DNA from: an uncultured virus (IMG/VR IMGVR_UViG_3300032270_000355)
Lineage: Duplodnaviria; Heunggongvirae; Uroviricota; Caudoviricetes
Length of the DNA stretch: 64,000 nt
Virus record (IMG/VR): IMGVR_UViG_3300032270_000355
Direction: 5' to 3' (one strand)
The position numbers and the translations under genes are program-made. The notes under the pieces are model-generated. The model ran no database searches. It worked only from the letters and a program-made list of their open reading frames with translations, and had not been told where the DNA came from. Numbering within the stretch: the first letter of the stretch is position 1; each line of letters begins with the position of its first letter. Of the stretch, positions 1 to 64,000 are shown in pieces.

Positions 1-249
1 ACCATTCCAATTTTCAAATTTGATACCCTTCTTAAGAGCACCATCTGTCTCTCGAATCAATCTGTTGGTATTGATACCGCAGTAATCGGTGAATGTCTTC
101 CAGTGTTCTGTTGAACCTTCACCAACTCCAATGATACCAATCGCACCAGACTCAATTACTGATATCTGATAATTTGGAAAAGTAGATTTAAGAATAAGAG
201 CAGAGATCAACCCTGCTGTTCCTGCGCCCAGTACAATTATTTTCTTCAT
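1..249 (-). CDS. Flavin-dependent (tryptophan) halogenase family protein, N-terminal part; runs off the left edge
   Basis: Not in the ORF track. Manual translation from ATG at 249: MKKIIVLGAGTAGLISALILKSTFPNYQISVIESGAIGIIGVGEGSTEHWKTFTDYCGINTNRLIRETDGALKKGIKFENWNG. It has the GxGxxG FAD motif, GVGEGS and KxGIKFENW, all typical of PrnA-like halogenases. Confidence 0.85.
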   Translation of the reverse strand, partial: MKKIIVLGAGTAGLISALILKSTFPNYQISVIESGAIGIIGVGEGSTEHWKTFTDYCGINTNRLIRETDGALKKGIKFENWNG

Positions 250-259
250 AATCTATCTA

Positions 260-925
260 TTAGACTTCGAAGGTAGAATCTGCCTCAACTGCTACATAAT
301 AAACTAAACTACGATTGCTCTTGAAACGAGAAATCTTTTTGCTGGAAATACTAACTTTGTAATCTCCTGGAAGCATCTTCAGATTCTCAACCTTTAAGTT
401 TACCTTAAAGGTTTTGTCAGTTGTTCCAACAACATTACTGAATGCATTTGCAGTCGCATTCTTTTTGTCACCAACATAAACAGTCATCTTTGATCCATCG
501 CCAATAACAGATACGTCTGCTGAACGAGAAACAGAGCCAGACTTATGAATAATATTCAGCAGTGCAGCTGACATATCAAACTCAATCTCATGAGCAGGGA
601 AAGTAATTTCCTTTGTTGGTGCAGTTAGAACACTTGCATCAGCTGCAAAGAATTTATAACTACCAATACCACCCTGTGAGAAAACTACAGACTTATTATC
701 TGGACTGAATGTCAACTCTGGGTCATCGAACAAAGACATTGCAGCTAAGAATTCATTTAAATCATAGATGCCAAATGATGGGAATGTTTCTGTAACATCA
801 ACATCAGCCATCACGTTTTTCTGGGCTGAAATTGTAGAGAGTTTTGATCCCTCTTTCAATAGAAGATTGCTGTTGATTGTAGCAAAGTTCTTGATCAGTT
901 CGATTGTGTCTTTAGATAATTTCAT
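260..925 (-). CDS. gp45: DNA polymerase sliding clamp (T4 gp45-like)
   Basis: N-terminus MKLSKDTIELIKNFATINSNL, FGIYDLNEFL, C-terminal YYVAVEADS; 221 aa. Confidence 0.95.
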   Translation of the reverse strand: MKLSKDTIELIKNFATINSNLLLKEGSKLSTISAQKNVMADVDVTETFPSFGIYDLNEFLAAMSLFDDPELTFSPDNKSVVFSQGGIGSYKFFAADASVLTAPTKEITFPAHEIEFDMSAALLNIIHKSGSVSRSADVSVIGDGSKMTVYVGDKKNATANAFSNVVGTTDKTFKVNLKVENLKMLPGDYKVSISSKKISRFKSNRSLVYYVAVEADSTFEV

Positions 926-958
926 ATGTTCTCCAATTAATAATAACTATGTATAAAA

Positions 959-987
959 ATTATACATTCAAAATCAAAAATAATCAA
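959..987 (-). promoter_or_regulatory. Sigma70-type promoter for gp45
   Basis: Minus strand TTGATT-N17-TATAAT with TG just before the -10 box. Confidence 0.7.
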
Positions 988-989
988 AT

Positions 990-1343
990 TTATTTGATTA
1001 AATGTTGAGCAATAACCATGCAACTAATCCAAGTCCAGATGGTATTGAAACCTACTAGAGTTGGAAGAAGTTTCTTATTGCTTGCCCAGATCAATGCTAG
1101 ACTTGTAACAAGTGTTAGGATATACAACCACCATAGTTGAATGCCCCAGATCAATCCTGGAATGATGATGATTGCTTTTGCACCCCAAGAAAGAAACTCA
1201 ACTGTGTTGTAGTTAGTCCAGTACTCTTTCGTTGTCCACATTTTATAACAATCAAATACCTTTCGATATCCAGTGCGACCATATACAACAGCAATCAATA
1301 CTACCCACACTACTGTTGCTACTAAGATCTGCTCAAGAGTCAT
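990..1343 (-). CDS. Hypothetical integral membrane protein
   Basis: 117 aa, several hydrophobic Trp-rich segments; ATGA overlap with the upstream gene. Confidence 0.7.
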   Translation of the reverse strand: MTLEQILVATVVWVVLIAVVYGRTGYRKVFDCYKMWTTKEYWTNYNTVEFLSWGAKAIIIIPGLIWGIQLWWLYILTLVTSLALIWASNKKLLPTLVGFNTIWTWISCMVIAQHLIK

Positions 1344-1681
1344 TTAGTTTCCTTAGAATACTTTACATCGTGTTCATATAAGAACATTAGACAGCACATT
1401 GCATGCGCTAAGTGGTTCTTTCCAGTTTCGGGATCATCTTGTTCTCCCTCTTTCCATGCCCAAAGATGCCTTTGCATTGCGTCAAAGTATCTACGTTTTG
1501 AGTCAGGAACTACTTTCCAATTATCTGGCTCATATTTCTCTGCGCCAAATGTTAGGATTTCTACAGTCGCTTTTAATGCGAGTGGTGGCAGTAAACCATA
1601 TTGAAGTTTACCACCATCAAATTTTCGCCCACCTGTCGTGGCAGTTTGGGACTTTTTTACGATATCTCGTTCAATAGCCAT
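1340..1681 (-). CDS. dATP/dGTP diphosphohydrolase domain protein (DUF5664-like)
   Basis: GGRKFDGGKLQYGLLP...FGAEKYEPDNW...DAMQRHL...DPETGKNHLAHAMCCLMFL matches the family pattern; ATG at 1681 preferred over TTG at 1684. Confidence 0.8.
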   Translation of the reverse strand: MAIERDIVKKSQTATTGGRKFDGGKLQYGLLPPLALKATVEILTFGAEKYEPDNWKVVPDSKRRYFDAMQRHLWAWKEGEQDDPETGKNHLAHAMCCLMFLYEHDVKYSKETK

Positions 1682-1695
1682 CAAATTTCCATAAT

Positions 1696-1731
1696 AAAAA
1701 ACATCTGGATACTACTAGAATATCCAGATGT
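1696..1731 (-). terminator. Rho-independent terminator
   Basis: Inverted repeat ACATCTGGATA / TATCCAGATGT followed by a T-run on the minus strand. Confidence 0.7.
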
Positions 1732-1739
1732 AAACTCAA

Positions 1740-2006
1740 TTAAGCACGTCGTGCGCTAAACACAGATGCACCCATAACAGCATTAGCAATGCGAACCATA
1801 CGCTTGCTTGGCTGGCCAAGACGATACTTGGTAGTCAATGTACCATCATGCAATTTTGCACTGTTGCTGTAAACAGCATAACCTTGCTCACGTAAATTGC
1901 GAATTGCAGATGCTGGATGTGCGATCTGGAAAGAACCTTTGATCTGCTTAGCAGTAAATTCTTTTCCAGCCTTTAGATTCTCCAACAATTTTTCTTGCTT
2001 CGACAT
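1740..2006 (-). CDS. Small winged-helix/HTH DNA-binding protein (putative)
   Basis: KQEKLLENLKAGKEFTAKQIKGSFQIAHPASAIRNLREQGYAVYSN is a wHTH-like pattern; GGAGA SD lies upstream of ATG 2006. Confidence 0.65.
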   Translation of the reverse strand: MSKQEKLLENLKAGKEFTAKQIKGSFQIAHPASAIRNLREQGYAVYSNSAKLHDGTLTTKYRLGQPSKRMVRIANAVMGASVFSARRA

Positions 2007-2042
2007 AGATAATATCTCCATAATTAAACCATCATTAAAATT

Positions 2043-2083
2043 AAAAAAAGAAGGTGGGGCGATGGCAATTACCCCAACCTTCT
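2043..2083 (-). terminator. Rho-independent terminator
   Basis: AGAAGGT-GGGG...CCCC-A-ACCTTCT hairpin with a T-run on the minus strand. Confidence 0.6.
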
Positions 2084-2090
2084 CGGAAAA

Positions 2091-2573
2091 TTAAACTTGG
2101 ATACCATTCTCACGCAGGATCGCATTGAAGTCTTCAGTATCAGAATCAACTTCAACTGAGTCATCAATGATCTTCTGCAGACGAGAGATCTCCATGTTGT
2201 CTTCCTTAGCAACAGGTGTCTTGACTGCAACTGCTTTCTTAGCAGGTGCTTTCACAACTTTAACCTTAGCAACCTTAACAGGTTTAGCCTTGGCTGGTTT
2301 CACAGCAGAGTCTTTCGCAAATTGCGACAACTCAGCAGCAGTAGGAACAGGGAGTTGGTATACACCACGCTCAATCTTGTTCTTATTGAACAACCAGTTA
2401 GGATAACCAATCTTCTCACCCTTAACACCAGTCCGTTGATCACGCAAGGTGTAATAGATGGAAGCACATTCCTTCAAAGTAATCTGTGGATCTTTCTTGT
2501 ATTGAGGATTGCTCTCAATAACAGACACAACAAATTTCTTCTGGGACATAGACAAATTAGCGAATTTCAACAT
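2091..2573 (-). CDS. Hypothetical protein with Lys/Ala/Val/Pro-rich linker and acidic C-terminus
   Basis: 160 aa; has its own promoter; N-domain motif GYPNWLFNKNKIERGVY; KPAKAKPVKVAKVKVVKAPAKK segment. Confidence 0.75.
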   Translation of the reverse strand: MLKFANLSMSQKKFVVSVIESNPQYKKDPQITLKECASIYYTLRDQRTGVKGEKIGYPNWLFNKNKIERGVYQLPVPTAAELSQFAKDSAVKPAKAKPVKVAKVKVVKAPAKKAVAVKTPVAKEDNMEISRLQKIIDDSVEVDSDTEDFNAILRENGIQV

Positions 2574-2605
2574 AACAAATTTCCTTTTTCAAAGTTCAAG
2601 ATAGA

Positions 2606-2634
2606 ATTATACAACAAGTTTCAATGTAAGACAA
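2606..2634 (-). promoter_or_regulatory. Sigma70-type early promoter
   Basis: TTGTCT-N17-TATAAT with extended TG. Confidence 0.75.
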
Positions 2635-2636
2635 GT

Positions 2637-3800
2637 TTAAAATGGAACCTCATCGGTAGGATCGATTGCAGCAACTTCTGGTGTAGGTACTACCTCAGGA
2701 GCAGGGTTTGCAACCTTCTCAAACAAGTCCATGAATGCAGTCTTCGTTGCGGAGTCGAAACGATTGCAGCAAAGTTCCACTGCTTTCGTACGACTCTTGA
2801 AGATTGCAAACGCACGCACAATGTGGATCATACGACGAGTCGTAATATTTTCATCCACGCCACCATCGGCAAAGGTGCGACGAATTGCGTCTGCCCATTT
2901 AACCAATGTCTCTGCGAATTCTACATCTTTGCATCCGTAGAAGTCCATCAGATTCTCAACAATCTTTTGCTCGATCTTAGCACTTGGGTAATCCTGCTCA
3001 AACGTAACAGCGAATCGTTCCAAGAATGCTTCGTTGAGCACGTTAGTACCAATGTAACGACCATCATCGCTACCTTTACCCTTAGTGTTCGCTGTGGCAA
3101 ACATATTGAATCCTTCAGCTGGAACAATCATCTCATTCTTCAACTTGAAGTAATATGGTTTACCCTCAAGAATCGGTTGCAAGCAAAGCAAAGTATTTGC
3201 AGAGCCAGCATCAATCTCATCAAGCAAGAGTGCAGTTCCAGTTCGCATAGCGATCAAGACTGGACCTTCGATGATCTCCACATTACCATTTTCCAAAGTC
3301 TTAGAGCCAATGAGTTGTTCTTCATCAGTCATCATGTTTAAGTTAACACGAATCAGAGGACGTTTGTGCTTGGCACAAATTTGTTCAACCATCGTGGACT
3401 TGCCATTCCCAGTTGGACCAGACACAAACACAGGATAGAAAATCTTGGTCTTGATAATGGTTTCAAGATCAGTGTAGTTACCGAATGGTACAAAGTTCGG
3501 ATCTTTCTTGGGAATCAATGAATCAGTATTCGTATAGTCCACAGTGAAAGATTCTACAACAGCTACAGGTTTACGAACAGTGTTACCTTCAACTGCAGGA
3601 ACACCACCATCGATGGCATACAAACCACGACCAAGTTTATTCTTCATGAGCCACAAAGGATATTTGTCAGTTTTAAGTTTAGCCATACACTCAAGCAACT
3701 GAGGTCGGGATACCGTACCTTTAGTTTTGATGTCTGGAAACATCTCATTGAGTTTTTCCTCAAAAGTCGCACGAAAAGCCACATCACATTTTGCCATCAT
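2637..3800 (-). CDS. CobS/MoxR-like AAA+ ATPase (phage 'cobS')
   Basis: Walker A GPTGNGKS, Walker B LLLDEID, ATANTKGKGSDDGRYIGTNVLNEAFLERF, ITTRRMIHI; GGAG SD precedes ATG 3800. Confidence 0.9.
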   Translation of the reverse strand: MMAKCDVAFRATFEEKLNEMFPDIKTKGTVSRPQLLECMAKLKTDKYPLWLMKNKLGRGLYAIDGGVPAVEGNTVRKPVAVVESFTVDYTNTDSLIPKKDPNFVPFGNYTDLETIIKTKIFYPVFVSGPTGNGKSTMVEQICAKHKRPLIRVNLNMMTDEEQLIGSKTLENGNVEIIEGPVLIAMRTGTALLLDEIDAGSANTLLCLQPILEGKPYYFKLKNEMIVPAEGFNMFATANTKGKGSDDGRYIGTNVLNEAFLERFAVTFEQDYPSAKIEQKIVENLMDFYGCKDVEFAETLVKWADAIRRTFADGGVDENITTRRMIHIVRAFAIFKSRTKAVELCCNRFDSATKTAFMDLFEKVANPAPEVVPTPEVAAIDPTDEVPF

Positions 3801-3834
3801 TTTCTCCATAATATAACAACCAATCAATAACTGT

Positions 3835-3863
3835 ATTATTCCCTAAACTGCAATCAAAGACAA
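3835..3863 (-). promoter_or_regulatory. Sigma70-type early promoter
   Basis: TTGTCT-N17-AATAAT. Confidence 0.65.
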
Positions 3864-3877
3864 GCCTTTTTGGGAAT

Positions 3878-3928
3878 TCCCCTACACTTTGTAGGGGATT
3901 ATTTTCACCTGTAAAATCAACAACTTAC
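3878..3928. repeat. Copy 1 of a composite upstream element (hairpin TCCCCTACA-CTT-TGTAGGGGA plus 21-mer CCTGTAAAATCAACAACTTAC)
   Basis: The 21-mer at 3908-3928 is identical to 6325-6345; the hairpin arm GTAGGGGATT is shared with 6361-6370. Confidence 0.85.
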
Positions 3929-6096
3929 GCAACGTATCCCACGAACCGATTCAGGAGGACTCGGCTAGTTTGTTTTACATTGAGGAATTTGCTGAAGTTC
4001 CTTGCAATTGCCTTAGCGTTTGCATCTTCTTTCACTTCCAACTCACCCTCAACAATCTTCGTAGAAGACTGTGGGACTAAGAACAAGTCATCACGACCAG
4101 TGCCTTTGATTGAAGCGAATCCTTGATCACGAAACTCTTTTCTCCAAGTATCAATGATGTTGAATTCATTACCTGAAAAGACTGGTAAGTTTGAACGAAT
4201 CGCAGAACATAAATCACGACGAGCATTGCGGCAGATATAAAATCCGACAACCACACAGTTGTGACGATCTTTGATCATCTGAATAATCGTAGATGTTTGT
4301 TCATTAGAATTTTTATTCAGCTGATAAGTTTTCTGTGTTTTATCATCACGAATAAAGTATTTGTGTTTGATCTTTTTGTAACCACTAGTGGAATACACAT
4401 TCTCATGTTCTTCCATCCTACCATTAGGAGTATACAATGCACTACCTTCACCATCAGTTAAGGTAATGAGTGTCATCTTCTCGATAGCATTTTGTTTAGT
4501 GTAAGTTCCAAGATTATTGTAAACCCATACCAATGCTTCGTTCAATGGTGTTCCACCCATACTGTAACCATCATTCCAAAAGAATTTGTAGTTAGTTACA
4601 CGACGAGCCATCGTATGAAATTCGCTAGTAGTCATCTTGTTCGAGAACAATTCTAACAAAGAGAAATTACTATTCGTGTTGAGCATATTGTTTGTATTCA
4701 AATACTCATTGTGAATACGATTCCACTCACGTTGTTTATCATAATTTTCATTATAACGATCACCGTATTGAGAAGTGAAAGCAAGAACACGATATGGAAT
4801 TTGAATACGTGCACAGAACATTGCCAAGTTAATAACCTGTTCCAATGTATCTTTCATTACTTGATCCATTGAACCAGACCAATCCAGCAAGAAAAGCATA
4901 CCATGGTTTTTACCCTGTGGTACGACACTGACACGTTTGAACAAGTCATCATTTAGTTTGTAAGACCAGACACGTTTCATATCCAATGAACCAGTCTTGG
5001 AGACCTGAGCACGTTTGTACAGGGCTGCAGACTTACGCATCTCGAATTCTTTGACCAGATAATTCACGGCACGTGTAGAATCTGTTTTGAATTTATCATA
5101 CTTAGCACGATCCAATGCAAACTGATTGCGTTCATCAGCAGTCATTTCTTTGGTGTTACCCTGCTTGTCTTCTACATACCAGTTGTCAATAGTTTCATTC
5201 AGGATGGTTTTGTAACCAACAATAGGATCTTTGAAGTATTTGTCATCGAATTTAACATAGTTATATTGCGTGCTGTCATCAGCCAAGTCTTGCAATTTAT
5301 CAGCAAAATTTCGATCAGTCTTAGACTCAAGTTCTTCTTCAGAGATAGATGGCTCATCGTCAGACTTAGTGGATTTTCCACCATGGGTTTTACGACTGCT
5401 CTTTTCATCTTGATCTTCATCAGAATCTTCTTGTTCCCAATTGTCTTCATAGTCATCGATGTCATCAAATTCGCCTTCTGGCTCTTCGTCAGATTCTTCA
5501 AGTTCTTCTGGATCTTCGACAAAGACACGTTTCTTTTTTTCCTGTAGTTCTTCTTTCGAGAAGCCATAAATTTCTTTAGCCAATTCAACCACTTCATCAA
5601 TGGTCTCTGTGCGTTCAGCACGATTGACAAATAACTTTTCTTCAGGTGTGAATGTAACTCCACACTGGAATCCTGCTTTGAAATATAGATTGATTTTGTC
5701 GATGAGTAACAAGTCATCAAAATTCTGGACTTGTTTTACACCAAAGAAGTCACGATCATTGAGTTGTTTATATCCTTCGTTCATGCGTTTACGCAGTCCT
5801 GGATACTTACGTTTGATCATTTTCTCAATACGTACATCTTCGAGTACGTTGAGGTAAGTCATAATTTTGCGATCTTCTTGAATTGGAACCAAGTATTCGT
5901 CACCAGTATACAAGGCATGGCCAACTTCGTGACCAGTTAGCATATCTTCAATCTCTGGAGTCATATCTTTCCAGAGTGGTAAAGTCAACACACGTGCTTT
6001 GATGTCAAAAGATGCAGTGCGTGTTCTTGCACGAATCACTGAAAGATTCTCATTGGCAAGAAGGCGAGCAGAAAGATCAGATGCTTTGATGTCCAT
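3925..6096 (-). CDS. CobT-like protein: N-terminal metallopeptidase-like HEVGH domain, acidic linker, C-terminal VWA domain
   Basis: GHEVGHALYT and NVLEDVRIE; MIDAS LLDWSGSM, GGTPLNEA, ITLTDGEG; adjacent to the CobS-like ATPase; start at ATG 6096 after GGAGAA. Confidence 0.85.
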   Translation of the reverse strand: MDIKASDLSARLLANENLSVIRARTRTASFDIKARVLTLPLWKDMTPEIEDMLTGHEVGHALYTGDEYLVPIQEDRKIMTYLNVLEDVRIEKMIKRKYPGLRKRMNEGYKQLNDRDFFGVKQVQNFDDLLLIDKINLYFKAGFQCGVTFTPEEKLFVNRAERTETIDEVVELAKEIYGFSKEELQEKKKRVFVEDPEELEESDEEPEGEFDDIDDYEDNWEQEDSDEDQDEKSSRKTHGGKSTKSDDEPSISEEELESKTDRNFADKLQDLADDSTQYNYVKFDDKYFKDPIVGYKTILNETIDNWYVEDKQGNTKEMTADERNQFALDRAKYDKFKTDSTRAVNYLVKEFEMRKSAALYKRAQVSKTGSLDMKRVWSYKLNDDLFKRVSVVPQGKNHGMLFLLDWSGSMDQVMKDTLEQVINLAMFCARIQIPYRVLAFTSQYGDRYNENYDKQREWNRIHNEYLNTNNMLNTNSNFSLLELFSNKMTTSEFHTMARRVTNYKFFWNDGYSMGGTPLNEALVWVYNNLGTYTKQNAIEKMTLITLTDGEGSALYTPNGRMEEHENVYSTSGYKKIKHKYFIRDDKTQKTYQLNKNSNEQTSTIIQMIKDRHNCVVVGFYICRNARRDLCSAIRSNLPVFSGNEFNIIDTWRKEFRDQGFASIKGTGRDDLFLVPQSSTKIVEGELEVKEDANAKAIARNFSKFLNVKQTSRVLLNRFVGYVA

Positions 6097-6097
6097 A

Positions 6098-6256
6098 TTA
6101 TTCTCCGTAAGCCATGTCGTATTCAAACTCAGTCAATAGAGTTTCGATGTAAGGACGATTCGCCAAAGTAAGGTTATCAGCGAACACCAATTCTTCTTCT
6201 ATACCGTAGTTATAACACAGTTGGGCTAGTTCGTAGTCACTAAATTCATTCCACAT
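6098..6256 (-). CDS. Small acidic hypothetical protein (52 aa)
   Basis: Below the ORF-track cutoff: MWNEFSDYELAQLCYNYGIEEELVFADNLTLANRPYIETLLTEFEYDMAYGE; GGAGAA SD; first gene after the promoter at 6282-6310. Confidence 0.7.
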   Translation of the reverse strand: MWNEFSDYELAQLCYNYGIEEELVFADNLTLANRPYIETLLTEFEYDMAYGE

Positions 6257-6281
6257 AATTTTCTCCGATTCAATAGAGTGA

Positions 6282-6310
6282 ATTATGCACCAGTTTTAGA
6301 TAAAAGACAA
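6282..6310 (-). promoter_or_regulatory. Sigma70-type early promoter
   Basis: TTGTCT-N17-CATAAT with extended TG. Confidence 0.7.
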
Positions 6311-6324
6311 GCCCCTGAAAAAAC

Positions 6325-6370
6325 CCTGTAAAATCAACAACTTACATTCCCCCACTCGATGTAGGGGATT
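6325..6370. repeat. Copy 2 of the composite upstream element (21-mer plus imperfect hairpin)
   Basis: CCTGTAAAATCAACAACTTAC at 6325-6345, then TTCCCCCAC...GTAGGGGATT. Confidence 0.85.
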
Positions 6371-8087
6371 AGTTCGGGACTATCACTGAGAAGTCATTGC
6401 GCTTCTCAAACTTCACTACAGACCTAAACTTATCAAAGAGTTGATCACCTTTATGGCTGATTACAAAGATGTTTGTATTGTCACCAAACTGATTCATTAG
6501 GTTGAGGAAGTAATCAGTTCCTGCAGTGTCAAGAGATGAATCAAAAATCTCATCAAGCAATAGAAGATTAGTGTTGACACTGTTCTTCATCTTTGCAATC
6601 TGACGCCATGTGAAAAGAATAGCAAGATCAATACGCATCTTTTCACCTTCAGAGAAACTTGCATATGTAAAGTCATCACGATAGCGAGACTTCACAGATT
6701 CATTGAACGATTCATCAAGTTCGAAATGGATATATGCATCCATTGCTTGTAAGTATTTATTAATCAACTTGTTCATTGCAGGAAGATACTCACGTATGAT
6801 TGCTGTCTTGATACCAGTATCTTTGAGAAGAACAGAAGCAACTTCTTCTAAGTTACGTTGATCCATTAAACTATTTTTGTTGCTGATCTTTTCTAAAGCA
6901 GCAGTTGCGAGATCTTTTAACTTACCCTTCTCTTCATCGAGGTTAGTTGTGTCAGATTTAACCCTTTGGGTCTCAGCTTCAAGTTCTTTGATTTGTTTGT
7001 TGAGTAAGGTGACAGTAGAGTTCCTTGTAGATAACTCAATGTTCTTGGTTGTAATTTGCCCAACCACTTCGTTAATTTGCGATAGTTTCGATTGGAGATT
7101 TGTGAGAATGGTTTCGAGTTCACCAATCTTTGTGTTATTGTCCAACAGTTTCGAATTAAGATCCTTGATAATACCTTCTTTGTATTCCTCTGGGATATCT
7201 TGGCTACACGATGGACAAACATCGTGTTCGCTAAAAAACTCTGTGTTGTGCTCGCAAGTTTCGATTTTCTGGAGCAACTTACTTCTAATTGATTTGGCTT
7301 TGTCAATGTCTTCAGATACATTTTCTTTATCATTGATGCTTGTTTGAAGAGTATTGATCTCCGAAACGATAGATTCGATCTCCCTCTCGACAGATAGAAT
7401 CTCATCATTGTTAGCAGATATTTTTGATACAATACTTTCGATAGCACTGGACTTCGCTTCAGTGATAGTCTTGATAATGGCTTGCTGGTTTTCAACTTTA
7501 TCCTTTGCGCTCTTGATATCACTCTCTGTTCGGCTAATAGCATCTTTGGTCTCCTGAGCCTTTTCTTTCAATAACGAATTCATTGTAGAGAAAATACGAA
7601 TATCAAGAATGTCTTCAATAACTTCTCTTCTTTGTAGTGGTGTCAACTGCATGAATGGAACGAATGATGCAGAACCAAGAATAACTACCTGAGTGAATGT
7701 TTTATAATTCAGTCGAAGAATTTGCTGTTCTAGTACCTTCTGGTAATCACGAGAAGCAGCATCTTGATTTAACATGATACCATCACACCAGATTTCAAAG
7801 ATGTTTGGCTTTATTCCACGTACTATTTTGTAGTCTTTAGTACCGATAGAAAGTTCTATCTCAACTAAACAACCCTTACCATTAATAGAGTTTACTAGTT
7901 GTCCCTTGTTAATGTTACGAAAGGGTTTTCCAAATAATGAAAAGCACAATGCATCTAAGATTGTGCTTTTACCTTCACCATTTTTACCAATGATTAAAGT
8001 TGTCGGGGATTTGTTTAGGAGAACTTTGTTCGATGAGTTGCCAGTAGATAAAAAATTCTTCCAACTTACACTTTTAAAAACAATCAT
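6369..8087 (-). CDS. gp46: Recombination endonuclease subunit, Rad50/SbcC-like (gp46)
   Basis: KNFLSTGN, Walker A GKNGEGKS, zinc hook CPSC, signature FSEGEKMRID, LLLDEIFDSSLD, ISHK. Confidence 0.95.
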   Translation of the reverse strand: MIVFKSVSWKNFLSTGNSSNKVLLNKSPTTLIIGKNGEGKSTILDALCFSLFGKPFRNINKGQLVNSINGKGCLVEIELSIGTKDYKIVRGIKPNIFEIWCDGIMLNQDAASRDYQKVLEQQILRLNYKTFTQVVILGSASFVPFMQLTPLQRREVIEDILDIRIFSTMNSLLKEKAQETKDAISRTESDIKSAKDKVENQQAIIKTITEAKSSAIESIVSKISANNDEILSVEREIESIVSEINTLQTSINDKENVSEDIDKAKSIRSKLLQKIETCEHNTEFFSEHDVCPSCSQDIPEEYKEGIIKDLNSKLLDNNTKIGELETILTNLQSKLSQINEVVGQITTKNIELSTRNSTVTLLNKQIKELEAETQRVKSDTTNLDEEKGKLKDLATAALEKISNKNSLMDQRNLEEVASVLLKDTGIKTAIIREYLPAMNKLINKYLQAMDAYIHFELDESFNESVKSRYRDDFTYASFSEGEKMRIDLAILFTWRQIAKMKNSVNTNLLLLDEIFDSSLDTAGTDYFLNLMNQFGDNTNIFVISHKGDQLFDKFRSVVKFEKRNDFSVIVPN

Positions 8088-9142
8088 CAAACAACCTCAA
8101 TATTAATCGCTTCAGTATATAAACCTCGCATGTATGATTTAACTTTTTCTTTGTCAACATCAGTTTCTATCGAATCAATAAAATTAGAAAGAACAGAAAC
8201 TGTATCTTCTAAGTTGATGTCTTCATTGATTTCACCTTCTTGAAATTCAGAAAGATCTTCAATAATCTTAATGTCTGCGCAACCCTTATTATACAACAGT
8301 TGCGTGAACTTGTCAAATTTATAGTAGTCAGTTTTGTTAACAACAATTAACTTTACATACTTACCATTTAGATCAAGTGATGTTAAGTCGAGTGGTTCAA
8401 CTTCTTTGTCGTTGTATTCGATTCTCGTGAACATTGTATAAGGATTTTGAATGAATCCAAGTTGTCTGTTCTCGAGATCGAACAGATGAAATCCTCTGGG
8501 ATCGTTATGGTCTTGCCATGTAAGTTCGTACGGATTTCCGAGATAATAAATGTGGTTATCATTAGAACGATGGTGATAATGCCCAGAGAATACCATATCA
8601 AATTTATCGAAAGTTTCTTTAGAAAGTCCTTCATGTGATTCCATTCCCCTATACATTGCGAATCCTGCAATCTCAAAATGCCCCATGCAAAGTGTTGCTG
8701 GAGTGTTCTTCATAACATCAATAGACTCTTCATAATTTTCTGCACAAATCCATGGAACCATACACACATCAAAACCATTTAGATTAATAGTTTTGGGGCT
8801 GTCTATCACTTCAATATTATTGTATTGCGTCAGTAACAAATCTGGAGAGTTTACATCATTGGTATTTTTGTAGTATGTATCATGGTTACCAGCCAACATA
8901 TAAACTGTGATTCCACGTTCTTCTAATTTATCAAAGAACATTTCTTTGGCTCTTTGTAGAGAATAGAAATTTACATATTTACGTCTATCAAAAGTATCAC
9001 CAAGAATAAGAACAGTATCAATACCAGCTGAGTCGATAGTAGGAAAGAAAGTATTATCATAAAAGTTCTGATAGAAATCTAGAAAAGCAATACTATCATT
9101 ACGAGCACCGAAGTGTTGGTCTGTAATAATTGCTACTTTCAT
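8087..9142 (-). CDS. gp47: Recombination endonuclease subunit, Mre11/SbcD-like (gp47)
   Basis: Metallophosphoesterase motifs TDQHFG, LGDTFD, AGNHD, GHF, SGHYH. Confidence 0.95.
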   Translation of the reverse strand: MKVAIITDQHFGARNDSIAFLDFYQNFYDNTFFPTIDSAGIDTVLILGDTFDRRKYVNFYSLQRAKEMFFDKLEERGITVYMLAGNHDTYYKNTNDVNSPDLLLTQYNNIEVIDSPKTINLNGFDVCMVPWICAENYEESIDVMKNTPATLCMGHFEIAGFAMYRGMESHEGLSKETFDKFDMVFSGHYHHRSNDNHIYYLGNPYELTWQDHNDPRGFHLFDLENRQLGFIQNPYTMFTRIEYNDKEVEPLDLTSLDLNGKYVKLIVVNKTDYYKFDKFTQLLYNKGCADIKIIEDLSEFQEGEINEDINLEDTVSVLSNFIDSIETDVDKEKVKSYMRGLYTEAINIEVV

Positions 9143-9279
9143 TCTTCAACTTTCACGATCTCAAATACATCATTGATACCCACTTTGGTATTAGAAAACT
9201 CTACAGCTTCTGTAAGAGTTTTAAAAATCTTAAATACTCTTTGATTGCTTCCAGCCATGTAATATTTCACTTTATACAT
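9139..9279 (-). CDS. Small hypothetical protein (46 aa)
   Basis: MYKVKYYMAGSNQRVFKIFKTLTEAVEFSNTKVGINDVFEIVKVEE; fills the gap exactly, with TAATG and ATGA coupling to both neighbours. Confidence 0.65.
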   Translation of the reverse strand: MYKVKYYMAGSNQRVFKIFKTLTEAVEFSNTKVGINDVFEIVKVEE

Positions 9280-10463
9280 TAGATAAAACCAACCCTTCTA
9301 GATGATGCAGTTGACATACCTTCAGTCTTTTGATTAAAGACTTCAGCAATGCTATATGCCTCAGTTTCTTTACCACGTGGGCGAACAGGGATAGTAACAC
9401 CAAGACGTTTAGCCAAGGTATTTGCTTGTTCAACATTCAATGTATCGAAAGTCAGAATGTCAAAGCAACGTCCTGGACGAACCAATGCAGAGTCAACATC
9501 ACGAATAGATGGAAGGTTAGTAGAAAAGATCATCTTCTTACCTTTAGTTGTAACAAGACCATCACCCACATTTAGGAAACGATGCATCATGGTGTTTCCA
9601 TCAGTGCGAGATTTTAAAAATGCATCGCTGTCTTCAAGAACCATTACGTTATCATCACTCTCAATAAAGCGAGCAAAGAAACCATCCTTCTCAAGAATCT
9701 GAGAATCGTATGAAACGATTGCTGATGAGTTTGTATGTGCTAACAATCCACGAATGAATGTAGTCTTACCAGTTCCAGGTGGACCAATTAACAGTAGGAT
9801 ATTCGCTGAGGACGCCATGTAGCGTTCATAATAATCACCAAGTGTTTCACCATCTAGGAATGGGTACATTTCATCGACAGGGAGACGATCACGATTCAGT
9901 GGTACATTGACAGAGTTACCATCACTACTATAAACCCATTCGATGTGAGATGTCACAATGTCAAAGTTAGATTCAACTGTCGCAACAATAGCATCTGCAA
10001 AATCTGCATCGCCATAAGCACGAACAGAAACAGTATTACTGTTCACATCAAAGCGAATGTAATTGTTTGTATCACGTTCAATGATAAGACCATTAGAGGA
10101 ATTACCTTGGACATGGAGGTCGTCTTTAAACATTTCCTCAGCCCATTCAGCCCATTGTTCTCGATTGCAGAGAACATTAGTCTCACGATGAACAGTGCGT
10201 TGTCCTGCTTCAACACGACGCTTCAGGATCTCTGAAGTGATCAGATCATCAAAGTCACTAACACCGAGAAAGATTTTTTCGTTTGTATTTTCGTTCATAA
10301 TTTTATTCAATGGAAATTGATTATCACTTGCATCCCAAGCAAATTTCTTGATAGTTCTTTTATTTACTTTGCTTCTGCGTCTCCGAATCGGAGGAAACTT
10401 GCGACTGCTCACTCTCACTCCTGTGCTCAATTCCGCTATCCAATCCTGTATCGATCGATTCAT
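9279..10463 (-). CDS. AAA family ATPase (single AAA domain, BCS1/FtsH-like SRH)
   Basis: Walker A GPPGTGKT, Walker B VMVLEDSD, FSTN, DSALVRPGR; start uncertain (10463 with GAGGT SD, or 10298). Confidence 0.85.
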   Translation of the reverse strand: MNRSIQDWIAELSTGVRVSSRKFPPIRRRRSKVNKRTIKKFAWDASDNQFPLNKIMNENTNEKIFLGVSDFDDLITSEILKRRVEAGQRTVHRETNVLCNREQWAEWAEEMFKDDLHVQGNSSNGLIIERDTNNYIRFDVNSNTVSVRAYGDADFADAIVATVESNFDIVTSHIEWVYSSDGNSVNVPLNRDRLPVDEMYPFLDGETLGDYYERYMASSANILLLIGPPGTGKTTFIRGLLAHTNSSAIVSYDSQILEKDGFFARFIESDDNVMVLEDSDAFLKSRTDGNTMMHRFLNVGDGLVTTKGKKMIFSTNLPSIRDVDSALVRPGRCFDILTFDTLNVEQANTLAKRLGVTIPVRPRGKETEAYSIAEVFNQKTEGMSTASSRRVGFI

Positions 10464-11001
10464 CTTTTACCTCATCATCTATAAATGCGTTCAATGTATT
10501 TTCCATTTTTTTCTTTGCAGCCTTTTCTTTCTTACGATCGATAAAGTCATCAAAGGTATGATTGTTCTGCATAAAATCTAAATATGCATTCTTAAATTCA
10601 CCTGTCTCATCTTGATCCTGTAACTCGAACATCTCGAATGGCATGTCCTGAATCAACTTACCTTTAATGTAAGACTGTTTCTTTTCCTTGGCAATCCTAC
10701 GAAGAAATGCATAGTAGATAATCTGTGTAAAATATGCGAAAGGATTGTTAGATTTTGCAGGATCAAAGTTATTAATATATTGCAGACAATTTTCTATACC
10801 ATCTGAGATCATTTCATCTCGATAAGAGTAGTTTAGAAAGTTAGGTTTATATGATAAGTGCGTTGCTATCTTTAGAATGCACTCACCGATATAATTACTT
10901 ACTTGGGGTGTTGGGAGATTGTTTTCTTTTGCATGTTGATATTTTTGTCGCATCTCAACAATTGCTGCTAGAAAATCTGCGTTGTTTACGTAGTGAGCCA
11001 T
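10360..11001 (-). CDS. gp55: Late-transcription sigma factor (gp55)
   Basis: HYVNNADF, YIGECILKIATHLSYKPNF, MISDGIENCLQY, NPFAYFTQIIYYAFLRRIAKEKKQ. Confidence 0.97.
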   Translation of the reverse strand: MAHYVNNADFLAAIVEMRQKYQHAKENNLPTPQVSNYIGECILKIATHLSYKPNFLNYSYRDEMISDGIENCLQYINNFDPAKSNNPFAYFTQIIYYAFLRRIAKEKKQSYIKGKLIQDMPFEMFELQDQDETGEFKNAYLDFMQNNHTFDDFIDRKKEKAAKKKMENTLNAFIDDEVKDESIDTGLDSGIEHRSESEQSQVSSDSETQKQSK

Positions 11002-11036
11002 AGCATTTCTTTTATCCTTTAATTCAAACTACACAT

Positions 11037-11065
11037 AGTATACATCATCGATAACAGAAAGACAA
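11037..11065 (-). promoter_or_regulatory. Sigma70-type promoter for gp55
   Basis: TTGTCT-N17-TATACT with extended TG. Confidence 0.7.
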
Positions 11066-11089
11066 ATATATTTTTATTACAATTTAGAT

Positions 11090-11118
11090 TTGCTTTTATA
11101 GTTGACTTGAGACATAAT
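11090..11118 (+). promoter_or_regulatory. Possible divergent (antisense) sigma70-type promoter
   Basis: Plus strand TTGCTT-N17-CATAAT, back-to-back with the gp55 promoter. Confidence 0.35.
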
Positions 11119-11144
11119 CACTGTGTTAGGGTTGATGATGACTA

Positions 11145-11597
11145 CTAATGTTTAGTCTCGTTACCATCTATGTAAGTACTTGGTATCGAAGTATCTTCAA
11201 CTTCTTCCTCTTCTTCTCCAGCTATACCTACCAACATAGCGATTCTTTTCTTGGCTTCCCTAGAACTAATAAATGGTTCTTCCTGCTCAGGCTTTTCGAT
11301 TCGCCAATCATTGCTATGTTGGGCAACAATACGTCTATAATGAGGGATCATCATTTCGTGTAGACGTTTGATAAACATTACGTTTTTCTTTTCTATAGAA
11401 AAAGATGTATCATCTGTGAATTGGCAATATGGATGCGCAGTGATATGTTCTCTTCCCTCACCAACTATTGGTGTAGTTCTTATAGTCATTGGACTACCAA
11501 GTTGCACATACTTATCATCTTCTTCTTCGAGGACAGCCATGACCTGTTCCCCATTGGTTAACTTTATAACAACGTAGACATCTTTGTCTGTTAGCAT
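11145..11597 (-). CDS. Conserved hypothetical protein downstream of uvsW (Sm-like N-terminal fold suspected)
   Basis: VVIKLTNGEQVMA start, typical of T4-like Sm-like ORFs; acidic tail. Confidence 0.65.
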   Translation of the reverse strand: MLTDKDVYVVIKLTNGEQVMAVLEEEDDKYVQLGSPMTIRTTPIVGEGREHITAHPYCQFTDDTSFSIEKKNVMFIKRLHEMMIPHYRRIVAQHSNDWRIEKPEQEEPFISSREAKKRIAMLVGIAGEEEEEVEDTSIPSTYIDGNETKH

Positions 11598-13075
11598 AAG
11601 TCTACCTCTACTATTTTTGTTTTAAATTGTTCTTCTGCATACGTTTTGTATCTTTCTGCAGCATGATTTAAAGTATGATTCTTCCAAGACTTCCAATGAA
11701 GATCGTCTGCAAGATCAAATAGATTACAAGAAGTCTTACCTTCCTTTAAACGCAACCCACGACCAATTGATTGTAGGTTACGAATCTTTGATTTAGATGG
11801 AGATGCAAAGATTACATTCTCCAATGATGGGATATTAATTCCAGTACTAAAAGTACCAAAAGAAGCAATAATAATGGCGTCACTTTCCCCTTCAGTTATA
11901 TGACGAATTGCTTCTCGATCAGTGGTTTCAGTGCCACCATAAACGAAGAATACTTTCCTCTTATCGTGTACTTTATCTTTAATAAGTTCGTATAGGACTT
12001 TGCCATGCTTTTCAACGTATTGAAAAAGAACGAGCGTATTACCTTTAGAATTTACTGCCAAGTTTCGGATAAACTTATTTCTTGGTTCACAAGATACAAG
12101 CCAATCCATTTCTTCTTGGTACGTATTATTTTTTCGCCCTTTACGAATCTCTTCATTGTACTTCAGTATTACACACATTATATTTAGGGTAGACAACCTT
12201 CCAGAATCCATGAGTGCTTTAGTTGTAGTAACTCTATGTATTGGACCAAAGACACCTTCAAGAACTAATTTATGAATTTTCTTATTGTCAAGTGTTCCAG
12301 TTGTGCCAATACGATACTTGACTGTATCCATCTTTTCCATAACACCAGTAAGAGATTTTGCTTTAAACTGATGAGCCTCATCACCAAAGATAACATCGAA
12401 TTGTCTGAACCAAGATTTTGGTTGTAGATAGACTGACTGCCAAGTTGTTACTAAAACATCTTTGGTAAAGTCTTTAGTAAAACCACTATAGAGTTTTTGA
12501 CAATGAACTTTTGTTTCCCATCCATTTGCAGATGAGTAATCTTCAAAGTCTGTGTACAGTTGCTCAACAAGAGATGTTGTTGGAACTATAATGATACACT
12601 TACGATTATTTTCTAAATGCCATCGTAAGATAGAATAGATTATTAACGATTTCCCTGAAGCAGTCGGCGATAAGAGTAGTACTCTGTCACTAGCAATTGC
12701 TTTATGGATAGCATCGCACTGGTAGTCTCTGACTGTGATCGCTTCGTTTCTTGATTGTGGATTGAGTGTTTCGACCCATCGCTCAATGTCACTGTATACG
12801 ATATCATTTTGTAAGAAGTGTTCAGGTTTGACATATTGTAGTTCATAATTATTCCTTTCAGCAAATTCTTGTACATAAGAAACAAGACCAACATAAAGAG
12901 TTTTTCTTACAGCATCATACAAACGCACTTTTCCATCCCACAATCTTGCTCGATATTGTGGTGTAAATCTAGCACCTGGATATTCGTATGTGAAGAAGTC
13001 TACTAATTCTTGTTCAATGCTAGGATCAGAAAAGACACGAACATAGACTTCATCAAGTTTTTCAATTTTAATCAT
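11591..13075 (-). CDS. uvsW: DNA helicase UvsW (SF2)
   Basis: WDGKVRLY, SPTASGKS, DEAH, GTTGT, STGINI, QSIGRGLR; start at 13075 is coupled (TAATG) to the uvsY stop. Confidence 0.95.
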   Translation of the reverse strand: MIKIEKLDEVYVRVFSDPSIEQELVDFFTYEYPGARFTPQYRARLWDGKVRLYDAVRKTLYVGLVSYVQEFAERNNYELQYVKPEHFLQNDIVYSDIERWVETLNPQSRNEAITVRDYQCDAIHKAIASDRVLLLSPTASGKSLIIYSILRWHLENNRKCIIIVPTTSLVEQLYTDFEDYSSANGWETKVHCQKLYSGFTKDFTKDVLVTTWQSVYLQPKSWFRQFDVIFGDEAHQFKAKSLTGVMEKMDTVKYRIGTTGTLDNKKIHKLVLEGVFGPIHRVTTTKALMDSGRLSTLNIMCVILKYNEEIRKGRKNNTYQEEMDWLVSCEPRNKFIRNLAVNSKGNTLVLFQYVEKHGKVLYELIKDKVHDKRKVFFVYGGTETTDREAIRHITEGESDAIIIASFGTFSTGINIPSLENVIFASPSKSKIRNLQSIGRGLRLKEGKTSCNLFDLADDLHWKSWKNHTLNHAAERYKTYAEEQFKTKIVEVDLC

Positions 13076-13512
13076 TACATCCCAGCAAGAAACTTCTTCC
13101 ATTCAACAGCAGTTTTAATTTGCCAGTCTCTTGCTTTAATTTGCCCAAGGACTGACTCAAGAAAATAAATCATCGTTTCGAGATAATCTATCTTTACCTT
13201 CAAAGTATTTAGTTCGGTGTCACCTGAGAGAAATTCATCCATCTCATTCTTCAATGGTTTAACACCTTGCCACTGTTCCCAACCAAGTTGTGTTAGTTCA
13301 TCACGTGATAATTCACCACGATACAAACGAAATTTATTTTTACGGAGAATGTTACAATCAGAACTAAACTTAGTGTGTTTTAGTTTGACATTGACAAGTA
13401 ATTTTAAATACTTAGCGTGAAGTTTGGGCGTAGCGGTAGTAGTCTCACCAAGAAAGTTATCATCTATCTGGCAATCAACATCCCACATCTCTTGTAGTTG
13501 TTCTATATTCAT
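13075..13512 (-). CDS. uvsY: Recombination mediator UvsY
   Basis: LHAKYL ... RDWQIKTAVEWKKFLAG; lies between gp3 and uvsW. Confidence 0.9.
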   Translation of the reverse strand: MNIEQLQEMWDVDCQIDDNFLGETTTATPKLHAKYLKLLVNVKLKHTKFSSDCNILRKNKFRLYRGELSRDELTQLGWEQWQGVKPLKNEMDEFLSGDTELNTLKVKIDYLETMIYFLESVLGQIKARDWQIKTAVEWKKFLAGM

Positions 13513-13537
13513 AATATCCTCAAGTTATATACTGCAC

Positions 13538-13566
13538 ATTATATCGCAGTATTACAAAAAAATCAA
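13538..13566 (-). promoter_or_regulatory. Sigma70-type promoter for uvsY-uvsW
   Basis: TTGATT-N17-TATAAT. Confidence 0.7.
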
Positions 13567-13573
13567 ATTTGTC

Positions 13574-14095
13574 TTACAAGAATCTATACCAACCGAATTT
13601 AAATGTTGCAGAACCAACTAGATAATTCACATCATCGTTTGTAGATGCAAACGAAAGAGATTCAAGTGTTGTAGGAAACACATCAAAGAATTGGATACTT
13701 TGTATTGGATTATTTGAACTGTCTAAAATTTGTAGAACAGCATCAGAATAGTTCTTTGCCAATTCACCATATGCAGTGGTATCCCCTGCCTGACCAGTAA
13801 CATACTGATCATAACTTTCTGGGAAACCAAGAGCAACAATCCAATTGTAGATGATTCTATAATTAGTCATATTCTCGTCAACCATAAAGTTAATGGTTAA
13901 TTGATCATACGATAGAGTATCACCTGGAACTGGTTGTGTGGAGAATGGAGTGGCAAATGTAGGTTCACCCAACGTGATTCCTGGAAGGTTTACATTCTGT
14001 GCAAAGAATGTAACATCAGGTATTTTGTTGATAGCAAACTTAAACCCATTGGGAGACAATGGATTGATATTGGCAGGTATAGATGTATTTGGCAT
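13574..14095 (-). CDS. gp3: Tail completion / sheath stabiliser (gp3-like)
   Basis: NPLSPNGFKF, NLPGITLG, PGDTLSYDQLTINFMVDENMTNY, FPTTL. Confidence 0.88.
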   Translation of the reverse strand: MPNTSIPANINPLSPNGFKFAINKIPDVTFFAQNVNLPGITLGEPTFATPFSTQPVPGDTLSYDQLTINFMVDENMTNYRIIYNWIVALGFPESYDQYVTGQAGDTTAYGELAKNYSDAVLQILDSSNNPIQSIQFFDVFPTTLESLSFASTNDDVNYLVGSATFKFGWYRFL

Positions 14096-14100
14096 ATAAT

Positions 14101-14108
14101 TATTTAGG
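14101..14108 (-). promoter_or_regulatory. Late (gp55-type) promoter box CCTAAATA
   Basis: NNTAAATA immediately upstream of gp3; the same box recurs before many structural genes. Confidence 0.6.
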
Positions 14109-14112
14109 AATG

Positions 14113-14140
14113 AAAAAAGGGAGATCCGAAGATCTCCCTT
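14113..14140 (-). terminator. Terminator after the major capsid gene
   Basis: AAGGGAGATC-TTCG-GATCTCCCTT plus T-run (UUCG tetraloop). Confidence 0.9.
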
Positions 14141-14167
14141 GAAGTACCTATCTTACGTAGGTTTCGA

Positions 14168-15457
14168 TTACATTAGGTTAGTAACCTTAACACGACGATA
14201 GTAGTAGTTTTCGTTTGCAGTCAAACCACCAGTACCATCCAATGAAACGAATGGGTTAGCAACTAGACCGTAACGAGTCTTGAAGCCAATCTTTGGTTGG
14301 AAGCTGCTTGGATCAACCGCACGAACCAACTGTAGTGGAACGTATGGGCAATAGAACAAACCAGCATCAAAAGCGGATGCGCCTTTGTAACCAGCAACGA
14401 AGAACTGAGTGTTGCTTACGTTTGAAGTATATGGATCAACATACACTTTGTACTTGCCGTTTAGAACACCAGCGAAAGTAGTAGAAGTGTCATCTACATT
14501 CAATGCGTTCTTACCAGTGATACCAGAAGAATAGTCAAGAACACCAGCCATCGCCAATGCAGACGCTACGTCAGCAGAAGTGATGAGGAAGTTCGCACGA
14601 CCACGACGAGTTTGTTGACCGATAGCATTGGCTTCACGTTCGATTTGGAACATTAGACCTTTGAATTTTTCAACAGACCAACGACCATTAGAGTCAACGT
14701 CCAAGTCGAAAGTACCAGCAGTAGCTGTACCAACTGCAGCACCTGGTTTAGCAGTGTTGTAGATTGTACGGATAACTTCACGGTTGATTTCAGCAAGAAT
14801 TTCTGTAGAAAGAATGTTGCTCAATTCGCCTTCAGCGTCAAGACCATGAACTGATTTCAAGTCTTGTGCTAGTTCGATAGAGTATTCTGCCTTCAAAGCA
14901 CGAGTCTTTGCAGTTACAGAAGTCTTTTCGATGCTGAATGCCATCTCACCGAAAGTACCACCACCAGAAGTACCTAGTGCTTCAGCGTTAGCTGTAGTAA
15001 TACCAGTACCATTAGTGTCAGAACCAGCAAAAGCAGTAGCACCAGAGTGAGTGCCAGTACCAGAGAAGTCAGTATCTGCTTCGTTGAACAACGCTTCAGT
15101 ACCACCTTGAGTGCTATAACGTGACTTCATTGCGAAGATCAAGCCAGTTGGCTGAGTCATTGGTTGAACACCAGCAACATCATAAGCGATAAGTTGTGGC
15201 ATTGCACGACGAACCAAGCTGATCAATACTGGATCAAACTTAGCGATACCGCCAGTGTCACCATATGAACCAACGCTGTTTGTTGGAGCAGCTTCGTTCA
15301 ATGCGCCAACTTGCTCATTGTACTTATACTGTTCACGTTCTTGGTTTTCCAAAAGAACTGCTGTAACTTCCTTACGGTAGTTATCTTTAATTGGGCTTGA
15401 ACCTTCGTGGTTCAATACTGGAGCCCATTTCTCCATTAATTGTTTACGGTCTAACAT
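14168..15457 (-). CDS. gp23: Major capsid protein (gp23)
   Basis: LLENQE, PVLISLVRR, GVQPM, RALKAEYSIELAQDLKSVHGLDAE, YCPYVPL, FQPKIGFKTRYG. Confidence 0.98.
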   Translation of the reverse strand: MLDRKQLMEKWAPVLNHEGSSPIKDNYRKEVTAVLLENQEREQYKYNEQVGALNEAAPTNSVGSYGDTGGIAKFDPVLISLVRRAMPQLIAYDVAGVQPMTQPTGLIFAMKSRYSTQGGTEALFNEADTDFSGTGTHSGATAFAGSDTNGTGITTANAEALGTSGGGTFGEMAFSIEKTSVTAKTRALKAEYSIELAQDLKSVHGLDAEGELSNILSTEILAEINREVIRTIYNTAKPGAAVGTATAGTFDLDVDSNGRWSVEKFKGLMFQIEREANAIGQQTRRGRANFLITSADVASALAMAGVLDYSSGITGKNALNVDDTSTTFAGVLNGKYKVYVDPYTSNVSNTQFFVAGYKGASAFDAGLFYCPYVPLQLVRAVDPSSFQPKIGFKTRYGLVANPFVSLDGTGGLTANENYYYRRVKVTNLM

Positions 15458-15470
15458 AGTTAGTTTTCCT

Positions 15471-16472
15471 TTATTTGTTGAGTGCGGATAGATATTGTGC
15501 CATTACAGGATCAACTGCTTTCGCTTTTGACTCTGTTAACACTTCTACTGGAGCATCAGTTACTACTGATTTAACTTCAGTTAACTGCTTGGCAGTAAAA
15601 TAACTTTCACGAATAGTTTTTAGTTTAGTTTCGAATGATTCAGAATCTTCAAAAGCGATTTCTTTTGCTAGAGAAAGAAACTTTTCAGTCTCAGTATCTG
15701 TCAAACCTTCGCTTACTGTACCAACGATTTCAGCACGTTTTGCTTCTGCTAGAGTTTTTGTCAACTCAACATTAACTTCAACTTGCTCGTTAATTTTAGA
15801 TTCTAATTCAGCAATTTTATTTTCCATCTCACCAAGAACATCGAAACGCTCTTCTGGGATATCGATATAATGCTCTTCAAATAGTCCTTTCAGACCATTC
15901 ACGAAACCTTCGAGAATTTCAGATTTCATGCCTTGCTCTAGGGCGATTTCATTTTGTGCCATCCACTGCTCAGCCATATAGCCGAGGTATCCATCAACTT
16001 GTTCAACAATTCCCTGTGTATTCTGCTCAACTTGCTCAGCAAGTTTTGCTTCGAATTCTTCTTGAATACGTGCAGCTTCTTCAGCGACACGTGCCAATAC
16101 AGCTGCTTCAAAAATAGTAGCTGCTTTGGTTTTAAATTCTTCTGTTAGTTCTGCATCACCCAACATTGCATCAATGTCTTCTTTCATTGGGCGAACTGGT
16201 TTCTGATCTCCATTGTGTGGATTCATTTTACCAGTAGGTGCATTTTCTGCATCTTTTTCGTCTTGTACGTTGTTACGTGCATTGTCTGGGTTTGGTGTTT
16301 CACCACCATTAGGTACAGTATTCTGTGCAGTGCGGATAGGTGTTTGATCACCAGCCTGTGCACCATCTTTACCCGAATCTTGACCACCTTCTTTACCTGC
16401 AACTTTAAATTCGTCTAATTTTTGTTTCTTAGACTCTGCTAAAATTTCAGCGATTTTTTGTTCGATTGACAT
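15471..16472 (-). CDS. gp22: Prohead core scaffolding protein (gp22)
   Basis: FKTKAATIFEAAV, VDGYLGY, LFEEHYIDIPEE; position between gp21 and gp23. Confidence 0.92.
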   Translation of the reverse strand: MSIEQKIAEILAESKKQKLDEFKVAGKEGGQDSGKDGAQAGDQTPIRTAQNTVPNGGETPNPDNARNNVQDEKDAENAPTGKMNPHNGDQKPVRPMKEDIDAMLGDAELTEEFKTKAATIFEAAVLARVAEEAARIQEEFEAKLAEQVEQNTQGIVEQVDGYLGYMAEQWMAQNEIALEQGMKSEILEGFVNGLKGLFEEHYIDIPEERFDVLGEMENKIAELESKINEQVEVNVELTKTLAEAKRAEIVGTVSEGLTDTETEKFLSLAKEIAFEDSESFETKLKTIRESYFTAKQLTEVKSVVTDAPVEVLTESKAKAVDPVMAQYLSALNK

Positions 16473-16501
16473 CGTTATTCTCCTAACTTGGATAGTTCTG
16501 T

Positions 16502-16520
16502 TATTTATTTATTATTTATC
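16502..16520 (-). promoter_or_regulatory. Late promoter boxes (GATAAATA, AATAAATA) upstream of gp22
   Basis: Tandem TAAATA boxes. Confidence 0.55.
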
Positions 16521-17172
16521 TGATTTTACTCAGAAAGCGTTGGAAAGCCTGCACCTTTGCTTCCTCTAGATTTCTAGAAGAAGTCTTTTTAATAAAGGAT
16601 TTAACCTCTTCAATATGTTGTTCCACAAACTTTCCATCGACAAATATCCACTCTTTGTTCTCCATGATGCCTCTGACGTATGCGTCAGGAGCAGATGGAT
16701 CAGCCACAATGTCTGCAGCTGTAGACAACATAAAGTCATCTTGAACTACCTGAACCCCCTCATTGTTTTGTTTGAGAGAACCCATTGCTCTACTTGATAC
16801 TCCAAGATTTGCACCGCCATCTAATAGACCACGTGCAATATTACCCATTGGAGTTTCTAAAATCTTAGCACGACCAATATAGTTTGTGCCTTCTTTACGC
16901 AGTGAAGTGATCATGTGTGATACACGATCAAGGTTAATACCTGGACCATCTGGATGACCAAGTTCGCCATAAGCACGATTCATTTCAACGGCTTCTTTAA
17001 GATAGCGACCAACTTCTTTGTCCATTGTACCTTCTTTGTACATACGACCATTACGGTTTACTAGTTCTGATTGAAGGAAGATGCCTTCAATAAAGTATTG
17101 TTTTGGTTTACCAAGACCTTTATCTTCAACGATAAATTTAGTGTCTTGAACTTCTTCTCTAATTAGTTTCAT
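16516..17172 (-). CDS. gp21: Prohead protease (gp21)
   Basis: IEGIFLQ, NRNGRMY, GELGHP, GVSSRAMGS, DIVADPSAPDA. Confidence 0.96.
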   Translation of the reverse strand: MKLIREEVQDTKFIVEDKGLGKPKQYFIEGIFLQSELVNRNGRMYKEGTMDKEVGRYLKEAVEMNRAYGELGHPDGPGINLDRVSHMITSLRKEGTNYIGRAKILETPMGNIARGLLDGGANLGVSSRAMGSLKQNNEGVQVVQDDFMLSTAADIVADPSAPDAYVRGIMENKEWIFVDGKFVEQHIEEVKSFIKKTSSRNLEEAKVQAFQRFLSKIR

Positions 17173-17174
17173 AG

Positions 17175-17639
17175 TTAGACCTTATCTGGAGAACCACTGA
17201 CAGTGGTAGAAGCACCAACACGAGTAACGTCGTCGTAAGCACCGTAAACTTCATTCTCAACTTTAGTAGCCCAACCAGCAACTTTACGTAGAACTAGATA
17301 ACCAGTTGACGCAGCACCTGTTGTTGTGATAACAATATTAGAAGTATTCTGAATGTTATCGCTAATACCATATATTGTTAGATCCACAGTTGGAGCATTT
17401 TCTGGCGCAGCTGCAAGAACTGAAACGCCATTTCTTACAATTTGAACACCAGAAGTTAGTAAACCAGTAGCGATAAACTTAACAATGTTTACTGTTGGAG
17501 TGTCTGAATTTCTTGCTTGGGTAGTAGCAGCTAACGTAGAGATATCAATAGTTGCGGCAGTGTCAGTTGAACTACCTTCATACTTAATGATAGTCTCTTG
17601 GTTTGTATTTCTAATTATTGTGGTTCTAGTGGCAGCCAT
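17175..17639 (-). CDS. Hypothetical protein in the head module (probably virion-associated)
   Basis: 154 aa, Thr-rich and beta-rich; tightly packed in the head operon. Confidence 0.6.
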   Translation of the reverse strand: MAATRTTIIRNTNQETIIKYEGSSTDTAATIDISTLAATTQARNSDTPTVNIVKFIATGLLTSGVQIVRNGVSVLAAAPENAPTVDLTIYGISDNIQNTSNIVITTTGAASTGYLVLRKVAGWATKVENEVYGAYDDVTRVGASTTVSGSPDKV

Positions 17640-17640
17640 T

Positions 17641-18186
17641 TTATTCCTCTATTTGTTCAAGCACATGACAGAAGTTCTCTTTTGACTCTCTCATGTACTC
17701 GATAATCTCTGGTTGATTACCTAATAACTTATTTAGGTGATCTTGCGTTTGCTGATTAATTGCAACAATAGTTTCATCGGCAAGCACGTAGTGTAATTTA
17801 CCTTCAACGATTCTATCAAGTTTATTCAAAGAACGAATATTCTGAACAACTGGGTCTACATTAAAAATGTTGGAAGAAGCAAGTTTAATATATGTTTCTA
17901 TTAACGTATCTGTAACTTTTACATCATGGTATTCTTTGATAATACTAGCGACTTTTTCATCTGATAATTCGTCGTATGATTCTTTTGATACTTGTTCTTC
18001 TAATTTTTGCGAGATATATTCTTGTTTGATAAAATCTTTTGCTTCTTCCAAACTTTTATACTTTGACTCTACACCATTAATCAAAATCTTATTTTCTGAT
18101 GTTCTTTCAATCAGATGTGAGTAAGATCTAATGCTTTCGACAACATCAGATCTTTTTAGAGATTTTGTTAATTGATAGTAACGCAT
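17641..18186 (-). CDS. Hypothetical head-module protein (prohead core, gp68 position)
   Basis: 181 aa, Glu/Lys-rich; identified by position only. Confidence 0.55.
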   Translation of the reverse strand: MRYYQLTKSLKRSDVVESIRSYSHLIERTSENKILINGVESKYKSLEEAKDFIKQEYISQKLEEQVSKESYDELSDEKVASIIKEYHDVKVTDTLIETYIKLASSNIFNVDPVVQNIRSLNKLDRIVEGKLHYVLADETIVAINQQTQDHLNKLLGNQPEIIEYMRESKENFCHVLEQIEE

Positions 18187-18389
18187 TATTCGGTTTCTGT
18201 TTCTGCGGTTGGCTCTTCAGTAGATACTTCTACCTCTTTAGTTTTAAACATACTTTGTGCTACGTCTTGACGCATACTGTCTAATCTAGCAGAAATCTTT
18301 TCTGCCATTGCTGCTTGAAATGCAGCCTCTGTTCCAATTGCATCTTTGGCTTGAATCGCATCTACTAAATTTTTCACTGTTTCACTCAT
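18186..18389 (-). CDS. Prohead core protein (gp67-like)
   Basis: Small acidic helical protein directly after the portal gene (AFQAAMAEKISARLD...VAQSMF). Confidence 0.65.
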   Translation of the reverse strand: MSETVKNLVDAIQAKDAIGTEAAFQAAMAEKISARLDSMRQDVAQSMFKTKEVEVSTEEPTAETETE

Positions 18390-19984
18390 TTATTCACTCC
18401 TTGATTATCTTGTTTACCTTGATCAGCTGGTGCTTCATCTGCTTGAGGTGCATTTGCTTGTAAGAAGTTCTGCTGTGCTGCTTGTGTCGCAGCTGCAACA
18501 GTTCCATCCATTTCAGCATGCTGCATCTGAATCTCACCATCTGCTTCCATCTGCTTGTTCATCTCTTCCATTTCTTCTTCATTCATCTGAAGAATATTCT
18601 TACGGATCCAGTCCATAGAATAAAACTTACCGATGTATGGTTCTACTAATTGTAGAGTGGCAAGTCTAGCATTAAGAATTTCATTATCTTTTAATTCAGA
18701 ATAATGATTGTCTTCGATGTAATCATATCTAATTTCATGTTTTAAATCTTCCCATTCATCGGGACGAATAATATTTTTAGCTACTAACTGAACATACAAT
18801 GCATCAGTAAATATATTAGAAAACTTCTTACGAAGACGACCAATAAATTTATGAAACTTGATCTCGTCACGAGAGATCTCAGTTGCTCGTCCAATACTAA
18901 ATCCTGCTTGTTCCTGTAAACGACCAATTGGAACATTTAAAGCATGAAATAATTTATTTTGGAAATACTCAATGTCTTGAATCTCACCAAGATTCTGACC
19001 ACCTGGAAGTGTAGTAATTTCAGTACCCTTACCACCCTCACGACGTGGCATCCAGAAATCTTCCATCATTGAAAGATGTTTTCTATCATCACGAGTTTCG
19101 CCAGTAGTGGCATCATACACAATCTTGTTACGGAATTTATTCATGATGTCCTGAACATACTGTTCAGCTTTTACTTTAGGTAAGTTACCTACATCAATGT
19201 AAAAAATTCTGCGTTCAGGTGCACGACTAATACGATAGATGACTAGAGAATCCTCAATCATCTTTAACTGATTTACTGGTTTGATTGCCTTATGTAGATA
19301 AGACATCATCATTCCAGTATTTGCATCTAAGTAACCTGATGGTACATAGACAACTGAATCTAAGGATAACTTAATACCCTGTGTAGTACTTTCAGTAATA
19401 CCTTTATCATTGTAAAGATAGTACTCTTCAATGTTCTTTATAACTTCAACACCTTGTGGTGTTTTTTCTTTAACTACGTTTTTGATACGACGAATTTTGC
19501 GAGGATCAATGTAACGTAATTCAACAATACCTTGTTTTAAATTCTTCTCATCTATTAGGATATGATAGTATAAACGACCATCAATATACCAAGTTCTAAA
19601 AGTGTCATGACCACAATCTTCAAATTTTAGAATACGTAAAATATTCCTAAACTCTTCACGAATCTTTTTCTTAATACTTTCTGAAACAGTTAGATCATCT
19701 AAGTTGATCTCTACTGATGGTTTGTGTTCATCAGTAACAATTGCTTCATTAATAATATCTTCAATCGCCATATCACAGTCACTGTATGAAGCAACTTCAC
19801 GATAACGACGAATGAGGTCATTTTCATTCTTAACGACCCCATCCAGATCCATGACCATACCGTAATAACCACCAGCATTTACGCCAGTATTTATTACGGT
19901 TGCGCCATCTTGAGGACTTGGAGGTACTACACTTCCAAGTTCTTTCTCTTTTTTACGACTTATCTCGAAGCCAAAAAATTGCAT
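18386..19984 (-). CDS. gp20: Portal protein (gp20)
   Basis: YIDGRLYYH, LRYIDPRKI, IYRISRAPERRIFYIDVGNLPK, EDFWMPRREGGKGTEITTLPGGQNLG. Confidence 0.98.
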   Translation of the reverse strand: MQFFGFEISRKKEKELGSVVPPSPQDGATVINTGVNAGGYYGMVMDLDGVVKNENDLIRRYREVASYSDCDMAIEDIINEAIVTDEHKPSVEINLDDLTVSESIKKKIREEFRNILRILKFEDCGHDTFRTWYIDGRLYYHILIDEKNLKQGIVELRYIDPRKIRRIKNVVKEKTPQGVEVIKNIEEYYLYNDKGITESTTQGIKLSLDSVVYVPSGYLDANTGMMMSYLHKAIKPVNQLKMIEDSLVIYRISRAPERRIFYIDVGNLPKVKAEQYVQDIMNKFRNKIVYDATTGETRDDRKHLSMMEDFWMPRREGGKGTEITTLPGGQNLGEIQDIEYFQNKLFHALNVPIGRLQEQAGFSIGRATEISRDEIKFHKFIGRLRKKFSNIFTDALYVQLVAKNIIRPDEWEDLKHEIRYDYIEDNHYSELKDNEILNARLATLQLVEPYIGKFYSMDWIRKNILQMNEEEMEEMNKQMEADGEIQMQHAEMDGTVAAATQAAQQNFLQANAPQADEAPADQGKQDNQGVNK

Positions 19985-20004
19985 TATATAAACCTTCGGT
20001 TAAA

Positions 20005-20592
20005 TTATAGAGGAATAGATCCAACTGGTGTGTCGATAGAAACATTAACTCCAAAGCCACCAGATGCACCTGTAGCAGATGTAAAGAAGTTGTATTGGAA
20101 CTCTACATCAAACTGTTCAATAGCATTTTGCTGTTCGTAATCTAAACCAATAGCAGAAATGTTAGTAGGATAAGCATCAACGAACTTATAAGTCTTGATG
20201 ATAGAACCAGAACGATCTAATTGATGCACTTGCATATCAACTTGATAGTCTGTTGGGTTTGTGCGACCAAGAGTAGTGTCATAATTCTGGATACCAGATT
20301 GCCACTGTTCTAGTGCATTACGAATACCGAAAGTAGTATCGTTGTAAATTGTTACAGTCCATGGTTGGAATGTACGCTCACCAGCAAAGTTAACTGGGCG
20401 ACCTTTGAAGAGAACAGAGATGTTCTCTAAAGTAGAAGCAGGTAACTGAGCAGCCTTACACAAAAACTGTGCACGCTGACCAGCTACTGGACCAAGTGTA
20501 ACAAATGATGGAAAAGATAATTCAACTCTAAACTGATTCGGACGAGCACCGCCCCCGATCATCTGTGATTTGAAATCAGCAATATTTGCCAT
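20005..20592 (-). CDS. gp19: Tail tube protein (gp19)
   Basis: GGARPNQFRV, AGERTFQPWTVTIYND, AYPTNIS, IEQFDVEFQY. Confidence 0.95.
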   Translation of the reverse strand: MANIADFKSQMIGGGARPNQFRVELSFPSFVTLGPVAGQRAQFLCKAAQLPASTLENISVLFKGRPVNFAGERTFQPWTVTIYNDTTFGIRNALEQWQSGIQNYDTTLGRTNPTDYQVDMQVHQLDRSGSIIKTYKFVDAYPTNISAIGLDYEQQNAIEQFDVEFQYNFFTSATGASGGFGVNVSIDTPVGSIPL

Positions 20593-20616
20593 TTAATTCT
20601 CCTTTGTTCTTTTCTT

Positions 20617-20624
20617 TATTTATT
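20617..20624 (-). promoter_or_regulatory. Late promoter box AATAAATA upstream of gp19
   Basis: TAAATA box ahead of a GGAG SD. Confidence 0.55.
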
Positions 20625-20629
20625 CTGAA

Positions 20630-22972
20630 TTACGCACCGACTTCGCTGAAGTTAATTCCAGAGCGAGCAGCAACAAAGTTCAAAGTAATGTAGTTGATAG
20701 AACGATTTGGCTTAACAAAAATATCAGCAACAAATTCATTTGCATCAATAACCTGTCCTGTGTTGTTCGAATCATCACACTTAACTCTAAAGTCTGTAAT
20801 ACCACGACGACCTTGGACATCACGTAGGAATGGCTCGATCAAGTTCTTAAACTGTGCACGAGTGAAAGGATCATTGAATTCAAACAACTGGAATTTAGCA
20901 GCTGTAGCAATCGCCTTTTCCATAACGATAAACAAACGACGCACGTTAATACGATCGAACGCACTTGGTTTAGCCAAGAGAGTCTTGTCACCGAATAGAA
21001 CTGTACCTTCTCCTGGGAAAGTAACAACTGGGTTTACACCAGCTTTGTACAATAGATCACGATCTGCTTTAGTAGGATTGTGTGCTAATTTAACAACACT
21101 CTTAATCTGACCACGATTTAGACCACCTGGAGAGAACCATGGATCTTGTTGGTAATCAGTGCGAGCACATAGACCAGCAATGTCACCATTCAATGGGATC
21201 CAACGATATACGTCATTGTAACGATCGTATTGGTATTTGTAACCAGAATCCAACACAGCATAAGAAGTGCTTGGGAGTGCATTACGGTAAGCAATGATAG
21301 CAGTTGTAGAAGCAGAACCAGAACCAATAATTGGATCACCAGTAGAATTATTCTGTGGAGATGCAAACACTACGCAATCAAGACGAGTTTCTGCAACTGA
21401 TCCGATAACAGCAGTAGTTGTAGCTGCATCTGCTTTACCCATCATAACTAATGAGATATCATAAGCAGCATCATCAGCAAACAATGCATAAGCAGTTTGT
21501 AGTTGACCAGCAGTAGCAGTCAATCCATCAACACCACCAGACAATTGACGAGTGATAGCTGTACCAACAGTAACAAAAGCACCTCCAACAACTGCAGTAC
21601 TTCCCCAATCTGTACCTGCTGCTGTATGATCCATCCAGTAGATATATTCTGAGTTTGTATTGATTACATTTTTGTAGTAGTTATTAGTACCATCAGACTT
21701 TTTCGCATCAGATGCTTTAGAAACAAACGCAAATTTTTCTAGTACATAACCTGGAACTCCAGTGAAGTAACCAAGTTGATCGATAACAACAATATGAACT
21801 TCATCTTGAGAAGAACTGTTGTTTGCTGCATATGTTGAAGTAGAAGGAGCAGCATCAAAGTTTGCTGCATAAGTCCAACCAGCAAAAGATGCAGAGTCAG
21901 CCAGAGAAACTAATAGTGAGTTTCCTAAAGTTCCAGGACAACGTGCAGCAAATTCGCCAACAACAGCTTGTCCATTAGCATAAGCAGCCAAGTAATCATT
22001 ATTGTTATTAATCTTTAGACCACCAACAGTAATAGTACTAGTTGCTGTTGCTTGACTGCTAACGAACAATAATGTAGCAGAACCATTCGCTGCAGTAGAA
22101 GATGTATGAGTTGGACCAGTAGAACCTGTAGTTCCAGCTACTGTGACTGTATACAATCTGTTACCGAAAGAAAGATAAGCATTTTGAGCCACTGCTGTAG
22201 TAGCTGTCCATGCAGTTCCCTGATCGGAACCAGCAAAAGCGACTGATATATTTGGAGCAGATGTGTAACCAGATCCAGCAGAAGTTACTGTGATACCAGT
22301 AATAGTAGCAGTTCCTAGAGAAACTGTACCGATCGTTGCATTAGTACCATTACCAGTAATGTTAATAGTTGGAGCAGTTGTGTAACCAGATCCACCATTC
22401 GAAACAACTATAGCAGTAATTACACCACCAGAAATAGTGGCAGTACCAGTAGCAGTAACACCACCCGCAACTTGAGGTGCACTAAATGTTAGCGTTGCTG
22501 CAGTATAACCTGTACCACCATTTGAAAGAGTGACACCAGTAACAGAAGCACCAGAAGAAATTGCAGTACCAGTAGCAGCTACACCACCTGTAATTTGAGG
22601 TGCGCTAAAAGTAACAGCAGGTAAAAGAGTTGCATCGTAACCACTACCAGCAGTAGCCATAGTCACTGATGTAACTGTACCAGTTTGAGTAGCAACTGCA
22701 TTTCTAGCTGCAGTTACGTCTGCACGAGAAATTAAGAGAGCATTTGTGTATGACAGGAAGTTCGCTGCAGTAAAAAAGGCTTGCGCATTCGCATCAGTTG
22801 GTTTACCGAAGTAACGAACTAATTCGTTCTCGGAACTAACCTGAGTAGGAGCCAAAACTGGACCCCATTGGAAAGCACCAGCAAACGCTCCACGAGAGCT
22901 AGATACAGCTGGAACGATCGATGTGTAATCTTTTTCTACGACTGCAACGCCTGGAGATAATTGGAAAGGCAT
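20630..22972 (-). CDS. gp18: Tail sheath protein (gp18) with inserted beta-rich modules
   Basis: LSPGVAVVEKD, FQWGP, PWFSPGG, FGDKT, FDRINVRRLF, FEFNDPFTR, KPNRSINYITLNF. Confidence 0.97.
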   Translation of the reverse strand: MPFQLSPGVAVVEKDYTSIVPAVSSSRGAFAGAFQWGPVLAPTQVSSENELVRYFGKPTDANAQAFFTAANFLSYTNALLISRADVTAARNAVATQTGTVTSVTMATAGSGYDATLLPAVTFSAPQITGGVAATGTAISSGASVTGVTLSNGGTGYTAATLTFSAPQVAGGVTATGTATISGGVITAIVVSNGGSGYTTAPTINITGNGTNATIGTVSLGTATITGITVTSAGSGYTSAPNISVAFAGSDQGTAWTATTAVAQNAYLSFGNRLYTVTVAGTTGSTGPTHTSSTAANGSATLLFVSSQATATSTITVGGLKINNNNDYLAAYANGQAVVGEFAARCPGTLGNSLLVSLADSASFAGWTYAANFDAAPSTSTYAANNSSSQDEVHIVVIDQLGYFTGVPGYVLEKFAFVSKASDAKKSDGTNNYYKNVINTNSEYIYWMDHTAAGTDWGSTAVVGGAFVTVGTAITRQLSGGVDGLTATAGQLQTAYALFADDAAYDISLVMMGKADAATTTAVIGSVAETRLDCVVFASPQNNSTGDPIIGSGSASTTAIIAYRNALPSTSYAVLDSGYKYQYDRYNDVYRWIPLNGDIAGLCARTDYQQDPWFSPGGLNRGQIKSVVKLAHNPTKADRDLLYKAGVNPVVTFPGEGTVLFGDKTLLAKPSAFDRINVRRLFIVMEKAIATAAKFQLFEFNDPFTRAQFKNLIEPFLRDVQGRRGITDFRVKCDDSNNTGQVIDANEFVADIFVKPNRSINYITLNFVAARSGINFSEVGA

Positions 22973-23028
22973 TGTAATTCTCCTTGTTAATAAGTTTTTA
23001 CTTTAGACAGAAAATCGTGTCTACATTT

Positions 23029-23036
23029 TATTTAGT
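23029..23036 (-). promoter_or_regulatory. Late promoter box ACTAAATA upstream of gp18
   Basis: TAAATA box followed by a short TAGACA/TGTCTA hairpin. Confidence 0.6.
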
Positions 23037-23053
23037 TTTTACAAGTTTTCAAT

Positions 23054-24631
23054 TCAAAAATTCAGTGGAGCCTTTTCAGGACTTCCATCGTCATAGAATC
23101 CGAATGGTGTCAATTCCTCTTCAATAGCTTGTATTTGCTTTTTATACATAATTTCTCTAAGGTTAACATTATTTAGGTCTTTGAAATACGGCTGAGTTGT
23201 GACCCATCCAAAGAGTACCAAAGGCATTACCAAATCATCGTGATATCCTTCATCAGCAGCATATGATCCTTTAACTTCTATAAATGTTGAAATTTCAGAA
23301 ATCGTATCTGCATCGGTTACAAGTAACTTGTTTTCTTCGATCAATGATTTGAAGTTGTGACATCCAATTCTTTTGATCTTTTTATCAGTATTGACACCTA
23401 GTTGAGTTTTACCTCCACCAAATCCTCCACCGATATACTGACCCATAGTATGGCGATTAACGAATAGAAGATTTTCATATTCTAATTCTGAGTATAAGAT
23501 ATGGGCGACCTGTTCACTCGAGTTAATTTCTATTAATACGTATGCTTCGTTGTATTCTTTGCCCACTTTGTATATCACATTGGGATATAAGAGAGGACTA
23601 ATATCATTCTTTCTGTATTTTGCGACTGTTCTATATGGAACTTCTGTTATATCTATTAATTGAAATGCTGAATAGTCACCACCAACACCTTTTGCTACGT
23701 CACAGACCATACAATAAGTATGTCCAGCCTGTGGCTTAACATAAACATCCAATCCATCTTTTGTATAGATGATAGGATCGACTGGCATCTTGGCGATAAC
23801 ATCTGCAGAGATTAGTGTTAAACTAGAACCAAGGAATTTACAAGCAACCTCTTGGTTATATTTAAGTTCACCAAGCATGGCTTTCTGTTCAGCTGCCCAC
23901 TTGTCATCACGACCTGGAATTTCCCAATAAGGAATGAACAATGGCGTAAATCCATTGCGACCATTTTCAGCATCATTCCAGAATTTCCAGAAATGATTAT
24001 AGCCGAGTGGCGTAGAAGATAAAAGAATCTTAGTAGTCTGTCCAGCAGAAATCGTTGGATAAACAGATGTAAAGAATTCCTCAGCAACCTGATTTGGAAT
24101 AATCGCAGCTTCGTCAACATAAAGTAAGTTAACAGATTTACCACGAATACCAGAAGCAGAAGTTGCTGAAGTAAATACTTTAGATCCATTCTCTAGTTCA
24201 ATATCACCTTTGTTCCAAGTAGTTACACCTTGTTGCATCCATTGAGGAAGCAATTCATACATAGTTTGATAACGATTTAAAACTTCACGAGCAGATGTGG
24301 CTTTGTTGGCCAAAATCGCCACAGTTTTGTTTGCTTGAAATAAGGTATACCATAAAATGTATGCAGCCGATGTAGTCGTCTTACCCTGCTGACGACCTTC
24401 CATTAAAATTACACGACGATTCTGATGGATTATGTGTAGTTTATTTTTCTGACAATCATACAGTTTAAACAACTGAAGACCATGGTCAAGTGTAACAATA
24501 TAGCAATAGTTTTCAATAAAGTAAACATAATCTTGAGAACACTTAATATACTCTTGAATATTTTCTGGAGTAAATTGTACAGTTACACCAGCAGCTTTTA
24601 AGTTCGAATTCGAATTATAAATTTCAGCCAT
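23054..24631 (-). CDS. gp17: Terminase large subunit (gp17)
   Basis: GRQQGKTT, LYVDEAA, SSTPLG, DVAKGVGGDYS, GYHDDLVM. Confidence 0.97.
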   Translation of the reverse strand: MAEIYNSNSNLKAAGVTVQFTPENIQEYIKCSQDYVYFIENYCYIVTLDHGLQLFKLYDCQKNKLHIIHQNRRVILMEGRQQGKTTTSAAYILWYTLFQANKTVAILANKATSAREVLNRYQTMYELLPQWMQQGVTTWNKGDIELENGSKVFTSATSASGIRGKSVNLLYVDEAAIIPNQVAEEFFTSVYPTISAGQTTKILLSSTPLGYNHFWKFWNDAENGRNGFTPLFIPYWEIPGRDDKWAAEQKAMLGELKYNQEVACKFLGSSLTLISADVIAKMPVDPIIYTKDGLDVYVKPQAGHTYCMVCDVAKGVGGDYSAFQLIDITEVPYRTVAKYRKNDISPLLYPNVIYKVGKEYNEAYVLIEINSSEQVAHILYSELEYENLLFVNRHTMGQYIGGGFGGGKTQLGVNTDKKIKRIGCHNFKSLIEENKLLVTDADTISEISTFIEVKGSYAADEGYHDDLVMPLVLFGWVTTQPYFKDLNNVNLREIMYKKQIQAIEEELTPFGFYDDGSPEKAPLNF

Positions 24632-24633
24632 GT

Positions 24634-25377
24634 TTAGAAATTCGAAGTCCAGTCTTCTGTCGCTACAGTAGCTGTGGTAACATCACCTTCTGCAGTATAA
24701 ACTCTATTTGCATTTGCAAAGTTTTCATTTTGACCAACATTGGCATACACAGTACCAATAACTCCTTGATTTGACATTGGTCCAAATAGGTTTAATTTCA
24801 TTTGGAAATTTAATGTATGAACCACTGATCTTCTAGTTTGAAAATCGCCATCGTATTCATCTTGTACTTGAATAGAATTTAATACAATGGGAACATCAAT
24901 AACAACACCCATATCTGGCACAGCATTAACACTTAATGTATACTCTGGTGTGAATGTTGGGAGAATCTGTTCGATAATTTGAAGACCATCTTCTTGTGTT
25001 TTAGTTAACACATACAAAGAAATATCTAAGTTGTATGGGACTGGTGTGTACATAACTGATTTGTTAAGACTATTACCAGATTTAATCTGCTGCATACGAT
25101 TAGTCTTACGAGCAGCATCATAATTGTAACCAGTGATCTCAAAAGACATTCTTGGGAGAACAGTGTTTACATTATTTTCTAAAGTTGGATCTCCATCAAT
25201 TCTAACTAACCATTTTTCTTTTGGTGCATAGGCAAGAGGAATCTGCAAACGCTGTAGTGTAGATCCAGTAACAGAGTCACCCTGTTTGCGATCAATATAG
25301 ATGTCGCTGAATAAACGACCAAAAGCAACAATGCTTTTTCGAATTATTCCATGATAGTATACGTTATCGTTAAGCAT
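24634..25377 (-). CDS. gp15: Tail sheath terminator / completion protein (gp15)
   Basis: AFGRLFSDI, PLAYAPKEK, LPRMSFE, QIIEQILPTFTP, DEYDGDFQTRR. Confidence 0.93.
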   Translation of the reverse strand: MLNDNVYYHGIIRKSIVAFGRLFSDIYIDRKQGDSVTGSTLQRLQIPLAYAPKEKWLVRIDGDPTLENNVNTVLPRMSFEITGYNYDAARKTNRMQQIKSGNSLNKSVMYTPVPYNLDISLYVLTKTQEDGLQIIEQILPTFTPEYTLSVNAVPDMGVVIDVPIVLNSIQVQDEYDGDFQTRRSVVHTLNFQMKLNLFGPMSNQGVIGTVYANVGQNENFANANRVYTAEGDVTTATVATEDWTSNF

Positions 25378-26296
25378 TGTTTATTTCACCGAATGGATTT
25401 GATTCATCAAAATTAATAACATTAACAGATTCTTTCTTGAATGTATTATTGTCAGCGAAAGAGTCTGCTGCTTTGTCTATATTAGTCTCGATAGTAGCAG
25501 TTGCTGCAGCATTTATACCACCGCCACCAACGAAACTAATTACTGGAGCGACTTGATAACCAGTTCCAGGATTTGTTATATCAACACGAATGATCTTATT
25601 GGCAGTAACCCCAGTACCACGAACTGCAGTACCTGCTGCACCAACTCCACTACTACTTGTGAATACAACAGTGGGTACAGATGTGTATCCAGATCCCTGA
25701 TTGGTCATAGTAATACCAAAAACCTCACCACGAGAACTTCTGGTAGTATTAGTTGTGAATGATTTTAGAGATTCGAATGCATCTACAGCAGGTATACCAG
25801 TATCGATAAACTCAGAAGCATATTGAAACAATTCGATTTGCAGTTTGTAAACATAAAGTTTACCGAGTTGATAGAATGGATCTTGATGTTGAACAAATTT
25901 GATTTCAAACAATCCTTTTGATAGTGGAAAGTAAATCAAATCACCTTCGTTTGGGCGACTTGGAATTGTAGTTACTCCATAACGACCAACAAACTGTTCC
26001 CATCTTCTGCGTGCACAAACTAGAGTGGCAGATTGTTCAATCATTAAACCAAACTTCTGAATAAAAGCACCTTGTCCTGCAAACGAGTCTACATTCTCGA
26101 AGTACATTTCAATAGGAAATGCAGACTTAAATTGAGAGAGACGATCTTCACCAAGAATGTTATCTTTAGAAACAAGAGTTCTGGGAATGTACATAACTTC
26201 GTTACCGTAAATACGTAACGATTCTATGATCAAATCCTCAATTAGGAACTGTTCGTTTTTAGTTCCCTGAGAGAAATAAACATTTGTTGTTGACAT
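25370..26296 (-). CDS. gp14: Neck protein (gp14)
   Basis: IESLRIYG, YIPR, RPNEGDLIYFP, FEIKFV, PFYQLGK, FDESNPFG. Confidence 0.93.
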   Translation of the reverse strand: MSTTNVYFSQGTKNEQFLIEDLIIESLRIYGNEVMYIPRTLVSKDNILGEDRLSQFKSAFPIEMYFENVDSFAGQGAFIQKFGLMIEQSATLVCARRRWEQFVGRYGVTTIPSRPNEGDLIYFPLSKGLFEIKFVQHQDPFYQLGKLYVYKLQIELFQYASEFIDTGIPAVDAFESLKSFTTNTTRSSRGEVFGITMTNQGSGYTSVPTVVFTSSSGVGAAGTAVRGTGVTANKIIRVDITNPGTGYQVAPVISFVGGGGINAAATATIETNIDKAADSFADNNTFKKESVNVINFDESNPFGEINNA

Positions 26297-26297
26297 T

Positions 26298-27257
26298 TTA
26301 ACCCATTATGAAGTTTAGTGGAGCAGACTTGGTAATTAAATCTTGTTCTAACATTTGTATTTCTGCAATTGCTTCTTGGTATAGTGTATCGCCATCTAAA
26401 ACAACTCCACCTGGAAGTTGAATACCTTTGAATTTCTTAAGGTTTGTTCCCCATTGTTTCTTAAACAATGCAGATGTATATTTCTTTAGCCAAGTCTCGT
26501 TCCAAACTTTAGACCAAGTGGTAGGATCCATTGCACGATATCCTTTGATGATTATGTAATCACCAAGAAATACATCTGAGTCCCAGTTGATGTCCAAGTA
26601 CATACGATCTTGGAGTCTATTAAATCTAAAATCTGCTTTACCATTTAGAGTCCAATCAAGTAAGTCTAAATGCTGCATGACAGTTGTATAGTAAATGATT
26701 GATGTAGAAGTTAGATCATACAAGTCATTTAAACGCAACTGGTATTGTAAGTCGAACATATTCTTAGAAGAAGATGCCTGACCAATGTTAAGAATACCAG
26801 TAATACCCCAAACATAATCTGGGACAATTATGTATTTGTTATCGTACTCTCTTAGAGTAATAGAACTAAGAGTAGCATTATGTCCAGCAGAACCAGTAAT
26901 TGCTTCGCCTGCAGTAAATGTTCCAGTGACCTTTTTAACTAATAGTAATGTTCCATTAGATTTTCTTTGAGATTCTACGCAAACTGTTGCCTTTGCTCCA
27001 GAAGAAACACCTGTAATTATTTCACCAGTATCAAATGTACTAGCCACACTAGCTGTTAGGGTGATCTCAGAAGCACGTATAAGTTGTTTTAGATAAACTT
27101 CTTCAATACCATCATAGTGATATTGTCTCCAATAATCTAACGATTCATCAATACGATCTTCTAGTTGATCATCATCTACGTTAATTTCGAGTACAGGTGC
27201 ACCCAAGTCACGGAGACAGTATTGTTTTAAACCTTCTCTAGTTGTTGGGATTGCCAT
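26298..27257 (-). CDS. gp13: Neck protein (gp13)
   Basis: YCLRDLGAPVLEINVDDDQLEDRID, WLKKYTSALFKKQWGTNLKKF, LPGGVVLDG. Confidence 0.95.
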   Translation of the reverse strand: MAIPTTREGLKQYCLRDLGAPVLEINVDDDQLEDRIDESLDYWRQYHYDGIEEVYLKQLIRASEITLTASVASTFDTGEIITGVSSGAKATVCVESQRKSNGTLLLVKKVTGTFTAGEAITGSAGHNATLSSITLREYDNKYIIVPDYVWGITGILNIGQASSSKNMFDLQYQLRLNDLYDLTSTSIIYYTTVMQHLDLLDWTLNGKADFRFNRLQDRMYLDINWDSDVFLGDYIIIKGYRAMDPTTWSKVWNETWLKKYTSALFKKQWGTNLKKFKGIQLPGGVVLDGDTLYQEAIAEIQMLEQDLITKSAPLNFIMG

Positions 27258-27260
27258 ATA

Positions 27261-28847
27261 TTATACCTTGAATAAAGTTGCTTGACCTTTTATTGCAGCG
27301 GTTCCAGAAGAACAAGTCGCAAAGATCGTTAAAGTACCAGCAGAGATAGAGCTACTAAATGTAGTATTAGTAGTTGCGCTTTGCATTTCAGTGGCAACAG
27401 TGTAGTTTTCGTTGAATGTTACGTTAGTGCCATCATGCATAAACAACATTTCCATAATTCTATATGCAGAGCCATTAACTACTTGCATAGTAACTTTACC
27501 AGAACGATATGTGGCAATTGGAATAGCCAACATAGCATTTGCGCCAGTTCCAGTAGTTGTTAATTTGAAAAATCTTGTTGTTGCGATGGCTTCATCAGTC
27601 TGCCATCCAGTTGCATCAGTCCAACTGATAGTCTTATCAGTCGCACCCTTAAGAGTAATACCACCACCAGATGCAGTAATATCAGATGGCGTAGCTACAG
27701 AACCAAGTTCAATATTAATATCATCAACTGTTAAAATAGTTGAGTTAACTGTAGTAGTTGTACCATTAACAGTAAGGTTACCAGTAATAACTACGTTTGC
27801 GTTATTGATAGTTGCTGTGCCAGTAGAAGCACCGATAGAAAGAGTAGTAGCAGCACCGAAAGCATTTACAGTTGTAGCTGTAGTGTTAAAGACGTTTTGA
27901 GTAGTCTGAGTACCAACCAAAGTGCCAGTATAATCTTTAAGGTTAGTTCTGTTCCACTGACCAACCTGCTGTGCTGCATTACCTGCAGCATTCTCAGCAA
28001 AGAAATCTAGATCACCATTAGAAGCATTAGCAGCAGTTTCTGCTTGAATATATGTAAACTTATCTACAGAAGATACACCACCAAGAGAAGACCATGCACC
28101 AGATGAATAACCCTCAAACGAAGTTATTGTAGAGTTATAACGAACCATACCAGCAGCAGGAGAAACTGGACGATTACCAGTTGTACCCACTGGAAGTGTC
28201 CAATGGCTAGTACCAGTAGCTGCAATAATATTCATACCAGCTAAACTAGTAGAAGAACTACCCAGAGAAATAACAGTAGAGCCGATTGTTACGTCTGCAG
28301 TTGCCCAAGTAGGTGCATAACCAGCACCAGCAGAGCGCAAGAATGTACCTGACGCACCAGCAGTAATGAATGTAGATAAACTTGTATCCGCTTGGATAAT
28401 TAACTGACCAGCAGAACCACCAGCAATGTTAGTTGCAGTCGTAGCAACAGTCGCAGTACCAGCTGAGATAGAAGAAGCAGCAACGAATGTCGGAGCACCA
28501 GTACCACCAGAAACTAGAATTTGCCCAGAAGTACCTGCTGCAGAAAGAGCAAGACCACTAGCAGTAGAATATGCAATAGCACCAGCTGCTGCAGAAAGAG
28601 CAGAACCAGTACCACCATATCCCAAACCAACAGCATTACCCTGCCATACAGAACCAGTACTAAATGTTTTATTTAAAGCAGTTTGTGCAGAGATGTTATT
28701 AAGCATCTGCGAACCACCACCTGCAGTAGTTCCATCGTGTAAGCGAAGCGTTTTAAGGTCGGTGTCAACAGACAATTCACCCTGCGCTCCAGTGAACGCA
28801 TTATTTTGTGTAGTTGTACCTCGTCTAAATTGTACTTGTGTTGACAT
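27261..28847 (-). CDS. Tail-fibre-like structural protein with Mtd-N-type N-terminal domain
   Basis: QVQFRRGTT...FTGAQGELSVDTD...LRLHDG start; Thr/Gly/Ala-rich; LPVGTTGNRP...GMVRYNS motif. Confidence 0.75.
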   Translation of the reverse strand: MSTQVQFRRGTTTQNNAFTGAQGELSVDTDLKTLRLHDGTTAGGGSQMLNNISAQTALNKTFSTGSVWQGNAVGLGYGGTGSALSAAAGAIAYSTASGLALSAAGTSGQILVSGGTGAPTFVAASSISAGTATVATTATNIAGGSAGQLIIQADTSLSTFITAGASGTFLRSAGAGYAPTWATADVTIGSTVISLGSSSTSLAGMNIIAATGTSHWTLPVGTTGNRPVSPAAGMVRYNSTITSFEGYSSGAWSSLGGVSSVDKFTYIQAETAANASNGDLDFFAENAAGNAAQQVGQWNRTNLKDYTGTLVGTQTTQNVFNTTATTVNAFGAATTLSIGASTGTATINNANVVITGNLTVNGTTTTVNSTILTVDDINIELGSVATPSDITASGGGITLKGATDKTISWTDATGWQTDEAIATTRFFKLTTTGTGANAMLAIPIATYRSGKVTMQVVNGSAYRIMEMLFMHDGTNVTFNENYTVATEMQSATTNTTFSSSISAGTLTIFATCSSGTAAIKGQATLFKV

Positions 28848-28867
28848 AGTTTTCCTCTAATTCAATA

Positions 28868-28875
28868 TATTTAGG
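28868..28875 (-). promoter_or_regulatory. Late promoter box CCTAAATA
   Basis: TAAATA box upstream of the 27261-28847 gene. Confidence 0.55.
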
Positions 28876-31747
28876 CTTGTGCTTCTGACCAGAACAAGTT
28901 AATGTTGGCAGTAGCAGTATTAGTAGTAAGATTCTTAACAACAACAGCCAAAACGTCTGGTCCATCTGGGTAGTTACTATATCCACCAATTGCCGAGTTT
29001 GTTAGTTCTTTAAGATTTGATAAGTCAATCTGCGCAAATCCAGCTGGTTGCCCAAGAGTTGAAAAGTTTTGTTCACCTGGAGTTGCTGCAGTGGAACTGC
29101 TTGTTGATACCTGAGCAAATGAAGGTTGAGAACCAAGAGCAACAGTATTAACTGCAGTCCAAGTTAATGATGACGCATCAATATTTCCTGGATTCAAAAT
29201 ACCATAAACTTGTACTGATTGATCTGATTGAATTTGTAATTGCTGTAGTAATAATTGTGAACGATTAATAAGATCTCTATCACCAAATTGTCCAGCAATT
29301 GAGTTTGATACTGACGGAGCAAGTCTTAAAAAGAATGCAGTCTTAGTTTGACCAGATGTTAATGAAACTCCAGTTGCTGCATAGTTAAAGTAGTAACCAC
29401 GATCTGTATCAAAGTTACCATCCATAATGTAAGAAGAACCCCAGTGATTAATAATTGGAGAACAAGTGCAACTAATAAGAGTTACTGAGTTAAATCCATT
29501 ACCAACAGCATGAACTGCAGCTGCACCACCAGAGAATGTTTTACTAGAACCACCAAGGAACATAGAGAATGTTGCTGATCGAGTTAGTCCAGTTAATACA
29601 TTACCTGCTTTACCAGTATAACTAATATATTCACTATCAACTAATACAATGCCACCAGTAGATGGGAATCTTGATGCATCTACTAATGTCATGCTTGTTT
29701 GACTGTTTGTCATAGTTGCAGCCAAACGATCTCGAGCAGATTCATTAATTGCTTGATAACGAACTGCAGTGTTACCCGTACGCATGTACGCTTCATCGTT
29801 TACGTTATTCTGTTTCATGCGGTGAACTTGAATCATATTACCATCACCACCACGAACTATAAAGTCAATAAAACCAGCACCATACCAGGAGAATGAAATT
29901 CCCAACATCTGCATTTTGTTTAGGTTAATATTGTAACCAGAGATACCAGTACCATCGATCTTGTCAAAGTTAAATTGTGATTGTGGAATGCGAGTATCAA
30001 TTACCTGAGCAATTTTAATACCAGATGAATTATTAACACCACGGTATTCTGGATTGATAGACATAGTGTTATCATCAGTAATAGAACCAACACGATATGT
30101 CATACCACGAATAACGATAGAGTCACCAACTTTTAATTGTTGAGTAAAACGACAGTTAGTTCCAGCAACAGCTTGTGAACCAGCTGTTACAGCAACGAAT
30201 CCTGATAACTGATAAGTGGCAGATCGCTTAACGACTGCTAATTCTTGACCATCAAATTCCCAGAATAATCCGTTTTGATCATCAAATGGACCGCATCGAG
30301 TAGACGCACCAATCCAATTTTTAACAGTGATACGTGGTAGATTAGTAATAACAGCAGAAGTAGAACCAAGAGTCTGAATAGCATTAACTGTAAATGACGA
30401 TTCATTAACAATAGTTCCTACACCATATGTACCATTATAACCAGAAGTAACAACACCAGCAATTTGAATAGTTGCACCAGCCTGAAGACCATGGTCAATT
30501 TCAGTAGTTACTGTAATTACTGAACCAACAGAAGTTGCTGCTGCAGAAATTTGGTCTAAGTTCATAACTGGATTAAACAGAACACCTGAAGTCCAGAGCA
30601 TACCTTTACCAGATTGGTAACGCATATACTTTTTAGTTTGACGAGAAACAGATGCACCATGAGACGGTAAGAATGTACCAATGTTAACACCACCATCGAA
30701 TGGTCTGTGTTGAACATAAGCATCAGAACGAGTATATGTTGTAGCTACAATAGATGCATTTGCTACTGCTCCACCAACTCGAGCAGTAAATGTAAATGTA
30801 TTTCCAGTGGGAACTGATTCAACAAAGAAGTTACCACCCATTAGTTCATGATATACTCCAGAAGAAGTAACTATGTTAACGATTGGAGCACCAGCCACTA
30901 AACCATGGTTGGCAGAACATGTTACAGTAATGGTAGAAGGAGATGCTGCATTAGAAACATATCCAGTGATTGGTAGACCAGCACCAGCATAAAAACCACC
31001 ACGACGAGCATATGTAGACTGATTCCAAATAGAAGATCCATTAGTTCCTACGATACCTTTAGCAAAGAATGTAAAGGTAGTAGAAGTTGGCACAGCTGTT
31101 ACAACGAAAGCACCCTCTGCACGAGCAGCATTTGAAACACCAGCAGTACCGAAGATAATAACTGGCTGAGCCACAGAAAGTCCATGCGCCTGTGAACATG
31201 TAACTGTCATAACAGATGGATTACCACCATCTGAAGTAATGTTAGTCATGAACAAGTCAAGTCCAGGTTTTTCGTAAATACCTGGAATACCACGAATGTC
31301 AGAATAGTTCTGCCATTTAGTTGGTTGTAATCCATATTCAAAGTCAGCATCAATTAAGGCTTGTGGTTGAGCAACACGCTGGCGTTCAATAGCATCAACA
31401 CCGAATGCGTAAGGACGAACGATGTTACCGATTTGTTTTGGCGCATCAGTATAGATAGCAATTTTATCAGTAGATAGCATTGAAGCAGTATCAGCTGAGA
31501 ATGTTACAGTACTTGCACCAATCTGTTCAGAGTACTGTGCTGTGCTACCCATAAAAGTAACATCTTCTGGATCATATACGATTGTACCATTCTTAGTAGG
31601 GTCACCAATCGCATAGATGTTTGTTTGTTGGGTTTTATTTGCAATGATAAGCAGTTGAGTCAGATCAACTTTACCTGGAAATTTAATCGTGCCGTATCCT
31701 GCAGCATTTGGAGAGAAGATGTATTTTTCAATTAACTGACGTGCCAT
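28871..31747 (-). CDS. Large virion structural protein with repeated 'HGL..G' beta modules
   Basis: 958 aa; LIDADFEYGLQPTKW, RQTKKYMRYQSGKG; three TVT...HGL...FTF repeats; located in the late cluster. Confidence 0.7.
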   Translation of the reverse strand: MARQLIEKYIFSPNAAGYGTIKFPGKVDLTQLLIIANKTQQTNIYAIGDPTKNGTIVYDPEDVTFMGSTAQYSEQIGASTVTFSADTASMLSTDKIAIYTDAPKQIGNIVRPYAFGVDAIERQRVAQPQALIDADFEYGLQPTKWQNYSDIRGIPGIYEKPGLDLFMTNITSDGGNPSVMTVTCSQAHGLSVAQPVIIFGTAGVSNAARAEGAFVVTAVPTSTTFTFFAKGIVGTNGSSIWNQSTYARRGGFYAGAGLPITGYVSNAASPSTITVTCSANHGLVAGAPIVNIVTSSGVYHELMGGNFFVESVPTGNTFTFTARVGGAVANASIVATTYTRSDAYVQHRPFDGGVNIGTFLPSHGASVSRQTKKYMRYQSGKGMLWTSGVLFNPVMNLDQISAAATSVGSVITVTTEIDHGLQAGATIQIAGVVTSGYNGTYGVGTIVNESSFTVNAIQTLGSTSAVITNLPRITVKNWIGASTRCGPFDDQNGLFWEFDGQELAVVKRSATYQLSGFVAVTAGSQAVAGTNCRFTQQLKVGDSIVIRGMTYRVGSITDDNTMSINPEYRGVNNSSGIKIAQVIDTRIPQSQFNFDKIDGTGISGYNINLNKMQMLGISFSWYGAGFIDFIVRGGDGNMIQVHRMKQNNVNDEAYMRTGNTAVRYQAINESARDRLAATMTNSQTSMTLVDASRFPSTGGIVLVDSEYISYTGKAGNVLTGLTRSATFSMFLGGSSKTFSGGAAAVHAVGNGFNSVTLISCTCSPIINHWGSSYIMDGNFDTDRGYYFNYAATGVSLTSGQTKTAFFLRLAPSVSNSIAGQFGDRDLINRSQLLLQQLQIQSDQSVQVYGILNPGNIDASSLTWTAVNTVALGSQPSFAQVSTSSSTAATPGEQNFSTLGQPAGFAQIDLSNLKELTNSAIGGYSNYPDGPDVLAVVVKNLTTNTATANINLFWSEAQA

Positions 31748-31756
31748 TGTATATCC

Positions 31757-32425
31757 TTAGAATCCGAAAATAATAGAGTAACCAAGATAATCTGATTTGA
31801 TCGATTGGTCTATGTTGTTTAATGAGATAATGCCTGTGAAACTTAGAACACCCAAGTCATAGATGTTATAAGCAATGTCGCTAACACCACCCAAATTTTC
31901 TGTGATAGTTACGTTACCATCATAGACATAACCAAGATCTGACTGAGAAGTGGCAAAAACCGCAGAAGCAACAACTGCATTTGATGCAGCGTTAATCCAT
32001 GCGGAACCTGTATATGTTAAAACCTGTTGTGCTACTGGACCACTAATCGCAACATCACTTAATGTTGATAGTGCTGGACTAGGTGCTGCTGTCCAAGTGA
32101 GACCAGTTGGACCACGTGCAAGGAATTGGCCAGAAGTTCCAGTACTACCACTAATAGAAAGTAGTGTAGTAGAAGTTAATGCAACTGTACCACTAAGACT
32201 TGGAGATGTAAGAGTTTTATTCGTTAATGTATCAGTAGTTGCTCTACCAACTAATGTATCAGTAGCTGCAGGTAGAGTTAAAGTAGTTGTTCCAGCAACT
32301 GCTGTTGCTAAGACTGTAGTTGTTCCTGATGTTGATCCAGCAAAGATTGCAGATGTTCCCAACGATAGAGTTGTATCTACCGTTGCCGAGCCATATATTC
32401 TTGTACCAGATAAGAGTTTTGCCAT
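31757..32425 (-). CDS. Fibre-like structural protein
   Basis: TLPAATDTLVGRATTDTLTNKTL and LSDV...QVLTYTGSAWIN fibre motifs. Confidence 0.65.
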   Translation of the reverse strand: MAKLLSGTRIYGSATVDTTLSLGTSAIFAGSTSGTTTVLATAVAGTTTLTLPAATDTLVGRATTDTLTNKTLTSPSLSGTVALTSTTLLSISGSTGTSGQFLARGPTGLTWTAAPSPALSTLSDVAISGPVAQQVLTYTGSAWINAASNAVVASAVFATSQSDLGYVYDGNVTITENLGGVSDIAYNIYDLGVLSFTGIISLNNIDQSIKSDYLGYSIIFGF

Positions 32426-32442
32426 TTTTACTTTTTAATTAT

Positions 32443-33453
32443 TTAGAGATCTTGAGTATTGGTCGTGGGGAATGAACGACCAGAACCCCAAATGATTCGC
32501 ACAGCACCTACACCACCAGCACCACTAGACTGATAAAAACCATAATAGGCTGCTGCGCCACCACCGCCATGTGTCACACCTACACCACCAGAACCAGATC
32601 CACCTGTTTTTAAACCACCTGTCCAGACTCCAGCTATGCCATTAGCACCTTGTCCTAGTATCCCAACACCACCTCCATTACCATGAGGAGTTCCACCACT
32701 TGCAGTAGTAGCACCACCGCCACCACCGCCACCTGCACCAGCTGTGCCATTCCTAGAACTATCATTACTGCTATTAGATGGTCCACCAGTGCCACCTGTA
32801 CCAGTATATCCACCAGCACCACCACCAGCACCACCAGAACCACCTTGAGTAGATCCACCGCCATTACCACCACCATCACCAGTGTAAGTTCCACCAGTGC
32901 CAGAAGTACTTCCACCACCACCCTTTACAGTTGATGTGTTTATAAAATAACTATCTCCACCATTACCACCTGGAGTTGATACAAATGTTCCACCCATGTA
33001 AGTGCTATAACCACCAACACCAACTACTACAGTATATGTTTGTTCAGGCACAACTGTGATATTATTTTTCCAACCGAGTCCACCACCACCACCACCAGAG
33101 ATTCCAGAACCTTCAAATCCACCAGAGCCACCGCCACCACCACCACCTACACAAACAACAGAAACAGAAGTTACCCCAAGTGGAGCAGTCCATGTATAAT
33201 TGCCAGCAGTTGTGAATGCAACTTGACCTGGAGCAGCAGGAAGAGTTAATGAATATTCATCAAACTCTCCACTAACAAGATACTTACCATCACTTGTTTT
33301 ACGTTCAGCAGTACCTGCAGCTAAATTAGTCTCATCAAATTCTGCAGCATAAATTCCATTAGAATCAACTTTAACACTATTGTAAGTTATTTCATCCAAC
33401 TCTTTTGTTGTTTTAAGCACTCCAGTAGAAAATAATTTAGATATAGTTGGCAT
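32443..33453 (-). CDS. Glycine-rich domain protein (possible adhesin)
   Basis: WTAPLGVTSVSVVCVGGGGGG ... GAGGVGAVRIIWG, with many poly-Gly runs. Confidence 0.75.
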   Translation of the reverse strand: MPTISKLFSTGVLKTTKELDEITYNSVKVDSNGIYAAEFDETNLAAGTAERKTSDGKYLVSGEFDEYSLTLPAAPGQVAFTTAGNYTWTAPLGVTSVSVVCVGGGGGGGSGGFEGSGISGGGGGGLGWKNNITVVPEQTYTVVVGVGGYSTYMGGTFVSTPGGNGGDSYFINTSTVKGGGGSTSGTGGTYTGDGGGNGGGSTQGGSGGAGGGAGGYTGTGGTGGPSNSSNDSSRNGTAGAGGGGGGGATTASGGTPHGNGGGVGILGQGANGIAGVWTGGLKTGGSGSGGVGVTHGGGGAAAYYGFYQSSGAGGVGAVRIIWGSGRSFPTTNTQDL

Positions 33454-34016
33454 TATCCAAACACCGTATCCAAACTACCAGTGGTAGCATTGTAGTACTG
33501 ATATACTACACTTACGTTACTTGCATTAACAAAACCGACTCTATTACCAACATACACACTACCCCCAACACCAACACCACCAGTAACCTTTAGAGCACCT
33601 GTTGCTGTTGTTGTAGAAGCAGTTGAATCAGAAAGGGTAATTGAACCAGAAAACGTGCCAGACAGCGCACCACCATTAAGAGTTGGTGATGTTAAAGTTT
33701 TGTTTGTTAGGGTTTCGGTGCCAGCTAACGTAGCAAAATCACCATCAGTTAATGCTGTATTAAACTGGGCTGTTGTTCCACTAATAGTATTACTACCAAA
33801 AGCGATTGTTTTGTTTGTTAGGGTTTGTGTACCAGTTAAGGTAACATTTGATGGATTATTCGAATCGTTTGAGAACGATTGAATTACATTGGAAGAGTTT
33901 TTGAAATACAGTTTACCATCAGCATAGTTTAATGCCAATTCACCGTATGCCAAATCACCTGCAACTGGAACTTTTGCTCCAACAGATGATTTCTTGAGTA
34001 TGATTTGATTACTCAT
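33453..34016 (-). CDS. Short fibre-like structural protein
   Basis: IILKKSS...P...[18 protein letters not shown]-domain; TLTNKT repeats; [12 protein letters not shown]. Confidence 0.7.
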
Positions 34017-34037
34017 TCATCTTCCTAAAAAGGTTAT

Positions 34038-34075
34038 CTGGGGATAAGAATCCCCAGTATTATACTATATTTAGT
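34038..34075 (-). promoter_or_regulatory. Late promoter box ACTAAATA followed by a hairpin
   Basis: Box at 34068-34075; CTGGGGAT/ATCCCCAG stem at 34038-34057. Confidence 0.55.
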
Positions 34076-36735
34076 TAGTACGTACCACCATCGATATTGA
34101 ATCCATCGAGAGTAGAAGTACCAGCACCAGCACCAGTAATATTACCTTGAGCAGTAATAGTACCACTTGCATTTAATGTAGTGAACGCACCAGTGTTTGT
34201 AGTAGTGGCACCGATTGGAGTATTATTAATACTACCAGTAGTGATTACCGCACCAGTGATTGTTTTGTTAGTAAGTGTATCAGTAGTTGCACGACCAACT
34301 AAAGTATCAGTTGAAGTTGGTAGTGTTAGAGTACCAGTGTTAACAATAGTTGCAATAACTGGAGCAGTTAGAGTTTTATTTGTTAATGTTTCAGTACCAG
34401 CTAAAGTAGCAAGAGTACCAGTAACTGGTAATGTTAATGTTGTGTTAGCAGTTGCAGTTAGTGCAATAGTATATGCACCGATAGTGCTTAAACTACCACC
34501 AAGTGTAATAGTCTTACCAGTATTAGCAACACCAGTACCACCATATGCACCAGAAATAATATCAGCTGACCAACTACCAGTACTTATAGTACCAAGAGTA
34601 GTAATCGTTGCCTGACCAACATAACTTGCAGAAATATCAATCGCATCAGCAGAGATAGAGATACGACCTGCAGTACCAACTGCGTTTAAAGTATTACCAG
34701 TCTTAGTTAAACCATCACCAGCAATAACTGAACCAGCACCAGAGAACTGAACAAAAGTAATCGGTGTAGTACCGATAGTAATAGCACCTACGTTAGTACA
34801 TACATAACCATTGTTTGCGCCGACTGTACCTTCTTCAACGAAAGTAAATGCACCTGGAGTAATTTCACTGGCTTCATCAGCATCAACTGTACGAGTCAAT
34901 ACCCAATTTACAGAAGCACTACCAACAGTAGTTACTCTATAGAAACCATTTTGTAAACCAGTTGATTGGTCTTTAACAAGAACACGATCACCAACAGTAA
35001 GAACTCTGCTATCAATAGTAAGAGCAGCTTGAGTACCAGAGTTAGTAAGAGTTGCGCCAACACCAGAAGCACCATTAGCGTATGTTCCAGTTAAGTTACC
35101 AGTTGTAGTAACGATAACTGAATCTTTAACATCAAGACCAGTTTTAACCGCATCAACGTAGTTCTTAGTAGCAGCATCACTAGACTGAGTAGGTTCAGCA
35201 ACAGAAGTAATGCGCTTATTGGCAACATCAACAGTACCTGTGCCAGTTGGAACTAAGTTAACACTATTGTTACCTGCAGCTGCATTAAGTGCTAAACTAC
35301 CAGAAGTGGCAGTAATGCTAGTTGCTAGAGCAGCACCAAGAGTTGGAGTTACTAGAGTTGGGCTAGATGCAAATACTAAAGCACCAGTACCAGTCTCATC
35401 AGAGATTACACCAGCAAGTTCAGCAGAAGTAGTTGCAGCGAATACACTTAGTTTATTTGCTACATAAGCAACAGTACCACCAGCACCGAAAGCAACTGAA
35501 GAAGTATCAGTACCAGTAAGTGTTAAAGTATTGCTCGCAGTAAGAGTTTTACCGTTGGCAATTGATAGAGTACCAGTTGTTGAACTGATAGTTAAACCAT
35601 TAATACTTGTGGCAGTAGCAGCACCAAGAGTTGGTGTGATTAAAGTAGGACTATTATTAAATACTACAACACCAGTACCAGTTTCATCAGAGATAGCAGT
35701 TGCTAACTGAGCAGAAGTAGTAGTTAATGTATTGTTCGCTAAGTTAATAGTCTTATTTGTTAGCGTGTCAGTTGTTGCTTTACCGACTAAAGTATCAGTT
35801 GCAGCTGGTAGAGTTAGTGAATTTGTACCAGCAACAGCTGCAGCAAGTACAGTAATTGTACCAGAAGTAGAACCATTAAATGTAGCACCTGTAGCACCAA
35901 TGGTTGCACCATTGATTGTTGGGCTAGTTAAAGTTTTGTTTGTAAGAGTCTGAGTACCAGTTAATGTAGTAACAGTAGAATCAATGTTAAACGTAACGCT
36001 AGTAGCAGCACCGACTTTAGCAACAACTGAATCAATTCCAGTGCCACCAACAAAAGTCATGGTGTCTGTTAATAACGCAAAGGCTGAAGTACCAGTATCG
36101 CCAGCGATATTTAAAGTAGTGGCAAGAGAAGCACTACCTGCAGCAGTTAATTGACCTTGTTGATTAACAGTGAATGTTGGAATCGAAGTAGCAGAGCCAT
36201 AAGTTCCAGGAGTTACTGCAGTATTAGTTATTGAAATGGTAGTTGTATTACCAACATCACTTGGTGTTACAGTAATACCTGTACCAGCAGTTACTGCCCC
36301 ACCAACTGTATCAAAGATATACTCAGCAAGAGTATCAGTCGTACCATTAATGTACGGATTATTAAGAACTAACTTACCAGTACCATTTGGTGTAAGGTTA
36401 ATATTACCATTGGTGTCAGTAGATGATAATGTGTTACCAGTTAATTGAGTATTACCAACTTTCCAAGTATCGATCGTACCAGTCGCAGAAAGAACTGGAA
36501 TTGATGATGCACTAGTAGTTAATGTGCCAGCGACTGATGCATCAACTAAACCAGTGTAGTAAGTACCACCAATTACTAAGTGGTTAGCAGCATTACCTGA
36601 GGTCTCAGCCCCCATACCAATGTATAGACGATTACCACCAGCACCATTAAGTGCTGAATACGCTAATTCACCAGCACCCAGTGTAGCTGGATTCCCTGAA
36701 ACCGATGAGCGTTTTATTCTAATTATTGATGCCAT
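34075..36735 (-). CDS. Long tail-fibre-like protein
   Basis: IRIKRSS...LGAGELAYS N-domain; multiple TLTNKT and SDETGTG repeats; DAATKNYVD; DRVLVKDQ...NGFY; 886 aa. Confidence 0.8.
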   Translation of the reverse strand: MASIIRIKRSSVSGNPATLGAGELAYSALNGAGGNRLYIGMGAETSGNAANHLVIGGTYYTGLVDASVAGTLTTSASSIPVLSATGTIDTWKVGNTQLTGNTLSSTDTNGNINLTPNGTGKLVLNNPYINGTTDTLAEYIFDTVGGAVTAGTGITVTPSDVGNTTTISITNTAVTPGTYGSATSIPTFTVNQQGQLTAAGSASLATTLNIAGDTGTSAFALLTDTMTFVGGTGIDSVVAKVGAATSVTFNIDSTVTTLTGTQTLTNKTLTSPTINGATIGATGATFNGSTSGTITVLAAAVAGTNSLTLPAATDTLVGKATTDTLTNKTINLANNTLTTTSAQLATAISDETGTGVVVFNNSPTLITPTLGAATATSINGLTISSTTGTLSIANGKTLTASNTLTLTGTDTSSVAFGAGGTVAYVANKLSVFAATTSAELAGVISDETGTGALVFASSPTLVTPTLGAALATSITATSGSLALNAAAGNNSVNLVPTGTGTVDVANKRITSVAEPTQSSDAATKNYVDAVKTGLDVKDSVIVTTTGNLTGTYANGASGVGATLTNSGTQAALTIDSRVLTVGDRVLVKDQSTGLQNGFYRVTTVGSASVNWVLTRTVDADEASEITPGAFTFVEEGTVGANNGYVCTNVGAITIGTTPITFVQFSGAGSVIAGDGLTKTGNTLNAVGTAGRISISADAIDISASYVGQATITTLGTISTGSWSADIISGAYGGTGVANTGKTITLGGSLSTIGAYTIALTATANTTLTLPVTGTLATLAGTETLTNKTLTAPVIATIVNTGTLTLPTSTDTLVGRATTDTLTNKTITGAVITTGSINNTPIGATTTNTGAFTTLNASGTITAQGNITGAGAGTSTLDGFNIDGGTY

Positions 36736-36749
36736 CTTTTATTCTCCGA

Positions 36750-37001
36750 TTAAAATTCGCCACCTTCTAAATTCTGCGCATCAAGCGTAGTAGAAGCAGT
36801 CCATTTATTTGTTGTTGTTCTGTATACTAAAAGCGATCCATTTAACTTACCATTCGTAGTAACATCGACATCGGCGATGTTTGACATAGATTCGACTACA
36901 GCTGGTGCAGCTAAGTTTGATTGTGAAAGTGTAAGAACACCTTCGGAAACTGCAACAGTTAACGCTTCATCTGGGGTAACAATTGCTATTGTATCTGCCA
37001 T
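36750..37001 (-). CDS. Small structural/fibre-associated protein
   Basis: IADVDVT...NGSLLVY...KW and a terminal EGGEF like the DGGTY end of the neighbouring fibre. Confidence 0.6.
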   Translation of the reverse strand: MADTIAIVTPDEALTVAVSEGVLTLSQSNLAAPAVVESMSNIADVDVTTNGKLNGSLLVYRTTTNKWTASTTLDAQNLEGGEF

Positions 37002-37003
37002 AA

Positions 37004-37339
37004 TTAAATTTGTGTAATTTGTGGGTTAACTGTGACAACTCCCTCGACTACTCTGGTTTTTGTACCAGATGGAGAAGTTATCTCTACGTCATAAAGCCAG
37101 CGTCCAGCTGGAATACTAGCAGATTGTACGTCTGTTAATTGAAGTCTAACCTTCCCAGAAGCTGCTAAGTATATACTTGATGTGAAATTATAGGATGTGC
37201 TGGACTGATATGACTTTCTCATTTGAGAAGCCACAGTATATCCAGTCAAATCGAGTGCTTGACCATTGGATGCGGATACAGTAATTATATTGCTGTAGTT
37301 AGCCCCAGCGTCAACGAATAGATTACTAACAGTCGCCAT
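37004..37339 (-). CDS. Small Ig-like virion protein (BppU-N/LtfC-like fibre adaptor, putative)
   Basis: NLFVDAGANY...DLTGYTVASQMRKSY...GRWLYDVEI...RVVEGVVTVNP, a pattern I recognise from T4-like phage structural ORFs. Confidence 0.7.
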   Translation of the reverse strand: MATVSNLFVDAGANYSNIITVSASNGQALDLTGYTVASQMRKSYQSSTSYNFTSSIYLAASGKVRLQLTDVQSASIPAGRWLYDVEITSPSGTKTRVVEGVVTVNPQITQI

Positions 37340-37368
37340 TTTCTGATCCTAAATTGCTTTTACCTCTT

Positions 37369-37376
37369 TATTTATA
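37369..37376 (-). promoter_or_regulatory. Late promoter, exact T4 consensus TATAAATA
   Basis: Intergenic, upstream of 37004-37339. Confidence 0.75.
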
Positions 37377-37401
37377 AGCGAGGGATTTTTGTATTTGCAA
37401 C

Positions 37402-38445
37402 TTAGTCGATCAGAACATTATGGAAATCGTCTAGTAAAAACAGCCACTGAGGACGTTGGACGTTCATGTTTGATATTTTCTTTGATTTGTTTAAAGCATA
37501 ATCTCGTTCTCCGAATTCCTCGGACAGGATTTGCCTCATTTGCCAACGATGTGTATTGGAATTCCCACGAACTTTGGTGAAGGGTTCTTTAGTAGTCATA
37601 GCCCAGCGTTGGAGATCTTCAGAATCGAAAAACGCATGCATCTTTTTAGTCTTTTCTACCTGAAGCATTGTTCTATGTTCGTATAATCCAGTGTACCAGT
37701 CTAGATTAAAAATGCAATACCATCTCAAATCGGCGACTGTTTCAATTTTCCTATAAGAATTTTTTATCATTGGATCTAGAAATTGTAATAGTTTAGGATC
37801 TATGTTATTCTCATAAGATTCATGTATAGTTTCTGGAGTACCAAGAGTATGGTGGAACATGGCAGTTCCACCAGTTGCAAACATATCATCAGTTGGTCCA
37901 AATAACTGATTCCCACCCATGCCACTGACAAAAATACAATCATTTACATTGAATGAAAATTCATTATCTGTTGGTTCTAAGATAGTGTAAGGAAATTCAT
38001 TCTTCAATCTTCTATCAAACATATCACCAGATTCTACTATAGAATTTAATGTACCCCAAACTCTAACCTGATCGGGATCGTTGGAAAATTTCTTTAACAT
38101 GAATAAAACAAATGTACTATCAATTCCACCAGACCAAAGTACATGTACTACTTTATTAAGGCTTAGAAGGTACTTTGCACGTTCTTCACATACTTGATAA
38201 AATGATTTATTAAAAGAAATGCCCACCTCTGGTATTGGGTGAGCATCTTTTGCAATATTTAAATAATGCGGTATCTGTAGAGACCTATCAAACACCATAT
38301 TATGTTTGTTTAGTCCAAATTGTTCATACTGTTTAAACAACTCAGATGAATAATTTTCAGAAAGAAATGGTGAGATCGCTTGTGGATCTTTCTGGATTAA
38401 TTCTGGTACTTGTTTTTTATTATAATATAAAATTTGTGGTTTCAT
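37402..38445 (-). CDS. PP-loop ATP pyrophosphatase, asparagine-synthetase C-terminal-domain-like (no glutaminase domain)
   Basis: VLWSGGIDST PP-loop; FVSGMGGNQLFG (compare GxGGDELFG); AFFD, RWQMRQIL and KSK motifs late in the protein. Confidence 0.7.
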   Translation of the reverse strand: MKPQILYYNKKQVPELIQKDPQAISPFLSENYSSELFKQYEQFGLNKHNMVFDRSLQIPHYLNIAKDAHPIPEVGISFNKSFYQVCEERAKYLLSLNKVVHVLWSGGIDSTFVLFMLKKFSNDPDQVRVWGTLNSIVESGDMFDRRLKNEFPYTILEPTDNEFSFNVNDCIFVSGMGGNQLFGPTDDMFATGGTAMFHHTLGTPETIHESYENNIDPKLLQFLDPMIKNSYRKIETVADLRWYCIFNLDWYTGLYEHRTMLQVEKTKKMHAFFDSEDLQRWAMTTKEPFTKVRGNSNTHRWQMRQILSEEFGERDYALNKSKKISNMNVQRPQWLFLLDDFHNVLID

Positions 38446-38463
38446 AGTTCCTCACGTCAAAAT

Positions 38464-38504
38464 AAAAAGGGGATGACAAGCATCCCCTGTATAATGTATT
38501 TAGT
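38464..38504 (-). promoter_or_regulatory. Late promoter box ACTAAATA followed by a hairpin with T-run
   Basis: Box at 38497-38504; AGGGGATG-CTTGT-CATCCCCT-TTTT at 38464-38488. Confidence 0.55.
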
Positions 38505-38509
38505 TTAGA

Positions 38510-39457
38510 TTAATGAGACTTAATGCTCTTGACTAATCCATCACTAAAGGAAGCCTCAAATCTATCATGGAGAGGAGTCAATAGATCTTGCATCTTTTTC
38601 TGTTCAGATTTAGACATAGAGATAACTTCAACTTTTTCAGCTTTACATTGATCTAAAATATTTGGAATATCTGCAACAGATTCTTTACGTTCTGCCTTTG
38701 CTGCATTAAATGCTGCTTCAGACATGATCTGTTTAGTTTCATCGTCAAACTGATTGAAGAAAGCCTCATTGACAATGATAGAAGTCAAGAACAAACTGTG
38801 TGCAGTATCATTAACATACTTGAAAGATTTGTTTTGTTGTAGTGGGAAAATACGAACATAAGTTGATTCACCTGCATCGATGTTTCCACGATCGGCTTGT
38901 TCATTCATTTGTTCTAATTCGATATTAGGATTTGCAATTGCACCAAGTGTTTCGAAAGTTGCTTGGGCTACTGGGCTAGAACTAATTCTAACTTTTTTAC
39001 CCTTCCAAGATTCAATCGTATCTGCTTTAAAATTAGCAGGAACAACACGATATCCACCAGAATATGTAAATGCCATTGCTTTGATCTGAGAGTTTTTCTC
39101 AACGCCAGCTAACAAATCAGCACCGATTGGACCATCAAGAATAGCATCAGCATGATCGTGATCTCTAAACAAAAATGGTAAATCTAAAACATTAAGATCT
39201 GGATTAATATCTGCGAGCCAAGTTGTATAGATGTGACCCATCTCAACTTGTCCAGAACCAACTAAATCCATCATAGATCGTTTTGTTAGTTGTTTACCGA
39301 AGTTGTACTTTTGAGAATACTCAGTCAATGAGAGGATCTCAACATTAAATTTTCCATTAGTTCTCTCATTAACTTCTTTGGAAAATGCTTCGGCTACCTT
39401 CAAAAATAAACCAATAGGCTCATGAGCAATAACCCATTTTATATTTTTAACTGTCAT
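38510..39457 (-). CDS. TRAP transporter solute-binding protein (DctP family), no signal peptide
   Basis: FSKEVNERTNGKFNVEI, GQVEMG, VLDLPFLFRDHDHA, GKKVR, FETLGA, GNIDAGES, TAHS; GGAG SD before the ATG. Confidence 0.85.
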   Translation of the reverse strand: MTVKNIKWVIAHEPIGLFLKVAEAFSKEVNERTNGKFNVEILSLTEYSQKYNFGKQLTKRSMMDLVGSGQVEMGHIYTTWLADINPDLNVLDLPFLFRDHDHADAILDGPIGADLLAGVEKNSQIKAMAFTYSGGYRVVPANFKADTIESWKGKKVRISSSPVAQATFETLGAIANPNIELEQMNEQADRGNIDAGESTYVRIFPLQQNKSFKYVNDTAHSLFLTSIIVNEAFFNQFDDETKQIMSEAAFNAAKAERKESVADIPNILDQCKAEKVEVISMSKSEQKKMQDLLTPLHDRFEASFSDGLVKSIKSH

Positions 39458-39761
39458 TTTTTAGTTCTCCTAATTTGCTGGTATCAAAAGACCAGACTTG
39501 TGTTTGGTTCTGAAAATTTAAGGTTCTTTTCAAGAAAGCCACCTTATTATTTATAAGATCTGTAATTGTATTTAGGTCAATCTCATCTTTATTTATAACA
39601 GATTGTAGTGGTATTAGACTGTCTCTGTATCCATATTCTTTGGTATTACTATCAAATTCAAATACTTCTTTGACTGTATAGTGTTCAGTAGAACCATTAA
39701 ACCCTACAATTCGTGGAAACTGATTCATTTCTAACACATAACCTTTGAAGAAACTACTCAT
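39447..39761 (-). CDS. Hypothetical protein (104 aa)
   Basis: Overlaps both neighbours (ATGA with the radical SAM gene), consistent with operon membership. Confidence 0.65.
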   Translation of the reverse strand: MSSFFKGYVLEMNQFPRIVGFNGSTEHYTVKEVFEFDSNTKEYGYRDSLIPLQSVINKDEIDLNTITDLINNKVAFLKRTLNFQNQTQVWSFDTSKLGELKNDS

Positions 39762-41149
39762 GCTGCCACCGCTATAGGTATAATCTTTTTAGGTTTTCTA
39801 ACCTTTTCTGGTTTACCCTTAACCCACCAGAAAATGTCTTTACGATCTTCTCTTAGAGAACCTTCGATGTATTCAGGAATACAACCAGTCAACTCTTCAA
39901 TTGCGATACAGAATGGAACGATGTTATCACTGAATGCATTATCACAAGAGGCATCCCATAGTGGACCAGTTAAGAACATACATGCACCTTTGCAAATATG
40001 AATAACAGGACACTTTGGGCATTCTGTTCTATCAGACCAGTGAGTGGCTGAATCTAATCTAGATGAAGATAGATCAGATATATGTCCAAGTTTATGCGAT
40101 ATACCTGCGGGGTTTGTAGAAACTGGGCTAACATTCTGACATGTCAGAATATTGCCATTTAAGTCTAATGCTATATTATCTGACTTGTCCATACCACATT
40201 TCTGACCAAGAGATTCAATTCTAATACCACGGGACAGTGAATCGATAAATCCACCGACTTTCTGACCGATAACTCCAAACCTAGTCACTGTACCATTACG
40301 TAACTCTTCTAATGCTTTATTTCGATATAAAATATCTTCTTCACCATCTAGCAAAGAATTTGCTAACCCACCCTCATCATAAGCATCAACAAAAGCACCT
40401 TCGCCTATTGTTAAGAACTGTTTATATTTCTCACCGATTTCAGTGTCAACAAAATTGAAGAAGAATTTTTCAATTTCAGCACGACTAGTATTCTTAGAGT
40501 TAATCATAGAATTAAAACTAAACATACGTTTTGGTGCAAGTCTTTTATAAAGATCTATAATACCTTCTTTAGATTTTGGATCATCTAAAGGATCTGGTCC
40601 ACGAACTGATTGCCCTGGACCATCATGCGAAACAGCCACACCAAAATTATATCTTTCTAACCACTCATTTTTTTCTATGTCCAATAAACTACCATTTGTA
40701 ATTACTGACATGCGAGCATTTGGGTATTTTTTATTAAGTGCTTCTGCGAGAGGCTTCATTGTTTTCCAATAAACAAATGGTTCGCCACCCCAAAACTCAA
40801 AGTTTGTATCTTTACCAAATCCATCAGACCCACCTTCATACCATGAGTCCATATTCAATACAAATGGATCTACATCGTTTGGATTAGTTTCATCTGCATG
40901 TGGTACGAATCTTTGATTGCAATAATCGCACTCAAAGTTACATGAAAGACCCAGTTGAATCTTAACAGTTTTTAAATCTTTTTTACCATGCTCAATCTTT
41001 GCAGGAGAAACAACATCAGGTTGTGTTTGAACATCTGTAATAACATTGGATCCATCTTCCCATGTTAATGTGCTAAGAGAACTATTGTAAAATAATTTCT
41101 TAGTTATTTGGTCCTTTGGACTCCATGCTGAAATTTCAAAAGTTGACAT
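39758..41149 (-). CDS. Radical SAM enzyme with C-terminal SPASM domain
   Basis: CNFECDYC (CX3CX2C), FWGGEP, ITNGSLL, VSHDGP; SPASM CGMD...DLNGNILTC...CPKCPVIHICKGAC...C; GAGG SD before ATG 41149. Confidence 0.93.
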   Translation of the reverse strand: MSTFEISAWSPKDQITKKLFYNSSLSTLTWEDGSNVITDVQTQPDVVSPAKIEHGKKDLKTVKIQLGLSCNFECDYCNQRFVPHADETNPNDVDPFVLNMDSWYEGGSDGFGKDTNFEFWGGEPFVYWKTMKPLAEALNKKYPNARMSVITNGSLLDIEKNEWLERYNFGVAVSHDGPGQSVRGPDPLDDPKSKEGIIDLYKRLAPKRMFSFNSMINSKNTSRAEIEKFFFNFVDTEIGEKYKQFLTIGEGAFVDAYDEGGLANSLLDGEEDILYRNKALEELRNGTVTRFGVIGQKVGGFIDSLSRGIRIESLGQKCGMDKSDNIALDLNGNILTCQNVSPVSTNPAGISHKLGHISDLSSSRLDSATHWSDRTECPKCPVIHICKGACMFLTGPLWDASCDNAFSDNIVPFCIAIEELTGCIPEYIEGSLREDRKDIFWWVKGKPEKVRKPKKIIPIAVAA

Positions 41150-41168
41150 ACTATCCCTCAAAATAAAT

Positions 41169-41201
41169 TATCCTATCAGAGTATTTATCTCCGATAGGAT
41201 A
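41169..41201 (-). promoter_or_regulatory. Late promoter GATAAATA located in the loop of a 13-bp hairpin upstream of the radical SAM gene
   Basis: Minus strand TATCCTATCGGAG-ATAAATA-CTCTGATAGGATA, followed by ATTTATTTT. Confidence 0.65.
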
Positions 41202-41218
41202 TGTTCAAAATATAAATT

Positions 41219-42142
41219 TTATAATACTTTAGTGAATTCTGTTGCATTAGTCCAATATTTAAAACCAAGTTTAACTTTAACTACATCACCTGTATCCATA
41301 CCAGTTGTAACTACCTTAAAAGATCCAGCACCATTAGTTACTGGAATTTTTAGTTTCGGTAGATAACCTTGAGACTGAACCAAAAAAATGTTATTCATTT
41401 TTGAATCTGTTGTAAAATTAACTGTAACTATATCACCCGATACTGTTGAAGAAGTTACAGTTATTTTTGGAATAAGATAGTCTTTCACCAACATTACAAC
41501 AGGATCATCTGGATGTTTAGTTAAATTACCTGTAACAGTTACTCTATGATCACCTTGTGGTTTTGGTACCATACCAGTTAATGCCATTTCTGGTAAAATT
41601 GAATCATAATCAGGATCTGTACTAACTATAGGTCTAATAATTGCAACTATAATATCTTCAGCAGTTGGATTATCTTTAGTTGACCAAAATACTATTAAAG
41701 ATTGGTTTCCAAAAATAGTAAACTGTTTAGCTGGTAAAGTCAATGCTAGTGAATTTACTAAATTTTGTTTGGTGATAATTCGTTCATCTGCATCACCTGA
41801 CGTGTTTAGATTTTTTAAAACTTCTTCATCTTTAATATACCAAAGTGTGCATGCTTCAGCATCACTAAAATGTGCCATATCTATAGAAAAATTATTAATT
41901 ATTCTATTATTTTCAGTCACATTAATAAACTTAACCTTTAAGATATTATTAGTTAAATTCAAATCCCACTTAAAATCAAATGGTAATTCATCTGTAGTAT
42001 AAGAACTTCCATCTAAGGGACTAGTTGAAGTTGCAGTTTCTGGAGCCAGTTTCTGAACAGTTGGAGCGAAATGGTAGTCGATAGCATTAAGACTTGCGTC
42101 TGTATATCTACCTCTATGTTGTTTCTTTGTAATATATAACAT
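41219..42142 (-). CDS. Hypothetical protein, C-terminal beta-sandwich-like region
   Basis: 307 aa; C-terminal GYLPKLKIPVTNGAGSFKVVTTGMDTGDVVKVKLGFKYW; lies between the fibre and the radical SAM gene. Confidence 0.7.
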   Translation of the reverse strand: MLYITKKQHRGRYTDASLNAIDYHFAPTVQKLAPETATSTSPLDGSSYTTDELPFDFKWDLNLTNNILKVKFINVTENNRIINNFSIDMAHFSDAEACTLWYIKDEEVLKNLNTSGDADERIITKQNLVNSLALTLPAKQFTIFGNQSLIVFWSTKDNPTAEDIIVAIIRPIVSTDPDYDSILPEMALTGMVPKPQGDHRVTVTGNLTKHPDDPVVMLVKDYLIPKITVTSSTVSGDIVTVNFTTDSKMNNIFLVQSQGYLPKLKIPVTNGAGSFKVVTTGMDTGDVVKVKLGFKYWTNATEFTKVL

Positions 42143-42155
42143 TTAATAATTTTCC

Positions 42156-43367
42156 TTAGCAGTTACAATTGCAGTTGCTACAATTATAATTATGGTGGTG
42201 AGGATCAAAGTGATGGCTGTTATCTAAGTGCATGCGTTGTAGACAATTGATCGTATGCTGTCCGCAGTTACCTTGACTTGAGTGACCAGCATTACGACCC
42301 CAACTAGTTGCGATGTTGGGGTTAGCATGTTTAGTATTATGTGGAACCCAACCACCATAGTTACCTAAGTCATTGGCAAATTGAGATAAGTGGTGTGGAC
42401 GACCTTGAACCTGAGACCATGGAGTATACTGAGCATGGTGTGAGAACTGAGAAGTATGTGCAGCATGTGCGTTGCTGGTAGACGCAGAAGAACCAGCAAT
42501 ATTAGAAACAATAACCGCACCAGTATTACCCTGAACAGAAGTAACAGGAACTGAAACGATTACGTTACCTGTATTACCCTGAACAGACAATACGTTTGCG
42601 GAGATAGTTGGGTTACCAGAAACGCCATCGCCGTTAGAAACAGAGATACCTGAACCAGCTGCAATTGATCTATTAACAGCAGTACCAGCACCAGTACGAA
42701 TATAAAGTCCATTACCAGCAACACCTGCAAGTGCAGCTAAGTTTGCCGCATAAGCCTGAACATCAGAGCCAATCGTTAAACCAAGTGTACCACGAGCAGT
42801 AGATGCATCAGCGTCATCGATAAGAGTACGACCATATGCAGAAAGAGTTGTAGTAGAAGCAGTACCCGCACCAGTAAAGTAAGGTAGTGCATTTGCTGCA
42901 GAAGTGGTAGAAGCCAACGCAGCTAGTTCACCATCATAAGCCTGAACATCAGAGCCGATTGCCAAACCTAAGTTAGATCTAGCAGATGCAGCAGTAGTAG
43001 CACCAGTACCACCACCAGCGATAGCCACTGTATAATTCAAGCTGGAAGCGATAGTCGCTGTGCCAGTTAACGCTGCAGTAATAGTACCAGCGGAGAAGTT
43101 ACCAGAAGCGTCACGAACAACAACAGTAGATGCTGTATTTGCTGAAGCAGTAGTCAGTCCATCAAGCAAGTCAGCGTCTAGACCAGATCCAGCACCATCA
43201 ACAGTAATTAGTTTGGCTAGAACATCAGCTGCGGTATAGCTGGCTGCAGTTAAACCAGTCGCAATGGCTGTGTTTAAGTTATTAAAGTTATTATCGACTT
43301 CTGTATTCGTAAGAGGACTACCCTTAGTCGATCTTAGCGTAATAGATGCGGATGTAATATTTGGCAT
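42156..43367 (-). CDS. Tail-fibre-like protein with His-rich, Asn-Cys-repeat C-terminus
   Basis: N-anchor [18 protein letters not shown]; fibre motifs [39 protein letters not shown] x2, SVQGNTG x2; ends [14 protein letters not shown]. Confidence 0.8.
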
Positions 43368-43381
43368 TTAAGTTTCCTTAG

Positions 43382-43639
43382 TCAATCTTTTTTGTGCAAA
43401 AGCTGTAAAATAAGAGATTTTATGTCTTGCAGTTCGTTCTTCAATATATTTATGTCTTGCAGTTCGTTCTTCAATATATTTATGTCTTCTGTATGTTGAG
43501 AAATCTCTAACTCTCTCTGCTCAGCCATCTTTTTTCTGCTCATATAGGTTTCATATTCTGTTCTATTAGTATTTATAATGGCTCCAGTAGAGGTATCTCT
43601 AACTAAGCCATCATGTCCTTGAACTTTCAAATAATTCAT
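43382..43639 (-). CDS. Small coiled-coil protein typical of this position in T4-like phages
   Basis: MNYLKVQGHDGLVRDTSTGAIINTN...; real start most likely ATG 43639, just after the DUF4815 stop. Confidence 0.75.
   Translation of the reverse strand: MNYLKVQGHDGLVRDTSTGAIINTNRTEYETYMSRKKMAEQRELEISQHTEDINILKNELQDINILKNELQDIKSLILQLLHKKD
43419..43488. repeat. Perfect 30-bp tandem duplication (about 2.3 copies)
   Basis: TATGTCTTGCAGTTCGTTCTTCAATATATT at 43421 and 43451; encodes DINILKNELQ twice. Confidence 0.95.
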
Positions 43640-43640
43640 T

Positions 43641-46600
43641 TTATGCGCAGGCAATAACCCTAAAGTCTTTAATAATAGGAGTAGCAGAAGTATTAGCGGA
43701 CTGCATAACGATTTTAACTGCAATAGTATCGAATGGTGTCATATTGTTCATAGTATAGTCTACATCAGAGAATGCATAGTTTCCATTGTCGACTTTAATT
43801 ATCCCATTATTATCAGCGGAGGCTAGCGTATATCTAATAGTATCTAACTGTTTACTATCACCAAGACAAGTCTTATAGTAAACTTTGATATCAGCTTCAT
43901 TCGGGCAATTAACTCCAAGTTTAATTCTCACGAAACTAGAAGAATTTGCAAATTTAATAGGTGTTGTTACATACTTACTTAGCGAACTTCCTCCACGTGG
44001 GGCGATTTCATCGTAGAATAATTCTCTAACTGCAACATAGATTGCAGCAGAAGTCACTGTTTCTGCAGTGAATACAGTCCCAGAAACAGAATCTACATAA
44101 ACAGTTCCAGTAGTACCATTATCGCCATAACCAGTAACTATCCATGTTCCATTATTAGCTGAATTAGAAGAACCACCAGTAGTTAAGTATCTACCAATTC
44201 CCAAACCAGCCATTAATCCTCTAACAGTCGCATCAGTAGAAGTTATAGAAGATGCACTTCCAACCCACTGTAGAGTTGCTGTGCCATTTGTTGCCACACC
44301 ATATGTGTGGGTAGGTGCACTGACACTAGCAGTTCCTCCTACAGTACATAGGTAAAGTTTATTTCCATAATAGTACTGTGTTCCTTGAGTTAAGGATTGA
44401 GAGCCTGATAAAGTTAATAGAGTTCCAGTAATAGCATAGTTATATGATCCACCAGTAACTGCTACTGCCACACCACTATTTGGAACACCAGTAATAGTTC
44501 CAGCTGCTCCAGCAAACATTATTTTTGTATCTAAAGAAGCCACATTTGTATTAGATTCAGTAGGATAATTTAATTTATTTGAAACTAATACTGCACTAGA
44601 ACGAGCAGTATCGATAACAGGAGAAACTGCATTGTTTGTAGTAGAAATCTGACACAACAATTGTAGAGATTTTTCTCCACTCATATAAGTGTTTTCATTA
44701 ACCTCAGAAGCAACAACTCTTGTTTTGTCCCAAATGTTGTCAATATCAACTACAACTGGAGAATAAGAAGTATCTATAACATATGATGTTTGTGCTCCAT
44801 CAGGTGATGTTCCTGATGTTGTTTTCATAGAGAATTTTGCTAATGATTCACCGAAAGTTTGCATCTGCAAAGTTGGTTTAATTAAATCATATGCAATATT
44901 TCTAGAAGCCTTTAGTAAGTTACCACCAGAATAACCAGTAGAAGTAGCAACTGTACTAGTAGTTATTGTATAGCAATGAGCATCTACGTTAGCAATAACT
45001 TTAGTCGTATTAATTTCAGCGAATGGGATTCCATTAATATTAGAAGTCAATCCACTAAGTTGAACACTAGAACCAGAAGACATACCATGGTTAGGATGCC
45101 AAATTCTAATAACATTAGATCCAGTAACAGTTTGGATTGGGTTATTTTTCAATTGGTCATGAGGTAAAACATTATTCGTCATAACAATAGCACCAACCGT
45201 ATTTGTAGCAAATACAGCACGATGTATTGTAAATTTAATATCTTGATTTTGATCTGGTGTCCATGTAGAAGCATTCTGAGATTTGAACATTACACCAGCA
45301 TATGGTTGTTCAGAAATAGTTCTACTTGTTCCTGGGATGACATCACCCATATTAGAAATCCAAACTCTGTAATCATTTGAATCAGACTGAATAACAAATG
45401 CATACTCTTTACTGTCTTCTACGAAGACAGGAGATTCGAATGTGAATTTTGTTGCTGTGTTATAGTCTGCATAAGAATTACCATCAGGCAGAGCAACAGA
45501 TGTATATCCTGATGCTTCTGCAGTAGTTCCAGAAACAGGAGCATTAACCAAATCTGGATTTAAAGTTACACTACTGAATGGAAGAACCTGATGTGTTGGA
45601 TTACCGTTAACCATCTCACGAATATGAACAGTTACTGGAACATTTGCAGATTTAGTTGCAAAGAATAAATCAATACTTGTTAAGAATGCACCACCTCTTG
45701 ATTCTACATAAAATGATTGTGCAAGTGGATCTGTCCATGCTGGTGTTAAATCAGCAATAAGTCTGGTAGAAGTAGAACTACCACTTCTATTAACGACCTC
45801 ATAAGTATTAGGATCGCCAGCACGAGGATTAATCTGTTCTTGAACAATAGTAGAATTTCTAACAGCATTAACTATACCCTGAACAGTTTGAAGTGTTCCA
45901 GTGGCTTCATAAGTGCCGATTCCACGAGAAGTATAATTTCCTGTAGAAGTTGCAGAATCCATTAGTTTTAATGTAGACTTACCAGTACGGAAACGAACAG
46001 ATTCAGTATTTGGTATATTAAACAAGAAGTTTAATTCACCTGATTGATTTGTAGTTAATGTAGTATTAGTTGTTACCGAAACTACAGTTCCTGTTTGATT
46101 ACTAATAGATCCAGTAAATGTATTGCCTGAACTAAATGTTCCGATAATATTAACTAAATCAAGCGCATAAGATGTAGTACCATCATCATTATGTATTAAA
46201 TATTTACCAACAACTACTGCTGATGCAGAATTGTCTGATTTTGTTATTACGTCACCACGTGTTAAACAAACTTGTACGTCTGTACCGATTCTTCTTTTAA
46301 TGTCTGTGCTAGATCCACCGACATTAGTTGACGTATTCCAAAGTTTATGGTTTGCTGCTTTTAGACTTTCAGTAGAACCTGTTGGAGTATACACCAGTTT
46401 AGTAGTTGGAGTACAGTATGAATTTATATCAACTTCATTAAAATAAGCATAAAAGCGAGTAGATGGCTTTAATTGTTTGGATTGAACTAATACAAAACGT
46501 GATCGTACATAAGGAACGATAGAAGTTGATACTGTTCTATCACCAACTGACTCATAATCTGTTTTTGCTACTATAGAAGTTTTAGTACCATTTCTTGACT

Positions 46601-49600
46601 TAATACCAGTCTGAGACCATGAATCAGTAGTTCTTTCCAACAAAAAATTACCACTCATGTAGTTATTAGTAGTAACAGTATGTTGAGGAGTTCCAGACCA
46701 ATCTGTAGTCCATGCACCATAAATTGGCCAACCATTATTTAAATCTATCATATTCTTAAGAGAATTATAATTTCCCTCTACCTGCTGAACAAGATCAGGT
46801 ACTCTGTCAGTGTCAAACCAATCATCTGATGCTGGGGTTATCTGAACACTTCCTAAGAATGTATAGATGGCAAATGGATTAACATATTCTAATCTAGAAG
46901 CATATTCCTGTTTGATTAGAGGTGTAGTAGTATAAGGTAAAGTTATAATATCACCAGTTAGCTGATAATTAGCATTAGTTCTTGCAGATGTAGTAGAGGC
47001 TTGTTCGATTAAATCTACATTATGCATTGTGTGCGCTGGGCGCAGTAAGTTAGCCTTCATATCAATAGAACAGCTAAGATCAGAAGTTTTTGGATCAGCT
47101 ACAAGAGCACTGCTACCGAAGTTATCAACAACAAAACCATTCTTCATTCTATCCATACCATTACTATCTGGAATTTTTAAACTAGATGTTTCTGATTCCA
47201 ACAGAGATAATGATGTATAGTACTCTAAATTATTAATTCTATTTTCTAACTTACCGATGTCACGCATTGTGTAGCGTTTATTATCAACTTTTGAAACGCT
47301 CACATTAGTTGATGCAGTACCAAAAGTATATGGTTCTAGAGATAGATTATACAATACCATTCCAAGTGCTGGTGTTACTGGTTCTCCAGGAACAGTAGAT
47401 GGAACACCTTGTATATCAACTAATTTACCAGTTGGCTCTAAAATAATTTTATCTTTTCTAGCAAGATAGTAACTGTAATCTGCTTTGACATATTCACCAC
47501 GTTTTGGTATACAAGTCATAGAAGAGCCTGTGCTAGTAAAGTTCTTCACTCCACTGCCAGTTGTTTTATTAGCAACTCTTGGTCTAAAATCAATAGAGTC
47601 TCGTAGATTGGCAGGAATCTGTTTGTAATCGATACCACTATAAGAGTTAACATCAAAATAGTCACCAGCACCATGTTCAAAGTATTCATATACAACTTGA
47701 ACTGGATTAGATGGTTGAGTATAAGATGGTAGTAGATTTAATCTACCGTAATCATAATGTGTCAAACGCTGACCATTATCGAAAGAATATCTCTCTGAAA
47801 TATCTTGAGTATAAGATCCTGGAGTGCTACCAAAGGCAGTTCCTGGAGCCATCTTAATGCTTATGATTCTAAATATATCTGCTTTATCTAGAACGATTGA
47901 TGCTTGTTGAGCAGCAGTAGCAGTAATAAAAGATTCAGTGACTTGTGTTAGGGTTTTAGATTTTTCGAAACCAGATCCAGAACGAATAACTGCAGCAATT
48001 ACAGTATATGTTCCAGATGTCGGAACAGTGATACTTACGTTAGAAGTACCAGTACCACTAATATTAGATGATGTGATGTTCACAACAGATCCATCAGAAT
48101 CTTTAACTACAAGATAACTATCATTATCTGCAGCAGAAGCAAAGTTACCTGATGTATTTAATGCAAGAGTAGTAGTGGCAGTATTTACACTATTAAACTT
48201 AACATAAGCTGTATAGTTTAAATTGTTAACTCCACTATTGCCAGATGTTCTCATAGAACGAACAGAACTATATGCAAGAGGGAACACTAAATTATTTGCT
48301 ATGGCTTCTTGTAGAACAGTTGTTACTAGTTGATATTTTACACCAGTCACTGATGATATTGAGCTATCAACTGTTAAAGAATTTTGAGAATTAATGGCTG
48401 AGATTCTTCTATACAGAGAATCGTTAATAAGGATGTAATCACCAACCTTTAAATCTGTTAGGAATGAAGTCCCAACACCAGTTACAGTATTAGTTGCAAC
48501 TGCAGTAACTGAGCCAGTTAAATTAACTAATACTGGTTGTATGTCAGCTGTAAAAGAAGTTCCAGTACCACTACCAACAGTATAAAATGATTTTGCATTT
48601 CTATTAAAATCAAATCCAGACTTCATCTGAATATCCCATAGACCTAACTTATACTGTGAAGTAGATCCATAAGGAAGAATATTGTGCCACTCGATAAAAC
48701 GAGCACGTGCAGTTCCGATTAATTGTGCATTAGAAACTGTTGCCGCATTACCACGATTAGAAGAGCCAGTGATACCATCATAGATGTTAACTAATGTACC
48801 AGTATCGATAGTCGGTACATAATTTAAGTTAGTTACAATAACATAACTTCCAACAACTGGTGTTATTACAGAATCGATTGCCTGATCATAATCTCTAGCC
48901 TTTGGTACTGTTATGTATGCAGTAGCAGGATTTTCAAGTTCTGCTCCAGAAACATATGCTCTTCCAGCATCAATACCGATAGCAAGATCACCTTCATTAC
49001 CAGTTAATTTTATACCACGATTGTATACTGGATTTTCATCATATTGCCAGTTAACACCGCTATTACCTGCACCATCATATGCTGAGCCAGAAGTATGAGT
49101 TGGAGGAGTAGTTACTGAAGATGCGCTATTTTTAGCAGTATATGTATAACCGCCATATGTAACAATATCATTAATTAGATATGCAGTATTTTGAGTCCAT
49201 GCTCCACGATTATTATTACGTGATTCACGAACATCTACAGACCATCCATTAACAGTGTAGTCACCATTAGTATCGAATGTTCTTCTTTCCATCTCATTTT
49301 GAATCTGAGTATAGATTATATTATATGCAGTTTCTTTAACAATGGTATTAACAACACCACCAGTTACACGAATCAATTCTACGAAGTTCTGATCATCAGT
49401 TGAATCTAAAGATCTTTTAGATAGTGTTAAATCAATAAAGTAACGATGAGCACCTGGAGCAGCAAAGTTATAACTATTCTGCGCATTATCTAAAAGAGTT
49501 TCATCATCTTCTGCAGTAGTAATATTTTCTGATACATTCAATCCAACACGATATGATGGAGTTGCGCTATACTTATCAAGTGTAATTGATTGCGTATCAC

Positions 49601-50159
49601 AGAGAACGAAGTGGCCATTAATGTAATATACACCTCTCTCGATTGTAGCCAAAGATCCTTTACCTGTAGCTGCAGTTGCTTGTGCTTGAAAAGAAAAACC
49701 AGTATCAGTATTAAGTACTTCATTACCAGCAAAAACTTTTTGTGTAGGATCAGTTGCAGAATTTAAATAGCGAACATAAAGAGTTGTTGGATCTGTATCT
49801 TCTGCTCGTTGTGCCTTGATAACCTGCGCCTTTAATCCACTTGAACCTGTGATAACTAAACCTTGCAAAGAATCAATAAATGTAGCAACGGCTACACCAT
49901 TATACAATGCCTGTAGTTTAACATAATCAATACCTTTTGTAGTATTAGTAATAGTTTCAGCAGATACCTGTCCAGGTATAACCATAGCACCTTGTTTGAA
50001 AATATTATCGCCATGACGAGTAATCTGATTCTGAAGGATTGTCTGGAGTTGTGTTAGTTCACGTGCCTGAACAGCAAAAGAAGGGCGAAACAAAATTCGA
50101 TAGAATTTTTTTTCTTCATCGAAATCATCATTATACGGTTCGGTATTAAAATCTAGCAT
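43641..50159 (-). CDS. Very large baseplate/virion structural protein (DUF4815/VrlC-like)
   Basis: PYNDDFDEEKKFYRILFRPSFAVQARELTQLQ, APGAHR, RYTMRDIGKLENRINNLEYYTSLSLLE, KNGFVVDNF, DPLAQSF; 2172 aa. Confidence 0.85.
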   Translation of the reverse strand: MLDFNTEPYNDDFDEEKKFYRILFRPSFAVQARELTQLQTILQNQITRHGDNIFKQGAMVIPGQVSAETITNTTKGIDYVKLQALYNGVAVATFIDSLQGLVITGSSGLKAQVIKAQRAEDTDPTTLYVRYLNSATDPTQKVFAGNEVLNTDTGFSFQAQATAATGKGSLATIERGVYYINGHFVLCDTQSITLDKYSATPSYRVGLNVSENITTAEDDETLLDNAQNSYNFAAPGAHRYFIDLTLSKRSLDSTDDQNFVELIRVTGGVVNTIVKETAYNIIYTQIQNEMERRTFDTNGDYTVNGWSVDVRESRNNNRGAWTQNTAYLINDIVTYGGYTYTAKNSASSVTTPPTHTSGSAYDGAGNSGVNWQYDENPVYNRGIKLTGNEGDLAIGIDAGRAYVSGAELENPATAYITVPKARDYDQAIDSVITPVVGSYVIVTNLNYVPTIDTGTLVNIYDGITGSSNRGNAATVSNAQLIGTARARFIEWHNILPYGSTSQYKLGLWDIQMKSGFDFNRNAKSFYTVGSGTGTSFTADIQPVLVNLTGSVTAVATNTVTGVGTSFLTDLKVGDYILINDSLYRRISAINSQNSLTVDSSISSVTGVKYQLVTTVLQEAIANNLVFPLAYSSVRSMRTSGNSGVNNLNYTAYVKFNSVNTATTTLALNTSGNFASAADNDSYLVVKDSDGSVVNITSSNISGTGTSNVSITVPTSGTYTVIAAVIRSGSGFEKSKTLTQVTESFITATAAQQASIVLDKADIFRIISIKMAPGTAFGSTPGSYTQDISERYSFDNGQRLTHYDYGRLNLLPSYTQPSNPVQVVYEYFEHGAGDYFDVNSYSGIDYKQIPANLRDSIDFRPRVANKTTGSGVKNFTSTGSSMTCIPKRGEYVKADYSYYLARKDKIILEPTGKLVDIQGVPSTVPGEPVTPALGMVLYNLSLEPYTFGTASTNVSVSKVDNKRYTMRDIGKLENRINNLEYYTSLSLLESETSSLKIPDSNGMDRMKNGFVVDNFGSSALVADPKTSDLSCSIDMKANLLRPAHTMHNVDLIEQASTTSARTNANYQLTGDIITLPYTTTPLIKQEYASRLEYVNPFAIYTFLGSVQITPASDDWFDTDRVPDLVQQVEGNYNSLKNMIDLNNGWPIYGAWTTDWSGTPQHTVTTNNYMSGNFLLERTTDSWSQTGIKSRNGTKTSIVAKTDYESVGDRTVSTSIVPYVRSRFVLVQSKQLKPSTRFYAYFNEVDINSYCTPTTKLVYTPTGSTESLKAANHKLWNTSTNVGGSSTDIKRRIGTDVQVCLTRGDVITKSDNSASAVVVGKYLIHNDDGTTSYALDLVNIIGTFSSGNTFTGSISNQTGTVVSVTTNTTLTTNQSGELNFLFNIPNTESVRFRTGKSTLKLMDSATSTGNYTSRGIGTYEATGTLQTVQGIVNAVRNSTIVQEQINPRAGDPNTYEVVNRSGSSTSTRLIADLTPAWTDPLAQSFYVESRGGAFLTSIDLFFATKSANVPVTVHIREMVNGNPTHQVLPFSSVTLNPDLVNAPVSGTTAEASGYTSVALPDGNSYADYNTATKFTFESPVFVEDSKEYAFVIQSDSNDYRVWISNMGDVIPGTSRTISEQPYAGVMFKSQNASTWTPDQNQDIKFTIHRAVFATNTVGAIVMTNNVLPHDQLKNNPIQTVTGSNVIRIWHPNHGMSSGSSVQLSGLTSNINGIPFAEINTTKVIANVDAHCYTITTSTVATSTGYSGGNLLKASRNIAYDLIKPTLQMQTFGESLAKFSMKTTSGTSPDGAQTSYVIDTSYSPVVVDIDNIWDKTRVVASEVNENTYMSGEKSLQLLCQISTTNNAVSPVIDTARSSAVLVSNKLNYPTESNTNVASLDTKIMFAGAAGTITGVPNSGVAVAVTGGSYNYAITGTLLTLSGSQSLTQGTQYYYGNKLYLCTVGGTASVSAPTHTYGVATNGTATLQWVGSASSITSTDATVRGLMAGLGIGRYLTTGGSSNSANNGTWIVTGYGDNGTTGTVYVDSVSGTVFTAETVTSAAIYVAVRELFYDEIAPRGGSSLSKYVTTPIKFANSSSFVRIKLGVNCPNEADIKVYYKTCLGDSKQLDTIRYTLASADNNGIIKVDNGNYAFSDVDYTMNNMTPFDTIAVKIVMQSANTSATPIIKDFRVIACA

Positions 50160-50187
50160 TCTTTTTCTTCTTTATGTTAGTTACTAT

Positions 50188-50195
50188 TATTTATT
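50188..50195 (-). promoter_or_regulatory. Late promoter box AATAAATA
   Basis: Upstream of the DUF4815 gene. Confidence 0.5.
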
Positions 50196-52770
50196 AGAAT
50201 TTTATAACAGTTCTCAAAGTAACAGTCTGGTCTGCTGTAGGAGTAAATGCTTGTTTATTATCAATAAACAAGATGTGTCCTGAGTATTTATCTGCCGTTG
50301 GATTAGTGACACCAGCTGCACTAAATGTTTGTGCCACAGAATTTAGAAATACAGACCCAACAGCAGGAACAGCATTATCTATAGATTGGAGTAAACAAGA
50401 AGTTGTTGTTAGTGCAACAATTGTAAATCTTGGTCCAGTTAGAGTACCAAGTCTCACTTGCATATCTTGTGTAAAATTTGTAGTGTTCATAGAAGCAGTT
50501 ACAACATAACATGCCGATGCTAGCGCACTCTTAAGATTTCCATAAGAACCAAACTGTCTAGGATTCTTAATTATCCCAAGTTGTCTAAAGTCATTATTAA
50601 CATCAAATCCTTGGTTTTTATCTTTAGAGATGTTAGTGTAAAACATTAAAGTATTGGCAAACATACCAGTAATTGGATCTTTACCATGGCCACCATATGG
50701 AGCACGAACTGCTCTAGCTGATGCTCCATATCCAGAACCTGTTATGGAAACATTTGCCCAACGATAACCAGTACCATAATCAACAACAGTTAACTTTTTA
50801 ACAGCCCCATTTACAACAGTTGCTACTGCACTAGCCCCTGTACCGTCACCAGTAACAGTGACAGTAGGAGTACCACCGTACCCAAAACCTCCAGAAATAA
50901 CTGGGTATGCCATAATACGACCATCAGGTGTTAACAATTCAGTATTTGCTTGAAGTGTATTAATATCACCTGGAGATAGATCTGCAGTTAAAGAAGCAAG
51001 AGTACCATTACCAGTAACAGTTAAGTTAGCATATGTATATCCAACACCACCATCGTCAATCTGCACACCATAAATCTGCCCATTGTTTAATATAGGAATT
51101 AGTTTGGCTTCAGATTTTATACCTGCAAAATAACCTGTTCCACCAGCACCACCTGAAATCGGAGAGAACGATATAGATGGTAGTGTAGAATAACCAGCAC
51201 CATATTTTAGTGTAACAGTACCAGTTGCAGGAGAGCCAACATATGTTAATGTAGCAGTTCCATTAACAACTGCTCCAGAAGTGTGGGTTGGTGTAGTAGA
51301 TGCATGGGATGTTCCTGCACCAGTCACAGTATATAATCTAGTTGAAAAATATACCTGTTGTCCAACAGTATATGCAGTAGAATTTGTAAATAAAGTTCCA
51401 AATCTTACGGTTGGAACGCTAGTGAAATTAATTCCAGAATTGGTTATGTATACTCTTTGCACAGAAGTGCCATTCATAATTGAAGAACCAACAAATCCAG
51501 AACCACCTCCACCGATTAATGTTACAGCTGGAGCAGATGTATATCCAGCGCCAGAAGTTGCCATAGTAATATCATAAATACTGCCATTAAGAGTAACACC
51601 AGTTATTACACCACCAGAAACTATTGGTGTACCAGTTACTCTTGAACCAATATATTTTAGTGCTGCAGTTCCATTGGCAACAATTCCAGATTTATGAGTT
51701 GGAGCAGGAGTTGCTGTGGTGCCAGTAAGAGTTGCAATATAAATGTTATTGTCATGCTCCACTAATTGTCCAAGAAGAATACCTATGTTAGCAACCCAGC
51801 TATTTGCACCATTGAAAGGAGGGGTCATTAAACATGTGGCTCCACCACTATATCCAGTACCTCCAGAAGTTATATTAACACCAGTTAGTAATAGAGGATC
51901 TGACGCTCTATATCCATCACCAGCAACTGAAATGCTTGCTGTGGTATAATTCTGACCACCATTCTCAACAACTATGTTTAGGATTTCGCCATCAGAATAA
52001 AACTGAGATCTTAATGCATTAACAATAGGCATATAGACATCAGTCAAGAATTTATTGCGCAGAGCAATTGGAATACTATACAAATATTTCCACATATATC
52101 CGTCTGGCATGATAACAGGATCTACAACAGTACCAATTGGTTTGTAAGTAGAAATCGCATTATTGTTGTTATCAAGACATTTATATACGTTGTATTCATC
52201 TGTCATTACATAACAGTTAGTGTCTTCTAATTTTTGAGTTCCAGAAGGTGCTTTAGTGATAACACCAAGTGCAGCAGCACCTTCTCCGCCACCACCTAAA
52301 ATATTAACTGTTGGAGCAGTTGTATAACCTCTTCCACGAGAAGTTAAAATTATTGATGTAACAAATCCATCTGTTAGTTGTGCTGTTGCAGCAGCACCTG
52401 TACCACCACCACCAGTAATAGTTACACTTGGTGTATCTGAATAACCATATCCACCAGAGATTAAATTAATACCTTGCAGTTCATCACTATATTGATCATC
52501 ATACATATCATAGATTGTACCAGAAATCCAGTCTCTGCGTAGAATGACGAAAGCCACGTCTGTGGACTTTATCTCCTTCATTGTAATTATTTCGTTACGT
52601 GTTTGTAACTCATAGTCAAAACTATCAATAGGCAGTGGAGGTGTATCCGAATCTGCCCAACTGAGAGATTTTCCTAAGAAATAATAGTATCGTGATGTAC
52701 GATTCTGAAGTTCATTATACAACCCTTCTGCAATCGAATTGTGTAATGGTGATTTCAGTAGTGATGCCAT
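50194..52770 (-). CDS. gp8: Baseplate wedge protein gp8-like, expanded by inserted modules
   Basis: RRDWISGTIYDMYDD, YNVYKCLDNN, DGYMWKYLY, GGHGKD, NDFRQLGIIKNP, KYSGHILFIDN. Confidence 0.85.
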   Translation of the reverse strand: MASLLKSPLHNSIAEGLYNELQNRTSRYYYFLGKSLSWADSDTPPLPIDSFDYELQTRNEIITMKEIKSTDVAFVILRRDWISGTIYDMYDDQYSDELQGINLISGGYGYSDTPSVTITGGGGTGAAATAQLTDGFVTSIILTSRGRGYTTAPTVNILGGGGEGAAALGVITKAPSGTQKLEDTNCYVMTDEYNVYKCLDNNNNAISTYKPIGTVVDPVIMPDGYMWKYLYSIPIALRNKFLTDVYMPIVNALRSQFYSDGEILNIVVENGGQNYTTASISVAGDGYRASDPLLLTGVNITSGGTGYSGGATCLMTPPFNGANSWVANIGILLGQLVEHDNNIYIATLTGTTATPAPTHKSGIVANGTAALKYIGSRVTGTPIVSGGVITGVTLNGSIYDITMATSGAGYTSAPAVTLIGGGGSGFVGSSIMNGTSVQRVYITNSGINFTSVPTVRFGTLFTNSTAYTVGQQVYFSTRLYTVTGAGTSHASTTPTHTSGAVVNGTATLTYVGSPATGTVTLKYGAGYSTLPSISFSPISGGAGGTGYFAGIKSEAKLIPILNNGQIYGVQIDDGGVGYTYANLTVTGNGTLASLTADLSPGDINTLQANTELLTPDGRIMAYPVISGGFGYGGTPTVTVTGDGTGASAVATVVNGAVKKLTVVDYGTGYRWANVSITGSGYGASARAVRAPYGGHGKDPITGMFANTLMFYTNISKDKNQGFDVNNDFRQLGIIKNPRQFGSYGNLKSALASACYVVTASMNTTNFTQDMQVRLGTLTGPRFTIVALTTTSCLLQSIDNAVPAVGSVFLNSVAQTFSAAGVTNPTADKYSGHILFIDNKQAFTPTADQTVTLRTVIKF

Positions 52771-52785
52771 TTAGATTTTCCTAGT

Positions 52786-53253
52786 TTAGGATACAGTAAC
52801 TTTCCATGTGATGGCGATAGAATCACCAGCAGCTTTACTAACAACTGGGAAGGTTGTGCGACACATCATAGTACCAGCAGCTGCACCAGCTGAAGATGGG
52901 TTAAAAATTCCCGCTTCAGTAATAGATCCAGTACCAGTACCAGCTGGAAATGTAGCAGTCGCAGTAACTTCATTACCAGAAGCACCACCTGCAGAGAAAG
53001 AAGAAGTCGCAACACGACCAGCCTCAGATGACAAAGCAGTCTGAGTAGCAGCTGGGGTTGTAGTTCCAACACCAATAGCCATTGTGTTCATAATCTGGGT
53101 AGAACCAGAAGTCATACGTTGTGCAATATATGCTTTACCAACAGTCATAACGAGATTCTTTACACTACGTGTTTCTTTAATCTTGCCTTGTTTATCGGTA
53201 ACAACAATTTCTACATGCCCTGTTGCTTTTATATCATGTTCGTTTAAATTCAT
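52786..53253 (-). CDS. Hypothetical baseplate/fibre-attachment protein
   Basis: NLVMTVGKAYIA, MAIGVGTT, ATFPAG, ITEAGIFN, DSIAITW. Confidence 0.65.
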   Translation of the reverse strand: MNLNEHDIKATGHVEIVVTDKQGKIKETRSVKNLVMTVGKAYIAQRMTSGSTQIMNTMAIGVGTTTPAATQTALSSEAGRVATSSFSAGGASGNEVTATATFPAGTGTGSITEAGIFNPSSAGAAAGTMMCRTTFPVVSKAAGDSIAITWKVTVS

Positions 53254-53277
53254 AAGAATCTCCTATTGAGTAATTTG

Positions 53278-55599
53278 TTATACACCAGCCCCAGTAAAGG
53301 TCTGATATCCGTATGCTTGCCCTGAAACATATACAACTCCAACATATAAACCATCATCATGCAAGAAATAATCTCCTGCAGCATATGGGTTAAGATCTAA
53401 AACACCACTCTCACCACCAGTGGGTAAAGTAATACTATTATCGCCAGCATATGTAGCAGTACCAACAATGTAGTACTGACTATTTAGGGTAGTTGTTACA
53501 GATAATGCAGGGTTTGTTCTATTTAGGTCAGATGCGCTTGAGGCATCTGTATCTACTATAGTGGTAGTTTCAGTATCTGTAGATGAACCATCAAGTAAAT
53601 AATGTCCAGCACTTAGTACCTTATCACTATTAATTACAGAAAGTCCAAGTCTGGTTCCTAGAGCACCACCATAATTGTCTTCTTCCATGGTGGTTGTATT
53701 ATCATCTAATACATTATTGTAGTTAAATGTGTTGTTATAAAGTAACTTAGAAACATCTAAAATTGGCAGAGTTCTACCTAGATCTGCAGTATAACCTGTT
53801 TCAGTTATTGTAACAGATTCATCGTCTGTCGTAGTTCCATCATTAATAAAGTGTCCAAGACTTAAACTCTTAGAGAAGTCAAATATATTTGCACCCAAAC
53901 GAGTGCTAGCATCAGCATAAGTTGAAGTGAGTTCGCTCGGAGTTACATCCTGTGATTCTGTCACTAAACCATAATTTAATGTAGTGCTATTAATTGGTTT
54001 TGATACGTCAAGATACGGAAGCGTTCTTGTTAAATCATTTGCGTATCCAACTTCTGTAATAGTTACGGATTGACCATCAGCATAATTATCGTAATTTAAT
54101 GTAGTATTATCAATCGGTTTTGATAAATTTAAATACGGGACAGTTCTAGTGAATTCAGATCCAGTAGTATCGCCAAGCATGAACGAATCGTTCACAGTTA
54201 CGTTAAGAATTTTTAACATAGACTCTAATGTAACACCGATGTCAAATTGATTTCGAATATCATATTCACCAAAAATTGCCATACCAGCAGGGTGAATTAA
54301 ATTCTTAACAGCAGTCTTATAGTTGTCTAGTGCTTCATCAATCTTAATAACATAAGAGTATGATTGATAATAACGACTATCTTGAATGTAAATAGCGTCA
54401 TCCAAGAATCCATCATTATTAATGTAATAACCTGGATATTTCGCAAGTGGTCCAAGAGTAACTTTAAGGATAGCTGGTTCAGTTGTAGATGCTTGAGAAT
54501 CTACAGAACTAATACCAAATTCACGAACAACAAGACCAGCATAAGTTCCATCTATTGCTGGTCCAGTCGCATAGTTAGAATCTGCTGGTACCTGTTGGTT
54601 ATAGTCTGCCACACTGAATGTTCCACTCTCAGCGAAGCCATCCATACCTTCTGATATGGTTAATGTGCTTAATGTATTAACCCCACCAACTATAGAATCT
54701 ACACGCTGAATAATTGTTCCTGCAGTACCAGCTACATCTTGACCACTTGTAGAAGAAATTGTAGTAGTAAAGTCAGTGGTATATCCAACACCATATTTAA
54801 TAAAAACAGCAGATGCCATACCACCTGTTGCTGTTACACCTGAAACTTTTAATATAGATCCATAACCATCAAAGTTTTTAACATTATATAAATCACCTAC
54901 TTTAAATCCAGTTCCAGGTTGTTGAATTATAAGGCTAGCTGTTGTAGTTAAGATCGTACCATTAAAGAAAATGCCATTGGCATCATCTCGATAACGTAAT
55001 CTATCACCGACAGAAATATTACCGAAGAAACGACGATCTATGATAAACTCATAAACATCATCAGAGATTCGAATTGCACGATCTACTTCTACCTCAACAT
55101 ACTGACGACGATCAACTAAGACACGAATGATTTTAGTAGTTGTTACAACATCAACAAGTTTACCGACAATATCGTTTGGGTTTCCTTGAATGATTTTAAC
55201 GAATACTGATACGTCTTGATTCCATTTACCATCTGATGCACGAAGCATCTGTTTTGATGGATAGTCTAGTGTAACTTCCTTATTGAAAAGAATTCTGAAT
55301 AACAGTTTAAACGAGTTTTCAGAACCCTTTGCACGATAATGATCTTTAATATGTTGTAATAAAAATCTTTCATTTATAGTAGAATATGGAAGTTTAGCAG
55401 CTAACTCATTTTTAAAATAACCAACAAAACTTTCTAATGTGTTATCTAAATCACGTGTTGTATTTAAATTTACCTGAGTCGTTTCAAGAAATTCATAATA
55501 TGCTTGTAGAAATTGTACGAATGTATCGTACTCTTCTCTTACGAATTCTGGTAGCTGGGATTTGACCAGCGACTTTAACTGCGGTTTTGTGATTGCCAT
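53278..55599 (-). CDS. Baseplate wedge protein (gp7-like)
   Basis: QLPEFVREEY..FVQFLQAYYEFLE, YRAKGSENSFKLLFRILF, IQDSRYYQSYSYVIK, LIHPAGM; follows gp6. Confidence 0.8.
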   Translation of the reverse strand: MAITKPQLKSLVKSQLPEFVREEYDTFVQFLQAYYEFLETTQVNLNTTRDLDNTLESFVGYFKNELAAKLPYSTINERFLLQHIKDHYRAKGSENSFKLLFRILFNKEVTLDYPSKQMLRASDGKWNQDVSVFVKIIQGNPNDIVGKLVDVVTTTKIIRVLVDRRQYVEVEVDRAIRISDDVYEFIIDRRFFGNISVGDRLRYRDDANGIFFNGTILTTTASLIIQQPGTGFKVGDLYNVKNFDGYGSILKVSGVTATGGMASAVFIKYGVGYTTDFTTTISSTSGQDVAGTAGTIIQRVDSIVGGVNTLSTLTISEGMDGFAESGTFSVADYNQQVPADSNYATGPAIDGTYAGLVVREFGISSVDSQASTTEPAILKVTLGPLAKYPGYYINNDGFLDDAIYIQDSRYYQSYSYVIKIDEALDNYKTAVKNLIHPAGMAIFGEYDIRNQFDIGVTLESMLKILNVTVNDSFMLGDTTGSEFTRTVPYLNLSKPIDNTTLNYDNYADGQSVTITEVGYANDLTRTLPYLDVSKPINSTTLNYGLVTESQDVTPSELTSTYADASTRLGANIFDFSKSLSLGHFINDGTTTDDESVTITETGYTADLGRTLPILDVSKLLYNNTFNYNNVLDDNTTTMEEDNYGGALGTRLGLSVINSDKVLSAGHYLLDGSSTDTETTTIVDTDASSASDLNRTNPALSVTTTLNSQYYIVGTATYAGDNSITLPTGGESGVLDLNPYAAGDYFLHDDGLYVGVVYVSGQAYGYQTFTGAGV

Positions 55600-55611
55600 T
55601 TTATTAACTAA

Positions 55612-57441
55612 TTATGATCTACTTGAGGCGAATGTATAGTTATAACCACCACGTAAATCTCCAGAAGCAGTTTTATCCGCAATAGCTGTTATGTATAAGT
55701 GGTCAGTTGCAATTTCTGCAATCTGTGTTAATGCTGATACTACGTCATTGGATAGTGGACGAATTGAAATTTCTAAATCAACATCTGCTAGTGCAACAAT
55801 ATTTAGATTGCGTATATCAACATATCCTCTGGCATAATCAATAGTTCCTAGTTGATTGTCTACAATAATTTTAATACCATTATCACCATATCTCCAAAGA
55901 CGTACATAGGCAACACCATCATCATCAAGATAGTGAATTTGATCTGAACCAGAAATATAAAAACCAGTGCTACTAAAAGCATTTTCTGGAAGACCAGTGC
56001 TTAAAATAGGGTTAATCATATTAAGAATGTACTGCGCACGTACATTATATCTTGGAGTGAGTTGTCTACGAAGAAGAACAGTTGTAATATTATTTACAAT
56101 AGATGGATCTGTTTCATCTATAAGTTTACTCAATTTAGAGAATCTAAAAACACCATCGAAAGTTTGGAGATCTGTATTATTATATTCCATCACTGCTGTT
56201 CTAACTCGACTAGCAATATCATCTGATGTTTTTGTTGTTGTTTGTTCGTTATAGTAAACAGTTACATTTAAAGCAATATTAATATATTCTGGATCTACAA
56301 TTTCTGGTATAACTGAAACAACACCACGTTTGCCCAAAACTGTACTAATAATATTAGCCTTTTGGATTGATGTTAACTTACTAGCATTTCTAGGTTTAAC
56401 ACAAATATATGTTTTACCATATACTGGAGGATCATTATCCTCGCCACCCCAAACTGTTACTGATTGTGCTTCTGGAACCGCAGAATAAATTAATGCTTTG
56501 TAATCATCTGGAGTTACTGCACGATTTTGCGCTGCATATGATCTTGGCGCATTAAAACGAATACTTTCTGTGTCTTCACGATCAGCACCATTATTGGCAG
56601 GATCGTTTGTTGTAATAGCAACAGTAGCACCAGAAATTAAAGTTGATCCATTATATGTAAATGATCGTGCACCATTTGGTGCTTCTAAACTAGATACAAA
56701 ATAATCTAAGTGAACTACGTTACCAGCTTCTAGTGCTTTACCAAGATTATCATCCCCGAATGTTAGCTCATATAAACCATCATCAATTTCTTTCGTCCAA
56801 TATGCAAGAGTGCTATTATCAATATCTACAAGTTCTCCTGCTTTATACCATGTCTCATAGACGTTGGAAGAAGAATTTTCTTGTACTCTAACTTTTAATG
56901 TAGCAAGATCAATACCAAGGTTTGGTATAACATAACGTGTTCCAGCAGAAACATTATATTGATAAGAAAGAGGAGTACCTTCAATGATAGAAACATCAGC
57001 AAATGTGTATGAATTGGCTACTCTATTTACAGTTATAGTTCCCTGTGTATAGAAGGTATATGTCTTTCCATTTATACTACTTGTAAATGGGCTATATGAA
57101 GGTAACGATAAATTTCCAGGAGAAGAAGTTCCACCAGAAACTACTATATTGACTGTTGCTTGAGAACATGTTGCTGATCTTGGAGAATAACCAAGCATCT
57201 TAGAAATAGAAACTACACTGTTACGTTTTCTGGCAGAATCTAAAAACATCTCATTAATAGACATGTTATTGTACAAAGCATTATAATGCGTGTTGTATGC
57301 TAAAACATCTATTAAAACTGACATAGCAGAACCTTCAAAATCGTAATCTTGAAATTCTGTCTGTCCTTTTAAAAAATTCTTTAAGTTTCCTTTGATACCA
57401 TCAAAGTCTAACTCTGTTACGTTAATTCTTTTATTTGCCAT
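55612..57441 (-). CDS. gp6: Baseplate wedge protein gp6
   Basis: ELDFDGIK, DYDFEGS, LAYNTHYNA, FLDSA, FGDD, QNRAVTPDDY, WGGEDNDPPVYGK. Confidence 0.95.
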   Translation of the reverse strand: MANKRINVTELDFDGIKGNLKNFLKGQTEFQDYDFEGSAMSVLIDVLAYNTHYNALYNNMSINEMFLDSARKRNSVVSISKMLGYSPRSATCSQATVNIVVSGGTSSPGNLSLPSYSPFTSSINGKTYTFYTQGTITVNRVANSYTFADVSIIEGTPLSYQYNVSAGTRYVIPNLGIDLATLKVRVQENSSSNVYETWYKAGELVDIDNSTLAYWTKEIDDGLYELTFGDDNLGKALEAGNVVHLDYFVSSLEAPNGARSFTYNGSTLISGATVAITTNDPANNGADREDTESIRFNAPRSYAAQNRAVTPDDYKALIYSAVPEAQSVTVWGGEDNDPPVYGKTYICVKPRNASKLTSIQKANIISTVLGKRGVVSVIPEIVDPEYINIALNVTVYYNEQTTTKTSDDIASRVRTAVMEYNNTDLQTFDGVFRFSKLSKLIDETDPSIVNNITTVLLRRQLTPRYNVRAQYILNMINPILSTGLPENAFSSTGFYISGSDQIHYLDDDGVAYVRLWRYGDNGIKIIVDNQLGTIDYARGYVDIRNLNIVALADVDLEISIRPLSNDVVSALTQIAEIATDHLYITAIADKTASGDLRGGYNYTFASSRS

Positions 57442-57442
57442 T

Positions 57443-57835
57443 TTATCGTGTTCTCTCTAGCGTTAGGTCAAGAGTTAGTGGTCTTGTTGTATTAATAACT
57501 TGAAATTCTATAGAAACTCCAACTGAATAAGAATCTTCATCTACGCTAACTATTACATTAATTAGCTCTACTCTTGGCTCGAAGTTATTAATAGTATTAA
57601 TAATAGCCTGTTTTAGGGAAGCTGCAAGTAGAGGAGTTGCTGGCTCGAACAGTAAACGTCTAATAGGACTGCCAATTTCACTATGAAATGGTCGTTCAAA
57701 GTTGTTGGTTAGGATAAGATTTTTTAGCGCAGTCTTTATGGCATTGTCGCCGTATCGACGTGTCAAATCCTTAGTCACTGGGTGAGCCGTGAAATTGAAG
57801 TCTAGATCAGAGAAGATTCTTGTATTTCTTGCCAT
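57443..57835 (-). CDS. gp25: Baseplate wedge protein gp25
   Basis: FSDLD, AIKTALKNLILT, ERPFHSEIGS, LLFEP, FEPRV. Confidence 0.93.
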   Translation of the reverse strand: MARNTRIFSDLDFNFTAHPVTKDLTRRYGDNAIKTALKNLILTNNFERPFHSEIGSPIRRLLFEPATPLLAASLKQAIINTINNFEPRVELINVIVSVDEDSYSVGVSIEFQVINTTRPLTLDLTLERTR

Positions 57836-57840
57836 ATTCT

Positions 57841-57848
57841 TATTTAGG
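57841..57848 (-). promoter_or_regulatory. Late promoter box CCTAAATA upstream of gp25
   Basis: TAAATA box a few bases before the ATG. Confidence 0.55.
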
Positions 57849-58145
57849 TTACTCTACGTTCGTTTTTGCAGATCCATCTTTTACTTTATCACCACAAGAA
57901 ATTGAATCTCCAACTCTTGCTGCAGCCTTACCTTCAAAGAAAGTTTTAGATGCACCAGAATTTATATTTCTATCACTAATAGGATGTATACTACTTCCCA
58001 CCTGCTGTTGTGTAAATTTAGAACCAACTAGTCCTATAGCACCCTCTGCTACAAAACTTTTGGTACATACTTCAGTAGTCAATGCATTTGCAGGTAAACC
58101 ACAAGATGCATCTGACATGGCTCCCTTATACGTTACATTAGCCAT
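57849..58145 (-). CDS. PAAR-like spike tip protein (gp5.4-like)
   Basis: FFEGKAAARVGDSISCGD; directly follows gp5. Confidence 0.85.
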   Translation of the reverse strand: MANVTYKGAMSDASCGLPANALTTEVCTKSFVAEGAIGLVGSKFTQQQVGSSIHPISDRNINSGASKTFFEGKAAARVGDSISCGDKVKDGSAKTNVE

Positions 58146-61100
58146 TACGCTTTATTCTTTGGAGGTATTGGATTAATTAAGACGAATCCTTCAGGTATCC
58201 CTTTAGCATTTCGTTTATAAGTTGCGTCATTTACCATAGTGAATGCCATCTTACGGTTACCACCTGCTGGTGATCCTGGGGCTTTGTAGCTAGAATGAAT
58301 CCACACTGAAGTCGGATTTCGATATTCTAAAATCATCTGGTCATATGTTACTAGTGGTTCCATCTTCTGAACGAGTTCATATGTTTTATTATAAACATCT
58401 GAACCGAGCAAACAAACATCAAAACAGTGCCCCTTACAATGATCTGATGTTGGGCTCTCATAACTAACAACACCCTTTAATCTATAACCAGAAGAAATAG
58501 TCCATTGTTTCTTATATCCACTTATACCGTTTGGAAGAACAGCTAGATAATTTTCAAGTAGATTCTGAGCACTCATCGCTAAATTACAAACAATTTCTTG
58601 AACTGTATATAATCTTAATGGTGTATTAGCTGTTGGTTGAAGCATTTGATCAACAAGTTTATGTTTTCCATTAACACCACCATCCATTAACATACCCAAT
58701 GTAAAATTCTTAGATATCGTATAATCATTAGTGAAGTTCTTAGTAGTATAGATTATCTTACAATCAGCAGCAACTGGTTTAGATTGTGCTCCACCAGTTG
58801 GGGTTGGTGCTTCTTCTGTTGCAACAGGTGCTGGAGCATTAGGCTCACCCTTTTGTGTTTGTATTTGTGATTGCTTACGACCTTCTGGTGTATTAAAATC
58901 TTCTGGGGTTTCTACTGCAGCCTGTTGTTCGAGTTCTCTTTCTGGAGGAATTAAATAGGGAATAGTTGGATTTAAGGGCTGTCCTGCTGGTGGTGGTGTA
59001 CCTGCTACAGTAGAAGGTGCTGTTGCACTAACACCAAAATTACCTCGACTATAATTAACATTCATAACACCAGAAGAATTTATATCAACAGTTCCGCTCG
59101 ATCCAATTTTCATAGCACTATCAGCTAACTGATTAATATTTGCAGCTTGAACATTAAAATCACCAACTGCCTTGATATTAAAATCACCTCCAACTGCAAT
59201 ATCTACATCATTAGCAACTGCAAGTGACACATTATTTCCAACTCGAACATTTGCATTAGACGAGACTTCAATGTTTGCATCTGATCTGCAGAATATATTT
59301 GCATTTCCATCAGCAGTTAGATTGTATTCACCAGCCACATGTATAGAACCATTTCGTTCCATTAGTGTGAAATTATCACCAATGATATAATTTACCTGAG
59401 TTCCATTTGGATCAATCTCAGTAAATGTACCAGAGCGATGATACGTATGTATTCTCTCATGTCCAGGACTATCATCAAATTCTTGAATGTGACCAGACTC
59501 AGTTTCCATAACTTTATTGAAAGGATATTTTGAGCCAAAGCCATTATTTGGTTGATCCCATGATCCTTGATCTATTGCTTTCGGCACACCCTTTTTTATA
59601 TTAGAATCTTTTTTCTCTATAACAGTTCCAGTAATTATACCACGTGCCAAACGATTTGTGTCTGGCTCATTAATATATGATTTTAAAGGATACTTATTAT
59701 TTGGATCTCTAAATCCAGTATTATCTGAACCTCGTTTTTTAGATTCTGCAGATGGTCCAGGAGTTGGGGAAGATCCATCTTTTGGTGGCTCTGCTGCTTT
59801 TGTTCCTGCGTCTTTTTCTACTACACCACCTGCTACTTCTCCATAAAAATATTCATAATATTTTAATTTCTTTGCTGCAATATCTGGAGAGTTTACGCCA
59901 ACTGCTTTTTTCGCAGCATAAAAATATCCAGGATGATCTGTTGTTTTTGCAGAAGATGGCACTCTGTCTTTAATATACAGAGCAGCAACTAAAGCAGATG
60001 TATTAATATCAGTATCAAGTGAGTCAGGATTATTGATAAGGTCTAAATTTAGACCCATCTTGTTTGACATGTCCTGATACTTTTTATAGTTTGCTTTACC
60101 AGTTAACTGAATAAATCCACGCCCAAAATACTTACCACCATCTTCATCTGTTTGGTTACCAAGAAAGTTTTTACCACGTGTAGTTGGTCCATAAACCCAA
60201 GAGAAAAATTGTGCTCTAGTCATTCCCTTTTTTGATGCTTGTGAATATTGTTCAGCAGTAGCATCAGTCGCAAAAGAAAATATCTGTTTCAGACGATCTT
60301 TACTGTAATTATAACTTTCTAATTGTGGGATCCAACCAGACTCACCACCAGCAATACCAAGCAGAGCACACTTCTGTTCTCTGGTAGTTAATCCAACTTT
60401 ATCACATGCAGCAATAAGTGCTTTGATGCCTTCCTCCGCTTTAGCAGGATTTAGAGATGCACCTTTTGGTGGTTTTGTAGGTATTGCAAGATTAGTTTTC
60501 GTTGGTTGAACTGGAGATTCTCCAACGGTAATTGGTGTTCCATCTCCAGAAGTAACTGGTTTTCCTGAACCATCTGTCAAATAATTTTGTGCTTTACTTG
60601 CATTAACTTCTGCAAGATTAGTGGGTGCATCTTTAAATGTTATGATATTTTCACCATAACCTGCAACTACATTATTAATAGTTATCTGAGTGCCACTATC
60701 TACACTAACAATAAATGTATCTTCAGGTAACTGAAAGCCAATAACTTTCATATTGGCTTTTAGATCTTTAGTTAAATCAGTTCTTCCTGTTGCTTTGTCT
60801 ATGAATGTTAATTTCTTTCCATTAACTGGACCAACAATAGTTCTCAACTCTATCTTAGAAACTTCTGTGCTATCTTCTATAGCACTAGAGTTATCATCAT
60901 CATCAATAGCAGTTGGTGCTTGTGGTATACCACCAATAGTACCAAGTATAATTGGTTGTTGTTGATCTTCATCAGCAAACATAATAATAACAGTAGTACC
61001 TTCAACTGGACCAACTGGAGTATAGCCAATACCATTCATTGCAGCAGAACCAATTTGTTGTACTGGAAGTGCCCATGGTAATTCGTTAGTCGGTAATTGA

Positions 61101-61195
61101 GTTTTATCGTGGGTGTGTAATCCCACAATACGAACCTGACAACGACCAAGTTGAAGTGGATCTGATCTGTTTTCTACAATACCTGAATAAAACAT
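58145..61195 (-). CDS. gp5: Baseplate central spike gp5: OB-fold, GH19-like lysozyme, beta-helix and C-terminal peptidase M15-like domain
   Basis: DPLQLGRCQVRIVGLH; GESG...GGKYFGRGFIQLTGKANY; YPFNKVMETESGHIQEFDDSPGHERI; SSGYR...SDHCKGHCFD...WIHSS. Confidence 0.9.
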   Translation of the reverse strand: MFYSGIVENRSDPLQLGRCQVRIVGLHTHDKTQLPTNELPWALPVQQIGSAAMNGIGYTPVGPVEGTTVIIMFADEDQQQPIILGTIGGIPQAPTAIDDDDNSSAIEDSTEVSKIELRTIVGPVNGKKLTFIDKATGRTDLTKDLKANMKVIGFQLPEDTFIVSVDSGTQITINNVVAGYGENIITFKDAPTNLAEVNASKAQNYLTDGSGKPVTSGDGTPITVGESPVQPTKTNLAIPTKPPKGASLNPAKAEEGIKALIAACDKVGLTTREQKCALLGIAGGESGWIPQLESYNYSKDRLKQIFSFATDATAEQYSQASKKGMTRAQFFSWVYGPTTRGKNFLGNQTDEDGGKYFGRGFIQLTGKANYKKYQDMSNKMGLNLDLINNPDSLDTDINTSALVAALYIKDRVPSSAKTTDHPGYFYAAKKAVGVNSPDIAAKKLKYYEYFYGEVAGGVVEKDAGTKAAEPPKDGSSPTPGPSAESKKRGSDNTGFRDPNNKYPLKSYINEPDTNRLARGIITGTVIEKKDSNIKKGVPKAIDQGSWDQPNNGFGSKYPFNKVMETESGHIQEFDDSPGHERIHTYHRSGTFTEIDPNGTQVNYIIGDNFTLMERNGSIHVAGEYNLTADGNANIFCRSDANIEVSSNANVRVGNNVSLAVANDVDIAVGGDFNIKAVGDFNVQAANINQLADSAMKIGSSGTVDINSSGVMNVNYSRGNFGVSATAPSTVAGTPPPAGQPLNPTIPYLIPPERELEQQAAVETPEDFNTPEGRKQSQIQTQKGEPNAPAPVATEEAPTPTGGAQSKPVAADCKIIYTTKNFTNDYTISKNFTLGMLMDGGVNGKHKLVDQMLQPTANTPLRLYTVQEIVCNLAMSAQNLLENYLAVLPNGISGYKKQWTISSGYRLKGVVSYESPTSDHCKGHCFDVCLLGSDVYNKTYELVQKMEPLVTYDQMILEYRNPTSVWIHSSYKAPGSPAGGNRKMAFTMVNDATYKRNAKGIPEGFVLINPIPPKNKA

Positions 61196-62472
61196 TATTT
61201 TTTCGCCTTATCTACACTCATTAACAAACTATCTTTAATCAATTCCATATGACACTCATGCATTTCTTTATCTACATTATGATTGATAGCAGAAATTATA
61301 TAAAAACCTGAAAACATTTTATCTTCGATATCTCTATCACTGCTTCTTAATGGTTCTACTTTATTCAATCTAACTTCTACTTTTTGCCCAACTGTATAAT
61401 CTAATCGTCCAGGAACAGAAATGTGAATCTTGTTCGCCTCTGCTGCTTTCAATAAAGAAATTCTTTGTTGAATTGATTTAAAATAACTAAGATCACCACC
61501 ACCACTAAACCCATCAGTGTATCTTGGGATAATCATCATGGAAGAATTTGTTCTAAAAATAGAATTTAAAGAAGCCACGTTATATTTGTTGAGATGTTTA
61601 GATGTATCAAATTTGTCAAAAATATTATATGTCTTAACTCTATAAGACTTTTTAGTTAGATCATATGAAGTTGCTTTAGAAGCAAACATACCACTTCTTA
61701 TTCTATCAATATAATCAAACCCTATTGGTATACTTATTAGGTTTATTCGTTTAAAATCTTCAGTTACATTTCTAGCATCTTCTCCATTAGGCTTTTTATC
61801 ACGTGTATATCTGTCATAGGTAAACTTCTGCACTGATTGAGATTCATACATAGATTCTAAACTCGTGAAATAAAATCCATCTCTATTTTCGAAGAATAAA
61901 AAACTTGGAGAGTTATTGTTATTTTCTGCAAACTGTGCAGCATAATTAATGGACTTAATAGGAGACCAAAAATTAGATATAAATTTAACTGAACGAGATG
62001 ATTCTTCTGATATAAATCTTTTAGTAGATTGAAGACCATCAGTTTTATTTGTTAATATATCTGCAATAACATCATTAACTTTACCAGTATAAACTCTACT
62101 GATCTTTTTATTTAAATCAACAATGGCTTCCATTGATATAAAATGTAACTGATATGTAACAGACTTATCTCCAAGCAATTCTCTATCAGTTAATTTGTAA
62201 ATATAAAATGTACCTTTAATATTACCCTTGGATAAGGTTGGGGTACTGATATCAATTTCTACTTGTTCCTCACCAGTGAATGGTAATAAATTAACATAAT
62301 CTAATGATTCTTTAAGTACAAGAGAGCCTGTGATAAATGGAGAAAATAAGTCTTCGAATATTTGGATGTTAATAACCTGCGCAGTGATATTCTGAGAGTT
62401 ACCAGATCTGGTAACAATCTTAATAGAATTTACGCTTACATCACCAGCGAATCTTATTGTTTTTGCTGTCAT
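61195..62472 (-). CDS. Baseplate hub protein (gp27-like)
   Basis: IFEDLFSPFITG, FLFFENRDGFYF, VPGRLDYTVGQ, FSGFYIISAINH; precedes gp5. Confidence 0.75.
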   Translation of the reverse strand: MTAKTIRFAGDVSVNSIKIVTRSGNSQNITAQVINIQIFEDLFSPFITGSLVLKESLDYVNLLPFTGEEQVEIDISTPTLSKGNIKGTFYIYKLTDRELLGDKSVTYQLHFISMEAIVDLNKKISRVYTGKVNDVIADILTNKTDGLQSTKRFISEESSRSVKFISNFWSPIKSINYAAQFAENNNNSPSFLFFENRDGFYFTSLESMYESQSVQKFTYDRYTRDKKPNGEDARNVTEDFKRINLISIPIGFDYIDRIRSGMFASKATSYDLTKKSYRVKTYNIFDKFDTSKHLNKYNVASLNSIFRTNSSMMIIPRYTDGFSGGGDLSYFKSIQQRISLLKAAEANKIHISVPGRLDYTVGQKVEVRLNKVEPLRSSDRDIEDKMFSGFYIISAINHNVDKEMHECHMELIKDSLLMSVDKAKK

Positions 62473-63222
62473 TTAAATCAAATCTTTGTAATTCGCCAGA
62501 ATAGTGCTAATTAAAGAAGGAGAAATTATTTTTATTCTTCTCTTTCTTTCATTTATTCTTTCTTCATATTCTCTATTAGATACTGAAACACCACCCATAA
62601 CTACATGACCATTAGCATCTTCATAATGACGAATACTATCTGCAGTGGCTCCATATTTTGAATCTACATATTCTTGAAGAGCACCATACGTCAGTGGCCA
62701 GTCAGCCAAATAATCATAACGATTATTTGCTAACATTATAATCCAATGATATTCTGGGCTACCATATATTTTCTCAGCAAGAATTTCTGGAGTATCTCCA
62801 TCTTTAATATCATATGAGTCATATGTAGTTACATTGGATAGAATTTCTTTTCTAAAACGAATATTTGTAGTAATATCCGTCATAGCAATAAGTTTATGAA
62901 ATTTTCTAGTGATACCATATGGATTAGAAATTGTTACATCTGGTATAGTTGTATATCCAGTTCCTGGATTCGTCACAACTATAGATGATATCTGCCCACC
63001 AATAACTACTACTCTACCAGTTGCAGTTACACCAGATTCACCATTATCGGGTGGTCCAAATATACAAGTTGCTGAATTATATCCAGAACCCACATTCGTT
63101 ACAGTAACTGCATTAACACCACCACCAGATAAATCACAGATTGCATATGCCTGAGTGCCAGTGCCAGTCTTTGCTTCTATGTCAAAATCATATAATATTT
63201 TTTGAAAATTTTCGAAGTACAT
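62473..63222 (-). CDS. gp53: Baseplate wedge protein gp53 with inserted module
   Basis: MYFENF, YDIKDGDTPEILAEKIYGSPEYHWIIMLAN, WPL, YEERINERKRRIKI. Confidence 0.88.
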   Translation of the reverse strand: MYFENFQKILYDFDIEAKTGTGTQAYAICDLSGGGVNAVTVTNVGSGYNSATCIFGPPDNGESGVTATGRVVVIGGQISSIVVTNPGTGYTTIPDVTISNPYGITRKFHKLIAMTDITTNIRFRKEILSNVTTYDSYDIKDGDTPEILAEKIYGSPEYHWIIMLANNRYDYLADWPLTYGALQEYVDSKYGATADSIRHYEDANGHVVMGGVSVSNREYEERINERKRRIKIISPSLISTILANYKDLI

Positions 63223-64000
63223 TATAGACCTGCCTTAATCTTATCTTTTGTCAACAGAGCCAATTCTCTAAATGCTAAAGTAACATTAATTTGAGTGGGC
63301 ATACCATCAGCAAATGTAGTAAATTGTCCATTTGGAGTATAATCAATATCTAAATCAGTAAGAACGCATGATGTGTGACGATGTAAATTTAAATTCTCTT
63401 CTCCACCTTGATAGTAAAAAATATCAAATTCAGAAGGATAAAGATAAACGAAATTATTATCATCTTTAAATTCTGGATGCATATGAAACTTAAATTCTTC
63501 AATGATTCTAAGTACATTTTGTGCTTCGCTATAATCTCTTGGAAAGAATTGATATTCAAAAGAGAACGATCTAAAGTCTACACCCTTAAATACTTGTTCT
63601 TTCTTAGGGTTTGCTGCCATACCAAGCATCTGTGAATTTGCTTCGGCATTTGGTCCTTTTGATAATGCTAGGTTTGTGATAACTGCCTGAGCCACACCAG
63701 TAACATTACTTTCTTTACTAGATTTTCCAAGCGCATTCATAATAGCATCAGCAGTTTCTCCACCAAGTGCTTTTACCATACCAAGCCCAGCAGTATCAGT
63801 AGAGTCGTATGTAACTCCATACTTTATGCCTAACTTATTTGGTATATGTAAAGCAATAGCAGTCTTTAATCTTTTCTGAGATCTTAACTGATCAGTAGTC
63901 ATTGTAGATGCTACTGCAATACCAACAGTTCCAATATTTGCTACAGCTGCACCTTTAGCTGCATTACCAACCCCCTCAGCAACACTTTTAGCTGGACCGA
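63222..64000 (-). CDS. gp48: Baseplate tail-tube cap (gp48-like), 5' end outside the window
   Basis: NPKKEQVFKGVDFRSFSFEYQFFP, YLYPSEFDI, CVLTDLDIDYTPNG, LAFRELALLTK; the frame stays open to the window edge. Confidence 0.85.
   Translation of the reverse strand, partial: GPAKSVAEGVGNAAKGAAVANIGTVGIAVASTMTTDQLRSQKRLKTAIALHIPNKLGIKYGVTYDSTDTAGLGMVKALGGETADAIMNALGKSSKESNVTGVAQAVITNLALSKGPNAEANSQMLGMAANPKKEQVFKGVDFRSFSFEYQFFPRDYSEAQNVLRIIEEFKFHMHPEFKDDNNFVYLYPSEFDIFYYQGGEENLNLHRHTSCVLTDLDIDYTPNGQFTTFADGMPTQINVTLAFRELALLTKDKIKAGL

Follow-up and report, generated by a model that had tools for sequence, protein, structure and literature searches.

In anaerobic sulfatase maturation, the maturase (anSME) converts a single Cys or Ser of the sulfatase motif into formylglycine by oxidation, without cross-linking. 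Enzymes of the AsnB, beta-lactam synthetase and carbapenam synthetase class, to which the lasso cyclases belong, make amides from carboxylates that they first adenylate. In T4-type phages, a helper that binds the fibre tip is often the product of the gene directly downstream of the fibre gene, as in the gp37/gp38 pair. Cys thioethers are introduced into whole proteins by radical SAM (rSAM) enzymes with a SPASM domain in two precedents, QhpD acting on QhpC and CrpC acting on CrpA, both using a leader/RRE interaction, as described in the available part of the source (PMC13692751). In the case of a streptococcal RiPP, NxxcB joins the Cys sulfur of NxxcA to an Asn beta-carbon; Asn is the native acceptor, and Ala, Gln and Asp are tolerated, according to the accessible portion of that report (PMC9389541). 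No description of such a modification of a fibre tip was found in the literature searched, in agreement with the first-pass annotation of the DNA studied here, which knew of no system of this kind.

In this study, we have analysed a window of 64,000 nucleotides from an uncultured virus, in which a block of six genes had been singled out as a candidate system for fibre maturation. All six ORFs are present on the minus strand and their coordinates hold (Table 1). The block is embedded in the T4-like virion module of a marine phage, with gp48-, gp5-, gp25-, gp6- and gp7-type baseplate genes on one flank and fibre, neck, terminase and sheath genes on the other (33 window ORFs compared with PHROGs); the late placement proposed for it agrees with these structural genes on both sides. 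The identities guessed for the third, fifth and sixth genes, namely rSAM/SPASM, DctP-like and AsnB-like PP-loop proteins, were correct, as judged by TIGR04085, PF03480 and fold matches, respectively. The first gene product matches tail-fibre and structural families (phrog_697, E 6e-19; phrog_24210, E 2.5e-13), and at the DNA level its gene matches structural genes of cyanophages over short stretches.

Table 1. Positions of the genes and sequence elements of the locus in the window.
Feature	Position	Strand	Basis
T4-type late-promoter-like box TATAAATA	43570..43577	-	consensus match only
Tail-fibre-type protein, 403 aa, candidate substrate	42156..43367	-	PHROG tail-fibre/structural matches
Cys-bearing tip, fibre residues 368-403, proposed modification site	42159..42266	-	sequence, conserved in relatives
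307-aa partner protein	41219..42142	-	AF2 model, locus matches
13-bp hairpin and T-run, loop with GATAAATA, between 307-aa gene and rSAM gene	41169..41201	-	sequence
Radical SAM/SPASM enzyme, listed from TTG 41161	39758..41161	-	TIGR04085, PF04055, motifs
104-aa protein, no recognised fold, accessory	39447..39761	-	ORF; co-occurs with DctP
DctP-family (TRAP-type) solute-binding protein without signal peptide, accessory	38510..39457	-	PF03480
CTAAATA box, then 8-bp GC hairpin and T-run, between DctP and PP-loop genes	38468..38502	-	sequence
PP-loop ATP pyrophosphatase, 347 aa, AsnB/beta-lactam-synthetase fold, accessory	37402..38445	-	SGGxDS, fold matches

The six Cys of the fibre (positions 368, 375, 396, 399, 401 and 403) are each preceded by Asn, and the protein ends freely in NC-S-NC-NC-NC. 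This Cys-bearing tip is kept in 16 aligned relatives and 99 non-redundant tails; the latter carry 3-14 Cys each, in Asn-Cys pairs, and of the 783 residues immediately preceding a Cys, 567 (72%) are Asn, 7% Asp and 6% Ala. The repeat lies either at the extreme C-terminus or ahead of a Hint domain (loci L002, L003, L063, L092, L127 and L155; PF05203, E 3e-12 in phage JWF). Hint domains self-cleave, so the repeat would become an exposed C-terminus there as well. As in the NxxcB/NxxcA pair, a SPASM-type rSAM, Cys and a putative Asn acceptor would come together; the N-x-x-C motif is contained in any NCNC run, and the acceptors tolerated by NxxcB, as far as the accessible portion of its report goes, include the main residues replacing Asn in the phage tails. 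However, NxxcA is a short secreted peptide, whereas the phage substrates would be virion proteins of 134-900 aa without a cleaved leader, in which N and C stand side by side in consecutive pairs that end the chain, a spacing unlike that of the studied NxxC, CxxxD and CxxQ/D motifs. Comparable whole-protein substrates are QhpC and CrpA, Cys-rich proteins with a neighbouring rSAM/SPASM gene and their Cys concentrated C-terminally, the product being a modified protein rather than a peptide, although, in the available part of their source, QhpC is a subunit of a cellular amine dehydrogenase and CrpA a methanogen protein of unknown role.

The rSAM gene had been expected to accompany a Cys-rich fibre, and the two are indeed paired in both directions of search. 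Among viral relatives (the best 80 of 576 confirmed), a same-strand upstream ORF ending in at least three xC units was found in 59 of the 71 evaluable loci, compared with 4 among the 2062 ORF segments taken as controls; four further loci have interrupted repeats, three a repeat preceding Hint, two a tail about 5.3 kb upstream, and three have no NC tail. Bacterial genomes gave the same ending in 56 of 64 evaluable loci (controls, 2 of 2686), plus three variants, with the tail absent in five. Conversely, an rSAM gene lies 32-3281 nt downstream of 31 of the 35 evaluable ORFs ending in NCNCNC (10 of the 31 on contigs shared with the forward set), is missing within 6 kb of the other four, and is near none of 37 chance matches, short or out of frame; as many loci are related, neither this count nor the preceding ones represent independent events. 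Sequence comparison indicates that the link persists through recombination, because the fibre bodies are unrelated (matches among 83 viral loci: 33 for the window fibre, 32 for that of JWF and 2 for that of RSP15), the spacing between tail and rSAM varies from 32 to 5350 nt, and the carriers are diverse. Besides the T4-like phage of the window, they include RSP15, a Ralstonia phage recorded under Ackermannviridae, two Achromobacter phages whose tail genes are of lambda type (JWF and 2-1), and apparent prophages in Burkholderiales and Alphaproteobacteria.

These comparisons reduce the constant core to two parts, NC-tailed protein and rSAM, usually joined by a member of the 307-aa family. Thus, the linkage at the heart of the first-pass annotation stands, while its six-gene unit does not, as the last three genes occur in part of the clade only; likewise, tail and rSAM pair as it predicted, with the 307-aa protein a usual companion that is absent from some pairs. 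As NC tail and rSAM occur together in almost every relative examined, the carrier phages probably modify their fibre tips chemically. We propose, with a probability of roughly 0.55, that the locus is a phage-encoded maturation module for a virion fibre, in which the rSAM would build a thioether ladder on the tail and the three accessory genes would provide an optional second step. Late in infection, the structural operon would yield the fibre and its 307-aa partner, and the T-run hairpin that follows would reduce read-through toward the enzyme genes. The rSAM would target the free tail, most likely abstracting H from the acceptor (Asn, sometimes Asp or Ala) and joining the Cys sulfur to that carbon, to give a ladder of non-reducible ranthionine or sactionine bridges that would stiffen or lock the tip. 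In the marine T4-like clade, the AsnB-type ATP-dependent enzyme would then activate a carboxylate, in the simplest case the terminal one of the tail, aided by the cytoplasmic DctP-type carboxylate binder and the 104-aa protein. The gene identities, the linkage in both directions and the position of the repeat are observed; we infer that the tail serves as substrate, that thioethers are formed and which roles the partner and accessory proteins play.

The 307-aa protein would be a tip-associated structural or helper protein, presumably docking via its conserved Ig-like domain. Its AF2 model (pLDDT 83.7) shows a variable N-terminal domain (residues 1-223; 15% identity) without fold match and a conserved, bacterial-Ig-like C-terminal domain (224-307; 32% identity), which matches the fold of intimin (1f02_I; VIA Z 9.0 and rmsd 2.4 across 79 residues). 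Its gene sits right after the fibre gene, as in the gp37/gp38 arrangement, although, unlike those helpers, the protein resembles no family in profile and PHROG scans, and the Cys ladder with its dedicated rSAM has no T4 counterpart. Most of the 83 viral loci are covered either by the window protein (46) or by its RSP15 relative ORF047 (36), and the family is dispensable: in L179, L181 and others, the rSAM starts 32-76 nt past the tail.

It is possible, though doubtful, that the accessory genes form an unrelated auxiliary set in a variable slot of the structural module. By their distribution they are clade-specific accessories, present in only some of the marine T4-like phages: among the 83 viral loci, 14 have the 104-aa gene, always with DctP (also 14), and 17 the PP-loop gene, which is the only one of the three in L004 and L012. 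Three loci (L019, L079 and L082) keep fibre, partner and rSAM without any of them, the rSAM being directly followed by the next structural genes; as L019 and L082 are close relatives with similar tails, the tie of these genes to the fibre is one of gene linkage only. A terminator-like hairpin separates the DctP and PP-loop genes, and their families matched no locus beyond the marine clade in the viral and bacterial sets. Against an unrelated set, however, the 104-aa gene, whose product has no match among families, PDB or Atlas, shares 4 nt with the end of the rSAM gene and 11 nt with the beginning of the DctP gene, the block relocates with the rSAM (upstream in L014; PP-loop gene upstream in L012), L051 and L052 pair the PP-loop gene with rSAMs of 51-52% identity, and all the genes lie among late virion genes. 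The DctP-like protein matches its family over the full length (E 1.6e-45), as TRAP proteins do; its residue 23 aligns to residue 21 of 4pdh, so that the two chains begin at nearly equivalent points, and the ORFs listed include no longer one, which leaves no room for a signal peptide. Unlike TRAP proteins, it is therefore unable to serve uptake and is encoded by a phage, in a virion module; a PHROG scan of 33 window ORFs showed no membrane-subunit (DctQ/DctM) family. The PP-loop family occurs almost only on phage-sized contigs, without a cellular name, and gave no sequence match in Pfam, NCBIfam or PDB. Its SGGxDS motif is invariant, and the top 12 folds for its AF2 model (pLDDT 84.4) all belong to the AsnB/beta-lactam-synthetase class (Z 11.8-13.8 over 186-255 residues; VIA Z 13.8 over 197 aa for 1mbz_A, 13.3 for 9b6c_B and 12.5 for 1ct9_B). 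In contrast to AsnB, it lacks the glutaminase domain, the alignments beginning near target residue 142, and no lasso precursor or leader peptidase is found near its gene.

The rSAM carries CxxxCxxC (C74/C78/C81) and seven SPASM Cys, all invariant, and exceeds the cut-offs of TIGR04085 (32.1 bits; 27) and PF04055 (29.7; 29.5). Its start is most likely ATG 41149, giving 463 aa, since GAGG precedes this ATG and relatives measure 462-463 aa. Among curated families it comes closest to those of Cys-thioether maturases (PapB, nif11-type, QhpD, geopeptide) and of anSME, and among solved chains to CteB (5wgg) and anSME (4k37). For every characterised maturase family, however, its score falls well short of the cut-off (PapB, 50.5 vs 340; QhpD, TIGR03906, 41.6 vs 453; anSME, 39.7 vs 349; TIGR04463, 26.2 vs 525), so that the chemistry is not readable from homology. 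The enzyme might modify the tail Cys without cross-linking, by anSME-type formylglycine formation or oxidative processing of the C-terminal Cys, which would make the tip chemically reactive rather than stapled. Alignments spanning core and SPASM are to anSME only (TIGR03942, residues 70-394 on profile positions 7-324 of 363; 4k37, 70-386 on 14-333); the substrate, as for anSME, would be a full-size protein; no RRE was recognised for the rSAM-tail system, unlike those of QhpD and CrpC; and a strict need for a free C-terminus would suit terminal-residue chemistry. We consider this unlikely, given the low anSME score, tails that lack the motif in which sulfatases present their target Cys, and a preference for Asn before Cys, with Asp and Ala as its main substitutes, that matches a known spectrum of thioether acceptors. 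Unlike anSME with its single target, the enzyme would face many Cys per tail.

The fibre tips of T4 carry His-x-His metal sites, and C-x-C runs are classic metal-thiolate motifs. All 16 His of the window fibre fall within the last 110 residues, with none in the first 293, so the His-rich tip noted at first is real in this protein; as a family trait it fails, being clade-specific among relatives. That the Asn-Cys tail instead serves, on the trimer axis of the tip, as a binding motif for metal or iron-sulfur, with the rSAM acting otherwise in assembly or on the 307-aa or another protein, is quite improbable: the C-x-C runs, the T4 analogy, this His-rich stretch, the HxH element ahead of the NC run in a 65-aa ORF of RP12 and the metal binding suggested by Dieter et al. 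for modified CrpA (available part of PMC13692751) would suit it, but binding metal takes no dedicated rSAM, yet 31 of 35 tails come with one, and the 307-aa protein holds a single Cys, while some rSAM-tail pairs do without it. Metal binding would not preclude cross-linking.

As regards transcription, three gp55-type boxes had been annotated, of which only that at 43570-43577 has the complete TATAAATA; it lies within a small ORF (43382-43723), 208 nt ahead of the first codon of the fibre gene. The one at 41182 is GATAAATA in a hairpin loop, and that at 38497 is CTAAATA. The element around 41182 is probably an attenuator or terminator merged with a late-promoter box; a hairpin and T-run recur at this junction in 12 of 15 related loci, with stems differing in sequence, and the box-plus-hairpin before the PP-loop gene recurs, again with different stems, in 11 of 11. 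ATAAATA is not enriched overall (16 observed, 24 expected), and 15 of the 16 lie on the coding strand.

The 403-aa fibre protein of the six-gene block has PHROG tail-fibre and structural matches; each of its six cysteines is preceded by asparagine and lies within the last 36 residues, and all 16 histidines are confined to the last 110. The first-pass annotation had suggested searching for fibres that end in such Asn-Cys (NC) repeats together with the clade of the block's radical SAM/SPASM enzyme (hereafter rSAM), and the association is found in both directions. Profile scans confirmed 576 viral relatives of the rSAM and 174 in bacterial genomes. Among the best 80 of the viral relatives, 71 had at least 2.5 kb of upstream sequence and could be evaluated, and at 59 of these 71 loci a same-strand upstream ORF ends in at least three x-Cys pairs; the other loci comprise four interrupted tails, three tails in a form with a Hint domain, two in which the tailed ORF lies about 5.3 kb upstream, and three with none. 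In bacterial genomes, where the rSAM loci come mostly from Burkholderiales and Alphaproteobacteria and are probably prophages (lysis genes lie 3′ of the rSAM gene in locus L093), the tail was present in 56 of 64 evaluable loci, with three further variant forms. That the tail is a chance low-complexity feature is ruled out by the controls, as it occurs in 4 of 2062 other six-frame ORF segments of the viral loci (two of the four being the distant fibres at about 5.3 kb) and in 2 of 2686 segments of the bacterial ones. In the reverse direction, an NCNCNC-stop DNA pattern gave 79 analysable loci, with 42 matches closing ORF segments that are 90 aa or longer, 35 of them evaluable. An rSAM gene follows 32–3281 nt downstream in 31 of these 35 (ten of the 31 being contigs also present in the forward set) and in none of 37 short or out-of-frame matches. 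The exceptions (L180, L239, L183 and L227) are ORFs of 185–203 aa that end in NCNCNC and whose 6-kb downstream stretch contains no rSAM homologue.

Across 99 non-redundant tails, 3–14 cysteines fall within the last 60 residues, and the residue before cysteine is Asn in 72% of 783 cases, the rest being mostly Asp, Ala or Cys. The tail is placed either at the extreme C-terminus, as in Ralstonia phage RSP15, whose fibre ends in an NC-QC run, or directly before a Hint domain. In the fibre of Achromobacter phage JWF, an NC/DC run stands immediately N-terminal to such a domain (PF05203, E 3e-12, residues 308–344), the profile starting at the Cys right after the repeat, and the same junction was read in L003, L063, L092, L127 and L155; the Hint variant does not occur in the window. 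Hint domains self-cleave, and the predicted cleavage would place the repeat at the new C-terminal end.

Fibre bodies are non-homologous between clades, the tail and the rSAM gene can lie as close as 32 nt or as far apart as 5.3 kb, and the genes in between differ: most loci have a homologue of the block's 307-aa protein or of that protein's relative in RSP15, a few have the gp029 family of JWF, which is unrelated, 49 of 163 have a 205-aa family, 8 have relatives of RSP15 ORF046, 2–4 have desaturase-like genes, and loci of the L179 and L181 types have nothing at all. These differences in body, spacing and intervening genes rule out mere synteny by descent and argue that the pairing of tail and rSAM is a functional linkage rather than a product of shared ancestry; together with the position of the tail at the C-terminus or before a Hint domain, they therefore point to a free Asn-Cys tail and the rSAM as the constant elements. 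A minimal two-gene form was observed in L181, L188, L199, L219 and L222 (134-aa NC-tailed ORF) and in L179 (176 aa), where the rSAM gene lies 76 or 32 nt downstream with no gene of the 307-aa family in between. A variant tail was seen in a Paraburkholderia genome (L141), where an NC-rich segment of 157 aa directly 5′ of the rSAM gene ends in an acidic Gly/Asp run with no terminal Cys.

Coordinates of features in the window and at related loci
Feature	Sequence	Position	Strand
Radical SAM/SPASM gene	window	39758-41161	-
Probable true start of the rSAM (ATG)	window	41149	-
Tail-tube cap, hub/lysozyme and wedge genes	window	50-64 kb	
Fibre, neck, terminase, sheath, tube, portal, protease, scaffold and capsid genes	window	below 37 kb	
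2172-aa phrog_358 protein	window	43641-50159	-
Small ORF overlapping the end of the 2172-aa gene	window	43382-43723	-
Second TATAAATA, before the gene after the block	window	37374	
111-aa protein	window	37004-37339	-
83-aa protein	window	36750-37001	-
Relative of the 2172-aa protein	L001 (RSP15)	9301-14235	
205-aa family, example	L093	5400-6017	
Set of five extra genes	L020	1591-5352	
65-aa ORF	L164 (RP12)	948-1145	+
NC-rich 157-aa segment	L141	~5760-5990	+

The assignment of the enzyme to the radical SAM class is given by the CxxxCxxC motif (C74/C78/C81), invariant in four aligned homologues, and by matches to PF04055, which barely passes (29.7 bits against a cut-off of 29.5), and to phrog_1802 (E 1.9e-62). 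The SPASM domain (TIGR04085, 32.1 bits against 27) covers residues 322–396, and seven SPASM cysteines are invariant (C322, C341, C381, C384, C390, C394 and C406), a motif predicted to hold two auxiliary 4Fe-4S clusters. About 70 residues precede the radical SAM cluster motif, and neither the rSAM nor the block's 104-aa protein drew a PqqD or RRE match in the family profile searches. The two linkage tests place a Cys-rich candidate substrate gene beside it, and we class the system as of the radical SAM/SPASM protein-maturase type, with a virion fibre as candidate substrate. The family is large, with at least 2651 clusters at 90% identity (E ≤ 1e-20), and the best 120 relatives listed are all unnamed or called 'uncharacterized protein'. 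Homologues at 42–47% identity occur in RSP15, JWF and a second Achromobacter phage, 2-1, where a fibre gene is followed by one or two unknown genes and then by the rSAM gene. The best PDB sequence match is 8VPO, a structure cited in a paper on radical SAM cyclopropyl synthases. A Campylobacter CP220-type enzyme, 29% identical over the core, was set outside the system, as it stands in a nucleotide/sugar context and has no NC tail. PMC12801897 places a 'radical SAM superfamily maturase' carried by cyanophage S-SCSM2R among antibiotic-synthesis genes.

With regard to the reaction, the chemistry lies beyond the reach of homology. The rSAM scores far under the cut-offs of the thioether-maturase families, namely PapB (NF047865, 50.5 against 340), QhpD (TIGR03906, 41.6 against 453), SCIFF (TIGR03974, 29.8 against 425) and the CrpC type (TIGR04463, 26.2 against 525), these matches covering mostly the N-terminal core only, and its end-to-end alignments are to anSME enzymes alone. 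SPASM radical SAM enzymes beside Cys-rich substrates mostly form thioethers. Because of this tendency, and of the precedents of NxxcB, QhpD and CrpC, we favour by analogy the view that the fibre tip carries a thioether ladder. NxxcB joins Cys to the Asn beta-carbon and tolerates Ala, Gln or Asp as acceptor (PMC9389541), a range that resembles the spectrum of residues preceding Cys in the phage tails, and QhpD and CrpC are described as performing thioether chemistry on whole proteins (PMC13692751). One rival is an oxidation of the tail cysteines by the rSAM, which stays alive since the only end-to-end alignments are those to anSME; the anSME profile itself (TIGR03942) gives 39.7 bits against a cut-off of 349.45, and no sulfatase was found among the window ORFs scanned. 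The tail may also be a metal site, a reading compatible with the others.

The first-pass annotation had described a DctP-like binding protein lacking a signal peptide and an enzyme resembling the C-terminal part of AsnB, and both descriptions hold. The former is a full-length family member (PF03480, 156 bits against 23.4; NF037995, 116 against 50; TIGR00787, 121.5, under the cut-off of 175) whose ORF starts near the start of the solved chain 4pdh, leaving no signal peptide for the periplasm, and none of the 33 window ORFs compared with PHROGs matched a DctQ/DctM membrane-subunit family. The latter, of 347 aa, retains an invariant WSGGxDST and has no Pfam, NCBIfam or PDB sequence match beyond the PP-loop motif. 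Its AlphaFold model (pLDDT 84.4) matches, at Z 11.8–13.8, the synthetase domains of beta-lactam synthetase (1mbz_A, Z 13.8, rmsd 3.4, 197 aligned), asparagine synthetases (1ct9_B, Z 12.5), TsnB9 and carbapenam synthetase, followed by GMP synthetase and LarE at Z of about 10; the alignments start near target residue 142, so the glutaminase domain is absent. Speculatively, an AsnB-type enzyme without glutaminase beside a cytoplasmic carboxylate binder could carry out ATP-dependent carboxylate activation, of which the simplest target would be the terminal carboxylate of the tail. The 104-aa protein gave nothing meaningful in Pfam (E ≤ 10), the PDB profile search or the Atlas. It forms a trio with the other two genes, full in 13 related loci (including L047, whose contig ends before the PP-loop gene), reduced to the PP-loop gene in L004 and L012, and missing from L019, L079 and L082. 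Because their reading frames overlap and they relocate jointly with the rSAM gene in L012 and L014, the three genes can be argued to be accessories belonging to the pathway. In the three trio-less loci, homologues of a 111-aa protein (phrog_1084; also phrog_3304, 'L-shaped tail fiber protein assembly') and of an 83-aa protein lie directly 3′ of the rSAM gene, and the trio therefore looks like an insertion in front of them.

The 307-aa protein (model pLDDT 83.7) ends in an intimin/invasin-like Ig domain (Z 9.0), which takes up its wide list of fold matches and is almost gapless across the family at 32% mean pairwise identity. The N-terminal domain is divergent (15% identity, 27% gaps), with no Foldseek PDB match at E ≤ 1e-3 and Atlas matches below 0.8. 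A match to the NCBIfam colicin-Z C-terminal family (19.7 bits against 50) falls on the Ig-like domain and was discarded. From its position and fold, the protein would be a tip-associated structural or helper protein.

Other clades place different genes in this region. The 205-aa family lies directly 5′ of the rSAM gene, mainly in betaproteobacterial prophage-like loci, and an H-x-D ... H pattern is visible in its sequence. L020, like L022, L031 and L038, has five extra genes between the NC-tailed fibre and partner genes and the rSAM gene, so that other accessories fill this slot; two of the five encode membrane proteins that contain His boxes and weakly match DesA desaturases (E 2.4e-11 and 0.004, far under the cut-off). 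No Pfam, NCBIfam or PDB match was found for the 205-aa family, the RSP15 ORF046-like proteins or two proteins of 240 and 233 aa; from the HxD...H patterns, one might guess that some of them are Fe/2OG oxygenases.

The boldest reading, to which we give a probability of about 0.35, is that tailed phages of several morphotypes equip their own virions with a non-proteinogenic structure: a dedicated radical SAM/SPASM enzyme would build a thioether ladder from the fibre's free Asn-Cys tail, and lineage-specific enzymes would elaborate it, namely the AsnB-type and cytoplasmic DctP-type proteins in this marine T4-like clade and, elsewhere, the 205-aa family, desaturase-like proteins and a Hint domain. 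Such a pathway would be modular and RiPP-style, and its product would belong to a fibre probably contacting the host. The earlier label of a RiPP-like system is retained in part: the adjacent Cys-rich candidate substrate gene is there, but the system does not fit a RiPP cluster in the strict sense, defined by a short precursor, cleavage of its leader and release of a peptide. The candidate substrates are fibre-type proteins of 134–900 aa, and family searches of the block genes showed no leader peptidase or exporter. The sole short candidate is an unannotated 65-aa ORF in the Ralstonia jumbo phage RP12, which contains an HxH element and, close to the C-terminus, an NC-NC-NC-AC run. This ORF runs into the start of ORF075 with its stop codon and immediately precedes three clustered rSAM genes, among them one for a 22.7%-identical homologue of the window enzyme. 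The pairing may thus reach very distant homologues and a peptide-sized substrate.

Fibres are known to mature with the help of folding chaperones, through chaperone domains that cleave themselves off, and by way of metal sites; to our knowledge, a natural-product-type enzymatic modification of the host-recognition fibre of a virion is absent from current phage biology, and the open-access papers and preprints searched gave no description of radical SAM modification of a phage fibre. If confirmed, the system would be the third, and a far more abundant, case of radical SAM thioether formation on whole proteins, after QhpC and CrpA, and would account for a peculiarity that many fibre genes conserve. 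It would also be relevant to the engineering of receptor-binding proteins, because heterologous expression without the enzyme would yield immature fibres, and the cultured Achromobacter phages would offer a clean genetic system for such enzymes.

The PHROG scan of the 33 window ORFs identifies the window as the virion module of a T4-like myovirus. The major capsid protein shares about 65% identity with its counterparts in Methylophilales phage Melnitz and in cyanophages such as P-TIM40, which points to a marine-type T4-like phage. The six-gene block is placed between a 2172-aa virion-type protein and the next fibres, all on the minus strand. A full TATAAATA stands 208 nt 5′ of the fibre gene. 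A late-box-like heptamer with a hairpin and a T-run separates the 307-aa gene from the rSAM gene, and the DctP-like gene from the PP-loop gene, a layout repeated with differing stems in 12 of 15 and 11 of 11 related loci, respectively. These signals fit a scheme in which the structural genes would be strongly expressed and the enzymes made late and at an attenuated level. A 31%-identical relative of the 2172-aa protein, which adjoins the module, is found beside the RSP15 rSAM gene, on the opposite side of the module. The small ORF that overlaps the end of the 2172-aa gene, whose likely start is an internal Met right after the stop of that gene, has a coiled-coil-like tail in which a stretch of 10 residues is directly repeated, and contains three late-box-like heptamers.

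Follow-up and report, generated by a model that had tools for sequence, protein, structure and literature searches.

The tail fibre encoded in the window, the whole 64,000-nucleotide stretch of DNA that was analysed, ends in a tail of alternating Asn and Cys, and tails of this kind and a radical SAM/SPASM enzyme encoded close by nearly always occur together, whatever the phage lineage. The conserved feature of the fibre C-terminus is this (Asn-Cys)n tail and not the His residues of the tip, His richness being a local variant. We consider it likely that the enzyme, whose gene is the second one downstream of the fibre, takes this tail, carried behind a variable tip domain, as its substrate.

Fibre tip and C-terminal tail

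The genes around the fibre are all on the minus strand and form a T4-like myovirus structural module with gp5, gp6, gp25, gp53 and gp48-like baseplate proteins; by the gp6-like protein, the nearest named phages were Pelagibacter phages HTVC008M and Mosig and Methylophilales phage Melnitz, at about 40% identity. The search of named phages revealed no close relative of the fibre itself, the match being limited to a 68-residue segment of the body. The body (residues 1-300) was rich in Ala, Thr, Gly and Ser and contained no His and no Cys, and residues 301-403 (42467 down to 42159) contained 16 His and 6 Cys; the confinement of all 22 of these residues to the last 103 of the 403 has a hypergeometric p of 1.5e-14. 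Asn preceded each of the Cys residues (C368, 375, 396, 399, 401 and 403), an arrangement found in 1 of 200,000 shuffles of residues 301-403. The translation confirmed the His/Cys partition at residue 300 and the Asn before every Cys that had been read by the first-pass annotation, and the overlapping NxxC motifs that it had pointed out were present three times in the tail (N393-C396, N398-C401 and N400-C403, as read from the sequence). It had further likened one segment to a common fibre motif with small residues replaced by His. The likeness held, as W317-W340 fits W.x.V.GRPT(A/H)...(W/F), a motif repeated in many long fibres of a 1.8-billion-protein library, and the 'RPTA' of that motif is 'RPHH' in the window fibre; the replacement held in part, being limited to two positions since one of the two RPHH His is shared with other fibres (RPTHLSNF, RPGHLSQF). 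Among the real ORFs of the 64-kb window, none except the fibre carried an NC tail. No Pfam family, including the gp37 fibre-tip families, was found on the fibre, and the AlphaFold monomer of the 114-aa tip, built from a 15-sequence alignment, was uninformative (pLDDT 40, pTM 0.14).

Table 1. Coordinates of the features discussed (window positions; where a locus is named, positions are those of that locus).
Feature	Position	Strand	Remark
Tail fibre gene	42156..43367	minus	403 aa + stop; body matches tail-fibre PHROGs phrog_24210, 2097, 7389
His/Cys-rich tip, residues 301-403 + stop	42156..42467	minus	composition read from translation
Fibre repeat motif W317-W340 (24 residues)	42348..42419	minus	matches long fibres
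Terminal Asn-Cys tail N393-C403 (11 residues)	42159..42191	minus	abuts stop codon; proposed radical SAM substrate
DUF4815 (VrlC-like) structural protein, 2172 aa	43641..50159	minus	just upstream of fibre
307-aa protein	41219..42142	minus	homologues directly follow NC-tailed gene in 103/162 loci
Radical SAM/SPASM enzyme, 467 aa	39758..41161	minus	two genes downstream of fibre; TTG start, ATG at codon 5 possible
104-aa protein	39447..39761	minus	no known family; follows enzyme in close T4-like relatives
DctP-family (TRAP solute-binding) protein	38510..39457	minus	travels with enzyme in marine T4-like loci
347-aa protein	37402..38445	minus	PP-loop motif SGGIDS at residue 105; travels with enzyme in marine T4-like loci
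111-aa protein	37004..37339	minus	matches PHROGs named for tail fibre assembly
Fibres with internal tract + Hint	L002 3853-5304 (JWF gp028); L074 1784-2572; L102 3214-4356; L131 3745-5304
Split fibre + NC protein, example	L066 3287-4465 and 4452-4835
About 240-aa family members	L019 5285-5998; L053 5142-5867; L100 4213-4914; L105 5033-5779; L131 5210-6001; L002 5291-6013
PF13759-like ORFs	L019 4728-5303; L100 3581-4225; L048 4651-5349

The alignment of homologous fibre C-termini had been named as a check by the first-pass annotation, and it revealed conserved NC repeats and variable His positions. In particular, the invariant C-terminal columns of a 15-tip alignment were the Asn and Cys of the tail, and all 25 distinct tips of fibre-body homologues ended in at least three xC units, although the rule that every Cys follows Asn was true of 12 of the 25. 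The same tips contained at least eight His in 13 cases, three or fewer in 10 and none in 8. Fibre bodies of 65-75% identity bore unrelated tip sequences before the same tail, as would be expected if a receptor-binding tip diversifies while its terminal element stays constant.

T4 fibre tips are known to contain metal sites, and the needle of T4 gp37 is a trimeric His-rich fibre tip with HxH iron sites. Given 16 His and 6 Cys in 103 residues, and a 13-residue block that is kept among fibres with 66-98% identical bodies (and is limited to this sub-clade), the tip could be a plain metal-binding or disulfide site, as in trimeric fibre needles, the radical SAM enzyme then having another substrate. 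We regard this as very improbable, because the coupling of tail and enzyme described below was near-perfect in both directions, 10 of the 25 related tips kept the tail with three His or fewer, and the tip contained a single HxH. The gp37-like HxH iron site that had been suggested was not supported: H390/H392 is the only HxH, the His are not conserved among relatives as the tips with three or fewer show, and no gp37 family of Pfam was matched. A His/Asp metal site peculiar to the His-rich sub-clade may nevertheless exist and would be compatible with modification of the tail.

Among the 425 xC units of 85 distinct tails, from phage and bacterial loci, X was Asn in 312, Asp in 42 and Ala in 42. 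The peptide NCNCNC was encoded by 15 different codon combinations across loci, and the window tail mixed AAT with AAC and TGT with TGC and so is not a pure DNA repeat; read at the codon level, the Asn-Cys tail is under protein-level selection. These observations also concern the possibility that the tail reflects an assembly error or a frameshift, or is a slippage-prone repeat of the DNA with no role in the protein, a reading for which nothing speaks except the unusual look of the sequence. Since the same ending recurred in dozens of independent contigs, as 85 distinct tails, and with 15 synonymous spellings of NCNCNC, we rejected this reading and give it a negligible probability.

The last Cys was the exact end of the protein in 44 of the 85 distinct tails. 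In four fibres the Cys-alternating tract was internal, and a Hint (intein-like) domain started at its last Cys; the Hom_end_hint match of JWF gp028 (3e-12) was above the cutoff, and the Hint scores of the fibres at L074, L102 and L131 were below it. This arrangement suggests that Hint autoprocessing would free the internal tract as a C-terminus. As judged from the reading frames, the Asn-Cys tail is always C-terminal and free, or would become so by processing.

Two variant arrangements were also observed. In a sister T4-like lineage (L066-L082, L188, L199, L217), the fibre ended in a coiled ...IKEQQKTIKELTTRLE... segment, and the NC tracts, with up to nine xC units, were located on a separate 128-aa protein encoded next, so that the tip is split from the shaft. 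At three other loci (L054 3615-4552, L055 and L056 4023-5102), three tandem small genes (93-120 aa) preceded one enzyme gene, each ending in an NC-type tail and resembling the multiple precursor genes of RiPP clusters.

The radical SAM/SPASM enzyme and its coupling to the tail

The enzyme contained the CX3CX2C motif (C74, C78 and C81) as well as the seven Cys (C322, C341, C381, C384, C390, C394 and C406) of the SPASM motif tested, CX9-15GX4C ... CX2CX5CX3C ... C, which stands for two auxiliary clusters. Both sets of Cys were invariant in 14 of 14 aligned homologues. Additionally, the enzyme scored above the cutoffs of Pfam PF04055 (29.7 vs 29.5) and of the SPASM model TIGR04085 (32.1 vs 27), and by its motifs it has the complete three-cluster SPASM architecture.

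Homologues with 42-47% identity were found in Ralstonia phage RSP15 and in Achromobacter phages JWF and 2-1, and in RSP15 and JWF the enzyme gene was just downstream of annotated tail-fibre genes. The RSP15 fibre has the C-terminus ...NTNCQCGN, and the JWF fibre reads ...NCNCDCNCNCSC, with the Hint domain following directly. The forward search of viral contigs gave 80 further enzyme loci at 35-93% identity, for 82 phage loci altogether, and a second, independent search, of one genome per prokaryotic species, yielded another 80 loci, mostly from Burkholderiales such as Limnohabitans. A tail in the strict sense had three xC units or more, of which two or more were NC, and ended no more than 6 aa from the stop. 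In the viral contigs, 72 of the 1,232 ORFs upstream of the enzyme on its strand had the strict motif vs 1 of 3,730 other ORFs, and this lone background ORF was the opposite strand of the same repeat; in the bacterial genomes, the corresponding counts were 56 of 1,310 and 0 of 4,994. Counted by locus, an upstream strict tail was found at 66 of the 82 phage loci and at 56 of the 80 from bacterial genomes, against 1 of 8,724 other ORFs in both sets, all of these association counts including related loci and not being phylogenetically independent.

The 16 phage loci without the strict motif fell into three groups: six had short flanks, with less than 1,700 nt upstream (L003, L009, L016, L032, L065 and L078); eight had a looser Cys-alternating tract (L001, L002, L053, L061, L074, L079, L080 and L081); and two, L037 and L048, had no tail in the available upstream flank. 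The L048 flank begins with a gene of the 307-aa family, so its tail gene may lie outside the flank. The 80 bacterial-genome loci were composed of 56 with a strict tail, 5 with a looser one, 2 with none within the available flank (L119 and L152) and 17 with less than 2,500 nt upstream. Over both sets, the 85 distinct tails were carried by proteins of 92 to 1,082 aa in T4-like myoviruses, the siphovirus JWF, Ralstonia phage RSP15 and Burkholderiales prophages.

The coupling was also examined in reverse, by a search of viral contigs with residues 1-300 of the fibre body only. A total of 81 loci were examined, covering 80 of 362 fibre homologues, and the 41 in which the ORF was complete and the downstream sequence reached at least 4 kb were scored, the tail class including a separate small NC-tailed protein just downstream. 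Tail and enzyme were both present at 23 of these loci and both absent from 18, with none discordant, although the relatedness of the loci means that these counts overstate the number of independent events. Eight loci had a tail without an enzyme, and all of them had less than 1,100 nt of downstream sequence. One locus with neither (L193) encoded a body 61% identical over residues 1-257; most other negatives were more distant fibres that matched the middle of the body only.

Because the coupling held whichever of the two partners was searched with, and in unrelated carriers and types of phage, we consider it highly likely, on this genomic evidence, that the enzyme acts on the Asn-Cys tail. The claim that the tip is a modification target, one of the two readings offered by the first-pass annotation, is strongly supported by the radical SAM/SPASM enzyme two genes downstream, which tracks Asn-Cys tails across phages and prophages, and the fibre tip is probably chemically modified.

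Other genes of the cassette

The order downstream of the fibre was the 307-aa protein, the enzyme, the 104-aa protein, the DctP-family protein, the 347-aa protein and the 111-aa protein. The 307-aa protein had no PHROG match and none above cutoff in Pfam or NCBIfam, and its atlas matches were below meaningful scores; its relatives shared a conserved C-terminal GDxxxVKxGF-like end, and it may be a partner or a chaperone of the tip. In the DctP-like protein, the first domain strand begins only about 6 residues after the start, so that there is no signal peptide. Besides SGGIDS, the 347-aa protein revealed only faint QueC/Asn-synthase hints. Both proteins accompanied the enzyme in marine T4-like loci over the range of 35-93% enzyme identity, including L013 with its rearranged gene order, and were absent from the Burkholderiales loci. 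Pelagimyophages, according to the available part of their description, carry fibres and radical SAM cassettes downstream of VrlC in a host-recognition cluster, the cassettes being left without an explanation. In the paper on cyanophage S-SCSM2R, a radical SAM maturase was termed an 'antibiotic synthesis gene'.

Further genes were noted beside these. A family of about 240 aa, with no known domain and a conserved LEKQVDLL-like helix, was encoded immediately upstream of the enzyme in Burkholderiales-type cassettes, including JWF gp029, and was not present in the window. Some cassettes contained weak matches, below cutoff, to the 2OG-Fe(II) oxygenase family PF13759, and by this similarity these ORFs could be additional tailoring enzymes. 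In the window, a 113-aa ORF listed at 43382-43723 (minus strand) has a TTG start and overlaps the 2172-aa gene at its end. Its PHROG match (virion structural protein) starts at residue 29, at an ATG immediately past the stop of the 2172-aa gene, which makes 43382-43639 the probable extent of the real gene.

Possible chemistry and its meaning for phage fibres

The best-scoring NCBIfam model for the enzyme was PapB (NF047865), at 50.5 vs a cutoff of 340, and the other named subfamilies were similarly far below their cutoffs: QhpD (TIGR03906), 41.6 vs 453; anSME (TIGR03942), 39.7 vs 349; the SCIFF maturase model, 29.8 vs 425; and TIGR04463, the CrpC family model, 26.2 vs 525. The reaction type was therefore not assigned by homology. 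A profile of the family matched the solved structures of TigE (8VPO; 3.5e-19), anSME (1.2e-16) and CteB (5.5e-13), and anSME, aligned across enzyme residues 70-394, was the sole characterised family aligned over nearly the full length. The top Foldseek matches to the AlphaFold model of the enzyme (pLDDT 84) were the thioether-forming CteB (4.6e-12), anSME (3.5e-11) and TigE (1.9e-10), with ChlB also close and TM values of about 0.5. The N-terminus of the model contained three confident strands (7-14, 19-26 and 31-34) and no helices before the core, whereas a standard RiPP recognition element is a winged helix-turn-helix, and no recognition-element family of Pfam or NCBIfam matched the enzyme. 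We also read by hand, off the alignment, the six 'catalytic proximity' positions given in the available part of Precord et al., a rough reading with an inferred numbering offset: they were N/S, W, I/V, S, Q and N in the enzyme family, F, F, T, S, H and Q in CteB, and F, Q, Q, S, D and F in anSME. On this rough reading, the active-site residues appear somewhat nearer to CteB, yet of a type of their own, with Ser alone shared with anSME.

The enzyme might act on the tail by a chemistry other than thioether formation: it might oxidise Cys to formylglycine as anSME does, epimerise residues, form C-C cross-links or make a link via the free C-terminal carboxylate. The formylglycine former anSME aligns over nearly the full length and ranks with CteB in the fold search, and the modelled enzyme, like anSME, appears to be without a standard recognition element. 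For a carboxylate link speak the 44 of 85 tails that stop at the last Cys, the Hint domains that would free the end elsewhere, and the PP-loop protein (of a carboxylate-activating type) and DctP protein (of a carboxylate-binding type) that travel with the enzyme in T4-like loci. However, the sulfatase motif C/S-x-P/A-x-R is absent from the tail and the tip, the hand-read active site, rough as it is, argues against formylglycine by its single Ser in common with anSME, and the bias to Asn/Asp at X fits thioether acceptors. Taken together, we find these other chemistries rather unlikely.

SPASM enzymes that act on Cys-rich substrates are usually thioether formers. The xC units place Cys donors beside Asn (312/425) or Asp (42/425) and are encoded next to the enzyme, as is required of ranthionine substrates, whose acceptors are Asp, Asn, Glu or Thr, and known ranthionine acceptors include Asn and Asp (available parts of PMC8326336 and PMC13692751). 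For a Cys-Asn/Asp thioether cross-link as the product, which we infer to be the likeliest chemistry, the chances seem evenly balanced. In the proposed mechanism, while the fibre is being assembled in the reducing cytoplasm, Asn (or Asp) would lose a hydrogen to the enzyme, and this residue would then be joined to the neighbouring Cys sulfur in a ranthionine-type thioether, as by NxxcB, PapB, QhpD and CrpC. A floppy Cys-rich tail would in this way become a compact polycyclic cap, proof against oxidation and proteases, at the distal host-binding end of the fibre, and the cap may tie the three fibre chains together. The His cluster is part of one variety among the hypervariable receptor-binding tips, in which it may bind metal as well.

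Several known systems resemble parts of this proposal. One is CrpC/CrpA of Methanococcus voltae (Dieter et al. 2026, PMC13692751), in which, from the accessible portion of that paper, a three-cluster SPASM enzyme acts on a whole protein encoded next to it, in its Cys-rich C-terminal portion, instead of on a short peptide, with ranthionine cross-links indicated by mass spectrometry. In contrast to the fibre, this system is archaeal and not viral, the word 'phage' is absent from PMC13692751, the CrpA motifs in that portion are CAGM, CAVD and CPLV, and CrpC has a recognition element. NxxcB of Streptococcus orisratti links Cys23 to the beta-carbon of Asn20 (PMC8326336, accessible portion), and the likeness is one of substrate motif, NxxC being present three times in the window tail. 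The substrate NxxcA, as described there, is a small leader-containing peptide with one bridge, whereas here a 403-aa virion fibre is concerned, and four to nine alternating C-terminal units. QhpD and PapB each make several Cys-to-Asp/Glu thioethers (PMC8326336 and PMC13692751, in the portions available); both are SPASM enzymes like that of the window, and the QhpD substrate QhpC is a protein subunit, but the acceptors of QhpD and of PapB/freyrasin are acidic there and the freyrasin spacing is CX3D. The anSME structures (PDB 4K36-4K39) are similar in fold and over nearly the full sequence, and anSME acts on the Cys of a folded protein without a recognition element; it differs in making formylglycine within a motif that the window tail lacks. 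The 'rSAM module' of Thermus phages, described in a preprint, was set aside as a different, DUF483-linked module that its authors propose to act on DNA.

A broader version of the proposal extends to many phage lineages, in which a SPASM enzyme would turn the constant free-C-terminal (Asn-Cys)n fibre tail into a poly-thioether ladder or cage, assisted in marine T4-like phages by the PP-loop ATPase and the signal-less DctP-type protein; the product may staple the three chains or, with the His cluster, form a cofactor-like metal site. We hold this version only tentatively and think it doubtful in its full extent.

Thioethers made by radical SAM enzymes are known in small peptide natural products and, among proteins of cells, in two: QhpC and CrpA. 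A full-text literature search, with most subscription journals outside its reach, found no radical SAM enzyme linked to Asn-Cys fibre tails. Such an enzyme is now tied to the receptor-binding end of tail fibres, from marine T4-like phages to Burkholderiales prophages. The constant tail would be an easy sequence marker by which to recognise the distal tip in fibres that are otherwise unannotatable, and for engineering, fibres of the Asn-Cys-tail class may need their own enzyme for folding or function. If the proposal is true, an enzymatic covalent maturation step would be added to phage fibre assembly, the radical SAM cassettes in the host-recognition clusters of pelagimyophages would be explained, and RiPP chemistry would be found building a virus particle and not an antibiotic.
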